Source: Chitinophaga pinensis (GTDB lineage: Bacteria > Verrucomicrobiota > Verrucomicrobiia > Limisphaerales > JAEYXS01). From it: 64,000 nt of DNA. Where the stretch lies: NCBI GenBank assembly GCA_943367715.1, contig CALRJY020000023.1:23264-87263 (forward strand). Reading direction: 5' to 3'. Positions within the stretch are counted from its first letter, which is position 1; every line of letters begins with the position of its first letter. The position numbers were made by a program, and so were the translations under genes. This document shows, piece after piece, positions 1 to 64,000 of the stretch. The notes under the pieces are model-generated. The model was not told where the DNA came from. It saw only the letters and a list, made by a program, of their open reading frames with translations, and searched no databases.

Positions 1-875
1 TGCGGATCGGACAGCAATCCTTTCAACAAAGAAGGCGTGCATTGAAAATGGGTGACACCGTGACGCTTGATCTGCTCAGGAACAGTCGTGCCTTCCGTGG
101 CCGCCAAGGTGCTGCTGCCACCCGGTTGGATGACAACTTTGAAACCACGGGCAAGCGTCCAGAAAAGTTCCAACACCGAGATGTCGAACGAGATGCTGGT
201 CACCGCCAACCACACGCCCGGCTCAGCTCCCAGTTCGCGATCCATCGCCACAAAGAAATTGGCGACATTCCGCTGAGTGAGCATCACACCCTTCGGCTGC
301 CCCGTGGAACCGGAGGTGTAGATGACATAAGCGAGGTGATGCGACGCCAGGTCAGTCATCGGCGCGGCCTCCGAAGCTCCCGTCTGCTCTTCCACACAGA
401 GAACTCGGTGATCGGCAGTCTGCAGCTCAAACCGGTCCACCAAGGCGCGCTGGGTCAGGACGATTCGTGCGCCGGAATCGCTTAACATATATTTGACCCG
501 CTCGCGGGGGTAAGAAGGGTCCAGCGGCACATAGGCTCCACCGGCCTTCCAGATGGCCAGCAAGCCGATCATCATCTCCAGGGAGCGATCCATCAGGACG
601 GCGACACACGCATCTGGTCCGATTCCGAGTTGCCGCAATTGGAGCGCCAGGGCATTAGCCCGTCCGTGCAATTCTGCATACGTCAACGTCCGGTCACCGA
701 AGACCAACGCACAACTATCTGGAGTTTTGCGCAACTGTTCGTCGAGGATTTCCGGAAGGCATTGATGGGAGAGAAAGGGGACTTCAGTCTGGTTCGCCGC
801 AAGCACCTCAGGGGTAGGCAAGGACCCCTGCGCTCCCGGAGCCTCTGGCGGCATCAGCAATGTCGAATCGTTCAT
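1..875 (-). CDS. NRPS-type adenylation (AMP-binding) domain protein, N-terminal part; continues past the window start
   Basis: Hand translation of the minus strand from the ATG (revcomp of 873-875) gives MNDSTLLMPPEAP...TLTYAELHGRANALA...AIWKAGGAYVPLDPSYPRER...LAYVIYTSGSTGQPKGVMLTQRNV...SISFDISVLELF. These are adenylation core motifs A1-A4. The frame stays open to position 1, so it is absent from the ORF track. Confidence 0.8.
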   Translation of the reverse strand, partial: MNDSTLLMPPEAPGAQGSLPTPEVLAANQTEVPFLSHQCLPEILDEQLRKTPDSCALVFGDRTLTYAELHGRANALALQLRQLGIGPDACVAVLMDRSLEMMIGLLAIWKAGGAYVPLDPSYPRERVKYMLSDSGARIVLTQRALVDRFELQTADHRVLCVEEQTGASEAAPMTDLASHHLAYVIYTSGSTGQPKGVMLTQRNVANFFVAMDRELGAEPGVWLAVTSISFDISVLELFWTLARGFKVVIQPGGSSTLAATEGTTVPEQIKRHGVTHFQCTPSLLKGLLSDP

Positions 876-1060
876 GGTCGTGACTGTCGTGGTATCCCCA
901 CCAAACTGCGTAAGAGTTAAACCAGTAAACGCTTAGCGTCATAGTAGGTGTAAACCTCACTGTCGGGGCGTTTCTCCACCACGATACAGGTCCATTCGGC
1001 GCGAACCCTGTTCAGGACGGGCACAAGGCCCCATTTCCGCAAACCAAGACTTGTCCCATC

Positions 1061-2281
1061 TTGTGCCCGTATGGATCACACACAACCGCCCGAAATACTT
1101 GGGCGGCTAGCATCCAGAAATTTATGGCCACATTTCCTTTTGTCATCTGCGGGGTTCCCTTTGATCAAGTAACAATGGACGAGTCGGTGGCGATCGTGCA
1201 GAAAATGATCGCTTCGAAACGTTCTCACCACATCGTCACGGCGAACGTAGATTTCCTCGTTCAATCACTCCACGACGAAGATCTCCATCGGATTTTTCTC
1301 GATGCCAACCTGTTGCTTTGCGACGGCACCCCGCTCGTATGGGCCTCACGCCTGCTGGGCAATCCGCTTCCTGAACGCGTGGCCGGCTCAGACCTCGTGC
1401 CGCGCCTCATCCAACTGGCCGAGAAAAAGAAATACCGCATCTTCCTGCTGGGCGGCAGCAGCGAAGCGAACAGCGCCGCCGTGGAGAATCTGAAGCAGCA
1501 GCATCCGAAGCTGATCATCGCCGGACATTACGCGCCTCCCTTTGCCCCTCTGCTCGAGATGAATCACAAGGAAATCTGCGACCGCATTCGTGAGGCAAAA
1601 CCCGATCTGCTGCTCGTTTCCTTCGGCTGTCCGAAGCAGGAAAAATGGATCGCCATGCATTACCAGTCACTGGGGGTGCCGGTGGTGATCGGCGTGGGTG
1701 CCGTGATCGACTTTGTGGCCCAGCGGGTGAAACGCGCGCCAGTGTGGATGCAACGCTCGGGAACCGAATGGGTCTTCCGGCTGGCGCAGGAACCGCGCCG
1801 CCTGTTCCGCCGTTATGCCGTGGACCTCTATTGCTTCGGCTTCGCGATGCTGCTGGAGCAATGGCATAACCTGACAAAAGCCACGCCCCAAAGACTCCAA
1901 ATGCACGGCCCCGTAGCGGAAACTCACAAGCAATGGCAGACGATCCATCTACCCAGCCGGCTGGATTCCAATGCCATCCTCGATAATGCAGCCTTTTGGC
2001 ACAAGCTGGGCGAAAGTCACTACCTGCTGAACCTGGAAGATGTCGAATTCATTGACGGAGTGGGCTTGGGTCTGCTGGTCCGGCTGCATCAGCGCCTCAA
2101 GCAGCAAGGCCACATGTTGATGCTTTACCGTCCTTCAGAAGCCGTCGCCGTTTCCCTAAGGCGGAGACGGTTGTTCGGACATTTCGTCGTCGTGAACAAC
2201 GAGCAAGAGGCCGGTGACATGGTTAGCAAGCATCAACACTCACACAACCTTCCAGCTTCTGTATCACCAGAACTGAACTAG
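1061..2281 (+). CDS. WecG/TagA/CpsF-family (GT26) glycosyltransferase fused to a C-terminal STAS-like domain
   Basis: The N-terminal ~250 aa carry family hallmarks: IVTANVDFLV, LLLCDGTPLVWASRLLG, RVAGSDL, IFLLGG, SFGCPKQEKWI, IGVGAVIDFVAQRVKRAP, GTEWVFRLAQEPRRLFRRY. The last ~110 aa (HYLLNLEDVEFIDGVGLGLLVRLHQRLKQQGHMLMLY) look like an anti-sigma-antagonist/STAS fold. The likely true start is the Met at 1124 (MATFPFVICG). Confidence 0.85.
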   Translation: MCPYGSHTTARNTWAASIQKFMATFPFVICGVPFDQVTMDESVAIVQKMIASKRSHHIVTANVDFLVQSLHDEDLHRIFLDANLLLCDGTPLVWASRLLGNPLPERVAGSDLVPRLIQLAEKKKYRIFLLGGSSEANSAAVENLKQQHPKLIIAGHYAPPFAPLLEMNHKEICDRIREAKPDLLLVSFGCPKQEKWIAMHYQSLGVPVVIGVGAVIDFVAQRVKRAPVWMQRSGTEWVFRLAQEPRRLFRRYAVDLYCFGFAMLLEQWHNLTKATPQRLQMHGPVAETHKQWQTIHLPSRLDSNAILDNAAFWHKLGESHYLLNLEDVEFIDGVGLGLLVRLHQRLKQQGHMLMLYRPSEAVAVSLRRRRLFGHFVVVNNEQEAGDMVSKHQHSHNLPASVSPELN

Positions 2282-2286
2282 AAGAC

Positions 2287-3453
2287 ATGAATATCGGGAT
2301 CTCCACATCAGTCGTTCAACGGGGGAAAACAGGCGTCGGCCAGTATCTGCTGGCCTTGACGAAAGCATTCATCGAAGCGGATACCGGTCATCAATTCACT
2401 CTCTTCGTATTGGAGGAGGATCTGCCGCTCTTCGAATTCGCGCGGGACAGTGTGACCCTGATCCCAGTGGCGGAACGCTTCCGCCCGCCGGTGACTAATA
2501 TCCTTTGGCATCAGTTCGAACTGCCACGTTTGGTCAGGAAGCACCAGATTGACGTCCTTCACATCCCCAGTTACCGGCGCATGGTATGGCAGCATCCCTG
2601 CCCGATGGTGGCGACCATCCACGATCTGGCCCCGCTCCGGGTGCAGGGCAAGTACGACTGGAAACGCACCTTCTACGCCGGCTGGGCCGTCAAGCATCTG
2701 GCGCGGCGGCAAGACCACATCATCGCCGTCAGCAACAGCACGGCTCAGGATATCCAACATTTTTTTGAGATCCCGGAGAGCCAGCTCACCGTGGTGCACA
2801 ATGGCGTGGACCATCAGCGCTACTCGGCCGAACGCATCCCCCAGGCCAAGGCCCAGATAGCCCAGCGTTATGGGTTAAAGAACCCATTCTTTCTGTACGT
2901 CTCCCGGCTGGAGCACCCGGCCAAAAACCACCTGCGGTTGATCCAGGCTTTTGAGCTGTTTCAGGAACGCAACTCGCCCTGGCAGCTCGTCTTCGCCGGC
3001 AGTGACTGGACGGGGGCCGAAGTCATTCACAAGGCCATCGAGAAATCCCGATGCAAGAACGTCATCCATAACTTGGGCTTTGTGCCGGACGAAGTGGTCC
3101 CCGATCTCATGCGGGCCGCGGATGTCTTCGTGTATCCCTCCCTCTACGAAGGCTTCGGGCTGCCTATCGCCGAGGCCATGGCCTGCGGTTGCCCGGTGAT
3201 CTGCTCCAACAGCAGCAGCATGCTGGAAGTGGCCGGGGACGCTGCGGCCACCGCTGATCCCAAAAATGTGATGGCGCTGAAATGGCAACTGCTGCGTCTG
3301 GCAGGCAGCCCTAAACTGCGCGAACAGCTTTCGCAAGCAGGGTTGCGCCAGGCAAAGATCTTTGACTGGAAACGGACGGCCGAGGCTTCCCTCAAAGTGT
3401 ATGAGCAAGCCGCCCGTCAATCTCCTGTGCTTACCGCGGAGAAACTGGCGTGA
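2287..3453 (+). CDS. Glycosyltransferase family 4 (GT-B, RfaG-like)
   Basis: 388-aa ORF 6 nt after the previous gene. The C-terminal motif YPSLYEGFGLPIAEAMACGCPVICSNSSSMLEVAGDAA is typical of GT4 enzymes. Confidence 0.85.
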   Translation: MNIGISTSVVQRGKTGVGQYLLALTKAFIEADTGHQFTLFVLEEDLPLFEFARDSVTLIPVAERFRPPVTNILWHQFELPRLVRKHQIDVLHIPSYRRMVWQHPCPMVATIHDLAPLRVQGKYDWKRTFYAGWAVKHLARRQDHIIAVSNSTAQDIQHFFEIPESQLTVVHNGVDHQRYSAERIPQAKAQIAQRYGLKNPFFLYVSRLEHPAKNHLRLIQAFELFQERNSPWQLVFAGSDWTGAEVIHKAIEKSRCKNVIHNLGFVPDEVVPDLMRAADVFVYPSLYEGFGLPIAEAMACGCPVICSNSSSMLEVAGDAAATADPKNVMALKWQLLRLAGSPKLREQLSQAGLRQAKIFDWKRTAEASLKVYEQAARQSPVLTAEKLA

Positions 3454-3814
3454 GCTACCACAGCAGAATGGACGGTTTTGCGCTTTGGGGTGTTCACCCC
3501 AAACACGAATGGGAGAATACCATAGCCGGGCCTGAAACAGCCTCCAATATTCGCCAAAAGCTGCCATTTTACAGCCATTTCACCAATATTTCACCTGTCC
3601 CACCCACTCAGGACAGAGAGGTTTGACAGTGGATGATACGAGTACATAAGTGACATCATGCAAAGTTCCCTAATGAAACTTCGGACAGCCCTAAGTGCGG
3701 TTCGCAAGTGGCTGAAACTGGTGATTTTCAGGGGCTTCAGCGCACCACAACGAGTTCCTGTCCATCATCAACCGGAAAGATTTTGACCTGCCATTTCATT
3801 TTTAAAACATAGCC

Positions 3815-5815
3815 ATGAAAAACAAAACACACACACTCCTGCTGGCCCTCACGATGCTGCTCGGCCAGCTTCCGGCATGGAGCCAGACCGCCGATGCACT
3901 GGTTACCCAAGGAAGGGCCGCCCTTGCCGCCCACGACATGCCCACAGCGACACTACGCTTCAGTGAAGCGGTTCAGAACAGCCCCAACCATGAATCCGCA
4001 AATTTCTTCTACGGCATCACCCGCCTGCTGAACTCCGCGCAAACGACCGCGGGCACAACGTTCCTGAACCAACTCGGCGTCAGCGCTGGCGGACGGAGTC
4101 CCTATGATTGGACCGCAACCGTGCCGGAGGACGGCGCGGGCGATCCTTTGGCTCCCGCTGGCGTTTCGGCTTCCGCATTCGCGGGCCATTTGCGAAACCA
4201 GATCCTGCCTGAAGTCACCGCCGCCGAAGGCAATCTCGCCAAGGTCGTGACCACCACCTTCCGAGTATCACTGACCGCCAATGAAACAGGTGGCAGTGCA
4301 GTGGACATGGACTACGCGGATGTGCAGATGCTGAAAGCGTTGCTGAAAGCCTTTAAATACTGGATCTACACTGTGAATTCATGGAATGCCAACATCCAAT
4401 TGACCGCCCTGAAAACACTGGCCGTGAATCACGACTTGAATGCCCAGGCTTTGATTGCCGCCAATCCCTCCCTGTTCACGTTGACCACGACGACTGACCA
4501 GGCAGCAGCCCGCACCGCCTTTGAAGAATTCGTGACGTTCTATCAGAACGCCTCCGCCGCCATCCGCGGCCGCGCTTCCCAGACAGACCTCCTGTTCCAG
4601 TATGATGCCGAAATGAGCATCCGCGAAGAAAACTTCCGGCAGGCGCTGACGGAATTGAAAACCTCTCTGACGGCACCGGGCACGGGGCTCACGATGGCTC
4701 CGGGCGTTACCTTCAGTCTCGCCAATCATTTTTCCGCCAGCAGTTCACCGCGGAATTTCCTGCCCAAATTCTCCGGTGATTCATTCCTGCGCGGCACGCT
4801 CCAAGACGTCACTTTCGGTGGCATTGTCGTAGGCTTGAAGCGCTCTGACATCGAGGATTTTCTGGGCGATGTGACCAAGTCAGCTCCGAATATCCTGAGC
4901 AATTCTTTCACCGGCGATGCCGTGAGCGGCTTCACCGTTTCGCTCATCTCCGATATCGCCTACAACGAAACCTTCACATTCCTGACCGACACTGCGGTGC
5001 CGTTCACATCCCCGGCGACCATTCCCGCGGAAGCCAGCATTATCGGCCAGGATGCGCAAGGAAATCGGCGGGTGGAAACCCTCTTCGCGACAACGCCCGG
5101 CGATACGGCGAACTTCATTGCCATAAAAACCGAGGACACGGTCACAATCCAAGGGCATCTCTATGATAGCTTCGGATTCCCCGTATCCGGGGCGCTGGTC
5201 CGGATGAAAGGGAAAGAGGATTCCATCTACACGTTTACTTCCCTGGACGGTTTCTACTCCATGACACCGGACAAAGAAGCACGCCTGCCCATCACTGCCT
5301 ACCGGCTCGAAGCAGTGGATGAATTCTTGGGCACGGTCAGCACCGGCTACCGTTTCCGCAATGAAATCACCGACATCCAGTTCCCGCCCCCTGCGGTCAC
5401 GCCGCCAGCTCCGGCCAACGACAATTTTGCCAATGCCATCACGTTGACCGGTTTCCCGACCGCGACGACCGGTAGCAACACGGGAGCGACCCGGCAACCG
5501 GGTGAACCGCAGCATACGGACATCGCCGACCCGTTCGCCGGCCGTCAATCGGTGTGGTGGAACTGGACTGCTGCGAGCACCGGCCAGGTACAGATCACTA
5601 CCGCAGGCAGCAATTACGATACGCTCCTGGGTGTCTATACCGGAACGAGTGTCAGCAGCCTTACCAAAATCGCGGCAAATGACGGTCATCCGGAAGATGA
5701 CTATCAGATCAGCAAAGTAACCTTCACCGCGATCGTTGGCACGACCTACCGCATCGCGGTGGATGGCTGGCGCACGGCCAATGGTAACATCACGCTTACC
5801 ATTCAGACGCCTTAA
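3815..5815 (+). CDS. Secreted protein with a carboxypeptidase-regulatory-like beta-sandwich and a C-terminal pre-peptidase-like domain
   Basis: N-terminal signal peptide MKNKTHTLLLALTMLLGQLPAWSQ. TIQGHLYDSFGFPVSGALVRMKG...TSLDGFYSM resembles CarboxypepD_reg. The C-terminal NDNFANAITL...GVYTG...YRIAVDG pattern is also present. A strong terminator follows. Confidence 0.65.
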   Translation: MKNKTHTLLLALTMLLGQLPAWSQTADALVTQGRAALAAHDMPTATLRFSEAVQNSPNHESANFFYGITRLLNSAQTTAGTTFLNQLGVSAGGRSPYDWTATVPEDGAGDPLAPAGVSASAFAGHLRNQILPEVTAAEGNLAKVVTTTFRVSLTANETGGSAVDMDYADVQMLKALLKAFKYWIYTVNSWNANIQLTALKTLAVNHDLNAQALIAANPSLFTLTTTTDQAAARTAFEEFVTFYQNASAAIRGRASQTDLLFQYDAEMSIREENFRQALTELKTSLTAPGTGLTMAPGVTFSLANHFSASSSPRNFLPKFSGDSFLRGTLQDVTFGGIVVGLKRSDIEDFLGDVTKSAPNILSNSFTGDAVSGFTVSLISDIAYNETFTFLTDTAVPFTSPATIPAEASIIGQDAQGNRRVETLFATTPGDTANFIAIKTEDTVTIQGHLYDSFGFPVSGALVRMKGKEDSIYTFTSLDGFYSMTPDKEARLPITAYRLEAVDEFLGTVSTGYRFRNEITDIQFPPPAVTPPAPANDNFANAITLTGFPTATTGSNTGATRQPGEPQHTDIADPFAGRQSVWWNWTAASTGQVQITTAGSNYDTLLGVYTGTSVSSLTKIAANDGHPEDDYQISKVTFTAIVGTTYRIAVDGWRTANGNITLTIQTP

Positions 5816-5840
5816 CGTTATTCTTATCAACGCAGATCTC

Positions 5841-5871
5841 GAGGCCGGGCAAATGCCCGGCCTCATTTTTT
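5841..5871 (+). terminator. Rho-independent terminator
   Basis: Perfect 10-bp GC-rich stem GAGGCCGGGC / GCCCGGCCTC (5841-5850 / 5855-5864) with a 4-nt loop, followed by ATTTTTT. It lies 26 nt after the stop at 5815. Confidence 0.75.
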
Positions 5872-6204
5872 GTGGGCCAGAGAAAATGCAATGGAACGCT
5901 CTCTTGAAAAACGATTCTGCAACAATCTCAGGATCTTTTTAGGAATCATTATTCCAGCACAATGAACCTAAGTCGTTGTTCCACAAGCGCCTGACTAACC
6001 GCCCTATTCTCAGGGAATACTGGCACGTTTGAAGCTTATATATAACTTGCAAGGTAAGACGAAGGAACGCGGAAGCGGTATGCTGATTACTGCTCGGGAG
6101 CCCCCCGACACGAAGCAACCAAACCCGAGTTCACACCTCTTACCTTGTATTTTTTGTTCGTTCAAAACGAAGGTGCGAGGCGCAGGCAGAAAAGTATTGG
6201 CATT

Positions 6205-6753
6205 TCACTCTCCACCTAAGGCGCTCACGCGGATCAATTTGAGCGGCATCATGCAAGGATCGGTCACCAGCGTGTAACCGGAAATGCCCAAGGCCATGCC
6301 GTAAGGGCTGGGGGCAATGAGCGCCCAAGGCGAGAAAGCTTCCGTGGTAAGGCCCAGCTGGTGCAAAAGCAGATGGCAATTACGCCATTTCTCCGAAGGA
6401 GTCCCACCAGACACGAAAAACTCCCTCTGCAGATCCAAGGGAAAGGCACCCACATCGAAGGCAGGAAAGGAGCCGGTAGCCTGCCAGCATTCATAGGTGC
6501 ATTCGCCGATCTCGCCCTCGGCTGAACCCACCAGTTCCGCCAGACACAGGGCGGTGCTATCGGCAAAATACTTCGCCGGCTTGCCTTCCAGATTCCAACG
6601 GCCTGCACTTGTCGGTATCACCCCAGCAGCCAATTGCGCTTTCGCGACCGGAGTGACGCTGCCCAGAAAAGTGCCGACGGCAATTGTAGTCATCAACGGT
6701 GGCTGGTTCTTCAAAAAGGAGTGAAGACGTTTTGCAAAGGCGGCGGTATCCAT
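6205..6753 (-). CDS. Hypothetical protein (182 aa)
   Basis: Longest ORF in this interval. I recognised no motif. Overlapping ORFs in other frames are shorter. Confidence 0.4.
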   Translation of the reverse strand: MDTAAFAKRLHSFLKNQPPLMTTIAVGTFLGSVTPVAKAQLAAGVIPTSAGRWNLEGKPAKYFADSTALCLAELVGSAEGEIGECTYECWQATGSFPAFDVGAFPLDLQREFFVSGGTPSEKWRNCHLLLHQLGLTTEAFSPWALIAPSPYGMALGISGYTLVTDPCMMPLKLIRVSALGGE

Positions 6754-6960
6754 AAGTCATTGTCATCAAGGGCAAAATGGGGCGAGAAGTAGCCAGCAGA
6801 AAGAGTGCCGCCCTCTTGCCTCCGACCTGCTCCAGAAAAAAGACCTCCAGCCCGCAAACCAGGCTGGAGGTCCCTCAACACTAACACCGACATTGGTTTA
6901 GCGCCACGCCGTGACTCTGCCCCACACGGGCAACGGACGTGGCTAAAAAATCGCCACAAA

Positions 6961-7827
6961 TCAATCCGAATGAGAGTGCCGGACCCATTCATCATGCGCG
7001 GCCTTGGATTCAAGTTCGCCGCGTTCCCGTTTGCATTCAGAAGGATCCACTTCCTCGTAGAATTGCTGGTTGAGCTTGGCTTGGGCGCTTTCGGTCATCA
7101 CCCGACGCGCAAAAACAAGGGTCTTGTTCACCGTGCCACTTACGGTCACGCGTTCCCCTCTCATCACTGCTTCGTAACCATCCTTGGCGACGTCTTGAGG
7201 AGCCATGAGGTTGGCTTTCTGGAAAGCGCGGGTAGCCATCATATCCGCCTTGGGGAAGAAATCGGTATCAGTCGGCCCCGGGCAGAGTGCGGTAACGCTG
7301 ATGCTGGTCTGCTCCAGTTCCGTGGCCAAAGCTTCGCTGAAGGAGAGCACGAACGCTTTGGTGGCATGATACACCGCCAACAAAGGCCCCGGCTCAAAAC
7401 CGGCTACAGAGGCCGTATTCAGGATGCGTCCATGCCCGCGGGCGAGCATGGAGGGCAAAAAGCACTTGGTCATGCGAATCACCGCTTCAATGTTCAAGCG
7501 CATCATGCTGATATCCTTCTCCAAAGGAATCTCCCAGAAACGGCCCCGCTGCCCCAAGCCGGCATTGTTCACCAGGATCTCCACCTGGACACCGGCCCGA
7601 TAGAGTTCATCAAATATCTCATCCGCAGAATCGGACCGTTCCAGATCTTTGCCGATGGAATAAATCTCGACCCCATAAGTCTGACGAATGTCTTCGGCCA
7701 CCTTTTGAACTTCACTGAAATCTGGAGCCACCAGAACGAGATCATGACCATGCTTGGCAAACTCCCGGGCCAGGCTAAGACCTATGCCGCTGGAAGCGCC
7801 GGTTATCAGAGTCGTTTGCGCATTCAT
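6961..7827 (-). CDS. Short-chain dehydrogenase/reductase (SDR)
   Basis: TTLITGASSGIGLSLAREFAKHG (TGxxxGxG Rossmann motif), NNAG, and YHATKAF (YxxxK catalytic motif). Confidence 0.9.
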   Translation of the reverse strand: MNAQTTLITGASSGIGLSLAREFAKHGHDLVLVAPDFSEVQKVAEDIRQTYGVEIYSIGKDLERSDSADEIFDELYRAGVQVEILVNNAGLGQRGRFWEIPLEKDISMMRLNIEAVIRMTKCFLPSMLARGHGRILNTASVAGFEPGPLLAVYHATKAFVLSFSEALATELEQTSISVTALCPGPTDTDFFPKADMMATRAFQKANLMAPQDVAKDGYEAVMRGERVTVSGTVNKTLVFARRVMTESAQAKLNQQFYEEVDPSECKRERGELESKAAHDEWVRHSHSD

Positions 7828-7973
7828 ACCGGTAAACCTCCCGCCAGAAGGACCTATAAACCACGGGGTGTGAACCCCATGTGTCTGCGGAAAAGCCCTC
7901 CCTAGCGGTTTTGGTGAAATGAGCGATTAGTAAGCAGCAATTCTGAGGTAAGCACCGAAGAACAGATAAAAGA

Positions 7974-8993
7974 GTGAAATCCACCAACCGCGCCAGCCTT
8001 CAGCACGACCCCAAAAGTAAACGAGGCATCAGGCGTCAACGGAAAGGCCATGGATTCACTTATGTGGATGCGCGAGGGCGGGCAATCACTAAAACGGACA
8101 CGTTGGAACGTATCAAGTCACTTGCCATTCCACCTGCCTGGGAGGAGGTGTGGATCAGCCCTTCCTCAAACAGCCCCTTGCAGGCGACCGGCCGTGACGC
8201 CCGCCAGCGCAAACAGTATCTCTATCATCCGGCACAACGGGCCCGGCAGGAACGCGGCAAATACCGGCGCATCCTTAAATTCGCACAGGTACTGCCGCGT
8301 GTCCGGCGACGCCTGCGGAGAGACCTCCAAAAACCGGGACTAGCATTGGAGAAAGTGCTGGCGACGGTGGTTGGCCTGCTTGATTGCAGCCTGATCCGCG
8401 TGGGCAACCGCGAGTATGCCAAACAGAACGGCTCTTTCGGTCTGACCACACTGCAAGACCAGCATGTCAGTGTGACCTCCGGGGATCTGGAATTTCGTTT
8501 TCGCGGAAAGAGCAAAAAGTTCCACACCATCCAAGTGCATGACTGGAAACTGGCTGAAGTAGTAAGGCAGTGCCGCAATATCAAAGGACGGCATCTCTTC
8601 CAATATCTCGACGAAAAGAAACGCGCACACAAAATCACTTCCACCGACGTGAATGATTACCTGCGCCGGATCAGCCAGGTAGAATTCAGTGCCAAGGATT
8701 TTCGCACCTGGTCAGCCACGGTATTGATGTGCACCGCATTGCTGAAGATGACCAAGTGCACTTCGACGGCTCAAGCGAAACGGAACTTGAAGGAAGGACT
8801 GGCCACGGTCTCCGAACGTCTGGGCAACACACCGGCAATCTGCCGCAAATCCTATATTCACCCGATCATTCTGCAGACCTATCTGTCCCGTCTGAACTTG
8901 CCCAAAATCCATCCTGTGAAAGCCGCACCACGTGGCTTGTTCAAACAGGAATTGATTGCCTACGGCTTGCTGCAAAGGCTGTTAAGCCGATGA
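7974..8993 (+). CDS. DNA topoisomerase IB (poxvirus-like bacterial type)
   Basis: GFTYVDARGRAITKTDTLERIKSLAIPPAWEEVWIS, FRFRGKSKK, SAKDFRTWSATV and ICRKSYIHP (catalytic Tyr region) match the bacterial TopIB pattern. Confidence 0.85.
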   Translation: MKSTNRASLQHDPKSKRGIRRQRKGHGFTYVDARGRAITKTDTLERIKSLAIPPAWEEVWISPSSNSPLQATGRDARQRKQYLYHPAQRARQERGKYRRILKFAQVLPRVRRRLRRDLQKPGLALEKVLATVVGLLDCSLIRVGNREYAKQNGSFGLTTLQDQHVSVTSGDLEFRFRGKSKKFHTIQVHDWKLAEVVRQCRNIKGRHLFQYLDEKKRAHKITSTDVNDYLRRISQVEFSAKDFRTWSATVLMCTALLKMTKCTSTAQAKRNLKEGLATVSERLGNTPAICRKSYIHPIILQTYLSRLNLPKIHPVKAAPRGLFKQELIAYGLLQRLLSR

Positions 8994-9126
8994 ACCTGGG
9001 GCTTGGACAAGGTTAAGCTTCAACTCGAGAGGATATCCCTCACCCGAAAGTGTTAGTGGCGGCTCCCACCAATGCGTCCGTGACGGCACCCTGTATTGCG
9101 CTACACTGCGGAAGTCACCGAAGCAC

Positions 9127-12075
9127 ATGGAATGCCTTAACATCAGCAAGATGCCTGTTTTGAATGTCTTAACCCAGACATCCCGCCCCATTAACGGGCG
9201 TTTGATAGCGTTCATCTTCTGTCTGCTCTTCACGATAGTGACAGCAGCAGAGCCAGTTCGTGTCGAGGTGCTCGCAAAGGACGTTCCAGAAAATCGAGCA
9301 TGGCCGACAAACCAGGTGACGCAGGTGGCAGACAGTTATACAGAGCCAGCGTTCGCTTTCTTTCATCTGCCCTGGCAATACACGTCCACGGGTGTGCGGG
9401 CGGAACGCAGCGGCCCCTTGCTCGTGCGGGCAACATCGACATTCAAACTGCCGGCGGGTAATTATGAGCTGCTGCTGCGGGCGCGGAGTGGTGCGCGTCT
9501 GAGTGTGGATGGCAAAGAACTAGCAGCACTCCCCTTCCCCAAACCGATTGAGGATGGCCATGACGCGGTGCGGACGAATTTCCTGAGCCTTGGTGCTTTC
9601 ACGCGTCAGCGCGCGCCGGGTGATTACGAGATTCTCGTGGAGTTCAGAGCGACGGGCAAGGCGCAGAGGTTTTCATTCGAGACGTTACTGGGCGGCAAAC
9701 GCGGCAAGGATCTCTTACGCGTGGAGCCGGGTGAGACGTTGATCGCGGTGTCGCGAGCCGGGGCGAATGAATTTCATCTGCTCGCGCCGAAGCTGGAGGT
9801 GCCGTTAACAGATGTGGGCTGGGTGAAGTATCGGGCGACACGCGAGGCGGTGTATGATCACATGGAATCGGTGCGACGGGCAGAAGCGCGGGCGGAGCAT
9901 GCGGATTACTGGAACATGCGGCATGAAGTGGCAAGTGCGTTTGTGAAATCGAATCCGGCACCGCAACCGCCAGTCACTTCTCTCGCGAAAAACAATGTGC
10001 TGGACCAGTTCATTTATGCACGCATCGAGCGCGCACAGGCGAACGCGAAAACGCAAACTGGCACAGTGCAGTTTCATCGCGATGTGCTGCCCATTTTGGA
10101 GAAGAATTGTCTCTCGTGCCATGGTGCGAAACCGAAAGGTGGTTTGCGGTTGGACAGCCTGAGCGCAGCTCTTAAGGGCGGTGATTCAGAGGACGCGGGC
10201 ATCGTGGCAGGGCATCCGGAGAAGAGTCCATTCATCCAACGGCTGAATCCAAAGAATGCAGAAGACGTCATGCCACCGAAGGGCGACCGGCTCACTTCGG
10301 CGCAGATCGAAACGCTGTCTCGCTGGGTGAAGGAAGGTGCGGTGTGGCCGGAGGAAGCGCCGATCGCGAATCTGGCGGCGGCTCCACTCACAAGCGATGG
10401 AGAATTCATCCGACGGGTGACATTGGAAACGATCGGGCTCTTCCCCACGGCGGATGAGGTGCGCGAATTCTTAGCTGACAAGCGTAAGGACAAGCGGGCG
10501 CGGTTGATCGAGCGGCTAATGGCAGACCCACGTTGGGCAGATCATTGGGTGGGCTTCTGGCAAGATCTGCTGGCGGAGAACCCCAACCTCGTGAACGCGA
10601 CGCTGAATAACACGGGGCCGTTCCGTTGGTGGATCTACGAATCTTTTCGTGACAATAAGCCGATGGACATGTTCATCACAGAACTCGTCCGCATGGAGGG
10701 TGGTGCGTATGATGGCGGTCCGGCGGGATTCTCGCTCGCGGCTTTGAATGATTCGCCGATGGTCGCAAAGGCGGGCATCATCAGCTCCGCCCTGCTCGCC
10801 ACGGAGATGAAGTGCGCGCGATGCCACGATGCGCCGTATCATCGCAGCACGCAGGCAGATCTGTTTCATCTGGGCGCGATGCTCGCCCAGCAGTCGGTTG
10901 AGGTTCCCAAGACGAGCACGGTGGCATTGGGCAAATTACCGACGGACCGCAAACCGCTCATCCAGGTGACCTTGAAGCCGGGTGACAAGCTGACGCCGGA
11001 ATGGACGTTAAAGAATTTGATGCGGGATGAATTGCCGCCCGGCTTTGTGGAAGCGAATGCAGATTCGCGCACGCGGCTGGCGGCCCTCATCACCGCGCCG
11101 CAGAACGAGCGTTTCGCCGAGGTGATGGTGAATCGCGTGTGGCATCGCTATTTCGGGCGCGGGATCGTGGAGCCGCTGCATGATTGGGAGAACGCGAAGG
11201 CGTCGCATCCGGAAATGCTGAAGTGGCTGGCGCGCGAGTTTGTGAGCCATGATTACGACCTGAAGCATGTAGCGCGACTCATCCTGAATTCGCAGGCGTA
11301 TCAACGGCAGGCGCGCACGGATACGGATGCGAACCGGCTCTTCGCCGCACCGGTAAAACGCCGTCTGAGCGCGGAGCAATTGGTGGATGCGCTCTTCGCG
11401 GCGTATGGGAAAGATTTTGATACAGGGCTGGTGTGCATCGACGTGGATAGTGGCCGCACGCCGCGTCTCGCGCTGAACTTCGGCGAGCCGAATCGGGCGT
11501 GGCAGTTCGTCTATACGGCGAATGACCGTGACCGGCCCAGCTTGAACCTGCCGCGCGCGCAGGTGATCACGGAACTGATGACGGCGTTTGGCTGGGAAGG
11601 CAACCGGCAAGAGCCGATCTCGGTGCGCAAGAACGAAGCGAATCCGCTGCAGCCCGCCCTGCTCGCAAACGGCACGGCGAGCCTATGGATCACGCGACTC
11701 TCGGAAGATTCCGGCATGACGGAACTGGCGCTGAAGAAACAGCCTGTGGAGAAACTGGTGGAAGAAGTTTTCCTGCGCGTGCTGGGGCGGATGCCGAAGG
11801 ATGCTGAACGGGAGAAGTTTGTGGCGCTTTTAAAACCGGGCTATGAACAACGGGTATCAGGGAAGAAAGCGCCGGTCATCGCCGTATCACCTAAGCCTTA
11901 TGTAAGCTGGGCCAATCATGTGGTCGCCGAGGCCAACGTGCTCCGCCAAGTGGAAGAGGTGGAAGCGCGCCAGGGCCCAACACCCACCGTAAGGCTGCAA
12001 GCCGAATGGCGGATGCGCATGGAAGATTTCCTGTGGGCCTTGCTGAATGCGCCGGAAACGATCTATATTCCTTAA
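9127..12075 (+). CDS. PSCyt1/PSCyt2(DUF1549)/PSD1(DUF1553) domain protein
   Basis: Planctomycete-cytochrome-C-like motif LEKNCLSCHGAKPKGGLRLDS. Also RRVTLETIGLFPT..EV..F and MKCARCHDAPYH (DUF1549/DUF1553 hallmarks). It is immediately followed by a DUF1501 gene, which is the usual pairing. Confidence 0.9.
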   Translation: MECLNISKMPVLNVLTQTSRPINGRLIAFIFCLLFTIVTAAEPVRVEVLAKDVPENRAWPTNQVTQVADSYTEPAFAFFHLPWQYTSTGVRAERSGPLLVRATSTFKLPAGNYELLLRARSGARLSVDGKELAALPFPKPIEDGHDAVRTNFLSLGAFTRQRAPGDYEILVEFRATGKAQRFSFETLLGGKRGKDLLRVEPGETLIAVSRAGANEFHLLAPKLEVPLTDVGWVKYRATREAVYDHMESVRRAEARAEHADYWNMRHEVASAFVKSNPAPQPPVTSLAKNNVLDQFIYARIERAQANAKTQTGTVQFHRDVLPILEKNCLSCHGAKPKGGLRLDSLSAALKGGDSEDAGIVAGHPEKSPFIQRLNPKNAEDVMPPKGDRLTSAQIETLSRWVKEGAVWPEEAPIANLAAAPLTSDGEFIRRVTLETIGLFPTADEVREFLADKRKDKRARLIERLMADPRWADHWVGFWQDLLAENPNLVNATLNNTGPFRWWIYESFRDNKPMDMFITELVRMEGGAYDGGPAGFSLAALNDSPMVAKAGIISSALLATEMKCARCHDAPYHRSTQADLFHLGAMLAQQSVEVPKTSTVALGKLPTDRKPLIQVTLKPGDKLTPEWTLKNLMRDELPPGFVEANADSRTRLAALITAPQNERFAEVMVNRVWHRYFGRGIVEPLHDWENAKASHPEMLKWLAREFVSHDYDLKHVARLILNSQAYQRQARTDTDANRLFAAPVKRRLSAEQLVDALFAAYGKDFDTGLVCIDVDSGRTPRLALNFGEPNRAWQFVYTANDRDRPSLNLPRAQVITELMTAFGWEGNRQEPISVRKNEANPLQPALLANGTASLWITRLSEDSGMTELALKKQPVEKLVEEVFLRVLGRMPKDAEREKFVALLKPGYEQRVSGKKAPVIAVSPKPYVSWANHVVAEANVLRQVEEVEARQGPTPTVRLQAEWRMRMEDFLWALLNAPETIYIP

Positions 12076-12081
12076 CGAGCC

Positions 12082-13383
12082 ATGATGTCTGGATTGAGCA
12101 ATAATTTGTCACGGCGCGAGTTCCTCAAGTGGGGCGGGCGCTCAGCAGCGGCGGCGGCGATGAATTTGCTACCGAGCGTGATGGGGTCTGCGGCGGCGAA
12201 TTTCCCGAAGGGCAAAGCGGAGCACTGCATCTTCATGTGGCTCGGCGGCGGGATGTCACAGATCGACACATTTGACCCAAAGAAGCGCGGGAATCCAAAG
12301 ACCAAGCAGGCGGGCACGGATTACGACGTGATCTCCACCACTGTGCCCGGTGTGAAGGTGACGGAGCATTTGCCAAACGCGGCGAAGGTGATGGACCGGC
12401 TCACGCTCTTGCGCACCTGCACGCATTCCACGGTGGATGAACACGCGACGGCCACGCACTTCGTGCACACGGCGCGGCAGTTCAGCGAGACGATCCGCTA
12501 TCCCAGTATAGGAAGCATCGTGGCGCATGAGCTGGGGCAGACTTCACCAACGGCTCCGGCGTATGTGGTCATTGGATATCCGAGCACGTCACGTGATCCA
12601 GGCTTCCTCGGACCGAAGCATGGTTACCTGTATCTGACGGATACAGAAGCGGGACCGAATGGTTTCGTGCGGCACTCGGGCGTGGATAATATACGGCAGG
12701 CGAGGCGCGAACAGTTACTTGCGGAAGTGCGTCAATCGACGCCGGATGATTCGGCCACGCGGCAATACAACGAAGTCATCGAACAAAGCCTGAAACTGGC
12801 GGGGCCGGATTTCATGCGCCTCTTTCAATTGAAGGAAGAGCGGGCGGAGTTGCGCAACCAATATGGCGGGGAATTCGGCCAGCGTTGTCTATTGGCACGG
12901 CGTCTGGTGGAGAACGGCGTGCGGTTTGTGGAGGTCTCGCACAACCTGAATTTCATCAACGGCACCGGCTGGGATACGCACAATGAAGGGCAGCTCAAGC
13001 AATACATGCTGATCCAGGAACTGGACCATGCGCTGGCAACGCTCGTGACGGATCTGGAGCAGCGTAAACTACTCGACAAGACGCTCGTGGTCGTAGGAAC
13101 GGAATTCGGGCGTCCGCCGGAGTTCGATGCGGGTGGCGGGCGCGGCCATCAGTCCAAGTGCTTCACACTAGTGATGGCAGGAGGCGGATTAAAACATGGA
13201 CGTGCGCATGGGGAATCCGATGAGTTATCCAAAAAGATCCTGACGAATCCAGTGACGATGCCCGATTTCCACGCAACGATTTGCGCTGCGCTGGGAATCA
13301 ATCCAGGCAAGGAACTCTACGACAGCACCCGTCCGGTGCCCATCACGGATGGCGGAAAGCCGGTTGCCGAGTTGTTCGGCTGA
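12082..13383 (+). CDS. DUF1501 (sulfatase-like) protein with a Tat signal
   Basis: Twin-arginine-like N-terminus SRREFLKWGGRSAAAAA. Also WLGGGMSQIDTFDPK, GTEFGR and GRGH motifs. Confidence 0.9.
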   Translation: MMSGLSNNLSRREFLKWGGRSAAAAAMNLLPSVMGSAAANFPKGKAEHCIFMWLGGGMSQIDTFDPKKRGNPKTKQAGTDYDVISTTVPGVKVTEHLPNAAKVMDRLTLLRTCTHSTVDEHATATHFVHTARQFSETIRYPSIGSIVAHELGQTSPTAPAYVVIGYPSTSRDPGFLGPKHGYLYLTDTEAGPNGFVRHSGVDNIRQARREQLLAEVRQSTPDDSATRQYNEVIEQSLKLAGPDFMRLFQLKEERAELRNQYGGEFGQRCLLARRLVENGVRFVEVSHNLNFINGTGWDTHNEGQLKQYMLIQELDHALATLVTDLEQRKLLDKTLVVVGTEFGRPPEFDAGGGRGHQSKCFTLVMAGGGLKHGRAHGESDELSKKILTNPVTMPDFHATICAALGINPGKELYDSTRPVPITDGGKPVAELFG

Positions 13384-13585
13384 AGAAGGCAACCTCTCAG
13401 CGTTGCTTGAGCTCCCTGACAAGCTCTCTAATGAGCTTGCCCCCTGCCCTCAGCCTCGCATAAAACGTTCCCGATAGAATGAACGGCTGCGTTGCTTAGT
13501 TCGTGAAATAGCATTGATGGAGGAGTATATCCCTCAAGGATCTCCCTCCTGAAATTCGCCGCAGGATGTTCTTCATCAATCGGTT

Positions 13586-13625
13586 GCGCCCGTAGCTCAG
13601 TTGGATAGAGCATCTGCCTTCTAAG
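13586..13625 (+). pseudogene. tRNA-Arg(UCU) 5' half, truncated after the anticodon loop
   Basis: GCGCCCGTAGCTCAGTTGGATAGAGCATCTGCCTTCTAAG comprises the acceptor 5' strand, D-arm, anticodon-stem 5' strand TCTGC and loop CTTCTAA. The next bases are GTCGA rather than the GCAGA needed to close the stem. I found no T-arm or acceptor 3' strand in the following 400 nt. Confidence 0.7.
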
Positions 13626-13795
13626 TCGAAAATGGCATTTTCCGCCATTATCCCCCATGTGCCGCCATCCAGACAAAACCGCTCGATAACAACAACTTAG
13701 ACAAGCCTGCACTGCTTTTTCCTGAGACTCACAGAGACGCAAAAGGGCGCAAAAAACAACAACTAGTATCAGATTGCGGTATCAGATTTGGGTTT

Positions 13796-13812
13796 AGGCA
13801 GATGCTCTATCC
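13796..13812 (-). repeat. 17-nt inverted copy of tRNA positions 13603-13619
   Basis: AGGCAGATGCTCTATCC is the exact reverse complement of GGATAGAGCATCTGCCT. It is preceded by two direct copies of GTATCAGATT (13766-13775 and 13779-13788). Confidence 0.8.
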
Positions 13813-14004
13813 CGAGGCTGCTCTCAATTTCTTCTTGGCTTCTAAACGCACGCAATTCACCCGAACATTTTTCAAAAAAAGAGGGTGCCAGTCCTGCGAC
13901 CAGCACCCTCCTGCCTTTCAGCAGAGAACCAGCGGACACCTTTGAGTGCCCGCCGCTACCATGGGACCAGTGCGGTTCTTCAGGACTGATTTATTGCTTA
14001 ACGG

Positions 14005-14292
14005 TCATTTGACCGTCTTCGCAACAAACTCATCCACCGAGGCGCGTAGAATCATCCGATGCCGCAGGGCACTAGATGACTTCAGCAACCCCCGATCCAG
14101 CAACCGGTAAACGGTCTTAGTGCTGGTCCCAAAGAGCTGGGCGACCTCCTGCACGGACAAAAAGATCCGGGCAGAAGGCGGATTGGCTTGAGATGACATT
14201 TGCATGTCTCCTCCCAGGTTGGAAGCGGTTCGGATAACCTCGCCGCCGTAGGCCCGGGCAACCGCTTGTCCGAAGACAGGCGATTGAACCAT
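14005..14292 (-). CDS. Excisionase-family / MerR-like helix-turn-helix protein
   Basis: LSVQEVAQLFGTSTKTVYRLLDRGLLKS is the typical excisionase-family HTH. The true start may be the internal Met (MQMSSQ...). It is the first gene to the right of the broken tRNA. Confidence 0.65.
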   Translation of the reverse strand: MVQSPVFGQAVARAYGGEVIRTASNLGGDMQMSSQANPPSARIFLSVQEVAQLFGTSTKTVYRLLDRGLLKSSSALRHRMILRASVDEFVAKTVK

Positions 14293-14670
14293 TCACTGCC
14301 GCGACCACCATTGATCACGGAGGAAGACGCTACCACAGGCAGTCGTCGATCCCGGTGTTCAAGGCCGGTGATCTTGGTCAGGCTGCTCCTAGGTCGGCCG
14401 GATGGCAACCCGATTCACAGCATTCAACAATCAGGCAGACTCTCGACTGGTATCGAATCAATCAGGTTTAGCTCTTTCTGGCTGGGGCTTGACGGACCAA
14501 TCGGTACGCAGTTCTGGTTTAGTTTTGAAGGCTTAAAGCGCTTCGAGACTCACGAGAATACCAAAGGCGCTCCTCCGAACAGAATCTCGGACACGAAAAC
14601 AGCTTAGACCTGTTCTGCTTGCCAAAGTTGCTGGCTTGAAAACCGAGACTGAGATGACCAATACTCACAC

Positions 14671-15645
14671 GTGCCTCCGAAGAAAATCGCAACTGCTGAC
14701 CAAGTGCCGACACAAAAAGCAGAGCTGGCCCCAGAGGCAGAAAATCTGGCTAGGCAAACTGTCTCGATCCGCATAACGGAACAGCTGAGAACCCAGGCAG
14801 ACGCAGCGTGGAAAGCAATCTATAGTCTTGATCCCGATGACTTGGCAGCGGCGGATATCCAATCGGTGCGTATCAAGTACGATGATTATGCGATTGCAAA
14901 GCGCGTAGGCAGCAAAGTGGAGGAAATACTCAACACCCTGAAACCCACATACTGGCGGTTAGAGAAAGAACGGGTGGTAGTCGAACAGGATGGGCGTTTT
15001 GGATACGTGGTGATGCATTGGGATTTAGCGGTTCCACCCTACTTCAATGATCTGATGGCTGATTTGGTCAAATCGCAGATGGATCTGCTTGAAATCGAGG
15101 CTTCGATTGCAACACTAGCGAACCTCTACGATGGCGCCCTTCAGGTCGGCAAGGCAATCTGGTTGGGAATCGATCCAAAAGGAGTGAGCGGCCAAACAGA
15201 AGCCTGCAAAGTATGCGAAGCGAATTTGCTACAGACCACACAGCCATTATCTGCCTTCCTCAATATCCTCGTTTCCTCACGAATCACAGAACCACACCAC
15301 TTGATCACAATCGAAGGCTCGGATTACTCCGAGCTTATCGTGAAGGATCGCGAGATGACCCTGGAATTTGGCAAAGAGCGAGCTGCCCTTCGCGCCTTGA
15401 TCAGTATTGCGCTATTGCGAGGACAGCAATGGTTCACGCTTGAGCAATTCGACGAACTCTATTACCGGGACGGCTCCAAAGATCTAGGCAAGACCTTCAA
15501 CAACGCCATGGAGTATCTGAGAGGCTTTCTACCCCAGCTTGGTTACGACAAAAACAATGCTCAGCGAAGAATCAAAGGGCTCTACTTCAAACAAGTCCCT
15601 CCCCAGGAAAATCTGAATAGATTGCTGGCTGCAATTACCCCGTAA
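14671..15645 (+). CDS. Hypothetical protein (324 aa)
   Basis: Long ORF with a GTG start and no competing frame. No motif recognised. Confidence 0.5.
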   Translation: MPPKKIATADQVPTQKAELAPEAENLARQTVSIRITEQLRTQADAAWKAIYSLDPDDLAAADIQSVRIKYDDYAIAKRVGSKVEEILNTLKPTYWRLEKERVVVEQDGRFGYVVMHWDLAVPPYFNDLMADLVKSQMDLLEIEASIATLANLYDGALQVGKAIWLGIDPKGVSGQTEACKVCEANLLQTTQPLSAFLNILVSSRITEPHHLITIEGSDYSELIVKDREMTLEFGKERAALRALISIALLRGQQWFTLEQFDELYYRDGSKDLGKTFNNAMEYLRGFLPQLGYDKNNAQRRIKGLYFKQVPPQENLNRLLAAITP

Positions 15646-15707
15646 CTACAACTACGGAAGTCCTGCCTGTTATTGTCACAATCTCACTACCCCTTCGCAG
15701 ACTGGTA

Positions 15708-15755
15708 TTCTCCTTCAAAGTCGCGCGTTCTCCTTGGCTGGCACTTTTTCTCCTT
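15708..15755 (+). repeat. Three iteron-like direct repeats TTCTCCTT at exact 20-bp spacing
   Basis: Copies lie at 15708-15715, 15728-15735 and 15748-15755, in the 279-bp intergenic region upstream of the primase-like gene. Confidence 0.6.
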
Positions 15756-15817
15756 CAGGCCTCCCGCGAATTTCCCCAACCGCAGTTAGTGTGAGAAATT
15801 GCTCTTAGCCAGCAGTA

Positions 15818-15869
15818 GGTTTCTTCGTGGTCGAGTGATTTGGCCAGCAGCGAATGCAACGAAGAAACC
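15818..15869. repeat. Perfect 11-bp inverted repeat GGTTTCTTCGT / ACGAAGAAACC with a 30-nt spacer
   Basis: Arms at 15818-15828 and 15859-15869. Two GCCAGCAG direct repeats flank or overlap it. Confidence 0.6.
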
Positions 15870-15924
15870 GGCTTGAAATTGCCACACCGCCTGCTGCGGC
15901 TGTGATGGCCGGAAAACCATTAGT

Positions 15925-16866
15925 ATGGATGAATTGAATAAAGTACCAGCACCCTGCACGGAACGCGCAGAGGCGTTGCTAGGGCCGATTGAATGGATCG
16001 ACGCAACCAGAGGCTATTTGCCATGCCCAGGCCAGCACCTTCATACGAGCCGAAACGGCCGTCGTGATTGCGTGGTCTATCTGGACCATGCCCCTACACT
16101 CCATTGTCTGCATGGAAGTTGTCATAACGAGTTAGAGGAGAAGAATACGGAATTGCGTCGAATCCTGGCTCAAAGCGGTGAGCTGAAGCCACAGCGAATG
16201 ACCGCTGAGCAGAAGAAGCAGATGGAAGAGAACCGGCGACGCAACGGAATACGCAAGCGAGCTGCGGAATCACGCGAACGGATACTTGCCAGTCATCGTT
16301 GGCCGGTGGCGGAGATTGTTAAGGCATCTGCCGTAGATCTGCCAACCGATGCCAGCAGGCATGCTCACCTGATGTTGCAGAGGTTTCACCCAGATGATGT
16401 AGTGTGGATAGGCGACAAGTATGATTCAGGCAAACCCGAGCACACCAAGCACTTCAAGACGAGTCGTGAGTGGCTTGACAACGAACAGATTGACGGCCCC
16501 CTGCTCTGCCCGTCCACGTTCAAACCAGGGTCCTATCAACGTGCGAACGAGCAAATTGCTGCCCGCCGATTTCTCGTGGTCGAATCCGACACCCTCGGCA
16601 AGGACGCAGTGGGAGCAGTCTTTCGCTGGTTAACAGACGAGGTTAAGCTAAACCTAGCCGCTATTGTCGATACAGCCGGAAAAAGCCTCCACGCTTGGTT
16701 CTACCAGCCGGCAACAGAGGTGGTCGAAGATCTAAAGCTGGTTTTGCCAGAGATTGGATGTGATCCGAAACTCTTCACTCCGTCTCAGCCGGTACGCCTT
16801 CCGGGCGCTTTAAGAGACGGTCGATGGCAGAAACTGGTTTATCTAGGAAAGGAGAACACGATATGA
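15925..16866 (+). CDS. Primase-like protein (Cys/His zinc motif plus AEP/Prim-Pol-like motifs)
   Basis: CPGQHLHTS...CLHGSCHNE looks like a zinc-binding cluster. FLVVESD and DTAGKSLHAWF resemble the acidic and sGxxxH motifs of archaeo-eukaryotic-type primases. The stop overlaps the start of the helicase gene (ATGA). The family assignment is tentative. Confidence 0.5.
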   Translation: MDELNKVPAPCTERAEALLGPIEWIDATRGYLPCPGQHLHTSRNGRRDCVVYLDHAPTLHCLHGSCHNELEEKNTELRRILAQSGELKPQRMTAEQKKQMEENRRRNGIRKRAAESRERILASHRWPVAEIVKASAVDLPTDASRHAHLMLQRFHPDDVVWIGDKYDSGKPEHTKHFKTSREWLDNEQIDGPLLCPSTFKPGSYQRANEQIAARRFLVVESDTLGKDAVGAVFRWLTDEVKLNLAAIVDTAGKSLHAWFYQPATEVVEDLKLVLPEIGCDPKLFTPSQPVRLPGALRDGRWQKLVYLGKENTI

Positions 16867-18284
16867 GCACCGTAACAAACGCATTGCCGTTGCCAGAACT
16901 CTACTACCACTCGATTGACGGTTCCTATTGGGCAATCGACGACAGTGGCAAGTGGATTAAGATCAACGAAAGATCTGCGATGTTGGCCATCCGCGATGCC
17001 GGATACGATCAGAAGGGTGGAGGTAACATATCGGATGCGGAACGCTGCTTGAGATCCATTCAGCGCCAGCAAAACGTCGGATATGCCGGTCCACTTGCTG
17101 GGTATCAGGCCGGACACTACCGAATCGAGGAAAATGATGTGTTGGTAACCGAGAGTCCAAAGTTGATTGAACCCAAATCAGGTGACTGGCCCACACTAAA
17201 GAGCCTGTTTGAAGCCATGTTCGCTGACCCTGAGCATGATCAGTTGCCTTATTTCTACGGTTGGCTCAAGCGGTCGATGGAAACGATGCGCGATGGCCGT
17301 TGGACTCCCGGTCAAGTTCTGGCAATGGCAGGTCCCGTAGGCTCAGGCAAGTCGCTTACCCAACAGTTGATCACCAAGCTGCTCGGTGGACGTAGCGCGA
17401 AACCATATCAGTACATGATCGGGAGCACTCCATTCAACGGCGACCTATTCAGAGCCGAACACCTCATGGTGGAGGACGAAGCAGAGTCCTCGGATATCAG
17501 GGCGCGGAGGCATTTCGCAGCGAACATTAAAGCCACAGCAGTGAATAAAACACACCATTGCCATGGGAAACACAAACAAGCACTCACACTGACCCCGATC
17601 TGGCGCATGACTGTCAGCCTGAACGATGATCCTGATCGCCTGGATGTATTGCCACCACTGGATGACGACGTCGCAGACAAAATCATCCTGCTGAGGGTTA
17701 CCCCCTGCACCATGCCGATGCCAACCAACACGCCAGAAGAACAAGACGCGTTCTGGCAGAAGCTGATCGAGGAGCTGCCTGCTTTTGCGGCATTCCTAGC
17801 CGAATGGAAGATACCGGAAAATCTCCGTAGCCCCCGGTTCGGGATCACCCACTTCCATCACCCAACCTTCGTGGAGGTTTTGCGGTCGTCCACGCCTGAA
17901 CAACGCCTGCTGGAGTTGATTGATGCAGCCAACATATTTGAGGTCCGCACTGGCTTGGCAACGTCGTCACGTGAAATTGCTGTTTGGGAAGGGACCGCAC
18001 TGCGCTTGGAACAGACGCTAACTCGAGAGTCTAGTCCCGTGAAGGCACAAGCCGCCAAGTTGCTGACAAACCTGAATAGGTGCGGCACTTACCTTGGTCG
18101 GTTGGCACACCTCCCCGCCGAAGCTGGAGGGCGGGTTAACAGCAGATTGGTGAATGGGCAACGAATCTGGGTAATCCAGCCGCCGCCCCAACAAAATCGA
18201 TTACCAGCCGAACCAACGATTATTGCAACTGAGGCAGAAGGCAGGCCACCTATGCCACCAGCCAGCCTAGCTCTGGCTGCATAA
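16824..18284 (+). CDS. SF3-type (P4/D5-like) P-loop helicase
   Basis: Walker A MAGPVGSGKS and Walker B HLMVEDE. The protein is about 470 aa and sits directly after a primase-like gene. The likely start is the ATG at 16863 (MSTVTNALP), which overlaps the upstream stop. Confidence 0.7.
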   Translation: MAETGLSRKGEHDMSTVTNALPLPELYYHSIDGSYWAIDDSGKWIKINERSAMLAIRDAGYDQKGGGNISDAERCLRSIQRQQNVGYAGPLAGYQAGHYRIEENDVLVTESPKLIEPKSGDWPTLKSLFEAMFADPEHDQLPYFYGWLKRSMETMRDGRWTPGQVLAMAGPVGSGKSLTQQLITKLLGGRSAKPYQYMIGSTPFNGDLFRAEHLMVEDEAESSDIRARRHFAANIKATAVNKTHHCHGKHKQALTLTPIWRMTVSLNDDPDRLDVLPPLDDDVADKIILLRVTPCTMPMPTNTPEEQDAFWQKLIEELPAFAAFLAEWKIPENLRSPRFGITHFHHPTFVEVLRSSTPEQRLLELIDAANIFEVRTGLATSSREIAVWEGTALRLEQTLTRESSPVKAQAAKLLTNLNRCGTYLGRLAHLPAEAGGRVNSRLVNGQRIWVIQPPPQQNRLPAEPTIIATEAEGRPPMPPASLALAA

Positions 18285-18558
18285 CCGGTCTGGAGGTGGT
18301 CGGACTCACCATCCGGCCACCTCTACTCGGTCACTGGCGCCAGAGTGGTGATTTCGGGTGGGGCAGTGAGGCAAGTTTCTCAGTTTCATGAGATAAAAAT
18401 GTATGGAAATACAATCAAATGGCCAAAAACCAAGAACTAGCCCCACTGCCCCACTGCTTGTCACGCCTTTTGACCACTCGTCACTTTCGACTTGTACTGC
18501 CATGGGTAAATGAGATAATGGTGAGTGTCAGAGGAACGATCCCCTGGCCGAACTGAAC

Positions 18559-19326
18559 ATGAGTATGGCATTGATCACACCACCGCCCTGTCCGCCAATG
18601 GAGCCCTACCCTACTGCTGCCTCGGTCAGGTGGATTGAGGAAGTCCACAACATCAACGAGGTGGCTACCCTGAACTGGCTTGCTGAGTTAGGTAAGGTGC
18701 TGTTTCGTGACCGCAACCACACTGATTGGCTCACGCCTGAGGAAGTCATGCGATTGGCTGAGAGCAACAATGTCGAATTCAAAGGCACCAAGCCGATGTT
18801 CCTCAACTGGCTGGTCTGGACACTGATGGAGTGGGCACGCCGTCGAACGTCACTGCGCGTCGAGTCAACCATCGTCTTGGTACAGCGTGATCTCCAACCG
18901 GAAGGTTACCAAGTCAGTTGCCGCTTAATCCAACTCCAGCCCGAACACATCGAAATAACCTTCACGACGCCATTAAAAACACTAACCAGCAACCAGTCTG
19001 CTTCGACACAACTCGTTGAAAAACAGCAATCAGCTGCAAAAAGCGATGCCTCCGATTCCTTCAGGGCGAAGGAGTCTAATTTTCACAACTCGTTCATTCC
19101 GAGTACATTGCAAAAACCACCCGTGTCAAATAAGCACACAAATGGCAACATGCTACCCCCACCACATTTTTGGCCAGATCAATACGCAGCCACCCATCTA
19201 AACCACGGGAAGCTGAGTTGCCTTGTCGAGCCAACCGTTTCGCAGGGGATTGATTCGTTCAGCTTGTCCAGCAGCCCAAGCCAGCCAACGTTCAGTCGAT
19301 TCCTGTCCCTTACCCCCAACCAATGA
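18559..19326 (+). CDS. Hypothetical protein (255 aa); low-complexity C-terminal half
   Basis: ORF only. Its last 129 nt overlap the convergent gene 19198-20355, so its 3' extent is doubtful. Confidence 0.35.
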   Translation: MSMALITPPPCPPMEPYPTAASVRWIEEVHNINEVATLNWLAELGKVLFRDRNHTDWLTPEEVMRLAESNNVEFKGTKPMFLNWLVWTLMEWARRRTSLRVESTIVLVQRDLQPEGYQVSCRLIQLQPEHIEITFTTPLKTLTSNQSASTQLVEKQQSAAKSDASDSFRAKESNFHNSFIPSTLQKPPVSNKHTNGNMLPPPHFWPDQYAATHLNHGKLSCLVEPTVSQGIDSFSLSSSPSQPTFSRFLSLTPNQ

Positions 19327-20355
19327 CAACCGGCATGCCTCCACAAACCGTTCAATCTCCTCAGCCTTGTGCCAGTTGGTTGATTGATGGCACAGATCCT
19401 CCACACGGCGCTGTTCCTCTTCTCTTCGTTGCTGAGCCAGTCTGTGCAATCGCTCCTGTTCCTCCCATTGCCGGTGCCACTCTTCTCGTTCCAATCGCGC
19501 CAATCTCACTGCCTCACCGGTCGCAACAATCGTTTCAACAATCTCAATGAGGAAATCGTCCAATCGCTGGAACTTGCCATCACTCCAGCTCTTTCGACCG
19601 CCTCTGGGTTCGTATTCATCGATTCGAAACGTCAACCGGCCGTTGGGATGCTCGGTAAACTCTTGTCGACCAAACCGAAATTTCAGCTCTTCAGCAGTCA
19701 GCTCACGTTTCCGTCTTTCCACACCTTCGCTCAACATAATCCGCACTCGATCCACTCCAACCATCACATAGGTCCCCTGTTTATCCCCGTCAGGACCCAT
19801 AGTTTTGTAGCCACGTCGTTCCAATTCGTTGATCAAAGCGTCCATGATTAGCAACGCCCGTCGCAGCATCGGTTTGCTTGTCAGGACAGCCAAACAGTCT
19901 GCTTGATAGTCTGGATAGATGATACCGCTTTCCCGCGTGTCACCTCGTTCCAAGATGTTTCGGGCAGATCTGACCAGTGGATGAGCCTTACGAAAATCAG
20001 CAGCCAGTTTCAATGTGTTGGCAGCTACTACAGGTTGATCGTCCTTGCTGGCAGTATCCGACTCACTGGCCGGTGCTTTAAGCTGCTGCGTTTCCGGTTT
20101 ACTTCGCTTCTCGACAGGTCGGATAACAATGGGCTCCACGAATCCTTGAGGTGGAGGTGGCAGCGGCGTTCGTTCGACTTCAACCTTCAACCGGCGAAAC
20201 GACCAGTAGTCATTGCCAGGTCTAGGTATCTCACATTCATCACACGCTCGGATAAGGCGATAGCCACTGACGCCTAGCTTCGTGGAGAGATGAGAGATCG
20301 GCGTGGTCCAAACAGCCTCGTACAACTCCTGTCGGGTCATAGTTATTGCTTCCAT
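19198..20355 (-). CDS. Hypothetical protein with an N-terminal HTH-like segment and a charged coiled-coil C-terminus
   Basis: TRQELYEAVWTTPISHLSTKLGVSGYRLIRACDECEIPRPGNDYW is a recurring N-terminal module of uncharacterised bacterial proteins. The C-terminus is rich in RLEREEWHRQWEEQERL. Confidence 0.6.
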   Translation of the reverse strand: MEAITMTRQELYEAVWTTPISHLSTKLGVSGYRLIRACDECEIPRPGNDYWSFRRLKVEVERTPLPPPPQGFVEPIVIRPVEKRSKPETQQLKAPASESDTASKDDQPVVAANTLKLAADFRKAHPLVRSARNILERGDTRESGIIYPDYQADCLAVLTSKPMLRRALLIMDALINELERRGYKTMGPDGDKQGTYVMVGVDRVRIMLSEGVERRKRELTAEELKFRFGRQEFTEHPNGRLTFRIDEYEPRGGRKSWSDGKFQRLDDFLIEIVETIVATGEAVRLARLEREEWHRQWEEQERLHRLAQQRREEEQRRVEDLCHQSTNWHKAEEIERFVEACRLSLVGGKGQESTERWLAWAAGQAERINPLRNGWLDKATQLPVV

Positions 20356-20419
20356 GACCTCATTTCAGCAACGGAACGCCAGCGCAGCAATCTCTTGAAT
20401 CAGCCAGGATTGAATCACT

Positions 20420-20740
20420 TTACCACCACCTGCCATAAGCGACGACGACATCCTCAGCGTCAATTTCCACCTTCTGGAGCACTGCATCATGAAGTGTCGA
20501 TCCTGCTTCGCCCGCTTTCAGCACGTCCGCACATAGGTATTGCCAGAAGGTCACTAGCCGAAGGAAGAAGCATTGCAAGTCATCGACCACCTGGCTGTGT
20601 GCGGTTTCAGCAAAGTTACTTTCGTTGGCGCGCCACTCAGCCCGCCAATTCTTCAGATAGGCATTGAGGCTGCACTGGGTCACGTTACGGTTTCTGTTGA
20701 CCGTTTTGAGGAGCGAGTAGGCCGATACGAATGGTGACAA
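20420..20740 (-). CDS. Hypothetical protein (106 aa)
   Basis: ORF upstream of and co-oriented with 19198-20355, divergent from the RT gene. Confidence 0.4.
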   Translation of the reverse strand: MSPFVSAYSLLKTVNRNRNVTQCSLNAYLKNWRAEWRANESNFAETAHSQVVDDLQCFFLRLVTFWQYLCADVLKAGEAGSTLHDAVLQKVEIDAEDVVVAYGRWW

Positions 20741-20757
20741 TCAGTATCCTTAGCGAG

Positions 20758-20786
20758 TTGACAATGGCCCCGTATCTCCTGAAAAT
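20758..20786 (+). promoter_or_regulatory. Sigma70-like promoter for the RT locus
   Basis: TTGACA (20758-20763), a 17-nt spacer, then GAAAAT (20781-20786). Confidence 0.4.
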
Positions 20787-20792
20787 TTCTCT

Positions 20793-20923
20793 GCCTGGTC
20801 GCGTGAATCGTTGCCCCTTAAAAAGGCAGTCGGTTTTTCAATGCAGGACACAAGTGCACCGAATGCCCCTGCTTAAGGTATCCATTGCGTTCCGAGATTA
20901 CCATCCGCAACCAGGCGTTTTTT
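20793..20923 (+). ncRNA. Candidate structured leader/ncRNA upstream of the RT
   Basis: Long-range stem GCCTGGTCGCG (20793-20803) pairs with CGCAACCAGGC (20906-20916) at 10 of 11 bp, enclosing about 100 nt that contain internal palindromes. T6 (20918-20923) follows directly, 3 nt before the ATG at 20927. Confidence 0.35.
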
Positions 20924-22759
20924 CCAATGTCCTTGGCTGACTATTTTTCTGATGAAGCGTTGATAGCAGCTTTGTGCCGTATACGTATCAAGGAGGCGGA
21001 CAAGGCAGAGAAGGTGGCCAATGGCTTTCATGCACAGCCCGGTCAGCAATTTGAATACATTACGGCTCACTTTCTGCCTCCTCGCCGATTGTGGAATCGA
21101 TACCGCCCGCGTGAGAGAAGCAAATTAGGGTCAACAAAGGTCTCAGAGAAAAGCCTCAAGAGAGCCACTATTCAACTCCGTGCTGGCAATGCTCCATGGG
21201 TCTCGGAATTAAACTGTCTATTGCTACGAGTTCGTCAAAAGGCGCTAGTGTCTGAAAACTTTGCTTTTACAACACCTCATCTGTCACCAGTCCTTAAAAA
21301 AGGTAACGTCTATCGCCCATTGGCCTCCTTTGATCTGGAAGACAAACTCATCGACGGAGCTCTCGCCAAATACTGGAAAGATCAGTTGGATGAATTGTTC
21401 GATCCCGCATCCATGGCTTTTCGCGCCCGTCCAACAGACGGTTCCCCCATGCCCTCTGCTCATATGGCGTTGGACCTCATCTGTGAAAGGCGAGACAGGA
21501 GCCCGAGCGGATCTCTTTACGCGGCCGAATGTGACATTAAAGGGTTCTTCGATTGCGTGGATCATGATGTCGCACGTACGCAACTTCGAAGGCTACTCGA
21601 AGTCAAACAATCCATGAACCCTGCGTTCGTCGTTGAGCCAAGAGCCATACTGCTCTTCGAAGCCTTCTTGGATTGCTATTCGTTTCGGGAGCATGTCCTC
21701 GGAAATTTGCTTCCACGACTCAGACGGTGGAAACCTAAGGCTGAAATTAACTGGCCGGAACCGGATCTTCGTAAGTTGCATGAGGATTTTGATCACGCTC
21801 GCATTGGAGTTCCCCAAGGTGGTGCTCTATCAGGTATCATCGCCAACATCGTCCTCGATTTGGCTGATAAGCGGGTGAGAGAACTCGCCTCAAGCGCACA
21901 GAGTTCTATCAGCTACCTCCGTTATTGTGATGACATGATCATTTTGGCTCAAAGCCGGAAGCAATGCTCTTCAGTCTTTCAGGCCTATCTGGCTACGCTC
22001 AGCCAGTTGAGACTTCCCTACCACGAACCGGTTGCAATCAAGTTCTACGACCGAGCTTTCTGGGAGTTCAAATCCCGTCTCCCTTACCGATGGACAGGGA
22101 AGAAGTGGTTCAACTGCGTGCCGTGGATACAGTTTGTTGGCTATCAGATCCGCTACGATGGATTAGTGCGCATCAGGAAAGAGAGTGAAGCCAAACACAT
22201 TGGACGGGTCATTGAGAAGACTGGCTGGTTCATTAATGCGTTCCTGCCCGGCGAAGCACGTAACAGAGTCGTGGCTCCAATAGCTCCTGATACCCCTTAT
22301 CCGCAAAGAACGGTAGTTGCAGGTCTGTACGGAAGACTCTCATCCATGGCAGTTGGTCGCGCTAACAGCCACCAGGATGTAGAGGGACCTAGACAGATGT
22401 GCTGGGCGGCCGGTTTCAAGGGTTTACACGGAAAGCCATTCGTCGATGGAGTTCTTAGGCGTCTGGACCGCATCAGAGGAAAACAAATCAGTCGTTTCAT
22501 CCACAAACCAATCAGATTTGGCGGTCAACAAAGTGAGTTCCGGCTTTCTGCTAGAGAAGCTAACGAAGATAGCTACCACGCGCAGTTCAGCAACAATGGC
22601 GGTGATGAATTGATCAAGAATCCGTACCAGCCATCTTGGATCGAACAGAAGTTTTTTGAACGGCTGTATCTTTGGCGATTAGCAATCCATTTGAAGAAAA
22701 AAACAGCGGTTGGGAACACACAACACCTCCCGCCTGAAACGCCTGCCGCTCATCAATAA
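20885..22759 (+). CDS. Stand-alone reverse transcriptase (UG/Abi-like candidate)
   Basis: RT motifs: YRPLASFDLEDKLIDGALAKY, ECDIKGFFDCVDH (A), GVPQGGALSGIIANIVL (B), YLRYCDDMIIL (C, YxDD), FVGYQI. The likely start is the ATG at 20927 (MSLADYF). Confidence 0.85.
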   Translation: MRSEITIRNQAFFPMSLADYFSDEALIAALCRIRIKEADKAEKVANGFHAQPGQQFEYITAHFLPPRRLWNRYRPRERSKLGSTKVSEKSLKRATIQLRAGNAPWVSELNCLLLRVRQKALVSENFAFTTPHLSPVLKKGNVYRPLASFDLEDKLIDGALAKYWKDQLDELFDPASMAFRARPTDGSPMPSAHMALDLICERRDRSPSGSLYAAECDIKGFFDCVDHDVARTQLRRLLEVKQSMNPAFVVEPRAILLFEAFLDCYSFREHVLGNLLPRLRRWKPKAEINWPEPDLRKLHEDFDHARIGVPQGGALSGIIANIVLDLADKRVRELASSAQSSISYLRYCDDMIILAQSRKQCSSVFQAYLATLSQLRLPYHEPVAIKFYDRAFWEFKSRLPYRWTGKKWFNCVPWIQFVGYQIRYDGLVRIRKESEAKHIGRVIEKTGWFINAFLPGEARNRVVAPIAPDTPYPQRTVVAGLYGRLSSMAVGRANSHQDVEGPRQMCWAAGFKGLHGKPFVDGVLRRLDRIRGKQISRFIHKPIRFGGQQSEFRLSAREANEDSYHAQFSNNGGDELIKNPYQPSWIEQKFFERLYLWRLAIHLKKKTAVGNTQHLPPETPAAHQ

Positions 22760-22919
22760 TTGGTCGTCGGTCATTGCTGGTTGCGTGGCGAATCCACAAA
22801 CATTGCAGTGGAACGGAAAAGTCCAGACAACCGACGCCAAGGAGGTGGACCTGTGGAAGGTCGCTGAAGAAACGTCCGGCTGCCTGAACGACTTAACGCT
22901 ACGCCGACCTCACAGCCTG

Positions 22920-23246
22920 TCAACCCTTGCTGGTCTCTGTCAAGAACACCTCAGAAACGGGGCATCTCAGCTTGCTCAAGATCGAGTCTAGCCGGTCCAA
23001 CGTCACACTCTCCTCCCCCTGCTCCAACCGGTAGAGACTCGAACGGCTGATACCGATCTTCTTGGCAAAGGCAACATGGGTCATCTCTCCACGTTTGCGA
23101 CGTAGAAATCCTGCGAACTGTTTGTCCAGAGAGCTTGCCACTCCTCCGAAGCTATCCGGCCAAGTGTCCCGTTTGCGGGACATTCTGCTTGCCAGCAATT
23201 TCACGCAGGGCGACAGTGGCGACGAAGCTGGTAGCGGATGGAACAA
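22920..23246 (-). CDS. XRE-family HTH transcriptional regulator
   Basis: FLRRKRGEMTHVAFAKKIGISRSSLYRLEQGEESVTLDRLDSILSKL. The true start is probably the internal Met (MSRKRD). Confidence 0.75.
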   Translation of the reverse strand: MFHPLPASSPLSPCVKLLASRMSRKRDTWPDSFGGVASSLDKQFAGFLRRKRGEMTHVAFAKKIGISRSSLYRLEQGEESVTLDRLDSILSKLRCPVSEVFLTETSKG

Positions 23247-23298
23247 CCAAAGCGCTAGGAGAACGCCACCCTCTCGCTACCGGTCGAAGTGACGTCGT

Positions 23299-23958
23299 AT
23301 GAAACAGGCAAAACTTTGGGCCACTACAGTGTTCGCCTTCTTTGCGGTGATATTTATCTGCGGATTTTTTCAAGGGGAACGAAACAATTACCTGCGCTTG
23401 GTGGACATTGTGAACCGGCTAGACACCCCCTATCCAATACTCATCAACGAATGCCGCTCTATTGCAGCCAGGACCAGCGATCCTGATCTCAAATTCGTGG
23501 CAGAGTATCACTACAAGTTTGCAGAAATGTTTTCCTCGACTGGTTATCAAAGCCATCAGGACGCAATCAGTAAGGGTAAGCTAGACCATTTTGTCAGAGG
23601 GTTGGCCATTCCGTTCATCAATCCCGCTGCTGGATGGGACATGCTTTTCAAGGGTGCCGGTTTGTGGATGGACGAAAGCCGGTTCAAAGAATGTGGAGAA
23701 AGAGTGATGAACCGGTATGATCATCGACCGATTTGGATTTACGTGGTGGCACTTTGCGCCGCCTATTTCGTCCACCTACAAGTGGAATACTCCACACGGT
23801 CCTCAGTAAGCGCCGTTCCCAACACAGCTCCAGTCACAACAACAGAAAGCCTGACTGTCTGTCCGAAATGCGGAGCCAAGAACCGCAACAAAGTCCTGGC
23901 AGCGGGTCAAAAACTCGTCTGCGGCCAGTGCAAAACCGTTCTGCACAGCGTTTCCTAA
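23299..23958 (+). CDS. Membrane protein with a C-terminal zinc ribbon
   Basis: Two hydrophobic helices (LWATTVFAFFAVIFICGFF and IWIYVVALCAAYFVHL) and a C-terminal CPKCGAKN...CGQCKTVL. Confidence 0.6.
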   Translation: MKQAKLWATTVFAFFAVIFICGFFQGERNNYLRLVDIVNRLDTPYPILINECRSIAARTSDPDLKFVAEYHYKFAEMFSSTGYQSHQDAISKGKLDHFVRGLAIPFINPAAGWDMLFKGAGLWMDESRFKECGERVMNRYDHRPIWIYVVALCAAYFVHLQVEYSTRSSVSAVPNTAPVTTTESLTVCPKCGAKNRNKVLAAGQKLVCGQCKTVLHSVS

Positions 23959-23960
23959 CT

Positions 23961-24590
23961 ATGTCTTTCACCACCGAGCAAGCATTCAACATCCTCGAAC
24001 TGCCTTCGACCGCCACATGGGAGGAAGTCCGTCAGGCATACCGGGAAATGGTAAAAGTGTGGCATCCCGACCGCTTTCCCAATGACGAGAAATTCAAGCA
24101 AAGGGCGACCAGAAAGATTCAGGATATCAATACCGCCTACAAGCTACTTGAGGTTCATCTCAAGCATCAGAGTGCGGCGAAGCACTCTCCACCGCCTAAC
24201 CCACAGGAACAGCATTCGTACGCAAATCAGCCACCATCTTCCGCTTCGACCGCCAAGGAACAACCAGCCTCAGATGACGGGCCGCCTTCCTTCCTAGAAC
24301 ACTGCCAAGATTACGCTGTTTCGTTGCTGCTCGTGTGCTACATCGGCTGGGGCTCGGGTGGATTTATTGGACGAATCATCATAGGCATGGGAATATTCTA
24401 TGTGACTTGCGAAACCATAGGCCCAAAATACTTGATGCGGCTATGTGTGACGACTGCGGCTTTGCTGGGAGTAGCATTTTTCACCGACCACAGCGATTCG
24501 ACAGCCACCATCGCTGCTTGGGGAGTTTTGATTACTATTGTCCTGGGTGGCATCAAAATCGTCGCCAAACTCATCCGAATATCCAATTAG
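23961..24590 (+). CDS. J-domain (DnaJ-like) membrane protein
   Basis: Starts at the ATG at 23961, 2 nt after the previous stop. AFNILELPSTATWEEVRQAYREMVKVWHPDRFPNDEKFKQRATRKIQDINTAYKLL contains the HPD motif. The C-terminus has 3 hydrophobic helices. The track ORF 23733-24590 is this frame extended upstream. Confidence 0.8.
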   Translation: MSFTTEQAFNILELPSTATWEEVRQAYREMVKVWHPDRFPNDEKFKQRATRKIQDINTAYKLLEVHLKHQSAAKHSPPPNPQEQHSYANQPPSSASTAKEQPASDDGPPSFLEHCQDYAVSLLLVCYIGWGSGGFIGRIIIGMGIFYVTCETIGPKYLMRLCVTTAALLGVAFFTDHSDSTATIAAWGVLITIVLGGIKIVAKLIRISN

Positions 24591-24734
24591 ATGCTATGGA
24601 CAGCAGCACCGTTAACAGAGCGGATTGCGACAACCCTCCCTCCCCCACTGCCGAAAGCTCCTTCTCGCTGGTATCATAGATTGAAACCAATATCGGCCTA
24701 GCTTCATCGCTGGGCTGATTTTTCAATCACCACC

Positions 24735-24791
24735 CGGCAGCAAACACCTGGTCTTCTCCTTAACGGGAGGGGGCCGGGTGTTTTGCTGCCG
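24735..24791 (+). repeat. Long imperfect inverted repeat (14/15-nt arms)
   Basis: CGGCAGCAAACACC (24735-24748) pairs with GGTGTTTTGCTGCCG (24777-24791) with one bulged base. The loop contains a nested CTCC...GGAG hairpin. The 3' arm ends 25 nt before the ATG at 24816. Confidence 0.6.
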
Positions 24792-24815
24792 ATATCCCTG
24801 AAAGGTACCCCCTCT

Positions 24816-25292
24816 ATGGCTATCAAACTCGAAGCCAACTACTCCAAGAAGATCGGATTGGCCGGATTCAGTTCCCACCAGTTCAGTCTTACGCTGGTCA
24901 CTGAAATCACCGACCTCAGCAAAGTGCCTGAGGAAAGTGAACGACTGCATGGTCTGCTCCAGCAATCCGTCGATCATTCCATCCAGCAAGTCGGTTATCT
25001 GCCTGACCAACAAGGCACCAAGAATGGTAACGGTAAGACCAACGGCAATGGTCATCCTAAGCCGCCTCAACGCATCAACACTCCGGTTCATGACTGGAAA
25101 TGCACCGTCGCTCAAAAGGAACTCATCCTGAGAGTTGTGGAAGAGAACAAACTCGATAAGAACGAGATCGAAGACTTGGCCCAGAAGCGTTTCCGCAAAG
25201 GAGTCAAGGAGTTGAGCAAATTGGAGGCAACCGGCTTCATCACCGAACTGCTCGATCAGTATCCGGGCAAGAACCAGCCGAGGTCCCGATGA
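24816..25292 (+). CDS. Hypothetical protein (158 aa)
   Basis: ATG at 24816 (MAIKLEANYSKK). The stop overlaps the next start (ATGA). No motif recognised. Confidence 0.55.
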   Translation: MAIKLEANYSKKIGLAGFSSHQFSLTLVTEITDLSKVPEESERLHGLLQQSVDHSIQQVGYLPDQQGTKNGNGKTNGNGHPKPPQRINTPVHDWKCTVAQKELILRVVEENKLDKNEIEDLAQKRFRKGVKELSKLEATGFITELLDQYPGKNQPRSR

Positions 25293-26104
25293 TTGCACCG
25301 TTAGAAAAACCACTGCCCCCAGTCGACCCCATCCCAGAGCTAACCAGAACTGTATCAGCCAGTCGCATAGGTTGCTGGCTGACATGCCGGTTGAAGTTCT
25401 TCTTCCGGTATGTCCTGAAGCTGAAGAAAGGCAACACCGCAGCTCAATACGTCGGTTCCCGTGTCCATGGCGTCTTGCAACAGTGGAATCTGGCGAGGTG
25501 GCGGCAGCAGGCACATGACGTTGAGACTCTGAAAACCGTGTATGAACGTCACTGGAAAGAGGAACAGGTCAAAGATCCGGTGAGATGGGAACCAGATGAA
25601 GAACCGGCCGAGAAAGCTACAGGCTGGTCGTTGGTGTATCTCTACCTCAAAGAAACACCCATACCCAAAGATGAGCTGCCTATGGGTGTGGAGTTGAGGC
25701 TGGAGGCAGATCTATCACATCACGGCCTACCCACACTCATCGGCATCATCGATCTAGTTCGTCAACATGGGCGTATCGTGGACTTCAAGACAGCAGGCCA
25801 AACACCCAATGCCGAGAAGTCCGCTCACCTCCATGAAATCCAGCTCACCGGGTATTCAGTGCTGTACCGGGCGAATGCTGAAGCACGGGAAACCGGACTG
25901 GAACTGCATACTCTGGTGAAAACCAAGCAACCCAAGCTTATCGTTCATACAATGCCTCCTGCCAGTGAGCACATGAAGACTCGGTTATTTCGGATCATGG
26001 ACTCGTATCAGAACGGGGTGGAACGGGAAGACTTCGTACCATCACCCAGCCCGATGTCCTGTGCTTGCTGTGAATACTTCAATGAGTGCAAACGCTGGAG
26101 CTAG
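25289..26104 (+). CDS. PD-(D/E)XK nuclease, Cas4/RecB-like, with a Cys cluster
   Basis: IGIIDLV...GRIVDFKTAG (D...D/E-x-K core), an N-terminal Cys (RIGCWLTC) and a C-terminal CACCEYFNEC, typical of the Cas4-like 4Fe-4S arrangement. Confidence 0.75.
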   Translation: MIAPLEKPLPPVDPIPELTRTVSASRIGCWLTCRLKFFFRYVLKLKKGNTAAQYVGSRVHGVLQQWNLARWRQQAHDVETLKTVYERHWKEEQVKDPVRWEPDEEPAEKATGWSLVYLYLKETPIPKDELPMGVELRLEADLSHHGLPTLIGIIDLVRQHGRIVDFKTAGQTPNAEKSAHLHEIQLTGYSVLYRANAEARETGLELHTLVKTKQPKLIVHTMPPASEHMKTRLFRIMDSYQNGVEREDFVPSPSPMSCACCEYFNECKRWS

Positions 26105-26105
26105 C

Positions 26106-26450
26106 ATGAAAGAGCCTCATCTATCCGGTTTGTTGCACGCATTACAGCCAGCCTTGAAGAGTCAGAAACGGGCCAAGGAGTTGCTGGAACGCTTCTGGCA
26201 GGACAAACAGGCCATCATCTGGACCACCACGCAAGTTCACCGGGCAGCCAATGAGAACAAGACGGTGCTGACTGAAGTGGATGCTCAAACCATCCTCGGT
26301 GACTTCATCAGCAACCATCATCATCAGTACGGGTTGTGTTTCAGCGACTTGGTGAAAGCCATCGAGGAAAGTGGGTTGGGCCGTAAAATCCTGGCTGAGG
26401 AAACGCGCAACCTGGTTCTCCGTAGCATCCTCACCGTTGATCCACCATGA
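26106..26450 (+). CDS. Hypothetical protein (114 aa)
   Basis: ATG at 26106, directly after the upstream stop at 26104. The stop overlaps the next start. Confidence 0.5.
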   Translation: MKEPHLSGLLHALQPALKSQKRAKELLERFWQDKQAIIWTTTQVHRAANENKTVLTEVDAQTILGDFISNHHHQYGLCFSDLVKAIEESGLGRKILAEETRNLVLRSILTVDPP

Positions 26451-26707
26451 AACCACCGGCTGAGTTCAAAGTGATGCCAGTGCGGGAATGTGCTGGCCTG
26501 CAATCTACCGATCCTCTTACCGGGATCGAGTCACCCACGCCTGATCGCATGTTAAAGATCGAGGAAACGGGTGACTCATGGAAAGGAGTCATCAAACCGA
26601 AGATCCGTTTGATGGGGCGCTGGCTGGATAAAGCTGGATTCAAACCCGGCTCACGCGTGCAAGTCGTTTGCGTAGGTCCGGGAGTGATTCAGTTGCGGTC
26701 CGTCTGA
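26447..26707 (+). CDS. SymE-like / AbrB-fold (SpoVT-AbrB) protein
   Basis: KPKIRLMGRWLDKAGFKPGSRVQVVCVGPGVIQL matches the SymE-toxin pattern P.I.L.G.WL..AGF..G..V.V....G.i.L. Confidence 0.6.
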   Translation: MKPPAEFKVMPVRECAGLQSTDPLTGIESPTPDRMLKIEETGDSWKGVIKPKIRLMGRWLDKAGFKPGSRVQVVCVGPGVIQLRSV

Positions 26708-26728
26708 CATCCGTTCCCTCATCCTCAC

Positions 26729-26766
26729 AACCGCTGATCTCTCATGGTCAGCGGTTTTCATTTTCC
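26729..26766 (+). terminator. Rho-independent terminator
   Basis: Stem AACCGCTGA / TCAGCGGTT (26729-26737 / 26748-26756) followed by TTCATTTT. Confidence 0.5.
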
Positions 26767-26835
26767 ACCCCCTTTCTCTGCTCGCCTAGGAATTGAGCAG
26801 GGTTATTCGCGAACAACCCTTAACCATCATCAACA

Positions 26836-27924
26836 ATGAACGCAGTCTCTGAACTGAAATCCGTCAGTCTCTATTACCGTGAAGGCAGCAGTGACAAGGA
26901 ATACCACGTCCGCATCGAAGAATCTGGCGCTGGCTTCCTCGTCAACTTCGCTTATGGCCGTCGAGGTTCTACCCTCTCCACCGGCACCAAGACTTCCTCA
27001 CCGGTCACTCTTGAAGAAGCTGAGCGCCTCTTCGACAAGCTGGTGAAGGAGAAGAAGGCCAAAGGGTACCGGGAAGGTGAATCCGGCACGCCCTACCACC
27101 AACCCGATGAGGAGGAGAACAAAGAATCCGATATCCACCCGCAATTGCTCAACAGTGTGGATGAAGCGGAAGTCGAACGGCTCCTTGATGATCCGAACTG
27201 GTTCATGCAGGAGAAGCTCGATGGACGCCGGATGCTGCTCGAAAAGACAGGGCGCATGATCATTCCCATCAACAAGAAGGGTTTTGCCATCAGTGCAGCC
27301 GTCACCATCCTGCAATCGGCCGAGAACCTGAAACATGACTGCGTGCTCGATGGAGAGTGCATCGGTGACTACTACTACGCCTTCGATCTCTTGGAGCTGA
27401 AAGGTGAAGACCTCCGTCCCCAGCCATTCGAGAAGCGTTATATCGCCCTGCTCAACCTGTTTGGCGCTTCCCAAATGCGTCATATCCGGCTGGTTGGCTG
27501 TGAAATATCCCGCAAACGTCCCGTGTTCAACGAGCTGAAGGCCAAACGAGCCGAAGGCGTCGTGTTCAAGGACAAGCGTGCGCCCTACGTTGCCGGTCGT
27601 CCAAACAGTGGTGGTACGCAGTTGAAGCACAAGTTCGTAGCTTCCCTGTCTGCCGTCGTCACCACCATCAATGCCCAGCGCAGCGTCACTGTTAGCCTCC
27701 TGGACACCAATACTGGCTGGCATGAAGCTGGCAATGTCACTATCCCGGCCAACCACAAGGTTCCGGCATGTGGCACGGTGGTGGAAGTCCGCTATCTCTA
27801 CGCCTTCACCCAATCCCGCAAGGTGTTCCAGCCGGTCTATCTGGGTGAGCGCAAGGACGTGGATCAGATCGAATGCACCGTGACCCAGCTCAAGTTCAAG
27901 CCTGAGGAGGATGAACGTGAGTAG
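26836..27924 (+). CDS. WGR domain fused to an ATP-dependent DNA ligase
   Basis: The N-terminal ~80 aa (YYREGSSDKEYHVRIEESGAGFLVNFAYGRRGSTL...KLVKEKKAKGYRE) are WGR-like. They are followed by the ligase adenylation motif I EKLDGRRMLL, then GVVFKDKRAPYVAGRP and LKHK. Confidence 0.8.
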   Translation: MNAVSELKSVSLYYREGSSDKEYHVRIEESGAGFLVNFAYGRRGSTLSTGTKTSSPVTLEEAERLFDKLVKEKKAKGYREGESGTPYHQPDEEENKESDIHPQLLNSVDEAEVERLLDDPNWFMQEKLDGRRMLLEKTGRMIIPINKKGFAISAAVTILQSAENLKHDCVLDGECIGDYYYAFDLLELKGEDLRPQPFEKRYIALLNLFGASQMRHIRLVGCEISRKRPVFNELKAKRAEGVVFKDKRAPYVAGRPNSGGTQLKHKFVASLSAVVTTINAQRSVTVSLLDTNTGWHEAGNVTIPANHKVPACGTVVEVRYLYAFTQSRKVFQPVYLGERKDVDQIECTVTQLKFKPEEDERE

Positions 27925-28096
27925 TCTGCTTAACAAACGTCAGGTCAAACAGTTCACCTTGGATATGGCGAAGAAACGGGCTCACCGCTTTACACGTGTG
28001 GGTTCGGACTTCTACCTGAAATGTGAAGCCAACCTGAAAGAGTTCATCCGTCAGTCCGTACAACGTCTGCCATCCAAGGGCAAGACGATCCAGTAG
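27911..28096 (+). CDS. Small hypothetical protein (61 aa)
   Basis: ORF with a GTG start that overlaps the ligase stop. No other support. Confidence 0.3.
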   Translation: MNVSSLLNKRQVKQFTLDMAKKRAHRFTRVGSDFYLKCEANLKEFIRQSVQRLPSKGKTIQ

Positions 28097-28218
28097 TTCT
28101 TCCGCTGTCTCCAACTGGAGACATTCATCCCCCATAACCTCAAACCCATTCCCGCTGGCCTGGCTCTCCATCACGGAGGGCTGGGCTGGCGGTCTTTCGT
28201 TTTAACCCCATCACAATC

Positions 28219-29634
28219 ATGAAAACCATATCCCTATCCGCTTCCGAATTGAAACACGCACTCCTAGGTCTGTCCAAGGTGGTGCCACGCATCTCTCCCT
28301 TACCCGCCTTGCAATCCATCCGCGTCATCCGTGACAAGACGGGTATCGTTTGCTTGCAGGCCACTGATCTCGATGGCTTTGTCACCTACCAGACCGAACA
28401 GCGTCAACCGGGTCCGGAACTCGACTTTCTGGTGCCCTTCGAGCCGCTCAACAAAGAAGCCAAGTCTTCCAAAGAGAGGCTTGAGCTGATCCCCGACAAG
28501 GATCAGGTCATCATCCGGCGTCATCTGGGTGGATCGTATATCGACAAATCCCATGAAAGCCTGCCGGTCAACAAGTTCCCGGCGTTCCCCAGCGTCACCA
28601 CGGAAGGCATTCCTTTCACCCAGGAACTGAATGCAGCCATCAAACAGGCCTTGTCTTGCAGTAGTACAGATAGCAGCCGCCCGGCCTTGAACGGTGCGTG
28701 TCTGGATACGGCGGATGAGAAAGGCCATTATGTGGTGGCTACGGATGCCAAGTCCATCTTCTCGGCGAACTCCTTCAAGTTCGATCTGTCCCGCCCGCTC
28801 ATCATACCCAACGACAAGTTCCTGCTCTGGCCGGGTCTTGATCACAAGGAAGGCACACTGTCCATGGTACCGGCAGGTGAGAAGGACAATCATCCTTCGT
28901 GGATCAAGTTCGAGCTGCGCCCGTGGACCTACATCGCCAAGGAATGCACGGGCACCTATCCCAACTGGAAGCAGTGTGTGCCGGGTGAGCATCTGACCAC
29001 GGTGGATTTCAGTCCTGATACCGTGGCTACCATTCTGCTCACGCTGCCGCATCTGCCGGACAATGATAAGTCGGAGAAGCCCGTGGAGTTGAAGCTGGGC
29101 AAACGTGGGTGCTCGTTGCTGGCTAAGGATACGAACATTCCTCTCACTGGCATCACCATCGACGGTCCCGACCAGCACATCAAACTGAACCGCAACTATC
29201 TGGCCCAGGCCTTGCGCTTCGGCCTGCATCATCTGGGACTCACCGACAATGTTACGCCCGTCACCTTCTCCAAGGAAGGCAAACGGCTGGTGGTGATGGT
29301 GCTGCGCCCGGATAACTACCAGGCTCCGGCTGACCAAGCGCCGGAACCGGTCACCCCTCAACCCTCGCCGGCTAATGAAACTCCGGCACAAACCCAAGAA
29401 ACCGAAAAACCCATGGCCTCTGAAACCAAATCCACGACCACAGCCCCGACTCCCATCATAGAAGACGTGCTTACCCGCGTCTCCACATTGAAGGATAACC
29501 TGAAAGACTTCCTGCGTGATCTTCAGGAGATCCATTCGCTCCTGAAGCAAGTGGAGAAGGAGAAGAAGGCCACTGACAAGGAGGTCGAAACTGTGCGGGC
29601 CAAGCTTCGCGAGATCCAATCCGTGAAGATCTAA
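28219..29634 (+). CDS. DNA polymerase III beta sliding-clamp homolog with a ~100-aa disordered/coiled C-terminal extension
   Basis: The N-terminus LSASELKHALLGLSKVVPRISPLPALQSIRVIRDKTGIVCLQATDLDGFV mirrors the DnaN pattern L..L..v....r...P.L..i......g.l.l.aTDl. The total length of 471 aa exceeds the ~370 aa typical of DnaN. Confidence 0.65.
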   Translation: MKTISLSASELKHALLGLSKVVPRISPLPALQSIRVIRDKTGIVCLQATDLDGFVTYQTEQRQPGPELDFLVPFEPLNKEAKSSKERLELIPDKDQVIIRRHLGGSYIDKSHESLPVNKFPAFPSVTTEGIPFTQELNAAIKQALSCSSTDSSRPALNGACLDTADEKGHYVVATDAKSIFSANSFKFDLSRPLIIPNDKFLLWPGLDHKEGTLSMVPAGEKDNHPSWIKFELRPWTYIAKECTGTYPNWKQCVPGEHLTTVDFSPDTVATILLTLPHLPDNDKSEKPVELKLGKRGCSLLAKDTNIPLTGITIDGPDQHIKLNRNYLAQALRFGLHHLGLTDNVTPVTFSKEGKRLVVMVLRPDNYQAPADQAPEPVTPQPSPANETPAQTQETEKPMASETKSTTTAPTPIIEDVLTRVSTLKDNLKDFLRDLQEIHSLLKQVEKEKKATDKEVETVRAKLREIQSVKI

Positions 29635-29650
29635 CCATCCACCACCATGG

Positions 29651-29690
29651 AGAGTCTGTCAGCTAATCACTGGCAGGCTCTTCTCATTTT
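29651..29690 (+). terminator. Probable terminator hairpin
   Basis: 12-bp stem (29651-29662 / 29670-29681, including 2 G-U pairs), a 7-nt loop, then TCTCATTTT. Confidence 0.45.
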
Positions 29691-29708
29691 CATCCGAAAG
29701 GAATCTGT

Positions 29709-29876
29709 ATGCATAAAAACAACGGCGAGCTGATCTGGACATTAGTTGCCCTGACCATCATCGCCGCCATCCTCACCCAAATCTGGACCTATGTGGTGGG
29801 GGGCCTTGCGTTACTGGGAGCCTACTACGCTTTCCAACGCTGGCATCCACCCGGTCCACCCAACCGAAGAAACTAA
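29709..29876 (+). CDS. Small membrane protein (55 aa, below the track cutoff)
   Basis: Hand translation gives MHKNNGELIWTLVALTIIAAILTQIWTYVVGGLALLGAYYAFQRWHPPGPPNRRN. The stop TAA overlaps the next ATG (TAATG). Confidence 0.4.
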   Translation: MHKNNGELIWTLVALTIIAAILTQIWTYVVGGLALLGAYYAFQRWHPPGPPNRRN

Positions 29877-30877
29877 TGAACCAACTATTACCCCTGCTCA
29901 CCCGCGAAGGCATGCTCATCAAGGCATCCATATCGTTCTGGCGTGGGCACAAGAAACTCAAAGCCGAAGATCTGGGACTCAAAAGCCAGGATGTTTCTGA
30001 CCGTCTCATCAGTCTTGGCCACAAACGTCTGCTGCCCAAGGAATCGTTATCCGCGTTGTCCCTTGTTGAATCCCGCACTCATGCCTTGATCGAACACAAT
30101 ACCTTCCCGTTCCTGCATGGGTTGGGTCATTTCCTGCCTAATGCCAAGATGCCGGAGATCCTGGAACAACTCCATGAACTCGAAGCTCAGTTCTGGTCAG
30201 CTAAAGAGGAGTTTTTGCACAGTTACGCAGAACTCCGCCAACGGGCTGCTGGTGAATGGGCTGCTATGGCTGGGAAACTGGTGGAAGATCCTGACCGGTT
30301 AGTGGCAAGCATTGAAGCTTCGTTCCCGTATCCGCAACACATGGACCGTTACTATGGCTTCAACACCCACCTGTTCCAGATCCAGCTCCCAGAATCATTG
30401 GAGGCAGAGTTGTTGACCACGGCGGAACAACAAGCAGTCATCCAATCACGGCAACACGCTGCCCGTGAAGCTGGACTGAAGATCCGGCGGGAGGTGGAGC
30501 AGTTCGTCGGTGAGTGTGTGGCTTCATTGCGCGAGCAGACCGCCCAACTCTGTGACGACATGTTGCACAGTATCCGCAACAGTGAAACCGGCGTGCATCA
30601 GAAAACCCTTAACCGCCTGATCCGTTTCATCGACCAGTTCAAACAGATGAACTTCGCTGATGATACTGTTATGGAACGGCAGTTGGAATCTGTGCGGCAA
30701 GAGTTGCTTGGTCGGACTGCTGAAGAGTATCGCGACAGCAAGTATGCCCGACAGAAGCTCGTCAGTGGCCTCACCCAGCTATCCCAACAAGCCCGAGAAC
30801 TGGCCAAACAGGATGCTGGTGAGCTTGTGCAACGGTTCGGACAGATGGGTAACCGCAAGTTCCATCTTGCCGCTTAA
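29876..30877 (+). CDS. Hypothetical protein (333 aa), largely alpha-helical
   Basis: Long ORF that is translationally coupled upstream and followed by a strong terminator. I cannot assign a family with confidence. Confidence 0.6.
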   Translation: MNQLLPLLTREGMLIKASISFWRGHKKLKAEDLGLKSQDVSDRLISLGHKRLLPKESLSALSLVESRTHALIEHNTFPFLHGLGHFLPNAKMPEILEQLHELEAQFWSAKEEFLHSYAELRQRAAGEWAAMAGKLVEDPDRLVASIEASFPYPQHMDRYYGFNTHLFQIQLPESLEAELLTTAEQQAVIQSRQHAAREAGLKIRREVEQFVGECVASLREQTAQLCDDMLHSIRNSETGVHQKTLNRLIRFIDQFKQMNFADDTVMERQLESVRQELLGRTAEEYRDSKYARQKLVSGLTQLSQQARELAKQDAGELVQRFGQMGNRKFHLAA

Positions 30878-30881
30878 TCAG

Positions 30882-30922
30882 GACACAGGGCTATCGAATC
30901 CCTCCATGGCCCTGTGTCTTTT
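30882..30922 (+). terminator. Rho-independent terminator
   Basis: Perfect 10-bp stem GACACAGGGC / GCCCTGTGTC (30882-30891 / 30909-30918) followed by TTTT. Confidence 0.6.
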
Positions 30923-30964
30923 CCTGCAACCCAGCAGCACTATTTCAGGCATTGCCCGCCTGAA

Positions 30965-31210
30965 TTACTTGGTCCCCTTCTTTCCCGTATAAGGATTCAC
31001 ATTTCCTTTGGTGGACCAGTTGTTCTTCGGATTGGAATCCGGCGTTGAACGCTGGTGAGGAGACACGTAGGTGCCATTCTTGGTGGTATAGCCTCCCACG
31101 CTCGTTGACCCAGACTTAGACCCCGTGCCAGTCGCAGGTTTGTATCCGTCAGCAGCAAAAGCAGAAAATGCGAGGCTGAGACTGAGGCAGAGGAGCAAGA
31201 GGATCTTCAT
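30965..31210 (-). CDS. Small secreted protein (81 aa)
   Basis: Signal peptide MKILLLLCLSLSLAFSAFA followed by a Gly/Ser/Thr/Lys-rich mature part. It is the only minus-strand gene in this block. Confidence 0.55.
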   Translation of the reverse strand: MKILLLLCLSLSLAFSAFAADGYKPATGTGSKSGSTSVGGYTTKNGTYVSPHQRSTPDSNPKNNWSTKGNVNPYTGKKGTK

Positions 31211-31321
31211 TGGTCGACGCTAGACCTATCCCAAGGCGGGTCAACGTAAATTTCCTAAAATTGAAATCAATTTCAGGCAAAGCTCCGCCTTTCAAGGAGC
31301 ACCACCCAAAAACTCAATCTT

Positions 31322-31759
31322 ATGGCCGACTCCTACACCAAGTTCAGTCTCATTCTTAAATTGCCTGATATCGCTTCACAACAATATGCCTTGGCTCTCA
31401 ACGCCAAAGCCCATTCGCTCACCACTGGAGAAGACGTTCCCGGAGAGATCCCGGAATCTCTCCATCATTGGCTTGAGGAATGGATCTTCACCACCCGGCC
31501 CAGCGGCAATGAACTGGAGCCGGCCATCTGGATCTACTCGGAAGATGGTGGCGTAGATGCTGCCTGTGAATTCATCCACCACCTCCTTAAGAAGTTCAAC
31601 CTTGAAGGCTATGTCGCTTTCGAGTGGTCACACGATTGCAGCAAACCACTCGTAGACGCCTACGGTGGTGGTGCTGCCTTCATCACCGCAGATGACATCC
31701 ATACCATGAGCACTTGGGAATGGATCATCGAGAAATCACGTCAGTGCTCTCAACCCTAA
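31322..31759 (+). CDS. Hypothetical protein (145 aa), first gene of an 8-gene operon
   Basis: ORF followed by the next gene after a 9-nt gap. No motif recognised. Confidence 0.55.
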   Translation: MADSYTKFSLILKLPDIASQQYALALNAKAHSLTTGEDVPGEIPESLHHWLEEWIFTTRPSGNELEPAIWIYSEDGGVDAACEFIHHLLKKFNLEGYVAFEWSHDCSKPLVDAYGGGAAFITADDIHTMSTWEWIIEKSRQCSQP

Positions 31760-31768
31760 TAACCCACT

Positions 31769-32152
31769 ATGTCTGATAGATGTTTCATGGAACTCACCTG
31801 CCGTCGCGAAGACCTCGACCGTTTCACGGAGCTTGGCTTTCACACATGGGGCGAGGATGACGGTGCCCCTATCGTCGAACTCACTGATGAAGAAGCCAAC
31901 TTCGGACACTCAGATACCCTGCCCTCTGATGTTCCGTTCTTTGCTTCTCACGGATCGGGCGACAACTACGGCCCTCACCTGATCGCATGTGACGGCAAGC
32001 GGTTCATCGACATCCCCGGCGACAATCACAACTTCGAGATCGACTGGGACTATCAAACCAACAGTCCCACCTCTGAAAGCATCGCCCAAATCCGGGAATA
32101 CCTCGCAGTCAAAGTTACTGCTGAAGCCATCCTGACAGGTCAACTCGTCTGA
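31769..32152 (+). CDS. Hypothetical protein (127 aa)
   Basis: ORF with 9-nt and 24-nt gaps to its neighbours. Confidence 0.55.
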   Translation: MSDRCFMELTCRREDLDRFTELGFHTWGEDDGAPIVELTDEEANFGHSDTLPSDVPFFASHGSGDNYGPHLIACDGKRFIDIPGDNHNFEIDWDYQTNSPTSESIAQIREYLAVKVTAEAILTGQLV

Positions 32153-32176
32153 CACTCAACCAACAACCCTAAACAC

Positions 32177-32554
32177 ATGTCCCACTTCACCACCATCAAT
32201 ACCCAGATCAAAGACGTCACAGCTTTGCGTGCCGCCGTGAATGAGATTGGTCTCGAACTTCTCTCCGACACCGAGGCTCGCGGGTTCTCCACCATGAAAA
32301 CCCGTGGCGCTTATGTCATCCGGCTTAAAGGTCCGTATGACATCGCCGTGAACAAGCAACCTGACGGCACCTTCGGTCTCACCACCGATTGGTTTGCCGG
32401 TTATGTGGAGAAGGAGGTAGGCCCTAACTATGGCCGTCTCCTGCAATTGTACGCTGTCCACAAGACCACCCAGGAAGCCCGGAAGAAAGGTTTCCTGGTC
32501 CAACGTAAACAGCAACCCAACGGCTCCATCAAACTCGTGATCGAAACCGTATGA
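32177..32554 (+). CDS. DUF1257 (Ycf35-like) protein
   Basis: MSHFTTINTQIKDVTALRAAVNEIGLEL... matches my memory of the DUF1257 N-terminal signature (MSHFs.i.T.i.d...L..AL.dLG). The stop overlaps the next start. Confidence 0.7.
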   Translation: MSHFTTINTQIKDVTALRAAVNEIGLELLSDTEARGFSTMKTRGAYVIRLKGPYDIAVNKQPDGTFGLTTDWFAGYVEKEVGPNYGRLLQLYAVHKTTQEARKKGFLVQRKQQPNGSIKLVIETV

Positions 32555-32739
32555 AACCCTCCATCACCGTAGAAGTGTCTCCCACTGGAGAGATTCAAAT
32601 CGAAGGCCACGGTTTCAAAGGTCCGGAGTGTGAAACAGCTACCCGGTTCCTCGAAGAAGCCTTGGGTATCGTCCGCGCCAAACAAAAGAAGCCGGAGTAC
32701 AACCAAACCGCCACCACTAAACTGAAACAACCCACTTGA
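32551..32739 (+). CDS. DUF2997 protein
   Basis: 62 aa. ITVEVSPTGEIQIEGHGFKGPECETATRFLEEALG is the pattern I associate with DUF2997. Overlaps both neighbours by 4 nt. Confidence 0.65.
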   Translation: MKPSITVEVSPTGEIQIEGHGFKGPECETATRFLEEALGIVRAKQKKPEYNQTATTKLKQPT

Positions 32740-33449
32740 ACGAACCAGAACTCGCCCTGACCAACCCAGCCAAGCCACCCGTCGCCTTCTTTAAGCACGG
32801 GTGGCTTGTTCCTTATCTGCTCTCCGTCGATGAAGACACCTGGAGGCGCTGGAAGCATTGGTATGACATGATGCTCGCCGAAGATCTCATCGGTCCTATC
32901 CCCCAGATCCAATGGCAGAAGCATCCCTCCGCCCGTAAGATGCTCGAACAATCCCTGGCAGCAATTACCCGCAATGGTGACTGGACTGGCTGGGGATCAT
33001 GGCGCTGCATCGATTACCTGTTCGACTGGCTGCTCTTTGGCTTCGGTCATAGCAGCCAGACTGAACTGCCCCAGGAACCCGAGGAAGGTGCCTGCGAACG
33101 TCTCTACCAGGCATTCAATCTCGGCTACCTGCTCACCTATCCTCATGACTACTTCGGCGACATCCTGGCTGATAACCGTCATGGCCGTCAGTTGGGTTTC
33201 TTCCCGACACCCATGGATATCGTACAGTTGATGATCGAGATGAACTTGGGTGGGGAGGATTGCCGAAAGAAGAGTGTCTATGATCCAGCCGTAGGAACCG
33301 GTCGCATGCTTCTGTGTGCTTCCAACCATTCCTACCGGCTCTATGGCAATGATGTGAACCTGACTGTCATCAAGGCCACCCTCATCAACGGGTATCTCTA
33401 TGCTCCCTGGCTGGTGAAACCCTTCCCCTTCTTATGCAAATCACCCTGA
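32736..33449 (+). CDS. N6-adenine-methyltransferase-like SAM-binding protein lacking catalytic motif IV
   Basis: GFFPTPMDIVQLMIEM (motif X-like), VYDPAVGTGRMLL (motif I) and LYGNDVN. The ORF ends about 40 aa later with no (N/D)PP(Y/F/W) motif. TTG start overlaps the upstream stop. Confidence 0.6.
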   Translation: MNEPELALTNPAKPPVAFFKHGWLVPYLLSVDEDTWRRWKHWYDMMLAEDLIGPIPQIQWQKHPSARKMLEQSLAAITRNGDWTGWGSWRCIDYLFDWLLFGFGHSSQTELPQEPEEGACERLYQAFNLGYLLTYPHDYFGDILADNRHGRQLGFFPTPMDIVQLMIEMNLGGEDCRKKSVYDPAVGTGRMLLCASNHSYRLYGNDVNLTVIKATLINGYLYAPWLVKPFPFLCKSP

Positions 33450-33661
33450 CGTTTAACGAACAAGGCATCGGCCACGGCCTCTACACTGAGGCGATTCCCC
33501 TTCACACAATAGGCACGCTCCAGATGGCTCGTGCTTCATCAATCGAGTTCAACCCCACCAGCCAGCAATGGGAGGTTCGGGATACTGAAGACAACCTTCT
33601 GTATGCCGATCCTTCCCGTCAGCTGTGCCTTCAATGGGAATCCGATCACTTCAACCGATGA
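33434..33661 (+). CDS. Hypothetical protein (75 aa)
   Basis: ORF that overlaps the upstream gene by 16 nt and the downstream gene by 4 nt (ATGA). Confidence 0.45.
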   Translation: MQITLTFNEQGIGHGLYTEAIPLHTIGTLQMARASSIEFNPTSQQWEVRDTEDNLLYADPSRQLCLQWESDHFNR

Positions 33662-33945
33662 AACCAATAACACGGGTTTGGACGTTCCCCTCAGACTCCA
33701 ACCCCTCAACCGAATACCAGACTTTGCAGTACAGCGATGGGTCCACCTCCTGTAACTGCAAAGGCTGGACCCGTCGCACTGCCCTAGACGGTTCACGCTC
33801 CTGCAAACATACCCGGCTGGTGGATATGAACCGGGCAGACAGTCAATGTTCTGCCTCCCGTTACTACCGACCACAACCCCCTAAACCGAATGCCCAAACC
33901 AAAATCAAAACCGTCAGACTCGGTCAACGCCGTATTGTTGTCTGA
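33658..33945 (+). CDS. SWIM-type zinc-finger protein
   Basis: ATG at 33658 (MKPITRVW). CNCKGWTRRTALDGSRSCKHTRL fits CxCx(n)CxH. The track ORF 33625-33945 is this frame extended upstream. Confidence 0.6.
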   Translation: MKPITRVWTFPSDSNPSTEYQTLQYSDGSTSCNCKGWTRRTALDGSRSCKHTRLVDMNRADSQCSASRYYRPQPPKPNAQTKIKTVRLGQRRIVV

Positions 33946-35440
33946 TACAGCTCAACAAATCATCTCCTACCTCCGTGCTGGTTATCCTGGACTGTATATC
34001 GTCTCCCCGGAAGAACAGCGGGTGGAGGCGGAGTTTCAATCGATCGCCCAACATCTCAAGTTCAGTTTGTCAGCCTGGTCGATAGTGTCCGGGTTGGTGG
34101 ATGTCGAAACAGGCCAATCCCGTAACTGTGCTGATCCCATGGAGGTGCTGGAGGCGGTTCCGGAACTGAAGGAGCAATCAATCGTGCTGCTGAAAGACTT
34201 CCACCTGTTCCTGACTGACCCGAATCCCCTGCTCCTTAGAAAGTTCAAAGACTGCTTGTTGGTAGCGAAAACCAGACAGACACCCTTAATCATATTGGGT
34301 TGTCGCTTGTGTCTGCCACCTGAACTGGAACGCGAACTCACTGTCATCGAGTTCCATCTGCCGGATAAAGAAGCGCTGAAAACAGTTTACCATGGTGTAA
34401 TGGATTCGGCTGGCATCACCTCAGTAACGGTGGATGAACGCGAGAAGGCCGTGGAAGCTGCTTGTGGATTGACTACCATGGAAGCTGAGAACGCCTTTGC
34501 CTTGTCGGTGGTGAAGACGAAAACGATCTGCCCTACCGTAGTTGCCCGTGAAAAAGCTCAAGCGGTGAAACGGAATGGCTTGCTGGAAATCGTTGAATCA
34601 AAGGAATCACTGGAAAGCATCGGCGGGTTGGATTGCCTGAAAACTTGGCTGATCCAACGACGCCAAGCCTTCAGCCCCAAAGCATCAGCCTATCGTCTGC
34701 CTACGCCCAAGGGATTACTTATCATCGGAATTCCCGGCACTGGCAAATCCCTGACAGCCAAAGCAACAGCTCAAGTGTTTGGCGTTCCCTTGCTGAAACT
34801 GGATGCTGGCCGAATCTTTGGTGGTTTGGTTGGTCAATCCGAAGCCAATCTGAGAACTGTCATTCAGACAGCCGAAGCGATAGCGCCCTGTTGCCTGTGG
34901 ATCGATGAGTTGGAGAAAGCGTTTAGTGGCGTCAAATCTGGCTCTACTGACGGAGGCACTTCATCAAGGGTGTTCGGTTCACTCATCAACTGGTTGCAGG
35001 AGAAGACCAAGCCGGTGTTTGTCGTCGCCACTGCCAATGACATCAGCCAGCTACCCCCTGAACTGTTGAGGAAAGGCAGGTTCGACGAGATCTTCTTCGT
35101 CGATCTGCCCAACCATCAGGAACGTGCAGCTATCTGGCAGATCGTGGTTGAGAGGTTTGGCCGGAAGGCTGCTGAATATGACATCGACCAACTCAGCAGG
35201 GCCACTGAAGGTTTTACCGGCAGTGAGATCGAGGCGGTGTTTGTGGAGTCGTTGTTTGTGGCGTTTGAGTTGTCCAGGGAACCCTCTGACCTAGATATTG
35301 CTGGGGTTATCAACGGGATGGTACCGCTGTCGCAGACCATGGCAGAATCGATCAAATCTCTGAAGCAATGGTCTAGTGGTCGGGCTCGGTCTGCTACCTC
35401 ACCTGTCAGTTCCTCATCAACAAGGAAGCTGGCGGTGTGA
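33890..35440 (+). CDS. AAA+ ATPase (classic AAA clade, Ycf46/CDC48-like single module) with a ~250-aa N-terminal domain
   Basis: Walker A GIPGTGKSLTAKA, Walker B CCLWIDELEKAF, and the second region of homology VVATANDISQLPPELLRKGRFDEIFFVDLP. Confidence 0.9.
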   Translation: MPKPKSKPSDSVNAVLLSDTAQQIISYLRAGYPGLYIVSPEEQRVEAEFQSIAQHLKFSLSAWSIVSGLVDVETGQSRNCADPMEVLEAVPELKEQSIVLLKDFHLFLTDPNPLLLRKFKDCLLVAKTRQTPLIILGCRLCLPPELERELTVIEFHLPDKEALKTVYHGVMDSAGITSVTVDEREKAVEAACGLTTMEAENAFALSVVKTKTICPTVVAREKAQAVKRNGLLEIVESKESLESIGGLDCLKTWLIQRRQAFSPKASAYRLPTPKGLLIIGIPGTGKSLTAKATAQVFGVPLLKLDAGRIFGGLVGQSEANLRTVIQTAEAIAPCCLWIDELEKAFSGVKSGSTDGGTSSRVFGSLINWLQEKTKPVFVVATANDISQLPPELLRKGRFDEIFFVDLPNHQERAAIWQIVVERFGRKAAEYDIDQLSRATEGFTGSEIEAVFVESLFVAFELSREPSDLDIAGVINGMVPLSQTMAESIKSLKQWSSGRARSATSPVSSSSTRKLAV

Positions 35441-35544
35441 GGGGCAAGGAAAGGGGTTCACTCGGTGGATTCCTTTTCTTTAGGTATGACCCAGCCGTAT
35501 CCATGTAAGACTGTTCTGGCTGCTTGAGCACCTTCTGCACCGCT

Positions 35545-36507
35545 TCATCCTGCAAGTCCGGCGGATAGCTGCGTCTTAGCTTCGCGAACAAGTTCACTGG
35601 CTTTGTGCACCATCTGGTCCTCCTTCGTCTGCCGGAGAATACGGTACACCCAGTCGAAGATAAGTGGGTTACGGGAACGCGCATCGAAAAGCGCATCCTG
35701 AATCAAGAGGCATTGCTGAAAATCTTCTGGATCTCCGTGCGGGTTCAGCAGGGACTGATTCCAGAGGGATTCCACTGCCTCCAGTCCTCGCTGTCCGGCC
35801 TTGATGGCATCCGATTGGGCGAGGATTTCACGCAGCAGCCAAATGACAGCCGGGGCTAGTGGTGCATAAACAGTCAGTATCATTTGTTGCACCGTGTCAC
35901 CACGAATTAGTGCGATACCGAAAACAGTGACAGAAAGTGCAACCAGAATGACGGTCAACCAGAAGCGCACTCGTGCACGTTGATTCAAGTCCCACCAAAA
36001 ACTGGCTCGCTGGCAGATCAACCTCGCCAAAGGTAGAGGTATCTCGCCAGCGACAGACGGGTACCAGTTGTAAATCTGAGCGCGGTCGCCTGCATTGGCA
36101 TTATGTCGTCGGCTGGAGTCAAGGATGTCTTCAGAATCGACTTTTCGACCACACCTGAGAGGACGCCATGGCAGCTCAAAAAGGGCGCAATCGAACATCT
36201 GCTGGATGAGTGCACCCTCACGCTTGAGTTGGTTGAGCGCACGGGAAAGCCAGAGTGCGTCCAGAAGGGTCACTGAGATGGAAAAGCAAGTAAGCCAGAT
36301 TTTCAGGTCAGGCTTCCAGCTCATCAATATGGAACTCACAAGAGCGGCGGGCACCGTGATGATGAGTTGGAATGCCATGAGCCGCTTAGCGGTTCCATAA
36401 ACGTGGCTGGCTGCAGCGAGTAAGTTGACTTGCGGCTCGGCGTTCTGCTTTGAAGCAATATCACATCCCTCTACCATGGAAAGTTCCCCCTGAAAACAAT
36501 GTCCCAC
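35545..36507 (-). CDS. SMODS-associated 4-TM effector (S-4TM-like)
   Basis: Four hydrophobic helices (LIITVPAALVSSILMSW, IWLTCFSISVTLLDALWL, FWLTVILVALSVTVFGIALI, ILTVYAPLAPAVIWLL). The start overlaps the end of the upstream nucleotidyltransferase gene by 37 nt. Confidence 0.6.
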   Translation of the reverse strand: MGHCFQGELSMVEGCDIASKQNAEPQVNLLAAASHVYGTAKRLMAFQLIITVPAALVSSILMSWKPDLKIWLTCFSISVTLLDALWLSRALNQLKREGALIQQMFDCALFELPWRPLRCGRKVDSEDILDSSRRHNANAGDRAQIYNWYPSVAGEIPLPLARLICQRASFWWDLNQRARVRFWLTVILVALSVTVFGIALIRGDTVQQMILTVYAPLAPAVIWLLREILAQSDAIKAGQRGLEAVESLWNQSLLNPHGDPEDFQQCLLIQDALFDARSRNPLIFDWVYRILRQTKEDQMVHKASELVREAKTQLSAGLAG

Positions 36508-37343
36508 TGGCGACGTGCTTCATTAATATCCCCGCGATTTTCTGCCATGACCGCCCTTTCTGCATGGTTTCGAGAATCCACCACTGAGGCTAATGCTCGT
36601 TCGCGCTGCGCAAGCGTTTTTACGGCAGGGATGTTGCCAGCGATCTTGTATGGATCACGGATTGCACGGCACTCTCGGCGGGCTAGGCTGCGAAATATTT
36701 CCAACATGCAAGTGGTGTAAGATTTCACCCCTTTGCACACGCCCTCATACGCCAGAGCGATCTCGATATGGAATGAGGAGAGTGGAATGCGTACTTCTCG
36801 GCACTCGCGCCAAAATTTCATAAGCTGTGCCACATACACAAGCTTGCCTCCGCTCTGTGTGTTCGCATCAGCGAGGTAAGCATCATGCGCGCCCGGCCAT
36901 GTCAGCATCCACCGTCCATCGCCATCAGGAATCCAATAGACGGGCCACTTCTGCTCGATCCGATCAAACATTCCAGGCACTACCTCGACATGTCGGCCAT
37001 CTGAGAAAGACACGGCTATGGCGATCCCGTCCTTGTAAACACTGCTGCTCGGGTAGCGCTCTACCAATGCGATCCGGACTTTTTCCAAGGCTGTGTCGGA
37101 GCGGATGATTTGATCGCCCCGGGTAAAGACAGGTTTGCGAAAAACGGCAAGTAGATCCGTGTCACTGAATCCACGGATGGATGTCTCGCGAACGAAGCTG
37201 CCTATGGGCAGACATTTCGACACCTCAAACTCGGTTTCAAGCCGTGTTCGGATAGCGGTAAGATGCCGACGAGCCGCCAGAAGCTCACTTTCAAGCGGTT
37301 GAATCCTGCATATGAGCTCCTGAAATGATTCGCTAATCGTCAT
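36471..37343 (-). CDS. SMODS-family nucleotidyltransferase (CD-NTase-like), CBASS synthase
   Basis: IGSFVRETSIRGFSDTDLLAVF (GS...DxD pol-beta motif) and a third acidic residue in GRHVEVVPG. About 290 aa. Confidence 0.7.
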   Translation of the reverse strand: MTISESFQELICRIQPLESELLAARRHLTAIRTRLETEFEVSKCLPIGSFVRETSIRGFSDTDLLAVFRKPVFTRGDQIIRSDTALEKVRIALVERYPSSSVYKDGIAIAVSFSDGRHVEVVPGMFDRIEQKWPVYWIPDGDGRWMLTWPGAHDAYLADANTQSGGKLVYVAQLMKFWRECREVRIPLSSFHIEIALAYEGVCKGVKSYTTCMLEIFRSLARRECRAIRDPYKIAGNIPAVKTLAQRERALASVVDSRNHAERAVMAENRGDINEARRQWDIVFRGNFPW

Positions 37344-37569
37344 TCGTGCTCACGAGTTAAAGATTCAGTCGAGTAGTGATGGGAGGCGTGTGATCTATTC
37401 AGCGACGTGGCAAGGCAACGTGGCAGGCATCTGCACGACTTATTGGCTAAGGGCGCCCCGCTTTCGCTGTCCTTTTGGTATCGCCTCATAATCGTATCCT
37501 CAGTCCGCTATTCCGGCCTGTCCGCTTTCGGCCGCTTCAAAGCCCCATAGACCCCGTGCAGCAGCAAGT

Positions 37570-40500
37570 TCATACGGGCTCAGCAGAATTTCCAACTTCA
37601 AAGCCGCCTTCCAGGATGAATTTTGTCAGCAGATTCGACGCTCTGATGTTTACCTTGTGTGGCGGGAGCCTTTCACCCGCTAGCGCTTCAAAGTAAGCTT
37701 TGGCTTTATCCTTGTCGATGGTGGCCTTGAGGTCATCAAAGCGTCCGTAGTCGTTCAAGTTTGCTGCGGTCACGTTCGCGTTTATCAACGCAGTCAGCTT
37801 CTCTTCGTCGATGCCGAGGCATTTGACGATGGCCGCCACCTCCTTGTTTTTGGCCTGAGTCTTGTAGTCGTTCAGGTAGTCTCGGAAAGTGCGGTCAGGG
37901 TCGATCTTCACCTCCCCACGCTGGATGTCGTGGAGAAAGATTCCGGCCAGCTTTTGCTCTTCCTGGGAGAGCGAGGCAAACGAGCGGTGCAGGTCAGCCA
38001 GCGTCGTCTCCTTTGCGGCTTGGTCCCCGCTTTGCAGGACTTTGAGATACTTCTGAAAGCGCGAATTCATGTAGTCGGCATCGATCTTGCCGGTATCGCT
38101 CTCGGTGATGTGGCTGTCGATGTCGAAGGGGATGTCGTCGCCGCCACCGCCGCCACCACCGCCGCCGCCGCCGAGTTCTTTGTAGCGCTGGAGGAGCGTC
38201 AGATATTGAAGGTGGGTGATGGTGAGCTGGATTTGCTTCTTCGGCTCTTCACCAAACTCATAAACCGGTTGCTCCCATGTGAACCCCTGGATCTTCGCTG
38301 CTTCCAGGACGGCATTGAACTGGTTGAACTGCTTGGCGAAAGCCGCACACTCGGTAGGATCATCCGGCAGCTTCATGAAATCCGTGATTCCCGCCGCGTT
38401 GAAGATGGCGCTGATCTCGGCAAAAATTGCATTCAGCCGCTCCAGGTTCATCGGCAGACGATCCGCGAAGAGGCCAATTGGTTTGTCGCCAGAATACAGT
38501 TTTACCGCAGCCTCGACGTTCCGTTTCATCGTGTGCGGCTTGCGGTAGTAGCGGATGGTGCCAAAGGGCTTTTCGAGCGGGTGGAACAGACGGTTGGTCC
38601 GGGAAAAAGCCTGGATGATGTTTTCATACTCCAGCAGCTTGTCGAGGTAGAGGGTGTTCACCCATTTCGAATCAAAGCCTGTGAGCATCTGATTGACCAC
38701 AATCAGCAGGTCGAGCCGCTTTTCCGGCTCGGCCTCGATACGGATATACGGCGCTTTATGCGCGAGTCGGGCCGCAAGGTCCTTTTTGAAATGGGCGTGC
38801 GTTCCAAAATCGAACTTCTGCCCGTAGGCGGCGTTATAGTCGGTCAGTATTTCGATCAGCCCGTCCGTCTTGAAGGCAGGATCGCCGCCGCCATCTTCAT
38901 CGCTGATGTTTGGGTCGAAAAGCGCAGTAATTTTGAGCGTGGGGCACTGCGCCTTTATCAGGCGGTAATAGATGATCGCTTCTGGAATGCTGCTGGTGGC
39001 AAAGATAGCATGGAATTTACTGGCTTGGCTCAAAGTTACCCAGTTGTCGGTGATGTCCTGCACGACGGCGTTCCGGTGTTCATCTCGCTCATATTGGGCA
39101 GTAGGCAAGAGGTCCTCAATGCCGGATTGATAGACACCGGCACTATCTCGCTGACCCGCCATCGGCACCTCATTCATGTAGCGGTTGAAGACCTTCTTTT
39201 TCTTCGGGTCGGCCATGGCTTCCGCCACCGTGTCGGCTTTGCACTTCTCAAGGGCAATAGCCTCCCGCAGATCGCGGTCCTTGTAGGTCATCACCTGGTA
39301 GGGATCAAAGCCGAGGACGTTCTTGTCGCGGATGCCGTCGGCGATGCTGTAACGGTGCAACTCATCACCAAAGACATCCGTGGTGGTATTGTCCTTGCGG
39401 ACATTCTCCCTGTGGATGGGCGTGCCGCTGAAGCCGAAGAAGACCGCGCCGGCAAAGCTCTCTTTGATATCGACGAGCATTTCGCCGAAAGTGGAGCGAT
39501 GGCATTCGTCGATGATGAAGACGATGCGCTTGGCCCGCATGGTTTCCAAGTCGTGCGCTTTCAGCCCATCCGCGTCATCCGTGAGTCGGCTCATTTTCTG
39601 GATGGAGGTCACGATCAGCGTATCGGCCGGGTCGGTGCTCTTGAGTTTCTTTACCAGCACGCCGGTGTGTTCCGTGGCCTGCACCTCGTTGCCGTCACCG
39701 GCGAAGTTGCGATACTGTTCCAGTGTCTGCGTGCCCAACTCGATGCGGTCGAGCAGGAAGACCACTTTGTCCGCATCCTTCGAGTTGGCGATGAGTTGCG
39801 CGGACTTGAAGCTCGTCATCGTCTTGCCCGATCCCGTCGTGTGCCAAATGTAGCCGCCGAGGCGGTTCGGATTCTGCCAATCCGTCTTCGCCACCTTGTC
39901 GGAAATGGCGTGCGCGGCGTAGTATTGGTAGCTGCGCATCACCTTCAGCACCCCGTCCGCCTCATCCGCCACGGTGTAGAAACCGATGAGTTGATGCGCC
40001 ATGGGGATGGAGAGGAGATCTTTTGTAAACCTCTTCCAGTCGTTAATCGGTTCGTTGTTAAAGTCCGCCCAGTGAAAGGCGTAGTCCTTATTGAATTTCC
40101 CGTCTGGCCCGGGATTGGCAAAGTAAAGCGCCTCGGCTGGCTCCATCGCCACGAAGATTTGGAGGAGGGAAAAGAGGCCGGTGAAGATGCCCTCGTGAGA
40201 ATACTTCTGGATCTGATTGTAGGCCACCATCACCGGCACACCGCTGCGCTTCAGCTCGAGGTGGATCACCGGCATTCCGTTGATGAGCAGCACCAGATCG
40301 CCTCGCCGGTCATTCTGCAAGGGAGAGCCACGTGCATAGCGCGGTTGCTGCGCGATCTGGTAGCGGCTCTGGCCAGCGGCGATCTCGTGCCGGTCATAGA
40401 TTTTTAGGCTCACTTCCTTGCCGAAGTGTAACGCGTCGACTGGATTGTCGCGGGTAATGGAAACCGTCTTGCCGTTGATGAAGCCATTGAGCCGCAGCGG

Positions 40501-40731
40501 CGTGCGCAGCGCGGTGATTTGCTCCAGTATCTGCTGCATCTCGCCGTCAGTGAGGGGCACTTCATTGAGGCGATCCTTGCCGCGATTGTTTTCAAAGAGG
40601 ATTTGCTTCCAGTTCGCCAGCAGGTCCGCTTCGGTCGGGTTCTTGATGACGGGCAGGTCGCCCCAACCGCGCTGGCGCAGCTCGTGGATCACGGCGCCTT
40701 CAAAATCGGCTTCTTTGGCAAAGGTGTTCAT
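37570..40731 (-). CDS. hsdR: Type I restriction enzyme R subunit
   Basis: WHTTGSGKTMTSF (motif I), FIIDECHRS (DEAH-type motif II), GFSGTPI (motif III), a FSRTNR-type C-terminus, and 1053 aa length. Confidence 0.95.
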   Translation of the reverse strand: MNTFAKEADFEGAVIHELRQRGWGDLPVIKNPTEADLLANWKQILFENNRGKDRLNEVPLTDGEMQQILEQITALRTPLRLNGFINGKTVSITRDNPVDALHFGKEVSLKIYDRHEIAAGQSRYQIAQQPRYARGSPLQNDRRGDLVLLINGMPVIHLELKRSGVPVMVAYNQIQKYSHEGIFTGLFSLLQIFVAMEPAEALYFANPGPDGKFNKDYAFHWADFNNEPINDWKRFTKDLLSIPMAHQLIGFYTVADEADGVLKVMRSYQYYAAHAISDKVAKTDWQNPNRLGGYIWHTTGSGKTMTSFKSAQLIANSKDADKVVFLLDRIELGTQTLEQYRNFAGDGNEVQATEHTGVLVKKLKSTDPADTLIVTSIQKMSRLTDDADGLKAHDLETMRAKRIVFIIDECHRSTFGEMLVDIKESFAGAVFFGFSGTPIHRENVRKDNTTTDVFGDELHRYSIADGIRDKNVLGFDPYQVMTYKDRDLREAIALEKCKADTVAEAMADPKKKKVFNRYMNEVPMAGQRDSAGVYQSGIEDLLPTAQYERDEHRNAVVQDITDNWVTLSQASKFHAIFATSSIPEAIIYYRLIKAQCPTLKITALFDPNISDEDGGGDPAFKTDGLIEILTDYNAAYGQKFDFGTHAHFKKDLAARLAHKAPYIRIEAEPEKRLDLLIVVNQMLTGFDSKWVNTLYLDKLLEYENIIQAFSRTNRLFHPLEKPFGTIRYYRKPHTMKRNVEAAVKLYSGDKPIGLFADRLPMNLERLNAIFAEISAIFNAAGITDFMKLPDDPTECAAFAKQFNQFNAVLEAAKIQGFTWEQPVYEFGEEPKKQIQLTITHLQYLTLLQRYKELGGGGGGGGGGGDDIPFDIDSHITESDTGKIDADYMNSRFQKYLKVLQSGDQAAKETTLADLHRSFASLSQEEQKLAGIFLHDIQRGEVKIDPDRTFRDYLNDYKTQAKNKEVAAIVKCLGIDEEKLTALINANVTAANLNDYGRFDDLKATIDKDKAKAYFEALAGERLPPHKVNIRASNLLTKFILEGGFEVGNSAEPV

Positions 40732-40749
40732 GGGTGAGGCGGGCGACGC

Positions 40750-42021
40750 TTAAACAAACATCTTCTCTAGGCAGGCCGCTTTGACCTGCTTGAGTTTCTG
40801 GAGTTGTAGGGCTTGTTGGAAAATCAACTCGTCCAGCGTGCGGAAGTAGTGGCCGATTTTTTGTTGTTCGGCGATGCCAGTCGGAAAGCAGATGACCGTT
40901 TGCTTGATAGCCGTTTTGGAAATCGAAAGAACTTTCGTGCCCTGCATTATGGGTAGTAACTGAACATGGAAAGCATTCGAGTTAAGGTAGTATCCAAGGT
41001 AGAAGGGCGCGAAACGAGTCAGTGGCCGCAATGCAATCGTGTGAAGGCCTGCGAGCACAATTTGATCGCCCACATTTTGAATCTCTGTGCATTTGCCCAC
41101 GGTTTCATCCTCTGCCGCATCGGCCATCACAATATCTCCATTCTCTAAATTGGAGGACTTCAGTTTCGTCACCACTGCATCCTCCGATATGAATGGCACT
41201 TTATTGCTTTGAACATCCAGCACCTCTCCGTATCGGACCAAAATATCCCCGTAGTGCACGTTCCTCGCCAGGCCGACGCGGTAGTTCAAGTTGGCCCTTG
41301 ATAAGGTGTTATTGGCGATGTTGCTCGTTGAGGCCCCTAGATTCTTCTGCTCCCACGCCCCCCCAAAGCCTTTGAAGCGGATTTCGGGGGTGGTCGTGCC
41401 GGGCTGCGGGAACATCTTTTGGAGCATCGCTTTTTTCAGCGTCACCAGCTTGTCATGATTTCGCTGATGCAGCCCCATCAGCCGATCCACCTCCCTGAAA
41501 TAACCGCAGATTTGGGCTTGTTCGGTGACGCTCGGGATGGTGACACCTCGTTTTTTCCAGTCCTCGACCTCGAAAACCATTTTCTCAATATCCACCCCGT
41601 ATGAACTCAAGAAGAACTTCTTCCGCATGTCTGGAAGAGTCGCGATAAGAGTCATGAACTCAGTCGAAATCCTGCTGTTTCCTACAGCGATGAGGTATTC
41701 ATTGGAGACGATTGCACCATCCAAGTGCGAGGGGATGATTCCAGTGGCACCGTGGATGACTTGCCGCTTGGAAATGACAAAGTCGCCGACCTCAAGCTGA
41801 GAGTAGTTTTTTACCAATATTTCGCGACCCAACAAAGAACCGCGCGGGACAACACCTGCATTCCGCCGCTTCACGGTGATCAGCTCGTAGCGTTGATGAT
41901 CTTTGAGAATGATCGGACGCTTTATCTCAGAAAGGATTTCTCCAATTGGTTTCTCCTCCCAATCCGCTTCAAACCCTTTGAAGCGGATTCTCGGCACCTT
42001 GCTGTTGGTTGGCGGCTTCAT
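40750..42021 (-). CDS. hsdS: Type I restriction-modification S subunit
   Basis: Two target-recognition halves, each introduced by IRFKGFEADWEEKPIGE or IRFKGFGGAWEQKNLG, with conserved helical spacers (LKKAMLQKMF / CLEKMFV). Confidence 0.9.
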   Translation of the reverse strand: MKPPTNSKVPRIRFKGFEADWEEKPIGEILSEIKRPIILKDHQRYELITVKRRNAGVVPRGSLLGREILVKNYSQLEVGDFVISKRQVIHGATGIIPSHLDGAIVSNEYLIAVGNSRISTEFMTLIATLPDMRKKFFLSSYGVDIEKMVFEVEDWKKRGVTIPSVTEQAQICGYFREVDRLMGLHQRNHDKLVTLKKAMLQKMFPQPGTTTPEIRFKGFGGAWEQKNLGASTSNIANNTLSRANLNYRVGLARNVHYGDILVRYGEVLDVQSNKVPFISEDAVVTKLKSSNLENGDIVMADAAEDETVGKCTEIQNVGDQIVLAGLHTIALRPLTRFAPFYLGYYLNSNAFHVQLLPIMQGTKVLSISKTAIKQTVICFPTGIAEQQKIGHYFRTLDELIFQQALQLQKLKQVKAACLEKMFV

Positions 42022-42022
42022 C

Positions 42023-44623
42023 TCAATTCCCGGCGAGTAAGGTTTTCAGTTCCGCGAGCCCCTTGAGATCGAACTCGTTGCCATCCAGTTCATCGATCAT
42101 GTCCGCCAGCGCGGTTTCGGTCTGCTGGATGTCGCGGGCGTTGTCGGCGTAGGTGAGGTGATACTTTTCCGCGAGGGCTTCCAGCTTGCCGATGAGCGTC
42201 TCCATCTGTTGGCCTGGCAGGCGGTGGAGTTCCTCGCTGAAGGGGGTGATCCATTTGCGTTCGAGCAGCTCATGCACTTGCGCGTCGCTCAGGCCCTCGA
42301 TGGTAGCTTTCGTCTTCAGGTGGAGGTCGGCGGCTTCCGCCTTGATAGCGGCTTTCAAAGTCTTCTCCTCGGCCAGCCATGCAGCCACCTGGATGATTTT
42401 AGCCTCGTAAGATTCGGAATCGAACTTGCCGGAGTTTTTCTCCTCCGCGAGCAGCGCCTTCGCTTCCTTGGCGACGGCAGCAGCGACGAACTTCTCGCCT
42501 TCCTCATTAAGCAACTCGCTGGCTATGGCGCTTTCCTTTTCCTCCTCGCTGAAGCCCTCCAGCGTTTCCTCCAGCGAAGCGGTGACTTCACTCAGACGGC
42601 TCTCCTTTTCCCGCAGGGCGGCCAGCTCCGCCTGGTGATGGACGCTCTGCACGAGATCGAAGGGGAGGATGCGCCCTTTCCAGCCGTCCTGCACCTCGGC
42701 CTTTTCCCCCTTGCTGGTCTTCTCCACCATGTTCGGCTCGGCCACACGGGCGGCGGCGAAGCCCTCCGTCTGGAGGATTTCCAGATCAATGGCGACGGGC
42801 TGCCAGTGGTCGTCGAGGATCTGGTAGGCGTGATAGCGGTCGATGAGCGGCAGCGGGGCGAGCCGGGCAAAAAGCGCCTCGCTCAAAACGGCCTCCTGCC
42901 GGGGAATCTGGAGAGTGAGCATCTGCTCCAGCAACTCGCGGCGCAGGTAGGGCGAGAAGTCGGCAAAGGCGGTGCCGAATTTTTCCCCGAATACTTGCAC
43001 CTCGGGATGCTCGCGGATGGCCTTGGCAAGGTCTTCCACCATGGGCTCAGCGTAAGGCTTGCCATCGTCCTTAAAAAGGGCGGAGCGCAAGCTGGGAAAT
43101 GCACGCCAAAAACCAGCCAAGGGGTCGGCATTCAACTCGCTAAGTGGAATACCGCCAAACATAGAGGCGTAAAGATCCCAGCTCTCTGTGGGCTCGGAGG
43201 AATCCACATAACGCGGTATGTTGAGATTGTAGTTGTTCTCCTGGATTTTAGTTTTGGGGACGAGCTTGCTGTAGCGCGGCACAGTAGCGCGGCCAATCAC
43301 GGTATCGGCGATCTTCTTTATGTCGGAGGCGCGTAGCTTGTTGTTCTTCCCCTCCTTGGCGAAGCCCTCGGAGGCATCCACGATTAGGACGTCGCTCGCT
43401 TCCCGCTTCTGCCGGAGGATGAGGATGATGGTGGGGATACCGGTGCCAAAGAAGATATTCGGCGGCAGGCCGATGATGGTCTCCAAGTGGTCGTTCTCGA
43501 TGAGGTTCTTGCGGATCACACCTTCCTCACCCCCCCGGAATAGCACGCCGTGGGGCAGGACGATGGCCATGATGCCGTTCGGCTTCAAGTGATAGAGATC
43601 GTGGAGGAGGAAGGCATAATCGGCCTTGGACTTGGGCGCGAGGCCGAAGCGGGCAAAGCGGGCATCGTTTTCCTTGTGCTGCGGGTCCCACTTCTGCGAG
43701 TAGGGCGGATTGGAAACGACCGCGTCTAGGTAAAGCGGGTTGTAGGTGTTGACGGGGTCCTGATCGTCGAAGAAAGGCCAGTCATCCTCCAGCGTGTCGG
43801 CATTCCGCGTGACTATGTTCGTTGGCAAGATGCCGCGCATGACTAGGTTCATGCGGGTGAGGTTGTAGGTGTTCTCCTTCAGCTCCTGCGCGTAGTAGCG
43901 GATGTTGTCCGGCCTGACCATGTGCCTGGCGATGGACTGGCCGATATTAAGCAGCAGGGAACCCGAGCCGCTGGTGGCGTCATAGATCTGGATAGTCTCA
44001 CGGTCCCGCAGGTGGTGCGCGATGATCTCGGACATGAGCACGGAGACCTCGTGCGGGGTGTAGAACTCGCCCGCCTTCTTCCCCGCATTCGCGGCAAACA
44101 TGCCGATGAGATATTCGTAGATGAAGCCGAGCACATCGTAGCCCTGTCGCCCATCCATGGGGATGTCCTTGATAAGCTGGATGAGCTTGCGGATCGCCTT
44201 AGTCTGATTCGCAGCAGAGTCGCCTAGTTTGCCCAGCCCGGTTTCCAGCGTCTTGAAAATGCCCTCGAACAGGCGCTTGTGATTCGGGTGGATGAGGCGG
44301 CCGAAGGCCGACAGCGCATCCCGGACGTGAGAGACGTCGAAGTCGCCCTTCAGCTCGATCCAAGTGGAGAAGAGATGCGGGTAGGCGATGAAGTAACCGA
44401 TGTTGCTCTTGATGTGGTCCACGGTCTCGGCGTCATCTTCCGACAGGGCACGGAGGTCATCGTCACTAAAGTCCTCGCTCTTGGCGAAACGGACGAGTTT
44501 ATCCGAGAGGTATTTGTAGAAGATGAAGCCCAGGATGTAGTCCTTGTATTCGTTGGCCTCGATCTTCGAGCGCATCTGGTTGGCGGACTCCCAGATTTTA
44601 GCGGCGAGCTGTTGTTTGTTCAC
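42023..44623 (-). CDS. hsdM: Type I restriction-modification M subunit (long form, 866 aa)
   Basis: HsdM N-domain KIWESANQMRSKIEANEYKDYILGFIFYKYLSD. Also GEFYTP, YDATSGSGSLL (motif I) and VVSNPPYSQKW (motif IV). A ~350-aa helical C-terminal extension follows. Confidence 0.95.
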   Translation of the reverse strand: MNKQQLAAKIWESANQMRSKIEANEYKDYILGFIFYKYLSDKLVRFAKSEDFSDDDLRALSEDDAETVDHIKSNIGYFIAYPHLFSTWIELKGDFDVSHVRDALSAFGRLIHPNHKRLFEGIFKTLETGLGKLGDSAANQTKAIRKLIQLIKDIPMDGRQGYDVLGFIYEYLIGMFAANAGKKAGEFYTPHEVSVLMSEIIAHHLRDRETIQIYDATSGSGSLLLNIGQSIARHMVRPDNIRYYAQELKENTYNLTRMNLVMRGILPTNIVTRNADTLEDDWPFFDDQDPVNTYNPLYLDAVVSNPPYSQKWDPQHKENDARFARFGLAPKSKADYAFLLHDLYHLKPNGIMAIVLPHGVLFRGGEEGVIRKNLIENDHLETIIGLPPNIFFGTGIPTIILILRQKREASDVLIVDASEGFAKEGKNNKLRASDIKKIADTVIGRATVPRYSKLVPKTKIQENNYNLNIPRYVDSSEPTESWDLYASMFGGIPLSELNADPLAGFWRAFPSLRSALFKDDGKPYAEPMVEDLAKAIREHPEVQVFGEKFGTAFADFSPYLRRELLEQMLTLQIPRQEAVLSEALFARLAPLPLIDRYHAYQILDDHWQPVAIDLEILQTEGFAAARVAEPNMVEKTSKGEKAEVQDGWKGRILPFDLVQSVHHQAELAALREKESRLSEVTASLEETLEGFSEEEKESAIASELLNEEGEKFVAAAVAKEAKALLAEEKNSGKFDSESYEAKIIQVAAWLAEEKTLKAAIKAEAADLHLKTKATIEGLSDAQVHELLERKWITPFSEELHRLPGQQMETLIGKLEALAEKYHLTYADNARDIQQTETALADMIDELDGNEFDLKGLAELKTLLAGN

Positions 44624-44748
44624 AGTAAAGTTATTGGGAAGATTGTCTTTGGCGTAGGCGTCATTAGGGCGGAATCAATCTAGGGTTTCCAGTCCAAAGC
44701 CTTCCGTCAGCAAGCAACTCGCATTGCTGTCCTTCGGTTTGTCCGCTT

Positions 44749-44924
44749 TGTTCCTGCCGCTCATCATCGGAATATACCTGCATGTAACAGGGGGATTCTC
44801 CTTTCATTGGTCCAGGTACACAGACCTCCCTCGGACTTTCCCCCCAATGAACCCACCGTCTGAGGTAAACGGTGAACTCGTGTCGTGATTTAAGGCAAAC
44901 CACGCCCCGTTGCAACCCTAATGA
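44749..44924 (-). repeat. Copy 1 of the ~175-bp repeat (upstream of hsdM)
   Basis: Aligns by hand to 49135-49307 over its whole length, at roughly 85% identity (my estimate, with a few 1-3 nt gaps). The flanking sequence is unrelated. Confidence 0.85.
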
Positions 44925-44937
44925 AAGCAAACCCCTT

Positions 44938-45020
44938 CTACTCAAGGAAACCACCGGCAAAGCCTCGCTCGCCGAACCAGCTAAGAGCAGCGTTCTCCAA
45001 AGTGGATTTAGTAACGCTAA
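44938..45020 (-). pseudogene. Relic of an hsdR 5' end (about 25 codons)
   Basis: The minus-strand translation ...TKSTLENAALSWFGERGFAGGFLE* resembles the conserved HsdR N-terminus (sE..lE.aal.wf..lGy). It runs straight into repeat copy 1. Confidence 0.45.
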
Positions 45021-45026
45021 TAGGTT

Positions 45027-46940
45027 TTACACTGTGATTCCCATTTCTGTGAGGAAGCGTGATGGAGCCTTCGCATATCCGAAGTATCGGCCAGAAAACG
45101 TAAGTGTCAGTGCCTCTTCGGCTCGGGTTATCGCCACAAAGCAATTCCGACGCTCCTCCCTCATCTCAAAACTTTCGTCACCCTTCTTCGTGGCCGCCCA
45201 ACTCGGAAGCTGGTCCTCAACCAAACCGATGAGATAAACACGTTTGAACTCCAAGCCCTTCGAACTGTGGATGGTCAGGCAGCGAACAGCATCTTTAGGA
45301 GGCGGCGTCTCCTTCGAGCGGAGATCAAACTCTTGAAGCAGAGAGTGAAGGCTTACTTCGCTTTTGCCATACTGCTGAATCACCTCCTGCTGCAACAATT
45401 TCCAGACTTCCTTCTCTTCCTGATACTCGTCAAACGCGGTATCAACAGCAGTGGGGTGGTTCTGGAGTGCATCAATCCACGAGAAAGCGGCTTCGATGAA
45501 TGCCCAGTGGTCAACTCGCTCAAGCAGAGTGCTCTTAGTCTGTTCAAGAAATGCTCGCGTAATATCTGAAATGGTTTCCTGCCCAAGTGCAGCTTCAAGC
45601 CAGCCCCGCAAGTAGTCCCCACTTTGGAATGAAGACGATGCCACCACATCCTCCACCCTGATATTGTTTCCCTCGAGTGAGTAAAAAGCCTTGCAAACCT
45701 TTCGGAGTTGCTCCCGGTCCTGCCGTGCGTTCGCAAGTCGAAGTGCGGCGTGCAGCCAAGAAACTGGCGCACTGATGAACTGACTTTTCCGCACGGCGAT
45801 GTATGCAGGGACGCTTTGCTGCGTGCACTCGGCAATCACAGCGTCCAAAAGTTTCTTACTCCGCCCAAGAACCACACAGTCGTTCCGGCCTTCTGGCGGC
45901 GTCTGCTTCAACTCGGAAACGACCCACGAGACTTCTTGACCGAAATCATCAAAATGAAAAACCCTCAAATGCGAGTCGGTCGTTGAGATTTTATGCGCTT
46001 TGAGGGGCTCCTTACCCACAGAACGGTCAAGGTTATGTCTTATCAAATTGTTGGCCAATTCGATAACTGCGGGCGGGCAGCGGTAGTTCTCTGGTAATTG
46101 AACTGTCGCCATCGAGAAGCGTTTCAGTAGATCCTGAAGGCGTTGGGGGTTTGCACCGTTCCATTGGTAAATCAGCTGATCGTCATCAGCCACGACGAAC
46201 AAATTCGGCCTGTCCGCTGGAACAAGCGAGCAGAGGAGTCGGAATTGTGTTTCGTTGGTATCCTGAAACTCGTCGACACACACGTATCGATAGACACGCT
46301 GGAACTGTTTCGCAATTGCTGGTCGCTCTTCCAGAAGTTGAACGGCCATACCGATGAGCGAAGCAAAATCCAAGTGGTTTCCTTTGATAAGCTCAGCACG
46401 GTAAGAATTGAACAGTTGTGACAGAAATTCTTTCCGCTGATGCCCACCCAACCTCTCGGCCAGTTCTTGCGGGTTGGAACATTCTGCAAGCATCTTGTCA
46501 ATTACCGGCAATGCGTTTGCTGCTCCTGATATTGTATCTGCGACATCCTCACTGAGCATTTTCATCGCTTCGGTGGCGACTGCTTCACGGTCCGCCTGCT
46601 CGACCAAGATCGTAAAGTCTGGCCTCAGTCCAATGTGATGCCCATGCTGCCGCAGGATCTCGGCAGCGAATGAGTGGAAGGTCGTTAACAGCGCCCTGTC
46701 CTTTCCTGAGTTCAAAAGTGCCTCAAGTCGGGTTCGCATTTCCCCTGCGGCCTTGTTGGTGAACGTTACTCCAAGTACTCGGAAACGCTCGCCGTCGGTA
46801 TCGTCGAGAAGCCGTGCGATGCGATAAGTCAGCACGCGGGTCTTTCCCGAACCAGGGCCGGCCAGCACAAGCAATGGTCCCTCGTTCCATCGCACGGCTT
46901 CAAGCTGTTTCTCATTAAGCGTTGTAAGGTCGATACTCAT
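45027..46940 (-). CDS. gajB: UvrD/PcrA-like SF1 helicase, Gabija GajB
   Basis: VLAGPGSGKTRVLTYRIA (Walker A), TFTNKAAGEM and VCVDEFQDTN. The start overlaps the stop of the OLD-family gene by 4 nt. Confidence 0.8.
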   Translation of the reverse strand: MSIDLTTLNEKQLEAVRWNEGPLLVLAGPGSGKTRVLTYRIARLLDDTDGERFRVLGVTFTNKAAGEMRTRLEALLNSGKDRALLTTFHSFAAEILRQHGHHIGLRPDFTILVEQADREAVATEAMKMLSEDVADTISGAANALPVIDKMLAECSNPQELAERLGGHQRKEFLSQLFNSYRAELIKGNHLDFASLIGMAVQLLEERPAIAKQFQRVYRYVCVDEFQDTNETQFRLLCSLVPADRPNLFVVADDDQLIYQWNGANPQRLQDLLKRFSMATVQLPENYRCPPAVIELANNLIRHNLDRSVGKEPLKAHKISTTDSHLRVFHFDDFGQEVSWVVSELKQTPPEGRNDCVVLGRSKKLLDAVIAECTQQSVPAYIAVRKSQFISAPVSWLHAALRLANARQDREQLRKVCKAFYSLEGNNIRVEDVVASSSFQSGDYLRGWLEAALGQETISDITRAFLEQTKSTLLERVDHWAFIEAAFSWIDALQNHPTAVDTAFDEYQEEKEVWKLLQQEVIQQYGKSEVSLHSLLQEFDLRSKETPPPKDAVRCLTIHSSKGLEFKRVYLIGLVEDQLPSWAATKKGDESFEMREERRNCFVAITRAEEALTLTFSGRYFGYAKAPSRFLTEMGITV

Positions 46941-48685
46941 AGTCGCGCGTTATTTACGGCAGTGGAGATCACGGTTTGAATTTCCGGGGGCAAGCCAGGG
47001 GAACCCTGCTGTCCAGCTGCTTCTATGACCGCAACTGCAAGGTGCGGCTTTGAGGTGCGCTTTATTGCTCGCTTTATGGTCTGGGCAATTGGGTCCGGCG
47101 GTGGTGGAGGCGTCTCCCATAGGCAAGGCTGCCCGTTCGCACATTGTTTCGGCGGTGGAGGCGTTTGCTGAGGAGCATTACCGGCAGCAGTAGTGTAAAC
47201 CTGACTGTATCCATGGTGCCAAAAACTGTGCTCAATATCCTTCTGTGGAAGGACTGAGATTCGCCGAGCTTCCAGCACACCACCCAAAAAGGTGCGAGCG
47301 GTCGCCGCATACCCGATTCCTGCTGTGTCGCCGTCTGCAAGAACGTGCCATTCAATGCCAAGGTCTATCGCGAGCTTGATAAGCGTCGGCAGTCCGCACT
47401 GAGCAAACTCAACACAGCACACGCCTTCCAATTCGAAATCCGTGCCAAGTAATCTTGCGGCTTCAGGTAGAATCCAAAACTCACTCTCTCCTTCCACAAG
47501 TAGCCACGATTTGGCGAAGAGGAGATTCCCGCGCTTGGCGCGAACGTGGTATGCAATCTTGCGTTCGTCATCAGCCGTGAGGGTTCCCGTTTTCACTTGG
47601 AACAATTCAACCTTCCCGGCTTTACGAGCGAGGCGGCGAACCGAACTCAGCGGGACAGCGGCGAGTAATTCACCAGAATGTGTCGCGATAATCTTTTGGC
47701 CCTTGATTGAGTTCAACACCCTCCACAAAGAACGCACAGCCGACGGGTGTAGATGCGACTCTGGTTCTTCAATCGCGAGGAGTGGTTCGGAATCCGGGTC
47801 GTATGCTTCGGCCAGCCGCGCATTGAGAAACGCTTGAAAAAGGAATAAGACGGAAAGACTTTGGGTTCCAGCGCCATGCTGGGTGATCGGCAACTTTGCT
47901 CCGCTTTTCGCTGCAAGCTTCACTTGCGTCTTACTGAGCATGTCGAAAATGCGTGCGGGAATGGCCTCAACACTTACGAGGTCAGCCGCAGCCAAAGGAA
48001 CCAGACCACCAGCCTTCGCCACTTGCGTTTTCACCTCGTTAAACGGCGTATGTGAGTCGAGGACAGATTGATTGATTGCTTCAATCTGCTCTTCCAGTTG
48101 GACACGGGTTGCGTCATCGATCTGCGGATTCTTCGTAAACGGCCCCCAAAACGGGGAACGACTTTGGAAATGCTGGCCAGCATCCCTGACCGCCGCCAAA
48201 AAAAACGCGGGATTCAGTTGTTGAAGCTCAGCAACGATTCGCGGGTTCTTTGCCGTAGTAAGTTCGGCGTTATTGAGGTCACGAAACGACCATTCCAAGG
48301 TAAAATCCTTGATCATCGGGTCATATGAGGCAACGACGTGAAACCGTACTTCCTGTCTGTTATCAGCTCGAACCTGCACCGCTCTTTCAAGGCCCTGCAC
48401 GATTGCATCCGGCCATTCGCTTTCAACCGATTCGACAAAGGTAAAGTCTATTTCTATGGGTGGTGCAGAACTCGGGTCTGGCTTGGCTGCCGTAAGGTGG
48501 AAGTCATACTCCCCGAAAGGCACGACCTTGCGTGACAAGTTTCGGCTTAAGCAGGTGTGAACAGCTTCCAAGACACTGGTCTTGCCGGTATTGTTTTCGC
48601 CGATCAGAACGGTGCACTGTTCCAAAGGGATTGTAAGCTCGTCGATTCCTCGAAAGTTCTTGATGGAGAGTTTGGTCAGTAACAT
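46937..48685 (-). CDS. gajA: OLD-family ATPase-TOPRIM nuclease, Gabija GajA
   Basis: ABC-ATPase N-terminus LSIKNFRGIDELTIPLEQCTVLIGENNTGKTSVLEAV, signature/Walker B LLAIEEPESHLHP, and C-terminal TOPRIM LLVEGESEFWIL...WHVLADGDTAG. The OLD + UvrD pairing defines the class-2 OLD/Gabija arrangement. Confidence 0.85.
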   Translation of the reverse strand: MLLTKLSIKNFRGIDELTIPLEQCTVLIGENNTGKTSVLEAVHTCLSRNLSRKVVPFGEYDFHLTAAKPDPSSAPPIEIDFTFVESVESEWPDAIVQGLERAVQVRADNRQEVRFHVVASYDPMIKDFTLEWSFRDLNNAELTTAKNPRIVAELQQLNPAFFLAAVRDAGQHFQSRSPFWGPFTKNPQIDDATRVQLEEQIEAINQSVLDSHTPFNEVKTQVAKAGGLVPLAAADLVSVEAIPARIFDMLSKTQVKLAAKSGAKLPITQHGAGTQSLSVLFLFQAFLNARLAEAYDPDSEPLLAIEEPESHLHPSAVRSLWRVLNSIKGQKIIATHSGELLAAVPLSSVRRLARKAGKVELFQVKTGTLTADDERKIAYHVRAKRGNLLFAKSWLLVEGESEFWILPEAARLLGTDFELEGVCCVEFAQCGLPTLIKLAIDLGIEWHVLADGDTAGIGYAATARTFLGGVLEARRISVLPQKDIEHSFWHHGYSQVYTTAAGNAPQQTPPPPKQCANGQPCLWETPPPPPDPIAQTIKRAIKRTSKPHLAVAVIEAAGQQGSPGLPPEIQTVISTAVNNARL

Positions 48686-48739
48686 GGCGGTTAGGTCTCA
48701 AGTGTTACGCTCCCCGCGCAGCAGGGTGGCGGGGCATTG

Positions 48740-49105
48740 TTAATCAAGGCCAACATACTTTTTGGCGGCGGCTTCGAGCAAGGCATTGATGACTGCCACG
48801 CTGGTTGAAAGGCCCTTTTCCTCAGCTTGGGCCATTACCTTCTTCCACAGCGTATCGTTCTTTGCTTTGGATAAAAACTCCTGCCCCGCCCAAGTCATGC
48901 GGTAGACCACACAGGCCACCGGCTCGTTTCTACTACCAGTCTGGATTAGGCCATCAAGGAAATCGGCATCCAACAGCAGTTGGACATGTTCCAGTATCTC
49001 CACCTGCTCCTTGCCCTCGTATTCAAACCCATCAATAGCTTGGCCCGCCGGCGTCGCTTCCACATCCATTAGGATGTTACGGATGAGATCAAGGTCGCGC
49101 TTCAT
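48740..49105 (-). CDS. DUF2513 (winged-helix-like) protein
   Basis: MKRDLDLIRNILMDVEA... is the typical DUF2513 N-terminus. 121 aa, 54 nt upstream of gajA. Confidence 0.7.
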   Translation of the reverse strand: MKRDLDLIRNILMDVEATPAGQAIDGFEYEGKEQVEILEHVQLLLDADFLDGLIQTGSRNEPVACVVYRMTWAGQEFLSKAKNDTLWKKVMAQAEEKGLSTSVAVINALLEAAAKKYVGLD

Positions 49106-49134
49106 GATTGAGATTACGATAGTCTCTTGAGAGG

Positions 49135-49307
49135 TGTTCCTGTCCGCTCATCATCGGTACATATGTGCATGTGACAGGGGATTCTCCATTCATCGGTGCA
49201 GGTACACAGACCTCCCTCGGTTTCCCCCAAAGAACCCACCGCTTAAGGCCAACGGTGAACTCGTGCCGTGATTTAATCCAAACCTAGCCCCGTTGCAACC
49301 CTAATGA
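49135..49307 (-). repeat. Copy 2 of the ~175-bp repeat (upstream of DUF2513-gajAB)
   Basis: See copy 1. The shared core includes GGTACACAGACCTCCCTCGG and CCCCGTTGCAACCCTAATGA. Confidence 0.85.
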
Positions 49308-49640
49308 GCGGCCGGGTTCTCGGCTCGAAGATGCGGCTATCAGAATAGATCGGCTTCGTCGCCTCATCCGCCACCGTGCGCTGGATGTCGTAGATGGAAA
49401 TGTAATCACCGAAGACCGCCCGCGTGTTCGCGTCCGTCTTCTCGATCGGCGTGCCGGTGAAGCCGATGAACGACGCATTCGGCAAGGCATCGCGCAGGTT
49501 CTGGCGAAGCCGTAGGACATCTCGCCGGTCTTCTCATTCACCTTGCCGCCGAATCCATACTGGCTGCGGTGCGCTTCATACGCGATCACGACAATGTTCT
49601 GCCGCCCGCTCAGCTCGGGCATCGCTCTCAGCGCAATGTT
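49308..49640 (-). pseudogene. Internal fragment of a second hsdR (frameshifted, truncated at both ends)
   Basis: Two overlapping frames read [20 protein letters not shown]... and [47 protein letters not shown], which are HsdR helicase motifs II-III. The reading frame is lost on entering repeat copy 2. Confidence 0.75.
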
Positions 49641-49646
49641 ATGAAT

Positions 49647-52600
49647 TCATAATGCTGTGACAGACCACGCCCGAAGACCTTCATAACTAAATCCAAGGTA
49701 AAAAGAAACGCGCCTGTTCTCATCACGCCCAAGAGCCATGCCAGCGACAGCCGGAGCGAAAAATGCCTTAACACCCCACCTCAGTTCAATTTCTCCTGAT
49801 TGTGGGGCGTGGATTCGACTCACAACCCCTTCGATTCGAAGAAGGGGCTTAGTATCTAGCCAAAATCCCGTCGAGTCATCCCATCCTCCCAGTTGGTCTT
49901 GATGAACAAGCCGGCGTAGTCCTTGCCCGCCTCCGAGCCACTCGAAACTTCGCGTGCGATCGCGTCGGAACCCTGCTTTCGCTTTGCAAATTTCGATGTT
50001 CCGCTGAGCATCATTCGCAGCAATTGCAGAACCGTCGAGCGCCTCAAGCATCTTTAGAACATATAGATAGTAGCTTGCGTCGAGGGAGTCCCCTCGCGTC
50101 CGCCACGTGGCGACCCGATCCGCCGCCAATGCTAGTGTTGGCGGCGGAAAGAGGAATCGAGCTCCTTGCAACCAAAGTCGTATGTTTCGGTCTTCATTCG
50201 GCTCCTGTTGGATATTCTCCTCTAGGAGAGTCAGCGATCGCTGAAGATGCTTCGGTGACAGTTTTTGCCATTGCCGCTCACACCTTGCAAGTTGTAGCCA
50301 GACAATCTGCCGCCGGATGGGTGGCGCATGCACTAGTGACTGGCCATTTGCTCCCTTCCGCTGCAACAACTGGTCCCAAAGTTGCAGAGCCTGATCGTGA
50401 GCACCATAAAGAACATTCAACTCAGCACGGCATTTGTCTTCATGCTCGCTTGGCGGTTCGCCGCGGCGCTGTTCTCGCACGGTTCCAAGTAGGTTTTCGA
50501 TTCTTTCGAAGCCTTCCATTAACCAAGGGTCGGTGTTTTCCTTTGCCAGAACCAATACAGCATCCTGCCCACTTCGGGCATAGTCCAACACACGAAGCAT
50601 AGTCTGCGCCTCTGCGATGTAACCATACTCGTCATCGGGCGCTAAACGTCGTGCTTCGCCAAAGCTCTCGGTCGCACGTTTTGCTGCGGCTACGACTGTG
50701 CTGACGGACTCCTTCTCGCCGATCATCTGGAAAGCGAGGTTTCTAAGCGCCATGCCCTTCATGTGATGGAGCACATGATCATCCTCGCTCAGACTAATTG
50801 CCTGATTGATCGCTTTCTCAGCACTTCCGAAATCCTTTCTCTCTATTGAGTGATAACGACCCAAGTGGGCCCAGAAATGCGGGTTCTCTGGGAAGACCTC
50901 GACCAAATGCTCAAACAGCCTCAATTTCGCATCAGTGGTTGGGAGATCACTGACCAAGCGGGAGAAACGGTTCTCGCCGGCAGCCGCACCACTCAACAAC
51001 TCAGCATCGTTGCGGCGAACGCATACTTGTTCGATGACGCCTTGCAAATCTTCAGGTGGGACAGGCTCATTAGTGCGACAGAAATCCACGAACTGCCGCG
51101 CTAAATCACTAAGTTGCATCTTCCAAAGACGTTTGTCGCTGCTTTCGGTGCTCAATGTCAGCTCAAGAATCTCAGTGCTCACAAGTTGGTGGACTGGCCT
51201 CCAGCAACCGCCGCCTTGTTCTATCAGTAGCCCGCGAGCTTCGTTGCAGAGAACCTTGCCAAAGTCCACTGGCCGAGTCGGCGGCAACTGAAGGTGCTCA
51301 GCAAAATGGGCCGCCGCCAAAGCCTGTTGACCGTAGTCATACGAGAGAGCCAAAAACTGCAGAACCCTGATTTGAGGAGCAGGCAGCTGTGAAAGATGGT
51401 TTTGCACATAAGACGTCAAACCAGTGAATTCGGCAGCAAAAGCCGTAAGTCCAAAGAGGAAAGGAGTCCGTGTAGAAGTCGGGACCGCTGCTAGCAGTGC
51501 GAGTTGATGTTTGCGAGTTGGTGCTTCTCTCTCATAGGAAGCGCGGAACCGTTCGGTCTCCGCAGTGGAGAGCTGTGCTCGCAGAAAGATACTGCGTTTA
51601 CCAGCATTAGGAGGTTGGTAGCGGCGCAAAACTTGGAGCAAAACACAAGGGACATGTTTGCTGGCTAAGAGGTTTGCCAACTGGTCTGCTTCGTTCTCCG
51701 GCACGTCACTGCCTTCTCGGAGAACCAAGACTGCTTGCCCCGTTAGCTGGTAAACAAAAGCAATCCGCTCCACGGTTTCGCGAGCCGAACATCGACGAAG
51801 GACTACGGTTGGATAACGCTGATGCAAAACCCAGAGAATACGGCGCGCAATCGTAGAGCCACCCGCACCAGGTTCGTGATAGAGGTTGATACGAGTTGAT
51901 CCACGTTGTCCAAGGTCTTGCTCAACCATGCGCAGCAGTTCAGCGGTCTTTTCCCGCTCGACATCAGCTTGCAACCCCAGATCAAACCAACTGATTTGAC
52001 CTCCGCGAAGAAAGTCTCGCATTGGATCAATCCCCGCAGGGGCACGTGTCCCAGCACTGATATGGACCAGTTCTAAATCTTCATCAAGGTATGCAAAGTT
52101 CTCTCCTGAAATGTCTTTTGGAACACCGCCAACACCCGGCAACTGAACAACATTCTCAATCCCCATCTGAGCTGCGCGAGCTTGAGCGGCCAGCCCATCA
52201 AGGAAATTGCCAATACTCATCGGGAACAGGGTTGCCAATTCCTGCTGCTCCAGCGTGTTCCATTGGTCTGCCGCCCCCGAAACCGCCACACAAGTGGCAC
52301 GCTCACCGAAATTGGTTACAAGATCTTCAAATAGTTTCCGCACAATCAATACGCGGTTGGGACTTTCGCATAAGGCCAAAATCGAGACTGGGCCATTGCA
52401 CCCACCAGCAAGTTGTTCAATTTTCAGTGCTGTCGGTTTGCCATACTTCGCGACCCAATCCTTAAACTTGAGTTCTGATACCAAGTCAGCGGCAACTTGT
52501 TGCCCATTCGCGAAATACCAAGAGGTTGTCCTGCCGACGTCGCCAAGCATCTTCCCTTCCGGGGTAACGACATGCAACGCCCGCCGCCCGGAAAGGTGTT

Positions 52601-53348
52601 CGCGAAAATGCTTGAGTGCACCAGATATCTGACTAGCTGGGTCTAGATCGATAACCATGCTCCAATCAATAGCTGTCAAGTTCGCTAGATCTGCTTTCTT
52701 GGCAGTTTCATCGAGCGCTAGAATGAGAACGTGGTGGCAGTTGCGGCTAGCCAACTGAGTAAGTTCCACAATCTGAGTCCACGCCTGTTCGGGAGGGAAC
52801 TGTAGAGGTTGGAGCGACTGACCTTGCTGGAACCATTTCCAGATAGCGGACTGCTCGCCTGGGCCGGCCTCTTCGTTGCTCGAATCTCGACGACAATATA
52901 AAGCGTGTTTTCTCAAAAGGGGCTTCACTGTTCCATCCGCTCCGCCCACGTCTTTGCTTGCAAAAAAAGGCCCGATTGATCTGTCGGGAGGAATTACTAT
53001 CACCCCGTATTGCAGGCCGTTAAGTTCTGCCTGGTCATAGTGAAAACGAGGACACGGATGAATTAGCCCGTCAAGTGCTTGGATAAGATATACCCCGTCG
53101 AGGTGCTCTGAAACACCAGGCGCATGTATCTTCCCATCCGGCAAGCGCTGAACCCCGATTACAATGTATCGAGGCTCATCACGCCACAGGTTGGCGAACG
53201 CCAAAATATCCTTCGCAAACTTCGCCCGCTTTCGCTCTTTCGTTTTAGAATCGTCTCCAGGTTCGCCCAAGTCGTAAGGCTGCAATTTGAAATCGAGCAC
53301 ATCAGACTCACAACGCTCAAGCAATTGGGACAGTGTTTCTGGATTCAT
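49647..53348 (-). CDS. 1233-aa AlbA_2/Schlafen-like N-terminal domain - STAND-like NTPase module - C-terminal TPR-like repeats
   Basis: The N-terminus ESDVLDFKLQPYDLG...FAKDILAFANLWRDEPRYIVIGV resembles the AlbA_2 (Schlafen-type) domain. The central RINLYHEPGAGGSTIARRILW is a P-loop-like segment without the Walker A lysine. The C-terminal third has TPR-like helical repeats (FWAHLGRYHSIERKDFGSAEKAINQAISL...). Confidence 0.75.
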   Translation of the reverse strand: MNPETLSQLLERCESDVLDFKLQPYDLGEPGDDSKTKERKRAKFAKDILAFANLWRDEPRYIVIGVQRLPDGKIHAPGVSEHLDGVYLIQALDGLIHPCPRFHYDQAELNGLQYGVIVIPPDRSIGPFFASKDVGGADGTVKPLLRKHALYCRRDSSNEEAGPGEQSAIWKWFQQGQSLQPLQFPPEQAWTQIVELTQLASRNCHHVLILALDETAKKADLANLTAIDWSMVIDLDPASQISGALKHFREHLSGRRALHVVTPEGKMLGDVGRTTSWYFANGQQVAADLVSELKFKDWVAKYGKPTALKIEQLAGGCNGPVSILALCESPNRVLIVRKLFEDLVTNFGERATCVAVSGAADQWNTLEQQELATLFPMSIGNFLDGLAAQARAAQMGIENVVQLPGVGGVPKDISGENFAYLDEDLELVHISAGTRAPAGIDPMRDFLRGGQISWFDLGLQADVEREKTAELLRMVEQDLGQRGSTRINLYHEPGAGGSTIARRILWVLHQRYPTVVLRRCSARETVERIAFVYQLTGQAVLVLREGSDVPENEADQLANLLASKHVPCVLLQVLRRYQPPNAGKRSIFLRAQLSTAETERFRASYEREAPTRKHQLALLAAVPTSTRTPFLFGLTAFAAEFTGLTSYVQNHLSQLPAPQIRVLQFLALSYDYGQQALAAAHFAEHLQLPPTRPVDFGKVLCNEARGLLIEQGGGCWRPVHQLVSTEILELTLSTESSDKRLWKMQLSDLARQFVDFCRTNEPVPPEDLQGVIEQVCVRRNDAELLSGAAAGENRFSRLVSDLPTTDAKLRLFEHLVEVFPENPHFWAHLGRYHSIERKDFGSAEKAINQAISLSEDDHVLHHMKGMALRNLAFQMIGEKESVSTVVAAAKRATESFGEARRLAPDDEYGYIAEAQTMLRVLDYARSGQDAVLVLAKENTDPWLMEGFERIENLLGTVREQRRGEPPSEHEDKCRAELNVLYGAHDQALQLWDQLLQRKGANGQSLVHAPPIRRQIVWLQLARCERQWQKLSPKHLQRSLTLLEENIQQEPNEDRNIRLWLQGARFLFPPPTLALAADRVATWRTRGDSLDASYYLYVLKMLEALDGSAIAANDAQRNIEICKAKAGFRRDRTRSFEWLGGGQGLRRLVHQDQLGGWDDSTGFWLDTKPLLRIEGVVSRIHAPQSGEIELRWGVKAFFAPAVAGMALGRDENRRVSFYLGFSYEGLRAWSVTAL

Positions 53349-53369
53349 AGGGTTTAATTCAAAGTGTGT

Positions 53370-53654
53370 TTATATACGGGGGCGCGGTCAATGAGCGTGC
53401 CAATTTTCCGGGCGTCGATGAAGAGGGTCTGCTGGCGGCGGTCGCGGAAGCCGCGTTTGGCGGCGGCGGCTTTGTTCGTCTTTGCGGAACCAGTTGGAGT
53501 CTTTGAAGGGCGGGTAAGCAAGGAAGTGGTCGGTGTGCTGATCTGGATTAAGGTTGCGCTGCGTGTGCGCCATCAGCCAGTGCTTGGCTTCAAAGCCAAA
53601 ATTGGCGGGTTCAATGCCTGCTGTTTTACGTCCCATAGCGGTAAAGCTTTCCAA
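53370..53654 (-). pseudogene. Relic hsdM (N-terminal ~50 codons joined, out of frame, to a C-terminal piece)
   Basis: One frame reads GIEPANFGFEAKHWLMAHTQRNLNPDQHTDHFL (HsdM_N-like, degenerate). Another frame reads RDRRQQTLFIDARKIGTLIDR, which is the conserved HsdM C-terminal block (vLFIDArk.gt..dR). Confidence 0.55.
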
Positions 53655-53798
53655 GCTAAATAGCTATTTCAGCTTGCAACAACAAGCCTCCATTTTCTAA
53701 AGAGTGGCAAATCCACCCTCATGTCCGTTGTGGTCAACGCGGTTTGCCAGCAAGCAATAGTTTGGCAGACAGATCAAGGCCGGGTTGCTCAATCTGAG

Positions 53799-56700
53799 TC
53801 AAAGCGGTCGCGGCCTCCCCGCCCTCACAACCCTCAAGCTAAATCCCCTGCCATTCTCATACGGCTCAACCCTCGCCACCACCTCCAGCACCGGATATCG
53901 CACCGTCGCCAACCCATAGCTTCGGTAACTGGCGGCATACAGCTCCGTCTCCACCATCCCGGTCCAATCACACAAAGTCATAAACTTCATCGGTTCCCCG
54001 GTGACTTGATGATGGGTCCGTTGTTCGATGATCAGCCCACAGACAACCACTTCTTGGCCAATGAACTGATGCAATCTCGAAACCGGGCAATAGGTGTCCC
54101 AAGCAATGTCACAATACAGCTCCAAAGGATGACCACTCGCCGCAAACCCTAATAAGTCGGTTTCCCATTGCAACTTCTCCAATCGACCCGGCTCCCGCAA
54201 TGTCGTCATGGGAAGCTTGTCCAAGGAAGGTGGAGGTAACAGCCAACCCTGCCCTGGCTCTGCATTCGGGCCAAAGGTCTGATGAAGATACTGCACCTCC
54301 CAAAATTGCTGTGTCCGGGATTGTCCAAAGCAGTCAAACCCACCTACCCGCATCAAGGATTCCAGTTCTTCCATCGAAGGATGCACCCGTAGGTAGAAGT
54401 CTTTCAGGCAAGCGAAGGATTTCCGGTTAGCTTCTTCCAGCAACAGTTCCTTTACCCTTTCGGTCAGACCTTTCACTGCCGTAACAGGAACTCGGATCTG
54501 CCCCTGCTCCACCACAAAGTTAGGTCCAGGATTGTTGATCGTTGGAGGAAGCAAACAGATACCCAAGCGATGGCACTCCAAAACATAGACCAGCGGAGCA
54601 TAAAACCCCTTCCCGTTCGTCAACACACCCGCCATGAATTCCGCCGGATGATACCGTTTCAACCACGCCGCCTGATACGCTTCCACTCCATAGGCCGTCG
54701 AGTGAGCTTTGCAGAAGGCATACCCGTTGAAGCCGGTCACCAACTCCCATACTTCCACGATTTTCTCCTGCCTATGTCCTCTCGATATGGCTCCCGCAGC
54801 AAACTCTTCAGCCATCTCTTCAACCACCTTATGTTTCTGCTTCACCAACGCTCTCCTCAACACATCAGCCCGCCCAGGTGACATTCCGGCAAAGGCTTCA
54901 CAGATCTGGAGAATGTGCTCTTCGTAAATGACCAAGCCGTAGGTGCTCCTCAGGCATGGTTCCAAGGAGGAGTCAGGGTAATAAGGTGGCTCCATTCCCT
55001 GATAACGACGGGTGAACTCCTGCTTTTTGTTCTCGTTCGCTGCACCCGGCCGAATAACGCTCACAATCGCTATCAGACCGTCGATTTCCCGCACATTGGT
55101 CATACGGCAGAGAGATACCATGGCCGGTGATTCAATGTGGTGAACAGCCCGCGCTCCCCCACTGGCAATCACCTCCCACACCTCGGGATCTTCCCAAGGT
55201 TCCAATGCAGCCAGATCCACAACGATTCCTTTGGCCAGGAGAGCTTGAACGGCATCTCGCATCACTGCCAATCCGCCTTGAGCCAACACATCAGTTTTGA
55301 CCAAGCCCACCACTTCCACTGATTCCATGTCCAGCTGCGTAGTCGGCCAGCCTTTATTCGAGATGAAGGTTGGAGTCAGTTGTTGCATGGGTTGCCGGGA
55401 TACAACAACCCCACATGGATGCATTTTAGGATGGCGAGGAAACCCATCCAGAAAGGCAGCAGTCTCTACGGCGGTCTTGAATGGTTCCTGATCCAGTGGC
55501 AGATCCCGGCACTCAGGACTTTGCCTCAGCATTTCCAACAAAGCTGCACCCCTGACATTGTGATGATCCTCAGATACCCACCCTCCGCCAAAGCTCCAGG
55601 GAAAGTGTTCGGTGAAGCGTCTGATTTGATGATCCGATACCCCTAAGACCTTCGCCACATCCGCTACTGCTGACTTAGCTTTGAAAGTAGAGAACCCTCC
55701 TACGACTGCACTATGCTGTGGGCCGTATTTCTCCAGCAACATTTCTACCACGTCATCTTTGCGGTCATGAGGAAAATCCACGTCGATATCAGGCAACTTG
55801 TTCAGCGCCATCCGGTCTTTGTTGAGGAAGCGCCGGAAGTAGAGGCCAAATCGGATCGGGCAGACGTCAGAGATCCCTAGGCTGTAACAAACCAATGAAT
55901 CTGCTGCACTGCCTCGGGTGATCCATTCGATGCCCCGTTTACGACAGTCCTGAAGCAAATCCCAGGTGATCAAGAACAAGTCCTCGTAACCGACGTCCGT
56001 GATGATGGCCAGCTCGGTCTCCAGTTGGGCTCGCACCTGCGTTGTAGACACTGCTGTGCCTGCATCCGAGCGAATGACTTTGCCGTGATATCGTCGGTTC
56101 ATCCCTTCCACCGCCAGCCGGTGGAGGAAAGCGCGCGAGCTAAGTCCATCCGGTGCCCGATACGCCGGGAACTGGGGTTTGCCAAAGGGGAAGTCGAACT
56201 GACAACGCTCGGCCAATTCCATGGTAAGTGGTATCCCTTTGGTTGAGCATTCCTGTGCTGATCGAAAGTGATAGTGGCCACCTGTGCGTTTCTGAGGATG
56301 CTGCTGGTTGAGGAGTGTCAGGGTTCGGATGCTTTGAACGATATCGTAGCATCGCCGGTCTTCTGGCCTCGCGTAATGAACCGAGGGACAGAAGATTGCA
56401 CCCGGCTTCCCTGCCTCATAGAATCGATCTCCAAACACATCCCTTAGCGTCGTATCGGAACTGACAGCCAAAAGACCTCGATGATGAACTGATAGCAGGC
56501 TGAGGGGTATGGGTGCCTGTTGTTTGGCAGCCACACTCTCATCGTCAGCTCGCACAGCCTGTTTTGAGAGCAATCGGCACAGGTTCTCGTAGCCCTCAGC
56601 ATTCTGCACATAGAGAAGCAGTGGATGGTTGCCGAATCTCAACTCCACACCGATAACTGGTTTGATCCCTGTCTTTTGAGCTGCCTGAACGAACTCAACC

Positions 56701-58076
56701 ACCCCATGAAGGTTGCCGGTATCAGTCATGGCCACCGCAGGGCATTGATTCTTTACCGCCAAATCAACGATCTGCTGTGGTGAGATGATGCTGTCCAGAA
56801 AGGAGTAGTAGCTATGCATCCTTAGAGGCACATACGTTGATGCCTTCTGGACGATATGCTTTCTGGTGGGAACGATGCTTGTAGGCTTGGAAGCATCGAC
56901 TGGAGGTTTACGCAGTCGAAAGTCATGGCCTCGAACGATAACCAGTCTGCCTTTCGTCTCCCGTAGCTCATCGATAGCACGAGCCAGCTTTGAGCGAGCA
57001 TCACTTTGTTCTGCCCTTCGATCCAAGGCCAGTTCTGTTCGCTGATGCCCGGTGTAGAGATTGGAGAGCTTGAGGGACACGAGCCTGATACTGATGCGAC
57101 GTTTCCAAGCTGCCTTGAGCATCATCGTTAACCTGTTGTAGACATCGGTTTCCAGTTCCGTGGGTTCCAACAGGCTTTCACTCACCTGATCCTCGGCCAT
57201 GTCGTTGTATCTCACTTTCACGGTCAGGGTGCGGATACTTCGACTCTCAGCCCTTACTTTGGCGAACAAGTCATCAGCCATCCTTCGGAGAACAGCCGCC
57301 AGATACTCCTCATCGGTGACATCCTGGCCAAAGGTTTCCTGCTGGCCGAAGGTCTTTTGTGGTTCACTAACTGGAATGAGTGGCCGTTCATCAATCCCAT
57401 GAGCGTGCTGTCGAACGATTACAGCCTGCTTGCCTAGCACCAACTCAAGCAGATCCACGGGCGTCTCTGCTATCTGGCGGATGTAAGCGAGTCCAGCGGA
57501 GTTCAAACGGATGGCGGTTTTAGGACCAATGCCCGGTAGCCATTTGTTTTCCAATGGGGCCAGGAACGCCGCCTCTTCACCTAGGGGTATATGGTGTAGT
57601 GCAGCCGGCTTGTTGAGTTTGCTGGCTATCTGGCTGATCAACTTATTGCTCGCCACTCCTTCACTCACCGAGATCTTCAGCTTCTGCCTGATGGCCTTCC
57701 TGACGATCTGGGCCACCTCCTCAGCGGGTTTGGGACTGGCAGTGAGCTCGTAGTAGCCTTCATCGATGGAGGTTTGCTCAACGTCAGGGGTGAAGTCGTA
57801 CGGATAACTGAACATCCACCGGGAGAACTCTTCATACCGCTCATAGTTTCCGGGCAAGACGATGAGTTTGGGACACAGCTTTCTGGCTTGAGCAGTAGGC
57901 ATTGGTGTGCGGACTCCAAACCTGCGTGCTTCATAGCTGGCACTAGCGACAATACCCCGCTTTTCACCACCCACGGCAATCGGCTTACCACGCAGATGAA
58001 CGTCCGCTGCCTGCTCTACGGAGGCAAAGAAGGCGTCGGCGTCCAGATGAACGATGATACGGGGTCTTTCTGACAT
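53799..58076 (-). CDS. Fusion of a Y-family DNA polymerase (DinB/Pol IV-like, catalytic residues intact) with error-prone Pol III alpha (DnaE2-like)
   Basis: aa 1-~400: IIVHLDADAFFASVEQ, GIVASASYEARRFGVRTPMP, TSIDEGY, SEGVASNKLISQIASKLNKP, WLPGIGPKT. From about aa 415: the PHP domain YVPLRMHSYYSFLDSIISPQQIVDLAV..AVAMTDTGNLHGVVEFV, then Pol III alpha core motifs (PDIDVDF, FCKAHSTAY). It is one uninterrupted 1425-codon ORF. Confidence 0.9.
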   Translation of the reverse strand: MSERPRIIVHLDADAFFASVEQAADVHLRGKPIAVGGEKRGIVASASYEARRFGVRTPMPTAQARKLCPKLIVLPGNYERYEEFSRWMFSYPYDFTPDVEQTSIDEGYYELTASPKPAEEVAQIVRKAIRQKLKISVSEGVASNKLISQIASKLNKPAALHHIPLGEEAAFLAPLENKWLPGIGPKTAIRLNSAGLAYIRQIAETPVDLLELVLGKQAVIVRQHAHGIDERPLIPVSEPQKTFGQQETFGQDVTDEEYLAAVLRRMADDLFAKVRAESRSIRTLTVKVRYNDMAEDQVSESLLEPTELETDVYNRLTMMLKAAWKRRISIRLVSLKLSNLYTGHQRTELALDRRAEQSDARSKLARAIDELRETKGRLVIVRGHDFRLRKPPVDASKPTSIVPTRKHIVQKASTYVPLRMHSYYSFLDSIISPQQIVDLAVKNQCPAVAMTDTGNLHGVVEFVQAAQKTGIKPVIGVELRFGNHPLLLYVQNAEGYENLCRLLSKQAVRADDESVAAKQQAPIPLSLLSVHHRGLLAVSSDTTLRDVFGDRFYEAGKPGAIFCPSVHYARPEDRRCYDIVQSIRTLTLLNQQHPQKRTGGHYHFRSAQECSTKGIPLTMELAERCQFDFPFGKPQFPAYRAPDGLSSRAFLHRLAVEGMNRRYHGKVIRSDAGTAVSTTQVRAQLETELAIITDVGYEDLFLITWDLLQDCRKRGIEWITRGSAADSLVCYSLGISDVCPIRFGLYFRRFLNKDRMALNKLPDIDVDFPHDRKDDVVEMLLEKYGPQHSAVVGGFSTFKAKSAVADVAKVLGVSDHQIRRFTEHFPWSFGGGWVSEDHHNVRGAALLEMLRQSPECRDLPLDQEPFKTAVETAAFLDGFPRHPKMHPCGVVVSRQPMQQLTPTFISNKGWPTTQLDMESVEVVGLVKTDVLAQGGLAVMRDAVQALLAKGIVVDLAALEPWEDPEVWEVIASGGARAVHHIESPAMVSLCRMTNVREIDGLIAIVSVIRPGAANENKKQEFTRRYQGMEPPYYPDSSLEPCLRSTYGLVIYEEHILQICEAFAGMSPGRADVLRRALVKQKHKVVEEMAEEFAAGAISRGHRQEKIVEVWELVTGFNGYAFCKAHSTAYGVEAYQAAWLKRYHPAEFMAGVLTNGKGFYAPLVYVLECHRLGICLLPPTINNPGPNFVVEQGQIRVPVTAVKGLTERVKELLLEEANRKSFACLKDFYLRVHPSMEELESLMRVGGFDCFGQSRTQQFWEVQYLHQTFGPNAEPGQGWLLPPPSLDKLPMTTLREPGRLEKLQWETDLLGFAASGHPLELYCDIAWDTYCPVSRLHQFIGQEVVVCGLIIEQRTHHQVTGEPMKFMTLCDWTGMVETELYAASYRSYGLATVRYPVLEVVARVEPYENGRGFSLRVVRAGRPRPL

Positions 58077-58100
58077 ACGCCGGCCATCGTAGACAGGTCA

Positions 58101-58121
58101 CTAGGACATCCGCTGTCCTAG
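58101..58121. promoter_or_regulatory. Perfect palindrome CTAGGACA-N5-TGTCCTAG between lexA and the polymerase gene
   Basis: 8-bp arms at 58101-58108 and 58114-58121, inside the 50-nt lexA-polymerase intergenic gap. Confidence 0.35.
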
Positions 58122-58126
58122 GTCCC

Positions 58127-58768
58127 TTAATCTTTGGATTTTCTGATTAGTGCCCGGAATACTCCCTGGATCATCAGTTCTTCGGCAGGAACCAGATCAG
58201 GGTATTTGGGATTCTCGGCCTTGAGGTAGGGCTTACGGTTGCGCAGCAGGAAGGTCTTCAAGGTTGATTTCCCATCAATCAAAGCGGCAACTACCTGACC
58301 ATTACGGGGTTCAGGGCCGTGCTTCATCACCACAATGTCCCCATCGATGATGAACTTACCGATCATGGAATCACCTGTGACCCGGAGGGCAAAGGTGTTC
58401 CGGTTGGGCTTGAAGCCGATAGATTCCACATCCACAGAGACACAGCCCTCGGCATCTTGGACCCGATCTTCTGATAAACCAGCCGGGATTGAACCGTAGA
58501 TGGGGATATCGACAATCCGTTGCCTAAACCTTTGCAGTGGAGAGATTACCTGCAATGAACGTGCCCTGCCATTCGACTCACCTAGGTAACCCTTCTGTCG
58601 GATAAGCCGGAGATGGTCGGTCACTGTGCTACTGGTAGTGAACCCGAAATGCCGTGCTATCTCTCGGACAGATGGTGTCGAGCCTCGGTTCTCCTGCTCG
58701 CGCAGGACGAAATCGACAATCTGCTGCTGACGTTTGGTTAAGGATTCAGACATACCGCACAAATGCAC
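58127..58768 (-). CDS. lexA: LexA repressor (S24 peptidase)
   Basis: N-terminal winged HTH LTKRQQQIVDFVLREQENRGSTPSVREIARHFGF, then FALRVTGDSMIGKFIIDGDIVVM (catalytic Ser) and VAALIDGKSTLKTF (catalytic Lys). The likely start is the ATG at 58753 (MSESLTK). Confidence 0.9.
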   Translation of the reverse strand: MHLCGMSESLTKRQQQIVDFVLREQENRGSTPSVREIARHFGFTTSSTVTDHLRLIRQKGYLGESNGRARSLQVISPLQRFRQRIVDIPIYGSIPAGLSEDRVQDAEGCVSVDVESIGFKPNRNTFALRVTGDSMIGKFIIDGDIVVMKHGPEPRNGQVVAALIDGKSTLKTFLLRNRKPYLKAENPKYPDLVPAEELMIQGVFRALIRKSKD

Positions 58769-58815
58769 GGTATCCTGGTTTTCAGCAGGGTCAACGGAGA
58801 GTTATTCACAGGTGG

Positions 58816-60339
58816 CTACTTCTTCTTAGGAGAAACGAGTTGAAGCATTATTGTCACGTAGTCGAATGGGAGCTGTTTAAACAAGCCCTCATCGAAAATC
58901 CACTCACAGGAATACTTCAACATAGGGTCGTGGTCTTTTTGATTGAGCAATATACGTATCGCCTGCAGCTCAGGGTTTGCAAACTGCCCTGCTTGGTTGT
59001 GCAAACGAACCAGAAAACAATACACCCGTTCATACCATCGAACGAGTTCTGCTGCGCCAACGTCCCCGAATTCTTCCTTGGCTTTCGCATAGGCGCGCTG
59101 AAATGCTGATGCAACGATTAACCTCGCCCTGAGTTGATCATTGGATGGTTTTGCATAACGTTCAGCAACCCTGTTGATGAACTCTTCCACTGGTAAACCT
59201 TGCGCAAGCGGGTCGGATGATTTGAAGAATGCCGTGAAAGCAGTTTCCTTAAACGGCAGGATTTCCAGCTCAAGCAACTCACCTCGATACTGTTCCTTCA
59301 TTTCTGCCTTCTGATCTTCGCTTAGCCCATCAAGCCAGTCAGATTGATGCTTATCGAGCCCCTTCCTTTTCAGAAAAGCACGACATTTTTCCCATCTTGC
59401 ACTTAGGTCCAGCGTCGCGTCGTCTTCAAAGGCACCTTCGTAATCCCAGGCTTGCGAACACCAGTGGTCGATGGTTTTCAGGTTCGGCGGGCGATACTCT
59501 TTAAGCAGTTCTCGAACCTGTCGATGCTCATCGTCAAACCCACCACGCCCAGCCTGTTTATCCGATAAACCATGCGGATCATCAGGGTGAAATAATCTAT
59601 GCGCTACCGATTCCAACTTCACACCTAGCAGGTCCTGCCACCACTCCAAAAGGGAATTAATCGGATACTTGTCTCCAAGACCCTTCGCAATTCTGGATGG
59701 GGCATTGATGATTGGCAGATACCAAAATCGCCCAGCAGGCAAACCTCGCTCAAAATTGGAATCAGCGCGAACATACTCGAAAAGGTTCATCGCCAAGAAT
59801 GGGATCACAAAGGTTCTCAACCAATAAGCTAAAGCTGGCTTTTGCGGAGATTTCGATTGCCCTACTTTTTGAAGAAAATAGTCATGCCGCAGCAAGAACT
59901 CCAAACCGTCGTGCATAACCAACTCAGCCAGATTCGCAATACTGCCATCCGGGTTTTTCTTCCAGTTCACAGATTGCTGAGGAGGGAAATGTTCTGGGAC
60001 AGGGACCAGCAATCCATGATACTCCACCCAGTGTATCTTTTTGACAGGTCCTGAGCTCTTTTGGGCTACCACTGACTTCAACAATTCTCGCGCTTCCTTG
60101 ATTCCGATGAATGCACCTGCAACACCTTCGATTACACCCAACAAAACCTTTTCGTATCTCTTATGGGTTAATGTGCCTTTTCTAAGCTGTTTTAAATCAT
60201 CGTAGTCAAGCCCGTCGGCATTCTTAGGAACACCAAGAAAATCCACCATGCACCCTAAGACCGCACCCGTTGTCGGAAAACCGTTCGTAGTGAATGACTT
60301 TATTTTCATGTGATGAAGACCCCGGTTTGGACAGGCCAA
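58816..60339 (-). CDS. Hypothetical protein (507 aa)
   Basis: Long ORF ending 47-62 nt upstream of lexA on the same strand. No motif recognised. The likely start is MKIKSFTT (60309). Confidence 0.6.
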   Translation of the reverse strand: MACPNRGLHHMKIKSFTTNGFPTTGAVLGCMVDFLGVPKNADGLDYDDLKQLRKGTLTHKRYEKVLLGVIEGVAGAFIGIKEARELLKSVVAQKSSGPVKKIHWVEYHGLLVPVPEHFPPQQSVNWKKNPDGSIANLAELVMHDGLEFLLRHDYFLQKVGQSKSPQKPALAYWLRTFVIPFLAMNLFEYVRADSNFERGLPAGRFWYLPIINAPSRIAKGLGDKYPINSLLEWWQDLLGVKLESVAHRLFHPDDPHGLSDKQAGRGGFDDEHRQVRELLKEYRPPNLKTIDHWCSQAWDYEGAFEDDATLDLSARWEKCRAFLKRKGLDKHQSDWLDGLSEDQKAEMKEQYRGELLELEILPFKETAFTAFFKSSDPLAQGLPVEEFINRVAERYAKPSNDQLRARLIVASAFQRAYAKAKEEFGDVGAAELVRWYERVYCFLVRLHNQAGQFANPELQAIRILLNQKDHDPMLKYSCEWIFDEGLFKQLPFDYVTIMLQLVSPKKK

Positions 60340-60359
60340 ACCGGGGTATTTGTTTGGTT

Positions 60360-60554
60360 CTACTGACCACCGACTTTACCACCTGAACTTCCAGATGAAC
60401 CTGTGTTATGGGCAGCAGCTGACTGTGCTCTTGCTGCGAAGCTACCACTTGAAACCACACCTCCGTTTGCTTTAGCCGCATTGGATTGGATTCTTGACGC
60501 AGCAGATGATGTCATTTTACCACTTCCGCCTTTACCTGATCCTGACTTGCTCAT
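60360..60554 (-). CDS. Small Gly/Ser/Ala-rich protein (64 aa)
   Basis: ORF only. MSKSGSGKGGSGK... is low complexity. It ends 20 nt upstream of the 507-aa gene. Confidence 0.35.
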   Translation of the reverse strand: MSKSGSGKGGSGKMTSSAASRIQSNAAKANGGVVSSGSFAARAQSAAAHNTGSSGSSGGKVGGQ

Positions 60555-60664
60555 GTTGTTTGCCTTTCTTTTTCAGACTTCATGCCTGATGAGGAAGCAT
60601 TTATCACGATCCGCCCCACTCTGTTTAGGAGTCCAATTAGAAATTTCGCAAGAATTCGGCCACA

Positions 60665-61588
60665 TCAATCCTGGGTAATTGCCCTAATCGTCTTCAAAGC
60701 ATTCCCCTCGAACCTATTGTTGACGTAGATGAACGCCTTCTTGGACCGCTCCCTTGCTTTCTTCATCATCAGGAGAGCCGCGTTCCTGCCTTCCACGTAA
60801 ACCTCTTTGGTGTCTTGGTATGGGCTGAACTGCTTCACCGCCTCCTCATAGCTCCGGCCTGGCTTCAACAGCATCCTCGACACAACAAACTCATCACTGG
60901 TCTCTGAACCATCCATCGATATCTGCTCGTTTAGCTCAGGCATACCGGACCAACTGTTGAACACATGCGCTACCCGGTGCTTCCTCAAGACAGCGAAATA
61001 GTCAGGATGCAGGAAGGCTTTGTTACGGATCTCCACCCCATACCGCCACCCATCAGGCAACCGTCCTAGGAAACGATCCAGATCTTCAACAAAGTCCCTG
61101 CCATGCTCATAGTCTACAGGATAGAACCGGGAGAACTCGAACATCAGCACTCCTACGTTGTCTTTAACAGGCTCCAGTGGCCTCAGGAACGCGTTGATGA
61201 ACAAATCCGCGTCAAGGTACTGCTCGTTGGGTTTGCCAGCCTTGGAGCCAAACCGTGGAAGATTGGCGTACCGTTTGATCGTGATGTGGTCAGTTACCTT
61301 GAACGTGAACAGGAAATCAGCAGGAACATCTTTGATCAGGCCATCCAAATACTTGTCTGTGGGGAACTGGTAGTAGGCAGCATCGACGCACACGGTCTTA
61401 AACGTCTCCGCATATTCAGCCAGACACAACCGCTCAAACCTCGTCTCCGCAAACTTCCCTCGATAGACGTAACGGGCTTCATCGTAGAGCTGCCCGGTCC
61501 AGCCAGTGTATTTCCACGACGACGTACCAAGATAGATTCCATTGCTGGCCAGATCGTTTAACTGAGGTTTGAGGTCCAAGGAATCCAT
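60665..61588 (-). CDS. DUF72 (YecE-like) protein
   Basis: IYLGTSSWKYTGWTGQLY is the DUF72 N-terminal signature. 307 aa. Confidence 0.8.
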   Translation of the reverse strand: MDSLDLKPQLNDLASNGIYLGTSSWKYTGWTGQLYDEARYVYRGKFAETRFERLCLAEYAETFKTVCVDAAYYQFPTDKYLDGLIKDVPADFLFTFKVTDHITIKRYANLPRFGSKAGKPNEQYLDADLFINAFLRPLEPVKDNVGVLMFEFSRFYPVDYEHGRDFVEDLDRFLGRLPDGWRYGVEIRNKAFLHPDYFAVLRKHRVAHVFNSWSGMPELNEQISMDGSETSDEFVVSRMLLKPGRSYEEAVKQFSPYQDTKEVYVEGRNAALLMMKKARERSKKAFIYVNNRFEGNALKTIRAITQD

Positions 61589-61778
61589 AGGCTGTCTGGA
61601 TGCAGGTTAGCTAGCTGGACAGAGGCAGAAAATCAAAATCCTAACCTACAGCATCCGGCTCAAGCAACCTAGTGTACAAACTGGTGTACGGGAAAATGTT
61701 AAACTGATTTTGATGTCTAAAAGGGAGTAATTAGGCAAGAGCCGGTTCACGGGTTAGCGTACAGCAGGTTAACCGCTG

Positions 61779-62447
61779 CTAGCCCCCACAAACCTTGCAA
61801 GCCACTCCATCGTTTGGACCGCATGAACGCCCCTTACTGTTCTTGAAGTAACGGCAACCCGAGTTGTGGCGCTTACTGCTGGATAGCGTCAGCCAATGTG
61901 ACAGCGCCTGTTCCTGTTGCACCTTGGGCTTTTCAGTGACGTTAGCCTTACCGCCGCCATCTTTCCTGAAATCCCATGGCGGTATCGGATTGGCATCAGC
62001 CCACAACCCTCGTTTTGCTGTCTTGGCTTCAGCTTCGGCTGATTCGTAAGCTTTCTCTTTCTTGGCAAAATCTTTGTACCACCAAGCCATCCCGGTTTGT
62101 ACGATAGCGAGATTCAGGTTAGTTCCTGAGGACAGCGTAACCACACCCACCGTTCTGCCATACCGGTCCTTGTCCTTCTCCTCCACAGTCACCATTTTGC
62201 TGAAGCATTGGCTGCTCGTGAACTCCTTGGCTTTGCTTCCAAATGCCTGATGTGACTCAGGGGCATCAATGCCGTACAGACGCACCTTGATTGATTGCTT
62301 CTCGGCGGTCAGGACAGTGATCGTATCGCCGTCTGACACTCCCACTACCTTGCCGGTGAACTGGGCAGCCTGAATCACCCATGAGGCCAACAGGATGCCA
62401 ATGCCCAATGCGACTCTTCCCAATCTCATAAAACTACCTTTGTCCAT
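61779..62447 (-). CDS. Secreted thermonuclease (staphylococcal-nuclease fold) with a Cys-rich C-terminal tail
   Basis: Signal peptide LGRVALGIGILLASWVIQA. Also VVGVSDGDTITV, VRLYGIDAPESHQAFG, DRYGRTVGVV and RGLWAD. The tail is CRYFKNSKGRSCGPNDGVACKVCGG. Confidence 0.85.
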   Translation of the reverse strand: MDKGSFMRLGRVALGIGILLASWVIQAAQFTGKVVGVSDGDTITVLTAEKQSIKVRLYGIDAPESHQAFGSKAKEFTSSQCFSKMVTVEEKDKDRYGRTVGVVTLSSGTNLNLAIVQTGMAWWYKDFAKKEKAYESAEAEAKTAKRGLWADANPIPPWDFRKDGGGKANVTEKPKVQQEQALSHWLTLSSSKRHNSGCRYFKNSKGRSCGPNDGVACKVCGG

Positions 62448-62451
62448 ATCG

Positions 62452-63495
62452 TCAGCTCGATTGATTCTCCAAGACCCGCTCCCACCCTTCAGGCAAAGCG
62501 ATCAATACATCAGCTTTCACCCAGGTCTTCCCACCGGCATTGAAATTCTGGCGATAGGCCCATTCGGTGACCCGTAACGACACAGCCAGATCATTGACCA
62601 CTTCGTATCGATCCAACTCCTCCTTCAGCGATGGAACCCACGCTGTCTCCGACCACTTGGCGAGGTGATCGGCTGCTGCTAACCGGTCTGATTTGTTCGA
62701 ATTGCAGCTATCATGGGCCAGCACGAAGTTGTGGCCCAAATCAACTGGATATCTCGACCATGGGACGAAGTGATCAACATGGGCAACCCCCTGTCTTAAA
62801 GGCCCCTCACAGTAGAAGCACCGACCGGATTGGAAGTCGTTCAGGATTGGAGCCACAAGACCCAGATCTGCTCGGTCGCTGCCAAAGAGGAATTCCTGCA
62901 AATCAACCACACTGCCGAGCATCTCCTGGTTGAACTGCCGGATGTATCTCAGCCAGGCACCTTTGACCAGTTCTGACACCAACCCGTAGAACTTCCTGAA
63001 ACAAGCAGCTATTCCAGGCTTCAATGTGATGGAGGTCCCGGAGTCCAGATTGTCATACAGGAAATTTAATCGTTCGGTCCCCACAGTCTGCAACTTCCAC
63101 AAGGGCATATTACGGACGATTGAATCGACTTCCTTGACCAAAGTGTTCCATCTACTTGAATCCCTGGTAAGACCCAGCAGGGAGCCTTGGAACTCTTCCT
63201 GCGCTTCCCGTACCAATCTGATCATCCCGGCCTGCGTGCCAGTATTCTGCCGAAACACCTTCAACTCGCCGACCGGGTAAGGAGTGCATTGACGCCAGTA
63301 GTAACGGATCATTTTGACGGCAAGCTCTCTAGTAACGAGCTTCAGTTCCGAATCGTCATCCCTGCCCTTCTCCACCGACAAGTCAGCCAGAGCCATCAAC
63401 AGAGCGAACTTGTAGGTGGCAACGAACTGGCCCTCTGTAAGCAGCCGTTGAAGCTGAACCAAGAACTGAACTTCCTGCTGTGGGGTCAGATTCAT
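62452..63495 (-). CDS. HNH endonuclease with a ~220-aa uncharacterised N-terminal domain
   Basis: C-terminal CFYCEGPL...HVDHFVPWSRYPVDLGHNFVLAHDSCNSNKSDRL (CxxC...HxDH...N...CNxxK). The N-terminus is LTEGQFVATYKFALLMALADLSVEKG. The start overlaps the HIT gene stop (ATGA). Confidence 0.8.
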   Translation of the reverse strand: MNLTPQQEVQFLVQLQRLLTEGQFVATYKFALLMALADLSVEKGRDDDSELKLVTRELAVKMIRYYWRQCTPYPVGELKVFRQNTGTQAGMIRLVREAQEEFQGSLLGLTRDSSRWNTLVKEVDSIVRNMPLWKLQTVGTERLNFLYDNLDSGTSITLKPGIAACFRKFYGLVSELVKGAWLRYIRQFNQEMLGSVVDLQEFLFGSDRADLGLVAPILNDFQSGRCFYCEGPLRQGVAHVDHFVPWSRYPVDLGHNFVLAHDSCNSNKSDRLAAADHLAKWSETAWVPSLKEELDRYEVVNDLAVSLRVTEWAYRQNFNAGGKTWVKADVLIALPEGWERVLENQSS

Positions 63496-63881
63496 CGTTT
63501 AGTCCAGTAATCGGCTTTTTCTGGCACCACCCATCTGACTCCACCCCGAGGATCTGGAACATCTCCATTGCGCCTAGGTATGACGTGGATGTGGGCATGA
63601 GCAACTGTTTGTCCAGCTGCTTCACCGTCATTGATACCCACATTGAATCCATCTGGCTGGAACTCTTTTGCCAACTCAGCTCTCACCTTGGCCACCATCC
63701 GCCAAAGATCTGCATACTCCCTATCATCCAAATCAAACACACTGGCCACATGACGGCGAGGGATGATGAGAGTGTGCCCTTCAGCAACTGGGTATCCATC
63801 ACGGAAAGCAACTCCAGCACCTGACACGAGCCAGATACGTTCCTTGGGCAGGCAACAGAACGGACAACCCTCTGTGGACAT
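63492..63881 (-). CDS. HIT (histidine triad) family protein
   Basis: GQTVAHAHIHVIPR is the histidine-triad motif. An N-terminal CPFCC zinc-like motif is present. 129 aa. Confidence 0.9.
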   Translation of the reverse strand: MSTEGCPFCCLPKERIWLVSGAGVAFRDGYPVAEGHTLIIPRRHVASVFDLDDREYADLWRMVAKVRAELAKEFQPDGFNVGINDGEAAGQTVAHAHIHVIPRRNGDVPDPRGGVRWVVPEKADYWTKR

Positions 63882-63893
63882 GACTGTTGATAC

Positions 63894-64000
63894 TTAATTC
63901 GCTTCAGATGTGCCAGCCTGTTTCTCTGGCAGACTACCTATGCCGCCCCACAAACCTTTTAAATCCGGATCTTCCAATGATTTCAGCTTGGCCTCATTGC
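63894..64000 (-). CDS. 3' end of an unidentified gene entering from the right edge
   Basis: Hand translation of the minus strand gives ...NEAKLKSLEDPDLKGLWGGIGSLPEKQAGTSEAN* with no internal stop. The stop lies 12 nt upstream of the HIT start. Confidence 0.3.
   Translation of the reverse strand, partial: NEAKLKSLEDPDLKGLWGGIGSLPEKQAGTSEAN

What the first reader, a model, noticed from the sequence alone, without database searches (positions are those of the whole stretch)
49647..53348. 1233-aa Schlafen/AlbA_2-like - STAND-like - TPR protein wedged between relics of a Type I R-M system
The domain order (N-terminal putative effector/DNA-binding AlbA_2 domain, central NTPase-like module, C-terminal TPR-like sensor repeats) matches the logic of antiviral STAND (Avs-like) proteins. 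Two features stand out. First, the P-loop-like segment HEPGAGGSTIARR lacks the canonical Walker A lysine (GxxxxGK[ST]), and I found no other GK[ST] motif in the protein. Second, about 250 aa between the AlbA_2 domain and the NTPase module are unassigned. The gene lies between an hsdM relic (53370-53654) and an hsdR relic (49308-49640). That placement is typical of defence genes that have invaded or replaced R-M cassettes.
Basis: partly seen in the sequence, partly recalled or inferred. Interest (0 to 1): 0.7.

Follow-up and report, generated by a model that had tools for sequence, protein, structure and literature searches.

The report
Bacterial SAMD9-like immune sensor (Avs9)
This intact 1233-aa gene is a bacterial relative of the human antiviral protein SAMD9, belonging to a family already described and named Avs9. 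Its two "odd" features (no Walker A lysine, 250 unassigned residues) are known hallmarks of that family, so it is an ordinary new member whose trigger and anti-phage activity remain unknown.

Summary
The ORF (49647-53348, minus strand, 1233 aa) is real, full length and under strong purifying selection (dN/dS 0.08-0.09).

It is a stand-alone SAMD9-family STAND protein. The domain order is Schlafen/AlbA_2 nuclease, lid-less SIR2-like domain, NOD, TPR, then C-terminal OB fold. That is human SAMD9 minus its SAM domain, the architecture Legrand et al. (2025) named Avs9.

- The lysine-less P-loop (H491-x-P-G-x-G-G-[ST]-T) never has a Lys in 143 relatives. In SAMD9 cryo-EM the upstream His replaces the Lys and ATP is bound.
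- The "unassigned" 250 aa are the SAMD9-type SIR2-like domain.

The hsdR relic downstream is solid. The hsdM relic upstream is tiny, but a 92% homologue validates it: its shared flank still carries an HsdM_N domain.

Most likely mechanism (inferred): an ATP-bound, autoinhibited sensor opens on infection and releases a tRNA-cutting E14-D19-K21 nuclease, causing abortive infection. No Avs9 has a demonstrated trigger or phage defence.

The target lacks the fourth active-site carboxylate (Q67). That position varies across the family.

Verdict: new member of a known kind, with modest interest.

The parts
49647..53348 (-). Complete gene for the 1233-aa SAMD9-like STAND protein (Avs9 architecture); stop codon at 49647-49649
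   Evidence: ORF. Full-length homologues at 37-94% identity. dN/dS 0.094 and 0.080 against two DNA homologues.
52821..53348 (-). AlbA_2 / Schlafen-type nuclease domain, aa 1-176. Predicted catalytic E14, D19, K21 plus D47. Q67 sits where SAMD9 D241 / Avs9 E65 lie.
   Evidence: Pfam SLFN_AlbA_2 sub-threshold. PADLOC PDC-S50 N-terminus, E 1.3e-7. AF2 pLDDT ~85-90. Family profile hits CbCash 9ylu at E 3.2e-7 and the SLFN11 and Schlafen 8 (5yd0) nuclease domains, aligning E14/D19/K21 to CbCash E17/D22/K24 (PMC13462974). E14, D19, K21, K46, D47, N53 and R56 are invariant in 25 diverse N-domains.
52149..52784 (-). Conserved W229-x2-V-x-D234-x-D236-P motif shared with SAMD9.
   Evidence: AF2 alternating beta/alpha, pLDDT >90. 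Foldseek top hits are the SAMD9 cryo-EM chains (E 1.8e-9), then ThsA SIR2 and FAM118B. The profile of this region hits only SAMD9 in PDB (E 4.4e-11). Conservation.
51939..52148 (-). Linker between SIR2-like and NOD, aa 401-470. It includes the counterpart of the SAMD9 lineage insert: F-L-R448-G449-G (51999-52013), matching SAMD9 F-Y-R685-G686-G.
   Evidence: phmmer alignment to SAMD9. G449 is invariant. R685 and G686 are regulatory residues in SAMD9 (PMC13600222; PDB titles).
50979..51938 (-). NOD module (NBD-HD1-WHD-HD2), aa 471-790. Lys-less Walker A H491-E-P-G-A-G-G-S-T499 (51852-51878); Walker B VLVLRE545 (51714-51731); sensor-1 R575 (51624-51626); WHD R717-x-x-H720 (51189-51200).
   Evidence: phmmer to SAMD9, E 1.4e-11. 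Foldseek E 5.4e-26 to SAMD9 9zjr, with the next hit STAND-TPR 6mfv at 1e-11. Conservation in 143 relatives and alignment to the SAMD9L equivalents. Coordinates.
49974..50978 (-). TPR-like alpha-helical repeat region, aa 791-1125 (putative sensor/regulatory arm)
   Evidence: AF2 is all-helical with pLDDT ~85-95. Foldseek alignment to SAMD9 spans it, and many TPR proteins follow. It has the lowest dN/dS in the gene, 0.05.
49650..49973 (-). C-terminal OB-like beta-barrel, aa 1126-1233, with the conserved ending GFSYEGLRAW
   Evidence: AF2 beta strands at aa ~1136-1232, pLDDT >90. A collinear weak phmmer segment matches the SAMD9 C-terminus. The motif was used successfully to find 102 relatives.
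53384..53458 (-). hsdM relic fragment (KRGFRDRRQQTLFIDARKIGTLIDR), immediately upstream of the gene. A further weak remnant lies at ~53556-53645.
   Evidence: PADLOC MTase_I PDLC03019 positions 376-403/932, E 0.015. The DNA is shared with L003, whose upstream ORF has HsdM_N at E 2e-20. tblastn remnant at E 0.007.
49330..49622 (-). hsdR relic: about 100 codons of the helicase motor (DEAH-box region, now YEAH), split over two frames
   Evidence: Pfam SWI2_SNF2 E 5.2e-18. PADLOC REase_I PDLC03040 positions 389-431 and 437-488/1029. tblastn to the window's intact HsdR, E 3e-5. The DEAH block is shared with L003.

Best explanation
The gene encodes a stand-alone, single-protein antiviral STAND of the SAMD9 family (Avs9 architecture).

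Shown here:
- Five collinear modules match human SAMD9 minus SAM: Schlafen/AlbA_2 nuclease, lid-less SIR2-like domain, NOD, TPR, OB.
- The NOD keeps every residue that binds ATP-Mg in SAMD9. These are H491 in place of the Walker A lysine, S498/T499, Walker B E545, sensor-1 R575, and WHD R717/H720.
- The nuclease keeps the E14-D19-K21 triad, which is the catalytic centre of the solved prokaryotic Schlafen tRNase CbCash. It also keeps D47, the residue whose mutation (D45N) abolishes toxicity of P. fluorescens Avs9.
- All domains are under purifying selection.
- The gene has no conserved partner gene.

Inferred by analogy with SAMD9, CbCash and other Avs proteins:
- At rest the protein is an ATP-bound, closed, autoinhibited monomer or dimer. 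The SIR2-like, linker and TPR-OB modules clamp the NOD and keep the nuclease inactive.
- During phage infection an unknown ligand engages the TPR/OB arm. It could be a phage protein, as for other Avs, or a nucleic acid, as reported for SAMD9.
- The clamp opens, and SIR2-SIR2 and OB-SIR2 contacts drive oligomerisation.
- The nuclease then cleaves host tRNA loops, stopping translation and aborting the infection.

The gene was inserted into, or replaced the interior of, a Type I R-M operon that has since decayed. It now sits in a dense defence island.
For: Identity:
- phmmer against PDB hits only SAMD9 (E 1.4e-11).
- The family profile against mammalian SAMD9L gives probability 99.2%, E 7.7e-20, over 847 collinear columns.
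- The SIR2-like profile hits only SAMD9 (E 4.4e-11).
- The AF2 models are confident (pLDDT 83.5 and 88.7). Their best PDB matches are the SAMD9 cryo-EM structures (E 1.8e-9 and 5.4e-26).

P-loop:
- H-x-P-G-x-G-G-[ST]-T is invariant. The lysine position is G in 137 and A in 6 of 143 relatives, never K. Walker B acid, sensor-1 Arg and WHD His are ~100% conserved and align to SAMD9 H737, D799, R837, H985.
- The structural role of these residues and ATP binding come from PMC13600222. The family hallmark was described in PMC5445408.

Nuclease:
- The A8 profile hits CbCash with the triad aligned.
- CbCash is a tRNase with an E-D-K triad (PMC13462974).
- Avs9 toxicity depends on D45 (PMC12680541).

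Functional gene: dN/dS 0.05-0.17 in every domain.

Solo gene, accessory contexts.

Defence island in the window: CBASS, Type I R-M, Gabija, UG39 RT and an IetA-like protein.
Against: - No Avs9 has been shown to protect against any phage, and no trigger is known. Only overexpression toxicity has been shown, in a 42%-identical-class relative.
- The substrate (tRNA) is extrapolated from SAMD9 and CbCash.
- The target has Q67 where SAMD9 D241 (essential for tRNA cleavage) and Avs9 E65 lie. This position is K, S, E or D across the family, so the active site is not identical to SAMD9's.
- The Pfam hits for both named domains are below gathering thresholds for this sequence.
- Several homologues sit among housekeeping genes.
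- Autoinhibition and oligomerisation are untested in any bacterial member.
- I could not compare directly with the tested protein A0A7T4VS34.
Confidence: 0.72

Rival explanations
1. The SIR2-like domain is the real effector and acts as an NADase, as in Avs5, ThsA and DSR. The AlbA_2 domain would serve only as a nucleic-acid-binding or sensor module.
For: Foldseek gives weak similarity of aa 189-400 to ThsA SIR2 domains (E ~3e-3 to 9e-3). The domain is strongly conserved (dN/dS 0.08-0.14). Avs5, a SAMD9-like Avs, kills via SIR2 NAD+ hydrolysis (PMC12931631).
Against: - The region's profile matches only the SAMD9 SIR2-like domain. That domain lacks the NAD-binding lid and acts as a regulatory and dimerisation module (PMC13600222).
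- Avs9 toxicity is abolished by a single AlbA_2 mutation, and the AlbA_2 domain alone is toxic.
- The E-D-K triad is invariant.
- Residue-level comparison with SIR2 catalytic Asn/His was not done.
Confidence: 0.06
2. It is not a phage-defence gene. Instead it is a stress or signalling STAND, or an addiction/selfish toxin, that regulates translation or dormancy, or stabilises the mobile island that carries it.
For: No phage defence has been shown for any Avs9. Some homologues are single insertions among housekeeping genes. Mekhedov et al. originally suggested signal transduction for the bacterial members.
Against: - In this window it lies among at least five recognised defence systems.
- Neighbours in other genomes include integrases, transposases, TA pairs, TIR, Shedu-like, GmrSD and BrxC genes.
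- The published defence score for the Avs9 clade is significant.
- Architecture and effector match known abortive-infection logic.
Confidence: 0.1
3. It is or was a PrrC/RloC-like guard of a Type I R-M system. On this reading the tRNase STAND, embedded between hsdM and hsdR, is held silent by the R-M complex and fires when a phage anti-restriction factor disables it.
For: The gene lies exactly between an hsdM fragment and an hsdR fragment, in operon orientation. A diverged copy (L003) shares this arrangement. tRNA-cutting effectors embedded in hsd operons (prrC, rloC) are known from the literature; this rests on my own knowledge and was not checked here.
Against: - The flanking hsd genes are dead relics in both copies, yet the gene stays under strong purifying selection.
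- The 94% homologue L001 and all other contexts examined lack hsd neighbours.
- No N6_Mtase or HsdR family recurs in the 16-genome survey.
- The protein has its own complete sensor arm.
Confidence: 0.04
4. It is a decaying or catalytically dead passenger gene, because it lacks the Walker A lysine and the fourth nuclease carboxylate and sits between pseudogene fragments.
For: There is no GK[ST] motif. Q67 replaces an essential SAMD9 residue. The flanks are relics.
Against: - The ORF is full length and the same size as its relatives.
- dN/dS is 0.08-0.09 overall and at most 0.17 in every domain.
- The Lys-less P-loop is the functional, ATP-binding state of this family.
- The E-D-K triad that suffices in CbCash is intact.
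Confidence: 0.03

Closest known systems
Avs9 (bacterial SAMD9/9L analogues; Legrand et al., Nat Ecol Evol 2025, PMC12680541; reference protein P. fluorescens A0A7T4VS34)
   Same: - Same five-domain order without SAM: AlbA_2, SIR2-like, P-loop NOD, TPR, OB.
- Similar length (~1230 aa).
- 42% identity over the full length to a 1227-aa Pseudomonas protein (P0022) whose acidic residues fall at the published positions E14, D19, D45, E65.
- Encoded next to defence systems.
   Different: - Q67 replaces the fourth published active-site residue (E65).
- I could not verify identity to the tested protein itself.
- Here the gene is embedded in the remains of a Type I R-M operon.
- Neither toxicity nor defence has been tested for this member.
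Human SAMD9 / SAMD9L (poxvirus and lentivirus restriction factors; tRNA-Phe anticodon nuclease)
   Same: - Sequence-level homology of the SIR2-like, linker (FxRGG), NOD, TPR and OB modules.
- Identical non-canonical Walker A (H-x-P-G-x-G-G-[ST]-T).
- Conserved Walker B acid, sensor-1 Arg and WHD Arg/His.
- SAMD9 structures are the best fold matches for both halves.
   Different: - No SAM domain, and ~350 aa shorter.
- Only one Walker B acid (RE, not DD).
- The AlbA_2 domain is not specifically SAMD9-like. The A8 profile hits CbCash and SLFN11 but no SAMD9 chain at E <= 10, which agrees with the published view that the nuclease was fused independently.
- D241 equivalent is absent.
- The substrate specificity (2'-O-methylated eukaryotic tRNA-Phe) is unlikely to carry over.
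Prokaryotic Schlafen nucleases (CbCash, Nat Commun 2026, PMC13462974; pSlfn, Nat Microbiol 2026, PMC13056530)
   Same: These are the closest solved relatives of the N-terminal domain (E 3.2e-7), with the E-D-K catalytic triad aligned. They cleave tRNA as an abortive-infection effector.
   Different: Those proteins are small and are activated by cA4 via Csx15, or by Ig-like and other sensor domains. Here the nuclease is fused to a SAMD9-type STAND chassis.
Avs5 (AVAST type 5) and Avs1-4
   Same: Tripartite effector-NTPase-repeat sensor logic. The Avs5 sensor is reported to cluster structurally with SAMD9.
   Different: - No PADLOC AVAST model matched the target at E <= 0.01.
- Avs5 has a canonical GPAGSGKT Walker A and uses an active SIR2 NADase as effector.
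- It has no AlbA_2 domain.

Membership tests
SAMD9 family (Mekhedov, Makarova & Koonin 2017) | Core architecture AlbA_2 - variant SIR2-like - STAND P-loop NTPase - TPR - OB fold | tested here: met
   AF2 models plus Foldseek to the SAMD9 structures. hhalign to SAMD9L over 847 collinear columns. Domain-specific profiles.
SAMD9 family (Mekhedov, Makarova & Koonin 2017) | Walker A with GG[T/S] instead of GK[T/S], plus a conserved upstream His | tested here: met
   H491-EPGAGG-S498-T499, with no GK[ST] in the protein. In 143 relatives the His is present in 137 and the Lys position is never K.
SAMD9 family (Mekhedov, Makarova & Koonin 2017) | Significant sequence similarity to animal SAMD9/9L | tested here: met
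   phmmer E 1.4e-11 to human SAMD9. Mole SAMD9L was recovered in the homologue search. Profile comparison probability 99.2%, E 7.7e-20.
Pfam PF25199 nSTAND_NTPase5 | Score at or above the curated gathering threshold (34 bits) | tested here: not met
   30.2 bits, E 4.6e-7, model positions 1-122/145. Many close homologues do carry the precomputed PF25199 annotation, so this is a borderline score and not evidence against homology.
Avs9 (Legrand et al. 2025) | Bacterial Avs with the SAMD9/9L domain composition except the SAM domain | tested here: met
   Same evidence as above. The protein starts directly with the AlbA_2 domain.
Avs9 (Legrand et al. 2025) | AlbA_2 predicted catalytic residues E14, D19, D45, E65 | tested here: inconclusive
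   E14, D19 and D47 (= D45) are present and invariant in the family. Q67 replaces E65, a position that is K/S/E/D in relatives. Only D45 was tested experimentally in the paper.
Avs9 (Legrand et al. 2025) | AlbA_2-dependent cell killing | not testable with these tools
   This needs expression of wild type and D47N in a bacterial host.
Avs9 (Legrand et al. 2025) | Direct homology to the reference protein A0A7T4VS34 and placement in the Avs9 AlbA_2 clade | not tested
   The reference sequence was not obtainable. It was not in the clusters of P0022 or P0031, and no supplement is held. The only proxy is 42% full-length identity to Pseudomonas P0022.
STAND NTPases (general) | NBD-HD1-WHD(-HD2) module with Walker B acid, sensor-1 Arg and WHD His | tested here: met
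   E545, R575 and H720 are conserved in 143, 143 and 142 of 143 relatives and aligned to SAMD9L. After SAMD9, the next Foldseek hit is the STAND-TPR protein 6mfv at E 1.1e-11.
STAND NTPases (general) | Canonical Walker A GxxxxGK[ST] | tested here: not met
   Gly497 occupies the Lys position. This is the known SAMD9-lineage deviation, in which His substitutes for the Lys.
AVAST Avs1-5 (PADLOC v2 models) | Match to an AVAST HMM | tested here: not met
   The only PADLOC hit at E <= 0.01 is PDC-S50, over the N-terminal 159 aa.
Schlafen-type tRNA endonucleases | E-D/E-K catalytic triad (CbCash E17/D22/K24; the ExK motif of SLFNs) | tested here: met
   E14, D19 and K21 aligned by profile to CbCash, SLFN11 and Schlafen 8 (5yd0). 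They are invariant in 25 diverse family N-domains.
Schlafen-type tRNA endonucleases | Third/fourth carboxylate in the 'GVDD' strand (SAMD9 D241) | tested here: not met
   The target has G65-V-Q67-R68.
Schlafen-type tRNA endonucleases | tRNA cleavage activity | not testable with these tools
   This needs small-RNA sequencing or in vitro assays.
SIR2 NADase effectors (ThsA/DSR/Avs5 type) | Catalytically competent NAD+-binding SIR2 domain | tested here: inconclusive
   There is fold-level similarity to ThsA only (E ~3e-3). The sequence profile matches only the lid-less SAMD9 SIR2-like domain. Catalytic residues were not compared residue by residue.
R-M-embedded anticodon nucleases (PrrC/RloC type) | Encoded within a functional Type I hsd operon and dependent on it | tested here: not met
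   The flanking hsdM and hsdR are short relics here and in L003. Other homologues have no hsd neighbours.

The most novel reading that the evidence does not exclude
This bacterial SAMD9-type STAND may sense an infection-associated nucleic acid through its conserved OB fold and TPR arm, and not a phage protein. That would parallel the reported dsDNA/dsRNA binding of human SAMD9. It would be the first nucleic-acid-sensing bacterial Avs, and a tractable bacterial model for how the ATP-bound, Lys-less SAMD9 NOD is switched on.

Nothing here excludes it. The OB and TPR modules are the most strongly constrained parts of the gene (dN/dS 0.05-0.10), and no protein trigger is known for any Avs9.
Probability: 0.12. 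Interest if true: 0.65.

Novelty: new member of a known kind. Interest (0 to 1): 0.3.

Why it matters
Avs9 proteins are the bacterial counterparts of SAMD9/SAMD9L, human restriction factors whose gain-of-function mutations cause MIRAGE syndrome, bone-marrow failure and related disorders.

A compact, SAM-less bacterial version keeps the same ATP-binding residues, linker motif and SIR2/TPR/OB clamps. It could serve as an experimentally easy system for working out what ligand opens this unusual ATP-bound STAND and how the Schlafen nuclease is released.

For this particular locus the added value is contextual:
- It supplies an Avs9 in a dense defence island (CBASS, Type I R-M, Gabija, UG39 RT).
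- It shows the gene moving as a bare single-gene unit between unrelated contexts.
- It shows that the fourth 'catalytic' carboxylate proposed for Avs9 is not conserved in the family.

None of this changes what kind of system it is.

Tried and rejected
- PADLOC AVAST/Avs models: no hit, so the protein is not Avs1-5.
- NCBIfam: no family for the target.
- Pfam, plasmid tblastn and comparison with the window's own HsdM failed to identify the upstream hsdM relic. It was resolved only through L003 and one weak PADLOC hit.
- Promoter/terminator consensus scan around the gene: nothing above shuffled expectation, and no minus-strand promoter was found upstream.
- Direct and inverted repeats at the gene's borders: only short chance-level matches, with no target-site duplication or terminal inverted repeats. 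The mechanism that moves the gene is unknown.
- tRNA genes as an integration site: none in the window.
- Attempts to obtain the tested Avs9 (A0A7T4VS34) for direct comparison failed. Cluster look-ups of P0022 and P0031 did not contain it, and the paper's supplements are not held.
- A conserved partner gene: rejected after nine annotated contexts and a 16-genome, 128-ORF survey.
- The idea that the Lys-less P-loop marks a dead NTPase: rejected from conservation and the SAMD9 ATP-bound structures.
- Numbering slip: the queries lacked Met1, so A1 numbering is the true position minus 1. This is corrected everywhere in the report.

Full report
**Observation**

The window has an uninterrupted ORF at 49647-53348 on the minus strand: ATG start, 1233 aa. 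The segment HEPGAGGSTIARR starts at residue 491. There is no GK[ST] or GxxxxGK motif anywhere in the protein. For this sequence Pfam gives only two sub-threshold hits. These are nSTAND_NTPase5 (aa 444-564, 30.2 bits against a cut-off of 34) and SLFN_AlbA_2 (aa 35-159, 21.8 against 25.3). NCBIfam gives nothing. PADLOC gives only PDC-S50 over the N-terminal 159 aa, and no AVAST model.

**Identity**

A sequence search of all PDB chains returns only human SAMD9. The match is E 1.4e-11, centred on FLRGGQISWF...INLYHEPGAGGSTIA against FYRGGKVSWW...IHLYHHPGCGGTTLA. Weaker collinear pieces fall in the region before it, in the TPR region and at the C-terminus.

The homologue search finds full-length relatives of 37-94% identity, and at the margin a mammalian SAMD9L. 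A profile of 24 relatives aligns to that SAMD9L with 99.2% probability (E 7.7e-20) over 847 collinear columns, from the AlbA_2 domain into the TPR region.

The protein exceeds the 1200-aa limit, so it was modelled in two overlapping parts. Both models are confident: mean pLDDT 83.5 for aa 1-470 and 88.7 for aa 431-1233. For both parts the best PDB matches are the 2026 SAMD9 cryo-EM structures.
- The N-terminal part scores E 1.8e-9 to SAMD9. It is followed by an AlbA_2-like domain (2kyy) and ThsA-type SIR2 domains.
- The C-terminal part scores E 5.4e-26 over about 920 columns. It is followed by a STAND-TPR protein, 6mfv, at 1e-11.

The architecture is therefore:

| Module | Residues |
|---|---|
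| AlbA_2/Schlafen nuclease | 1-176 |
| SIR2-like Rossmann domain | 189-400 |
| Linker with the FLRGG motif | 401-470 |
| NOD | 471-790 |
| TPR | 791-1125 |
| OB-like barrel | 1126-1233 |

This is SAMD9 without its SAM domain.

**What is already known**

Mekhedov, Makarova and Koonin (2017) described exactly this core architecture. They noted its presence in bacteria, and the 'highly unusual' GG[T/S] Walker A with a conserved upstream histidine (PMC5445408).

Legrand et al. (2025) named the bacterial proteins with the SAMD9 domain set minus SAM 'Avs9'. They showed that a P. fluorescens member kills E. coli when expressed, and that D45N in the AlbA_2 domain abolishes this. They also found the clade associated with defence systems. 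They did not show phage defence or a trigger (PMC12680541). A full-text search finds no later functional work on Avs9; the 2026 STAND survey only reserves the name.

The SAMD9 cryo-EM paper shows that Gly replaces the Walker A lysine and that His737 occupies the lysine's position. ATP-Mg is bound through T744, D799/D800 and sensor-1 R837. H985 of the winged helix holds the closed, autoinhibited state. The SIR2-like domain lacks the NAD lid and serves as a clamp and dimerisation surface (PMC13600222).

**Testing those features here**

In an alignment of 143 bacterial relatives of at least 1000 aa plus SAMD9L:

| Target residue | Conservation (of 143) | SAMD9 equivalent |
|---|---|---|
| H491 | His in 137, Tyr in 6 | H737 |
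| G497 (Lys position) | Gly 137, Ala 6, never Lys | G743 |
| S/T498 | 143 | T744 |
| T499 | 139 | T745 |
| Walker B E545 | acidic in 143 | D799 |
| Sensor-1 R575 | 143 | R837 |
| WHD R717 | 131 | R982 |
| WHD H720 | 142 | H985 |

The motif F-L-R448-G449-G matches SAMD9 F-Y-R685-G686-G, part of the element the cryo-EM authors call the SAMD9 lineage insert. The SIR2-like motif W229..V.D234.D236.P is shared with SAMD9L. So the 'degenerate' P-loop is the conserved, functional state of this lineage. Avs5, by contrast, has a canonical GPAGSGKT.

**The nuclease domain**

A profile of 25 diverse N-domains finds CbCash as the closest solved relative (9ylu, E 3.2e-7). The SLFN11 and Schlafen 8 (5yd0) nuclease domains follow. 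No SAMD9 chain appears at E <= 10. This agrees with the published view that the Avs9 and SAMD9 nuclease domains are only distantly related.

CbCash is a cA4-activated tRNA endonuclease. Cryo-EM and mutagenesis show its catalytic centre to be E17-D22-K24 plus Mg (PMC13462974). These residues align to target E14-D19-K21. Together with K46, D47, N53 and R56 they are invariant in the family sample. D47 corresponds to the experimentally validated D45 of Avs9.

One difference stands out. The carboxylate of the Schlafen 'GVDD' strand is SAMD9 D241, which is essential for tRNA cleavage, and Avs9 E65. In the target it is Q67. In relatives it is K, S, E or D, and even the closest relatives differ (E, Q or K). 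This residue is therefore not a family-wide requirement.

**Is the gene alive?**

Nei-Gojobori dN/dS is 0.094 against the 94% homologue (L001) and 0.080 against the 92% homologue (L003). It lies between 0.05 (TPR) and 0.17 in every domain. The gene is functional, not a relic.

**Context**

On the minus strand the window carries, in order:
- LexA, then a DinB-DnaE fusion
- the hsdM fragment, the target, and the hsdR fragment
- DUF2513
- Gabija GajA/GajB
- an intact Type I R-M (hsdM, hsdS, hsdR)
- CBASS (cyclase + 4TM)

Further left lie a UG39-class defence reverse transcriptase, a retron-XIII-like WGR/HEAT protein and an IetA-like ATPase. This is a dense defence island.

The hsdR relic is unambiguous. 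The hsdM relic is detectable directly only as a 25-residue 'LFIDARK' fragment (PADLOC MTase_I, E 0.015). However, locus L003 shares both flanks with the window: a continuous 88.6% alignment from 53458 to 49646, plus the DEAH block of the hsdR relic. The L003 upstream ORF carries a genuine HsdM_N domain (E 2e-20) that decays into the same fragment in another frame.

The hsdM'-gene-'hsdR arrangement is therefore ancestral to these two copies. It is consistent with replacement of the interior of an hsdM-hsdS-hsdR operon. In the 94% homologue L001, DNA similarity starts 12 nt before the ATG and ends within the stop codon region, and the neighbours are unrelated (aconitase). No repeats mark the borders.

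**Other genomes**

The family is large. A search with aa 1-1200 finds 2271 representative clusters at E <= 1e-3 and 569 at E <= 1e-30. It is also taxonomically broad, spanning Planctomycetota, Chloroflexota, Proteobacteria, Acidobacteriota, Cyanobacteria and Chlorobi. Actinomycete and Bacteroidota versions carry other N-termini.

In nine annotated contexts the gene is always alone. It is flanked variously by an integrase island with a Shedu-like gene, by transposases, by a TIR protein, by toxin-antitoxin pairs, or by plain housekeeping genes. In a survey of 128 neighbouring ORFs from 16 diverse genomes, no family recurs in more than three loci. Those that do recur are integrases, DDE transposases, C5-methylases, GmrSD and HNH, with one BrxC. 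The protein is therefore a single-gene system that is mobile and often, but not always, in accessory or defence regions.

**Mechanism**

Shown: the architecture, the conserved ATP-binding and nuclease residues, purifying selection, solo status and the defence-island context.

Taken from the literature: ATP-bound autoinhibition and SIR2/OB-mediated activation in SAMD9; tRNA cleavage by SAMD9 and CbCash; D45-dependent killing by Avs9.

Inferred: that this protein rests ATP-bound and closed, is opened by an infection cue acting on the TPR/OB arm, oligomerises, and cleaves host tRNA to abort infection.

Rivals are listed separately with lower confidence. They are a SIR2 NADase effector, a non-defence role, a PrrC-like R-M guard, and a dead gene.

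**Verdict**

However, the protein falls squarely in a family described in 2017 and named in 2025, and its two flagged peculiarities are that family's signature. It is a new member of a known kind.

The residual interest lies in three things:
- the lack of any known trigger or demonstrated defence for Avs9
- the non-conserved fourth carboxylate
- the R-M-embedded history of this copy

Noticed in passing
window 53799-58076 (-), with LexA at 58127-58768 (-): A single 1425-aa ORF fuses a complete Y-family DinB/Pol IV-like polymerase (IMS + IMS_C, aa 1-390) to a DnaE-type Pol III alpha (PHP, pol3 alpha, finger, HHH). It lies directly downstream of a LexA-like repressor. On plasmids the homologues are two adjacent genes (dinB + dnaE), and one also has a DUF72 neighbour as here. 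The fusion looks unusual and resembles a LexA-controlled mutagenesis cassette.
   Followed up: partly
window 20885-48685: A dense defence island sits upstream of the target on the same replicon. It holds a UG39-class defence reverse transcriptase (20885-22759, E 7e-129), a retron-XIII-like WGR/HEAT-ARM protein (26836-27924), an IetA-like AAA ATPase (33890-35440), CBASS cyclase + 4TM effector (35545-37343), an intact Type I R-M (37570-44623) and Gabija GajB/GajA (45027-48685).
   Followed up: partly
window 32736-33449 (+): A 237-aa ORF carries only a short N6_Mtase fragment (model positions 20-88 of 311). It is a second decayed methyltransferase gene in the island, besides the hsdM relic next to the target.
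   Followed up: no
window 58816-63495 (-): A run of uncharacterised accessory genes lies beyond LexA: a 507-aa protein with a PADLOC 'Ankyrin' hit (E 2e-15) and no Pfam hit at E <= 0.01, DUF72 (60665-61588), a staphylococcal-nuclease homologue (61779-62447) and an HNH endonuclease (62452-63495).
   Followed up: no
window 48740-49105 (-): A DUF2513 protein (E 4.6e-21) sits between the hsdR relic and Gabija. It has no PADLOC match and its function is unknown.
   Followed up: no
L001 10001-13702; L003 2516-6217; L005: Near-identical copies of the gene (92-94% protein identity) occur on contigs assigned to very different taxa and contexts: a 'Candidatus Kuenenia' MAG with the same hsd relics, and a JGI metagenome contig next to aconitase. 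A 74% copy is in a Methylococcaceae MAG. In L001 the similarity stops at the gene borders. This indicates recent horizontal transfer of the bare gene, or mis-binning of the MAG contig.
   Followed up: partly
P0028, P0029, loci L057-L070 and many representatives: Many relatives keep the SIR2-like/NOD/TPR/OB chassis but replace the AlbA_2 nuclease with other N-terminal modules. They are about 1440-1780 aa long and match the target only from aa ~170-225 onwards. These include actinomycete versions, consistent with the kinase-fused bacterial SAMD9 homologues described in 2017. The effector position is evidently swappable.
   Followed up: no
window 49974-50978 (TPR region of the target): The presumed sensor arm has the lowest dN/dS of the gene (0.05 against both close homologues). 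It shows no sign of the diversifying selection one might expect from an arms race with a phage ligand.
   Followed up: no

What the first reader, a model, noticed from the sequence alone, without database searches (positions are those of the whole stretch)
53799..58768. Catalytically intact DinB-like Y-family polymerase fused in frame to a DnaE2-like Pol III alpha, adjacent to lexA, with no imuA or imuB
The widespread SOS mutagenesis cassette is lexA-imuA-imuB-dnaE2. In that cassette ImuB is a Y-family homologue lacking the catalytic acidic residues. Here a single 1425-codon ORF joins a Y-family module to the PHP/Pol III alpha module. The Y-family module retains the catalytic Asp/Asp-Glu positions (HLDADAFFASVE and SIDEGY). 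lexA lies 50 nt upstream on the same strand, and no imuA-like gene is present. A covalent fusion of a TLS polymerase with DnaE2 would be an unusual solution to polymerase hand-off.
Basis: partly seen in the sequence, partly recalled or inferred. Interest (0 to 1): 0.6.

Follow-up and report, generated by a model that had tools for sequence, protein, structure and literature searches.

The report
Fused DinB-DnaE2-like SOS polymerase gene
One gene directly behind the DNA-damage repressor gene lexA encodes two apparently active DNA polymerases (a Pol IV-like lesion-bypass enzyme and a DnaE2-like enzyme) joined by a floppy linker. It is a real, conserved single-chain version of a two-gene error-prone polymerase system, common in one order of Verrucomicrobiota, named in databases and untested by experiment.

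Summary
Window 53799-58076 (-) is one uninterrupted 1425-codon gene. It reads: DinB-type Y-family polymerase (catalytic D12/D105/E106 and steric-gate Phe kept), a RecA-N-terminus-like motif, a disordered tether of about 30 residues, then a C-family polymerase (palm D763/D765/D929 kept, PHP metal site degenerate, no tau-binding tail). lexA lies 50 nt upstream.

It is not an assembly artefact. The same genome holds a second lexA-fusion cassette (69% identical), and these are its only two lexA genes. The fusion occurs in 157 of 401 sampled genomes of the order. lexA is upstream in about 68 of 74 informative loci. No ImuA and no catalytically dead Y-family protein were found.

The C-family module branches with DnaE2-type enzymes, not DnaE1, but outside the ImuA/ImuB-linked group, and it fails NCBI's DnaE2 model. 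The closest described system is the two-gene DnaE2B-PolY-RecA module. Unfused polY-dnaE pairs exist in other Verrucomicrobiota.

NCBI already names such proteins 'fused DNA polymerase IV/DNA polymerase III subunit alpha', but I found no paper describing them. This scan reported the same fusion earlier on other genomes.

New here: the duplicated cassette, co-variation of the LexA recognition helix with its operator, and a recurrent DUF72 partner.

The parts
53799..58076 (-). Whole fusion gene, 1425 codons plus stop: polY (DinB-type) fused to a dnaE2-like gene
   Evidence: Open frame. Pfam and NCBIfam domains. Full-length homologues.
57042..58076 (-). Y-family (Pol IV/DinB-type) module, residues 1-345: palm, fingers, thumb and little finger. 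Catalytic D12, D105, E106; steric gate F16/F17.
   Evidence: IMS and IMS_C. NF002677 scores 263.1 against a cut-off of 256. Aligns to E. coli Pol IV 4ir1 at 2e-45 and to 7yll at 1e-61. D12, D14, D105 and E106 are invariant in 46 homologues.
56919..57041 (-). C-terminal tail of the Y module, residues 346-386. RTELAL (346-351) sits where DinB carries its clamp-binding motif. It is followed by the RecA-N-terminus-like motif SKLARAIDELRETKGRLVIVRGHD (362-385).
   Evidence: E348, L349 and L351 are invariant or nearly so. The unfused relative G004 has QLDLF and G005 has QLPL at this position. Ungapped likeness to the genome's own RecA N-terminus ELDAAIATITKTYGEGSIMRLGD. Helix 353-375 in the AF2 model.
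56832..56918 (-). Disordered tether, residues 387-415, between the two polymerase modules
   Evidence: pLDDT below 50 for residues 382-411. In 40 homologues this stretch is 26-95 residues (median 35), not conserved, and rich in R/A/P/S/T.
53802..56831 (-). C-family (DnaE2-like) module, residues 416-1425. PHP domain with a degenerate metal site (R419 for His, T453 for His, S565 for Asp). Palm aspartates D763, D765, D929. Fingers, HhH, a candidate internal clamp motif QGWLL (1276-1280), and an OB region. No tau-binding C-terminal domain.
   Evidence: Pfam. Aligns to Taq Pol III alpha 2hpi up to residue 1110 of 1220. Invariant D763, D765, D929. Family conservation. Tree.
58127..58753 (-). lexA (208 aa from the conserved ATG). 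Winged-HTH plus S24 peptidase, with the Ala-Gly site (SIPAGL), GDSM serine and TLK lysine present.
   Evidence: Upstream of the fusion on the same strand in about 68 of 74 informative loci.
58752..58773 (-). Probable LexA operator ATACCGTGCATTTGTGCGGTAT (imperfect palindrome with perfect outer arms ATACCG/CGGTAT). It ends inside the lexA start codon.
   Evidence: It lies at the same position as the clear palindromes (for example ATACTGTCCATTTGGACAGTAT and ACTGTTCATTTGAACAGT) in about 60 related loci. Binding was not tested.
58774..58812 (-). Promoter block: conserved CCTGTGAATAACTCTCCG followed by the -35-like TTGACC (58789-58794). Homology to the C7 copy and to relatives begins at 58812.
58101..58121 (-). 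Palindrome CTAGGACAGCGGATGTCCTAG in the 50-nt lexA-polymerase spacer. It is conserved in the C7 copy and, as GGACAGC-N3-TGTCC, in one sub-clade only. Many relatives have no spacer at all.
   Evidence: Function unknown, and not required by the family.
60665..61588 (-). DUF72 gene, a recurrent neighbour of the cassette. The 507-aa ORF (58816-60339) lies between it and lexA.
   Evidence: Pfam PF01904. 82% nt identity to the DUF72 gene beside the C7 cassette. Adjacent in 12-14 of about 75 loci. Lies inside the Desulfosarcina plasmid operon lexA-DUF72-polY-dnaE.

Best explanation
The locus is a two-gene operon, lexA plus polY::dnaE2, repressed by LexA and induced by DNA damage. Its product is a single polypeptide with two catalytically competent DNA polymerases. 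The N-terminal module is a DinB/Pol IV-type lesion-bypass polymerase. The C-terminal module is a DnaE2-like C-family polymerase that lacks PHP proofreading and the tau-binding tail. The two are joined by a flexible tether of 26-95 residues. The tail of the Y module carries a mimic of the RecA N-terminus.

Proposed mechanism (inferred, not shown):
- DNA damage produces RecA filaments.
- LexA cleaves itself, and the operon is de-repressed from an operator that covers the promoter and the start codon.
- The enzyme is recruited or activated through RecA bound to the RecA-NT-like motif, in place of ImuA. The sliding clamp binds through the internal QGWLL motif and/or the degenerate ELxL motif.
- One active site inserts opposite the lesion and the other extends, so the swap happens within one molecule.

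Evolutionarily it is the covalently fused form of the two-gene PolY + DnaE2B (+RecA) module. The fusion arose within Verrucomicrobiae. This genome carries two diverged copies, each with its own LexA and operator.
For: Shown by sequence:
- Uninterrupted frame and domain order.
- The Y module passes the curated Pol IV threshold and aligns to solved Pol IV structures with the catalytic residues in register.
- D12, D14, D105, E106, D763, D765 and D929 are invariant in 46 homologues that were not chosen by motif.
- The PHP metal ligands are replaced.
- The alignment to Taq alpha ends before the tau-binding domain.
- A separate full DnaE1 with an intact PHP motif and QVSLF is present.

Tree (careful search):
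- DnaE1 is separated at 100/100.
- Fusions, unfused Verrucomicrobiota relatives and a Desulfosarcina plasmid lexA-DUF72-polY-dnaE enzyme group at 98/96.
- That group is sister to the ImuA/ImuB-linked DnaE2s.

Unfused polY-dnaE neighbours with the same HLDADAFF/SIDE motifs occur in G005 and G004.

RecA-NT likeness and predicted helix. Disordered, length-variable tether.

LexA control:
- lexA is upstream in about 68 of 74 loci.
- A conserved -35-like TTGACA plus a palindrome abuts the ATG.
- The palindrome half-site co-varies with the LexA recognition helix.

No ImuA or ImuB in the genome.

Literature: DnaE2B enzymes occur in genomes without imuA/imuB and are linked to active or inactive PolYs bearing a RecA-NT motif (PMC12926913 section 20; PMC6511836 section 17).
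Against: - No activity of either module, no induction, no LexA binding and no RecA or clamp contact has been measured for any member.
- The canonical DinB clamp motif is degenerate (RTELAL; family SELPL), and the internal QGWLL is only moderately conserved.
- The window's operator is an imperfect palindrome. No further good operator copies were found in the genome, not even at recA, so the size of the regulon is unknown.
- The AF2 model is of moderate quality (pLDDT 72, and low in the Y-family palm). It gives no information on contacts between the modules.
- Membership of the published DnaE2B clade was not tested against that paper's own tree.
- The ImuA model failed its control (Caulobacter was not over the cut-off), so a very divergent ImuA cannot be excluded.
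Confidence: 0.65

Rival explanations
1. The fusion is an assembly, binning or frameshift artefact, and two separate genes (polY and dnaE2) really exist.
For: The genome is a draft of 76 contigs. Unfused neighbours exist in other Verrucomicrobiota, and G005 lies inside the fusion clade. Reads could not be inspected.
Against: Two diverged copies (69% identity) in the same genome are both open. More than 120 full-length proteins come from independent sources. The fusion is found in 157 of 401 genomes of the order, some of them single-contig. The tether varies in length yet always stays in frame.
Confidence: 0.01
2. Only one module is a working polymerase. The Y module may serve, like ImuB, mainly as a hub (RecA and clamp docking) for the DnaE2-like enzyme. 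Alternatively, the DnaE2-like module may serve as a scaffold for DinB.
For: In the characterised ImuA-ImuB-DnaE2 mutasome only DnaE2 is catalytic and the Y-family partner is a hub (PMC10421592, PMC12926913 section 22). Inactive-PolY variants of DnaE2B modules are common (PMC12926913 section 20). The Desulfosarcina partner lacks both motifs.
Against: Every catalytic residue of both sites is invariant across 46 sequences that share only about 62% mean column identity. The steric-gate aromatic residue is also kept. Relaxed selection on a dead site would have eroded it, as it did in ImuB.
Confidence: 0.2
3. The enzyme is not primarily a mutagenic lesion-bypass machine. It may be a gap-filling or repair-synthesis polymerase, for example one that works with excision repair in non-growing cells. 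It may also be a function of the mobile/defence island in which both copies sit.
For: DnaE2 acts with nucleotide excision repair in non-replicating Caulobacter (PMC8102061). Both cassettes adjoin defence-type genes: Avs9 and hsd relics in the window, and two PNP-superfamily effector-like proteins on C7. DUF72 is a recurrent partner of unknown function. Homology between cassettes has sharp borders.
Against: LexA control, a RecA-NT motif and loss of PHP proofreading are the hallmarks of error-prone SOS polymerases. No defence-system model matched the polymerase or LexA. Defence-island adjacency was seen in only two loci of one genome.
Confidence: 0.12
4. The C-family module is a diverged spare replicative DnaE1-type alpha subunit rather than a DnaE2-type enzyme.
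For: NCBIfam scores are higher for the DnaE1 model (643 bits) than for the DnaE2 model (485 bits), and neither reaches its cut-off.
Against: In the tree it is separated from DnaE1 at 100/100 and groups with the DnaE2 side. The PHP site is degenerate and the tau-binding domain is absent. A canonical DnaE1 is present elsewhere. Relatives that are clearly operon-linked to PolY and lexA show the same score pattern.
Confidence: 0.03

Closest known systems
DnaE2B-PolY-RecA putative mutasome (Bacteroidetes PolY2 + DnaE2, e.g. [quoted passage not shown]
   Same: [quoted passage not shown] The genomes lack imuA and imuB, and RecA is presumed to be the third partner.
   Different: There the two polymerases are separate proteins encoded by neighbouring genes; here they form one chain. 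The described examples are from other phyla. Membership of their DnaE2B clade was not tested with their sequences. Neither version has been tested experimentally.
ImuA-ImuB-DnaE2 mutasome (Mycobacterium, Caulobacter, Pseudomonas; PMC10421592)
   Same: An SOS-regulated pairing of a Y-family protein with a DnaE2-type polymerase lacking PHP proofreading. The Y-family partner carries the RecA-type and clamp contacts.
   Different: ImuB is catalytically dead and has an ImuB-C beta-barrel that grips the DnaE2 PHP domain. ImuA is required. Here the Y module is intact, there is no ImuB-C domain (only a disordered tether), no ImuA was found, and the C-family module fails the DnaE2 model NF004225.
Desulfosarcina ovata plasmid Do28_1 operon lexA-DUF72-'hypothetical' (Pol IV-like, motifs lost)-DNA polymerase III alpha (NZ_AP021877.1)
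   Same: Its C-family enzyme is the nearest named relative outside Verrucomicrobiota in my tree. The operon includes lexA and DUF72, as this locus does.
   Different: The genes are separate and the Y-family partner appears inactive (the DnaE2B-iPolY type). It is plasmid-borne in a different phylum.
E. coli Pol V Mut (UmuD'2C-RecA-ATP)
   Same: A LexA-controlled Y-family polymerase whose C-terminal region binds a RecA monomer through a RecA-NT-like motif (PMC12926913 section 22).
   Different: Pol V has no UmuD-type subunit equivalent here and no second polymerase.
Database entries named 'fused DNA polymerase IV/DNA polymerase III subunit alpha' (NCBI annotation of Verrucomicrobia MAGs, P0118)
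   Same: The same protein family at 65% identity over the full length.
   Different: It is only a name. No publication, function or regulation is attached to it in the library I could search.
Eukaryotic two-polymerase bypass (a Y-family inserter such as Rev1 or Pol eta, then Pol zeta as extender) - analogy from general knowledge
   Same: A division of labour between an inserter and an extender at one lesion is the model proposed here.
   Different: The enzymes are unrelated and are held together non-covalently. This is an analogy, not homology.

Membership tests
DNA polymerase IV / DinB (Y family; NCBIfam NF002677, Pfam IMS + IMS_C) | Profile score over the curated cut-off | tested here: met
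   NF002677 scores 263.1 bits against a cut-off of 256. IMS 150.6 and IMS_C 68.1 bits.
DNA polymerase IV / DinB (Y family; NCBIfam NF002677, Pfam IMS + IMS_C) | Catalytic Asp / Asp-Glu and steric-gate aromatic residue | tested here: met
   D12, D105, E106 and F16/F17 align with the E. coli Pol IV residues in 4ir1. They are invariant or at least 90% conserved in 46 homologues.
DNA polymerase IV / DinB (Y family; NCBIfam NF002677, Pfam IMS + IMS_C) | C-terminal beta-clamp-binding motif (QLxLF / QLxLxL) | tested here: inconclusive
   The position reads RTELAL (family SELPL). Only E348, L349 and L351 are conserved. Unfused relatives have QLDLF or QLPL there.
DNA polymerase IV / DinB (Y family; NCBIfam NF002677, Pfam IMS + IMS_C) | Stand-alone protein of about 350-420 residues | tested here: not met
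   It is the N-terminal 345-386 residues of a 1425-residue chain.
ImuB | Loss of the catalytic acidic residues | tested here: not met
   The motifs are intact. Four proteobacterial ImuBs lack them and form a separate branch (99 support) in the Y-family tree.
ImuB | ImuB-C beta-barrel domain after the RecA-NT motif | tested here: not met
   Only 29 residues (26-95 across the family) lie between the RecA-NT-like motif and the PHP domain. They are predicted disordered. No further Pfam domain was found.
ImuB | Partner ImuA encoded in the genome | tested here: not met
   NF033429 matched only recA, at 53.7 bits against 150. PF00154 found recA and one weak hit. Caveat: the model's control was weak.
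DnaE2, error-prone DNA polymerase (NCBIfam NF004225) | Profile score over the curated cut-off | tested here: not met
   485.2 bits against a cut-off of 939. The Ralstonia DnaE2 control scored 1532.5.
DnaE2, error-prone DNA polymerase (NCBIfam NF004225) | Branches with DnaE2 rather than DnaE1 | tested here: met
   DnaE1 is split off at 100/100. The fusion group (98/96) is sister to the ImuA/ImuB-linked DnaE2s. Reference sampling was small (4 DnaE2A, 7 DnaE1).
DnaE2, error-prone DNA polymerase (NCBIfam NF004225) | Palm aspartates kept, PHP metal site degenerate, no tau-binding C-terminal domain | tested here: met
   PDIDVDF and VKTDV are kept. R419, T453 and S565 replace PHP ligands. The alignment to Taq alpha stops at residue 1110 of 1220.
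DnaE2B-PolY-RecA association module (PMC12926913) | DnaE2-type enzyme in a genome without imuA/imuB, linked to a PolY | tested here: met
   The linkage here is covalent. Neighbouring-gene versions occur in G005 and G004.
DnaE2B-PolY-RecA association module (PMC12926913) | PolY carries a RecA-NT motif | tested here: inconclusive
   Residues 362-385 resemble the genome's own RecA N-terminus without gaps. They are conserved (A365, D369, L371, R372, G376, R382-D385) and predicted helical. No formal motif profile or binding test was available.
DnaE2B-PolY-RecA association module (PMC12926913) | Placement in the authors' DnaE2B clade | not tested
   Their tree and sequences were not at hand. In the text held, their genome list shows about ten Verrucomicrobia and no Pedosphaera, Prosthecobacter or Limisphaera (the file was cut when stored).
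DnaE2B-PolY-RecA association module (PMC12926913) | Separate subunits forming a complex | tested here: not met
   It is a single polypeptide.
LexA (TIGR00498) | Profile over the cut-off; DNA-binding domain plus S24 peptidase with Ala-Gly, Ser and Lys | tested here: met
   156.2 bits against 110.95. LexA_DNA_bind and Peptidase_S24 domains. SIPAGL, GDSM and TLK are seen in the translation.

The most novel reading that the evidence does not exclude
The promoter-lexA-polY::dnaE2 block is a self-contained, self-regulated and exchangeable 'mutagenesis cassette'. Each cassette's LexA has evolved its own operator specificity, so that recognition helix and half-site co-vary. Two cassettes in one cell, as here, would then form insulated damage-response circuits. 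The single-chain enzyme would carry out insertion and extension at a lesion as an intramolecular polymerase switch activated by RecA. If so, it would be the first natural covalent Y-family/C-family polymerase and a natural example of LexA specificity diverging after duplication.
Probability: 0.2. Interest if true: 0.75.

Novelty: new variant of a known kind. Interest (0 to 1): 0.55.

Why it matters
How a bypass polymerase takes over from another polymerase, and hands back, is a central open problem in damage tolerance. In bacteria the DnaE2 systems are the main drivers of damage-induced mutation, including drug resistance in mycobacteria. Their multi-protein complexes are hard to reconstitute. 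A natural single chain holding both polymerases plus the RecA-docking motif gives fixed 1:1 stoichiometry. That makes it a convenient object for biochemistry and cryo-EM. It also tests directly whether an active Y-family enzyme and a DnaE2-type enzyme cooperate at one lesion.

It further shows that recent surveys based on complete genomes missed a common architecture, because the lineage is known almost only from metagenome bins. The LexA/operator co-variation offers a data set for how a repressor and its site co-evolve.

Tried and rejected
- The published Verrucomicrobia LexA motif TGTTC-N4-GAACA (recalled from Erill et al. 2016) found nothing near lexA in the window with up to 2 mismatches (20 hits against 31 expected). 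The explanation came later: this cassette's operator is a diverged variant. The paper itself is not held.
- Papers were searched for any description of the fusion. None was found. Absence from this library does not prove absence from the literature.
- The first C-family tree contained two wrongly picked frames (L022, L035; branch lengths 6.5 and 10). They were removed and the tree rebuilt.
- My first 68-sequence alignment was selected with a regular expression for the active-site motifs, so its invariance at D12/D14 was circular. The claim rests on alignment A1, built from database proteins not chosen by motif.
- Long homologues (1500-1790 aa) were suspected of carrying inteins. The inserts are low-complexity, repeat-like segments at loop positions, without intein ends.
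- I looked for further operators in the genome, including upstream of recA. Only the two cassettes' own sites are convincing.
- A search of 1.84 billion representative proteins with residues 201-700 gave only members of the same family among the top 150 (at least 36% identity, many fragments). It showed no evidence of an independent fusion elsewhere, but carries no taxonomy.
Full report
**1. What is there**

Window 53799-58076 (minus strand) is one open frame of 1425 codons.

- Pfam finds, in order, IMS 11-153, IMS_C 241-344, PHP 418-541, DNA_pol3_alpha 650-932, the finger domain 936-1099 and HHH_6 1172-1256.
- NCBIfam puts the first 346 residues over the curated threshold for DNA polymerase IV (NF002677, 263.1 bits against 256).
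- NCBIfam matches the rest to Pol III alpha models without reaching any equivalog cut-off: DnaE1 NF004226 at 643 bits and error-prone NF004225 at 485 bits.
- Fifty bases upstream on the same strand lies lexA (58127-58768 as listed). Its conserved start is the ATG at 58753. It scores 156.2 bits on TIGR00498 against 110.95, and shows the SIPAGL, GDSM and TLK cleavage features.

**2. It is not an artefact**

- The genome (6.29 Mb, 76 contigs, 94.6% complete) has a second lexA-fusion cassette on contig C7, with a 1400-aa fusion and a 208-aa LexA.
- The two fusions are 69% identical overall. They are about 93% identical over the first 150 residues, and the LexAs are 86% identical. This points to gene conversion or stronger constraint at the 5' end. 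In line with that, the two copies are close in the Y-module tree but not in the C-family tree.
- These are the only two lexA genes found in the genome.
- The protein database returned more than 120 full-length homologues at 61-83% identity. One is named by NCBI 'fused DNA polymerase IV/DNA polymerase III subunit alpha'.
- In species-representative genomes, the fusion is in 157 of 401 sampled genomes of the order. That is 107 of 250 good-quality genomes and 89 of 166 genera, but only 3 of 7 in the window's own genus besides itself. Several genomes hold 2-3 copies, and some are single-contig assemblies.
- In an even sample of the whole phylum, full-length fusions appeared only in the window's class.
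- Named loci are all Verrucomicrobiota bins, apart from a few obviously mislabelled ones: Pedosphaera, Limisphaerales, Prosthecobacter and Brevifollis.

**3. Anatomy of the protein**

*Y module.*
- It aligns with E. coli Pol IV (4ir1, E = 2e-45) and with 7yll (1e-61). D12, D105, E106 and the steric-gate F16/F17 are in register.
- In an alignment of 46 homologues not selected by motif, D12, D14, D105 and E106 are invariant.

*Tail of the Y module.*
- After the little finger, where DinB proteins carry their clamp-binding peptide, the window reads RTELAL (family consensus SELPL). Only E348, L349 and L351 are fixed.
- Unfused relatives have QLDLF (G004) or QLPL (G005) at this spot.
- Residues 362-385 (SKLARAIDELRETKGRLVIVRGHD) resemble, without gaps, the N-terminus of the genome's own RecA (ELDAAIATITKTYGEGSIMRLGD). 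They are conserved. This is the 'RecA-NT motif' that Timinskas and Venclovas describe in Y-family tails (PMC6511836; PMC12926913).

*Tether.*
- Residues 387-415 are predicted disordered. AlphaFold2 on residues 1-1200 gave mean pLDDT 72 and pTM 0.61. Residues 344-352 and 382-411 are below 50, and 353-375 form a helix.
- Across 40 homologues the tether is 26-95 residues (median 35), unconserved and rich in R/A/P/S/T.

*C-family module.*
- It aligns best with Thermus aquaticus Pol III alpha (2hpi, 4e-119) up to residue 1110 of 1220. It therefore has the OB region but not the tau-binding domain.
- PDIDVDF (D763, D765) and VKTDV (D929) are invariant.
- In the PHP domain the metal ligands are replaced: LRMHS for HxH, MTDTG for TDHG, and PSVHY for NDxHY. 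The genome's DnaE1 keeps them.
- QGWLL (1276-1280) lies at the position of the QVSLF clamp motif of the genome's DnaE1. It is moderately conserved.

**4. Relationships**

The careful maximum-likelihood tree of the C-family module (34 rows, 998 columns) shows the following.
- DnaE1 is split off at 100/100.
- Four proteobacterial DnaE2s, taken from annotated imuA-imuB-dnaE2 plasmid loci, plus a Streptomyces plasmid enzyme, form one group (100/99).
- The fusions, the unfused Verrucomicrobiota relatives and the enzyme of a Desulfosarcina ovata plasmid operon lexA-DUF72-(Pol IV-like, motifs lost)-dnaE form its sister group (98/96).
- The fusions plus G005 are a 100/100 clade. G069, G004 and G008, all unfused, branch outside it.

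G005 and G004 have a polY gene directly upstream of the dnaE gene. Their PolY shares the HLDADAFF and SIDE(G/A)Y motifs.

The simplest reading is a two-gene ancestor, one fusion within Verrucomicrobiae, and a secondary split in G005. Two independent fusions are not excluded.

NCBI's DnaE2 model recognises only the ImuA/ImuB-linked type. It scores 1532 bits for Ralstonia but 462-624 bits for the whole PolY-linked group.

The Y module is far from ImuB, which lacks both motifs. The genome has no ImuA over threshold (the model's control was weak), no ImuB-like match and no inactive Y-family gene.

**5. Regulation**

- lexA lies upstream on the same strand in about 68 of 74 loci with enough flanking DNA. 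It is within 200 nt in about 60, and often overlaps or abuts the fusion gene.
- Upstream of lexA, nearly every locus has a -35-like TTGAC(A). Some 12-17 nt later comes a palindrome of about 18-22 bp that runs into the ATG. Examples are ATACTGTCCATTTGGACAGTATG and ACTGTTCATTTGAACAGT.
- The second example contains TGTTC-N4-GAACA, the motif I recall from Erill et al. 2016. That paper is not held.
- The window has ATACCGTGCATTTGTGCGGTAT at 58752-58773. The C7 copy has ACCATACATCTGTATGGT.
- The half-site co-varies with the LexA recognition helix across loci. Examples: RSHRAAACHLEAL with CTATCC; SSKRAAECHxEAL with CTAGCC; ASKTAAACHVRAL with CTGTCC; RSM(N/T)AAxDHVRAL with CTGTTC; RSLTTVADHLRLI with CCGT. 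This was read by eye and is not corrected for phylogeny.
- In this genome, good matches to either operator occur only at the two cassettes themselves, and none at recA. The LexA regulon may be small, or its other sites may be degenerate.

**6. Mechanism proposed**

*Shown:* the gene structure, the conservation of both active sites, the degenerate PHP site, the absent tau tail, the conserved lexA linkage and operator position, and the absence of ImuA and ImuB.

*Inferred:* damage-induced LexA cleavage de-represses the operon. RecA docks on the RecA-NT-like motif, as in Pol V and as proposed for DnaE2B-PolY-RecA. The clamp binds at QGWLL and/or ELxL. The Y module inserts opposite lesions and the proofreading-less C-family module extends, or the reverse. 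The flexible tether would let the two sites exchange on one primer end. Confidence is about 0.65.

*Rivals:*
- Only one site works, as in a hub model (0.2).
- The role is repair synthesis or is island-related rather than mutagenic bypass (0.12).
- The module is a spare DnaE1 (0.03).
- The fusion is an artefact (0.01).

**7. Comparison with what is known, and novelty**

The closest described system is the ImuA/ImuB-independent DnaE2B-PolY-RecA module (PMC6511836 section 17; PMC12926913 sections 20 and 22). It is known as separate, neighbouring genes and is itself uncharacterised experimentally.

Neither paper, nor the 2014 survey of Pol III alpha homologues (PMC3919608), mentions a covalent fusion. 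As far as the stored text shows, the 2026 genome set lacks the lineages that carry it.

The architecture is nevertheless named in NCBI annotation. This scan has already reported it on other genomes, with the same conclusion (e1-2137073, e1-4647408, e1-4755525). I therefore rate it a new variant of a known kind: real, conserved, unpublished as far as I can see, and attractive for experiment, but not categorically new.

**8. What this window adds**

- There are two diverged cassettes in one genome. They hold the only lexA genes, each with its own helix and operator variant.
- Homology between cassettes starts exactly 58 nt upstream of the lexA ATG (window 58812) and ends at the fusion's stop codon.
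- A DUF72 gene (60665-61588) is a recurrent neighbour. In the window the unassignable 507-aa ORF is wedged between DUF72 and lexA.
- Both cassettes border defence-type genes.

Noticed in passing
window 58752-58773 and 58127-58753; G000 contig C7 (L008 11036-11690); loci L062-L139: Across about 60 lexA-fusion loci, the residues of the LexA recognition helix co-vary with the half-site of the palindrome in front of lexA (CTATCC, CTAGCC, CTGTCC, CTGTTC, CCGT, CCAT and others). The two cassettes of this genome carry different helix/operator pairs. This looks like repressor-operator co-evolution, possibly giving insulated circuits.
   Followed up: partly
whole genome G000: Good copies of either cassette operator occur only at the two cassettes' own promoters. 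Nothing convincing lies upstream of recA. The SOS regulon of this organism may be very small, or may use degenerate sites.
   Followed up: partly
window 60665-61588 (-); L008 12316-13236; L140 2003-2809: A DUF72 gene accompanies the cassette in both loci of this genome (82% nt identity between the two). It is adjacent in 12-14 of about 75 related loci, and lies inside the lexA-DUF72-polY-dnaE operon of a Desulfosarcina plasmid. DUF72 may be an uncharacterised SOS or repair partner.
   Followed up: partly
window 58816-60339 (-): The 507-aa ORF without family hits (a weak PADLOC 'Ankyrin' match, 54 bits) sits between DUF72 and lexA. It is absent from the closest relative's locus (L069) and from the C7 copy, which has a 154-aa ORF there. 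It looks like an insertion into the cassette's upstream border rather than part of it.
   Followed up: partly
window 58812 and 53799; Nucleotide homology between the window cassette, the C7 cassette and relatives begins sharply at CCTGTGAATAACTC (58 nt before the lexA ATG) and ends at the fusion stop codon. This would fit a unit that is exchanged or converted as a block. A TGTGAATAA string also occurs upstream of recA.
   Followed up: no
window 58101-58121: The palindrome CTAGGACAGCGGATGTCCTAG in the lexA-polymerase spacer is identical in the C7 copy. As GGACAGC-N3-TGTCC it is kept in one sub-clade only. Several relatives keep the left arm but break the pairing, and many have no spacer. It is therefore neither a family-wide operator nor a clearly covarying hairpin.
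   Followed up: partly
G000 contig C7, L008 3425-6510 (-): Directly downstream of the second cassette are two PNP/phosphorylase-superfamily proteins, one with an EAD7 domain and one with TPR repeats. Both match PADLOC effector models (PDLC00759, PDC-M60C). Both cassettes thus border defence-type genes.
   Followed up: no
loci L093, L109, L110, L112, L124, L129, L136 (homologues of 1500-1790 aa): Long homologues carry in-frame, low-complexity, repeat-like inserts of 60-200 residues at a few fixed positions (after window residues 404, 510, 951-955 and 1192). They do not look like inteins.
   Followed up: partly
G000 contig C13 (L009 6819-8279, -): A third kind of Y-family gene (486 aa; LDLNSYFASVE and SIDE motifs, QMELF clamp motif, RecA-NT-like tail RLSEAIDVLNRRFGRDTV) lies next to a histidine kinase/response regulator pair, not next to a dnaE gene.
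   Followed up: no
locus L054 (genome G005): An unfused polY (with QLPL and a RecA-NT-like tail, then a stop) followed by dnaE nests inside the fusion clade in the C-family tree. It is either a secondary gene fission or evidence for more than one fusion event.
   Followed up: partly
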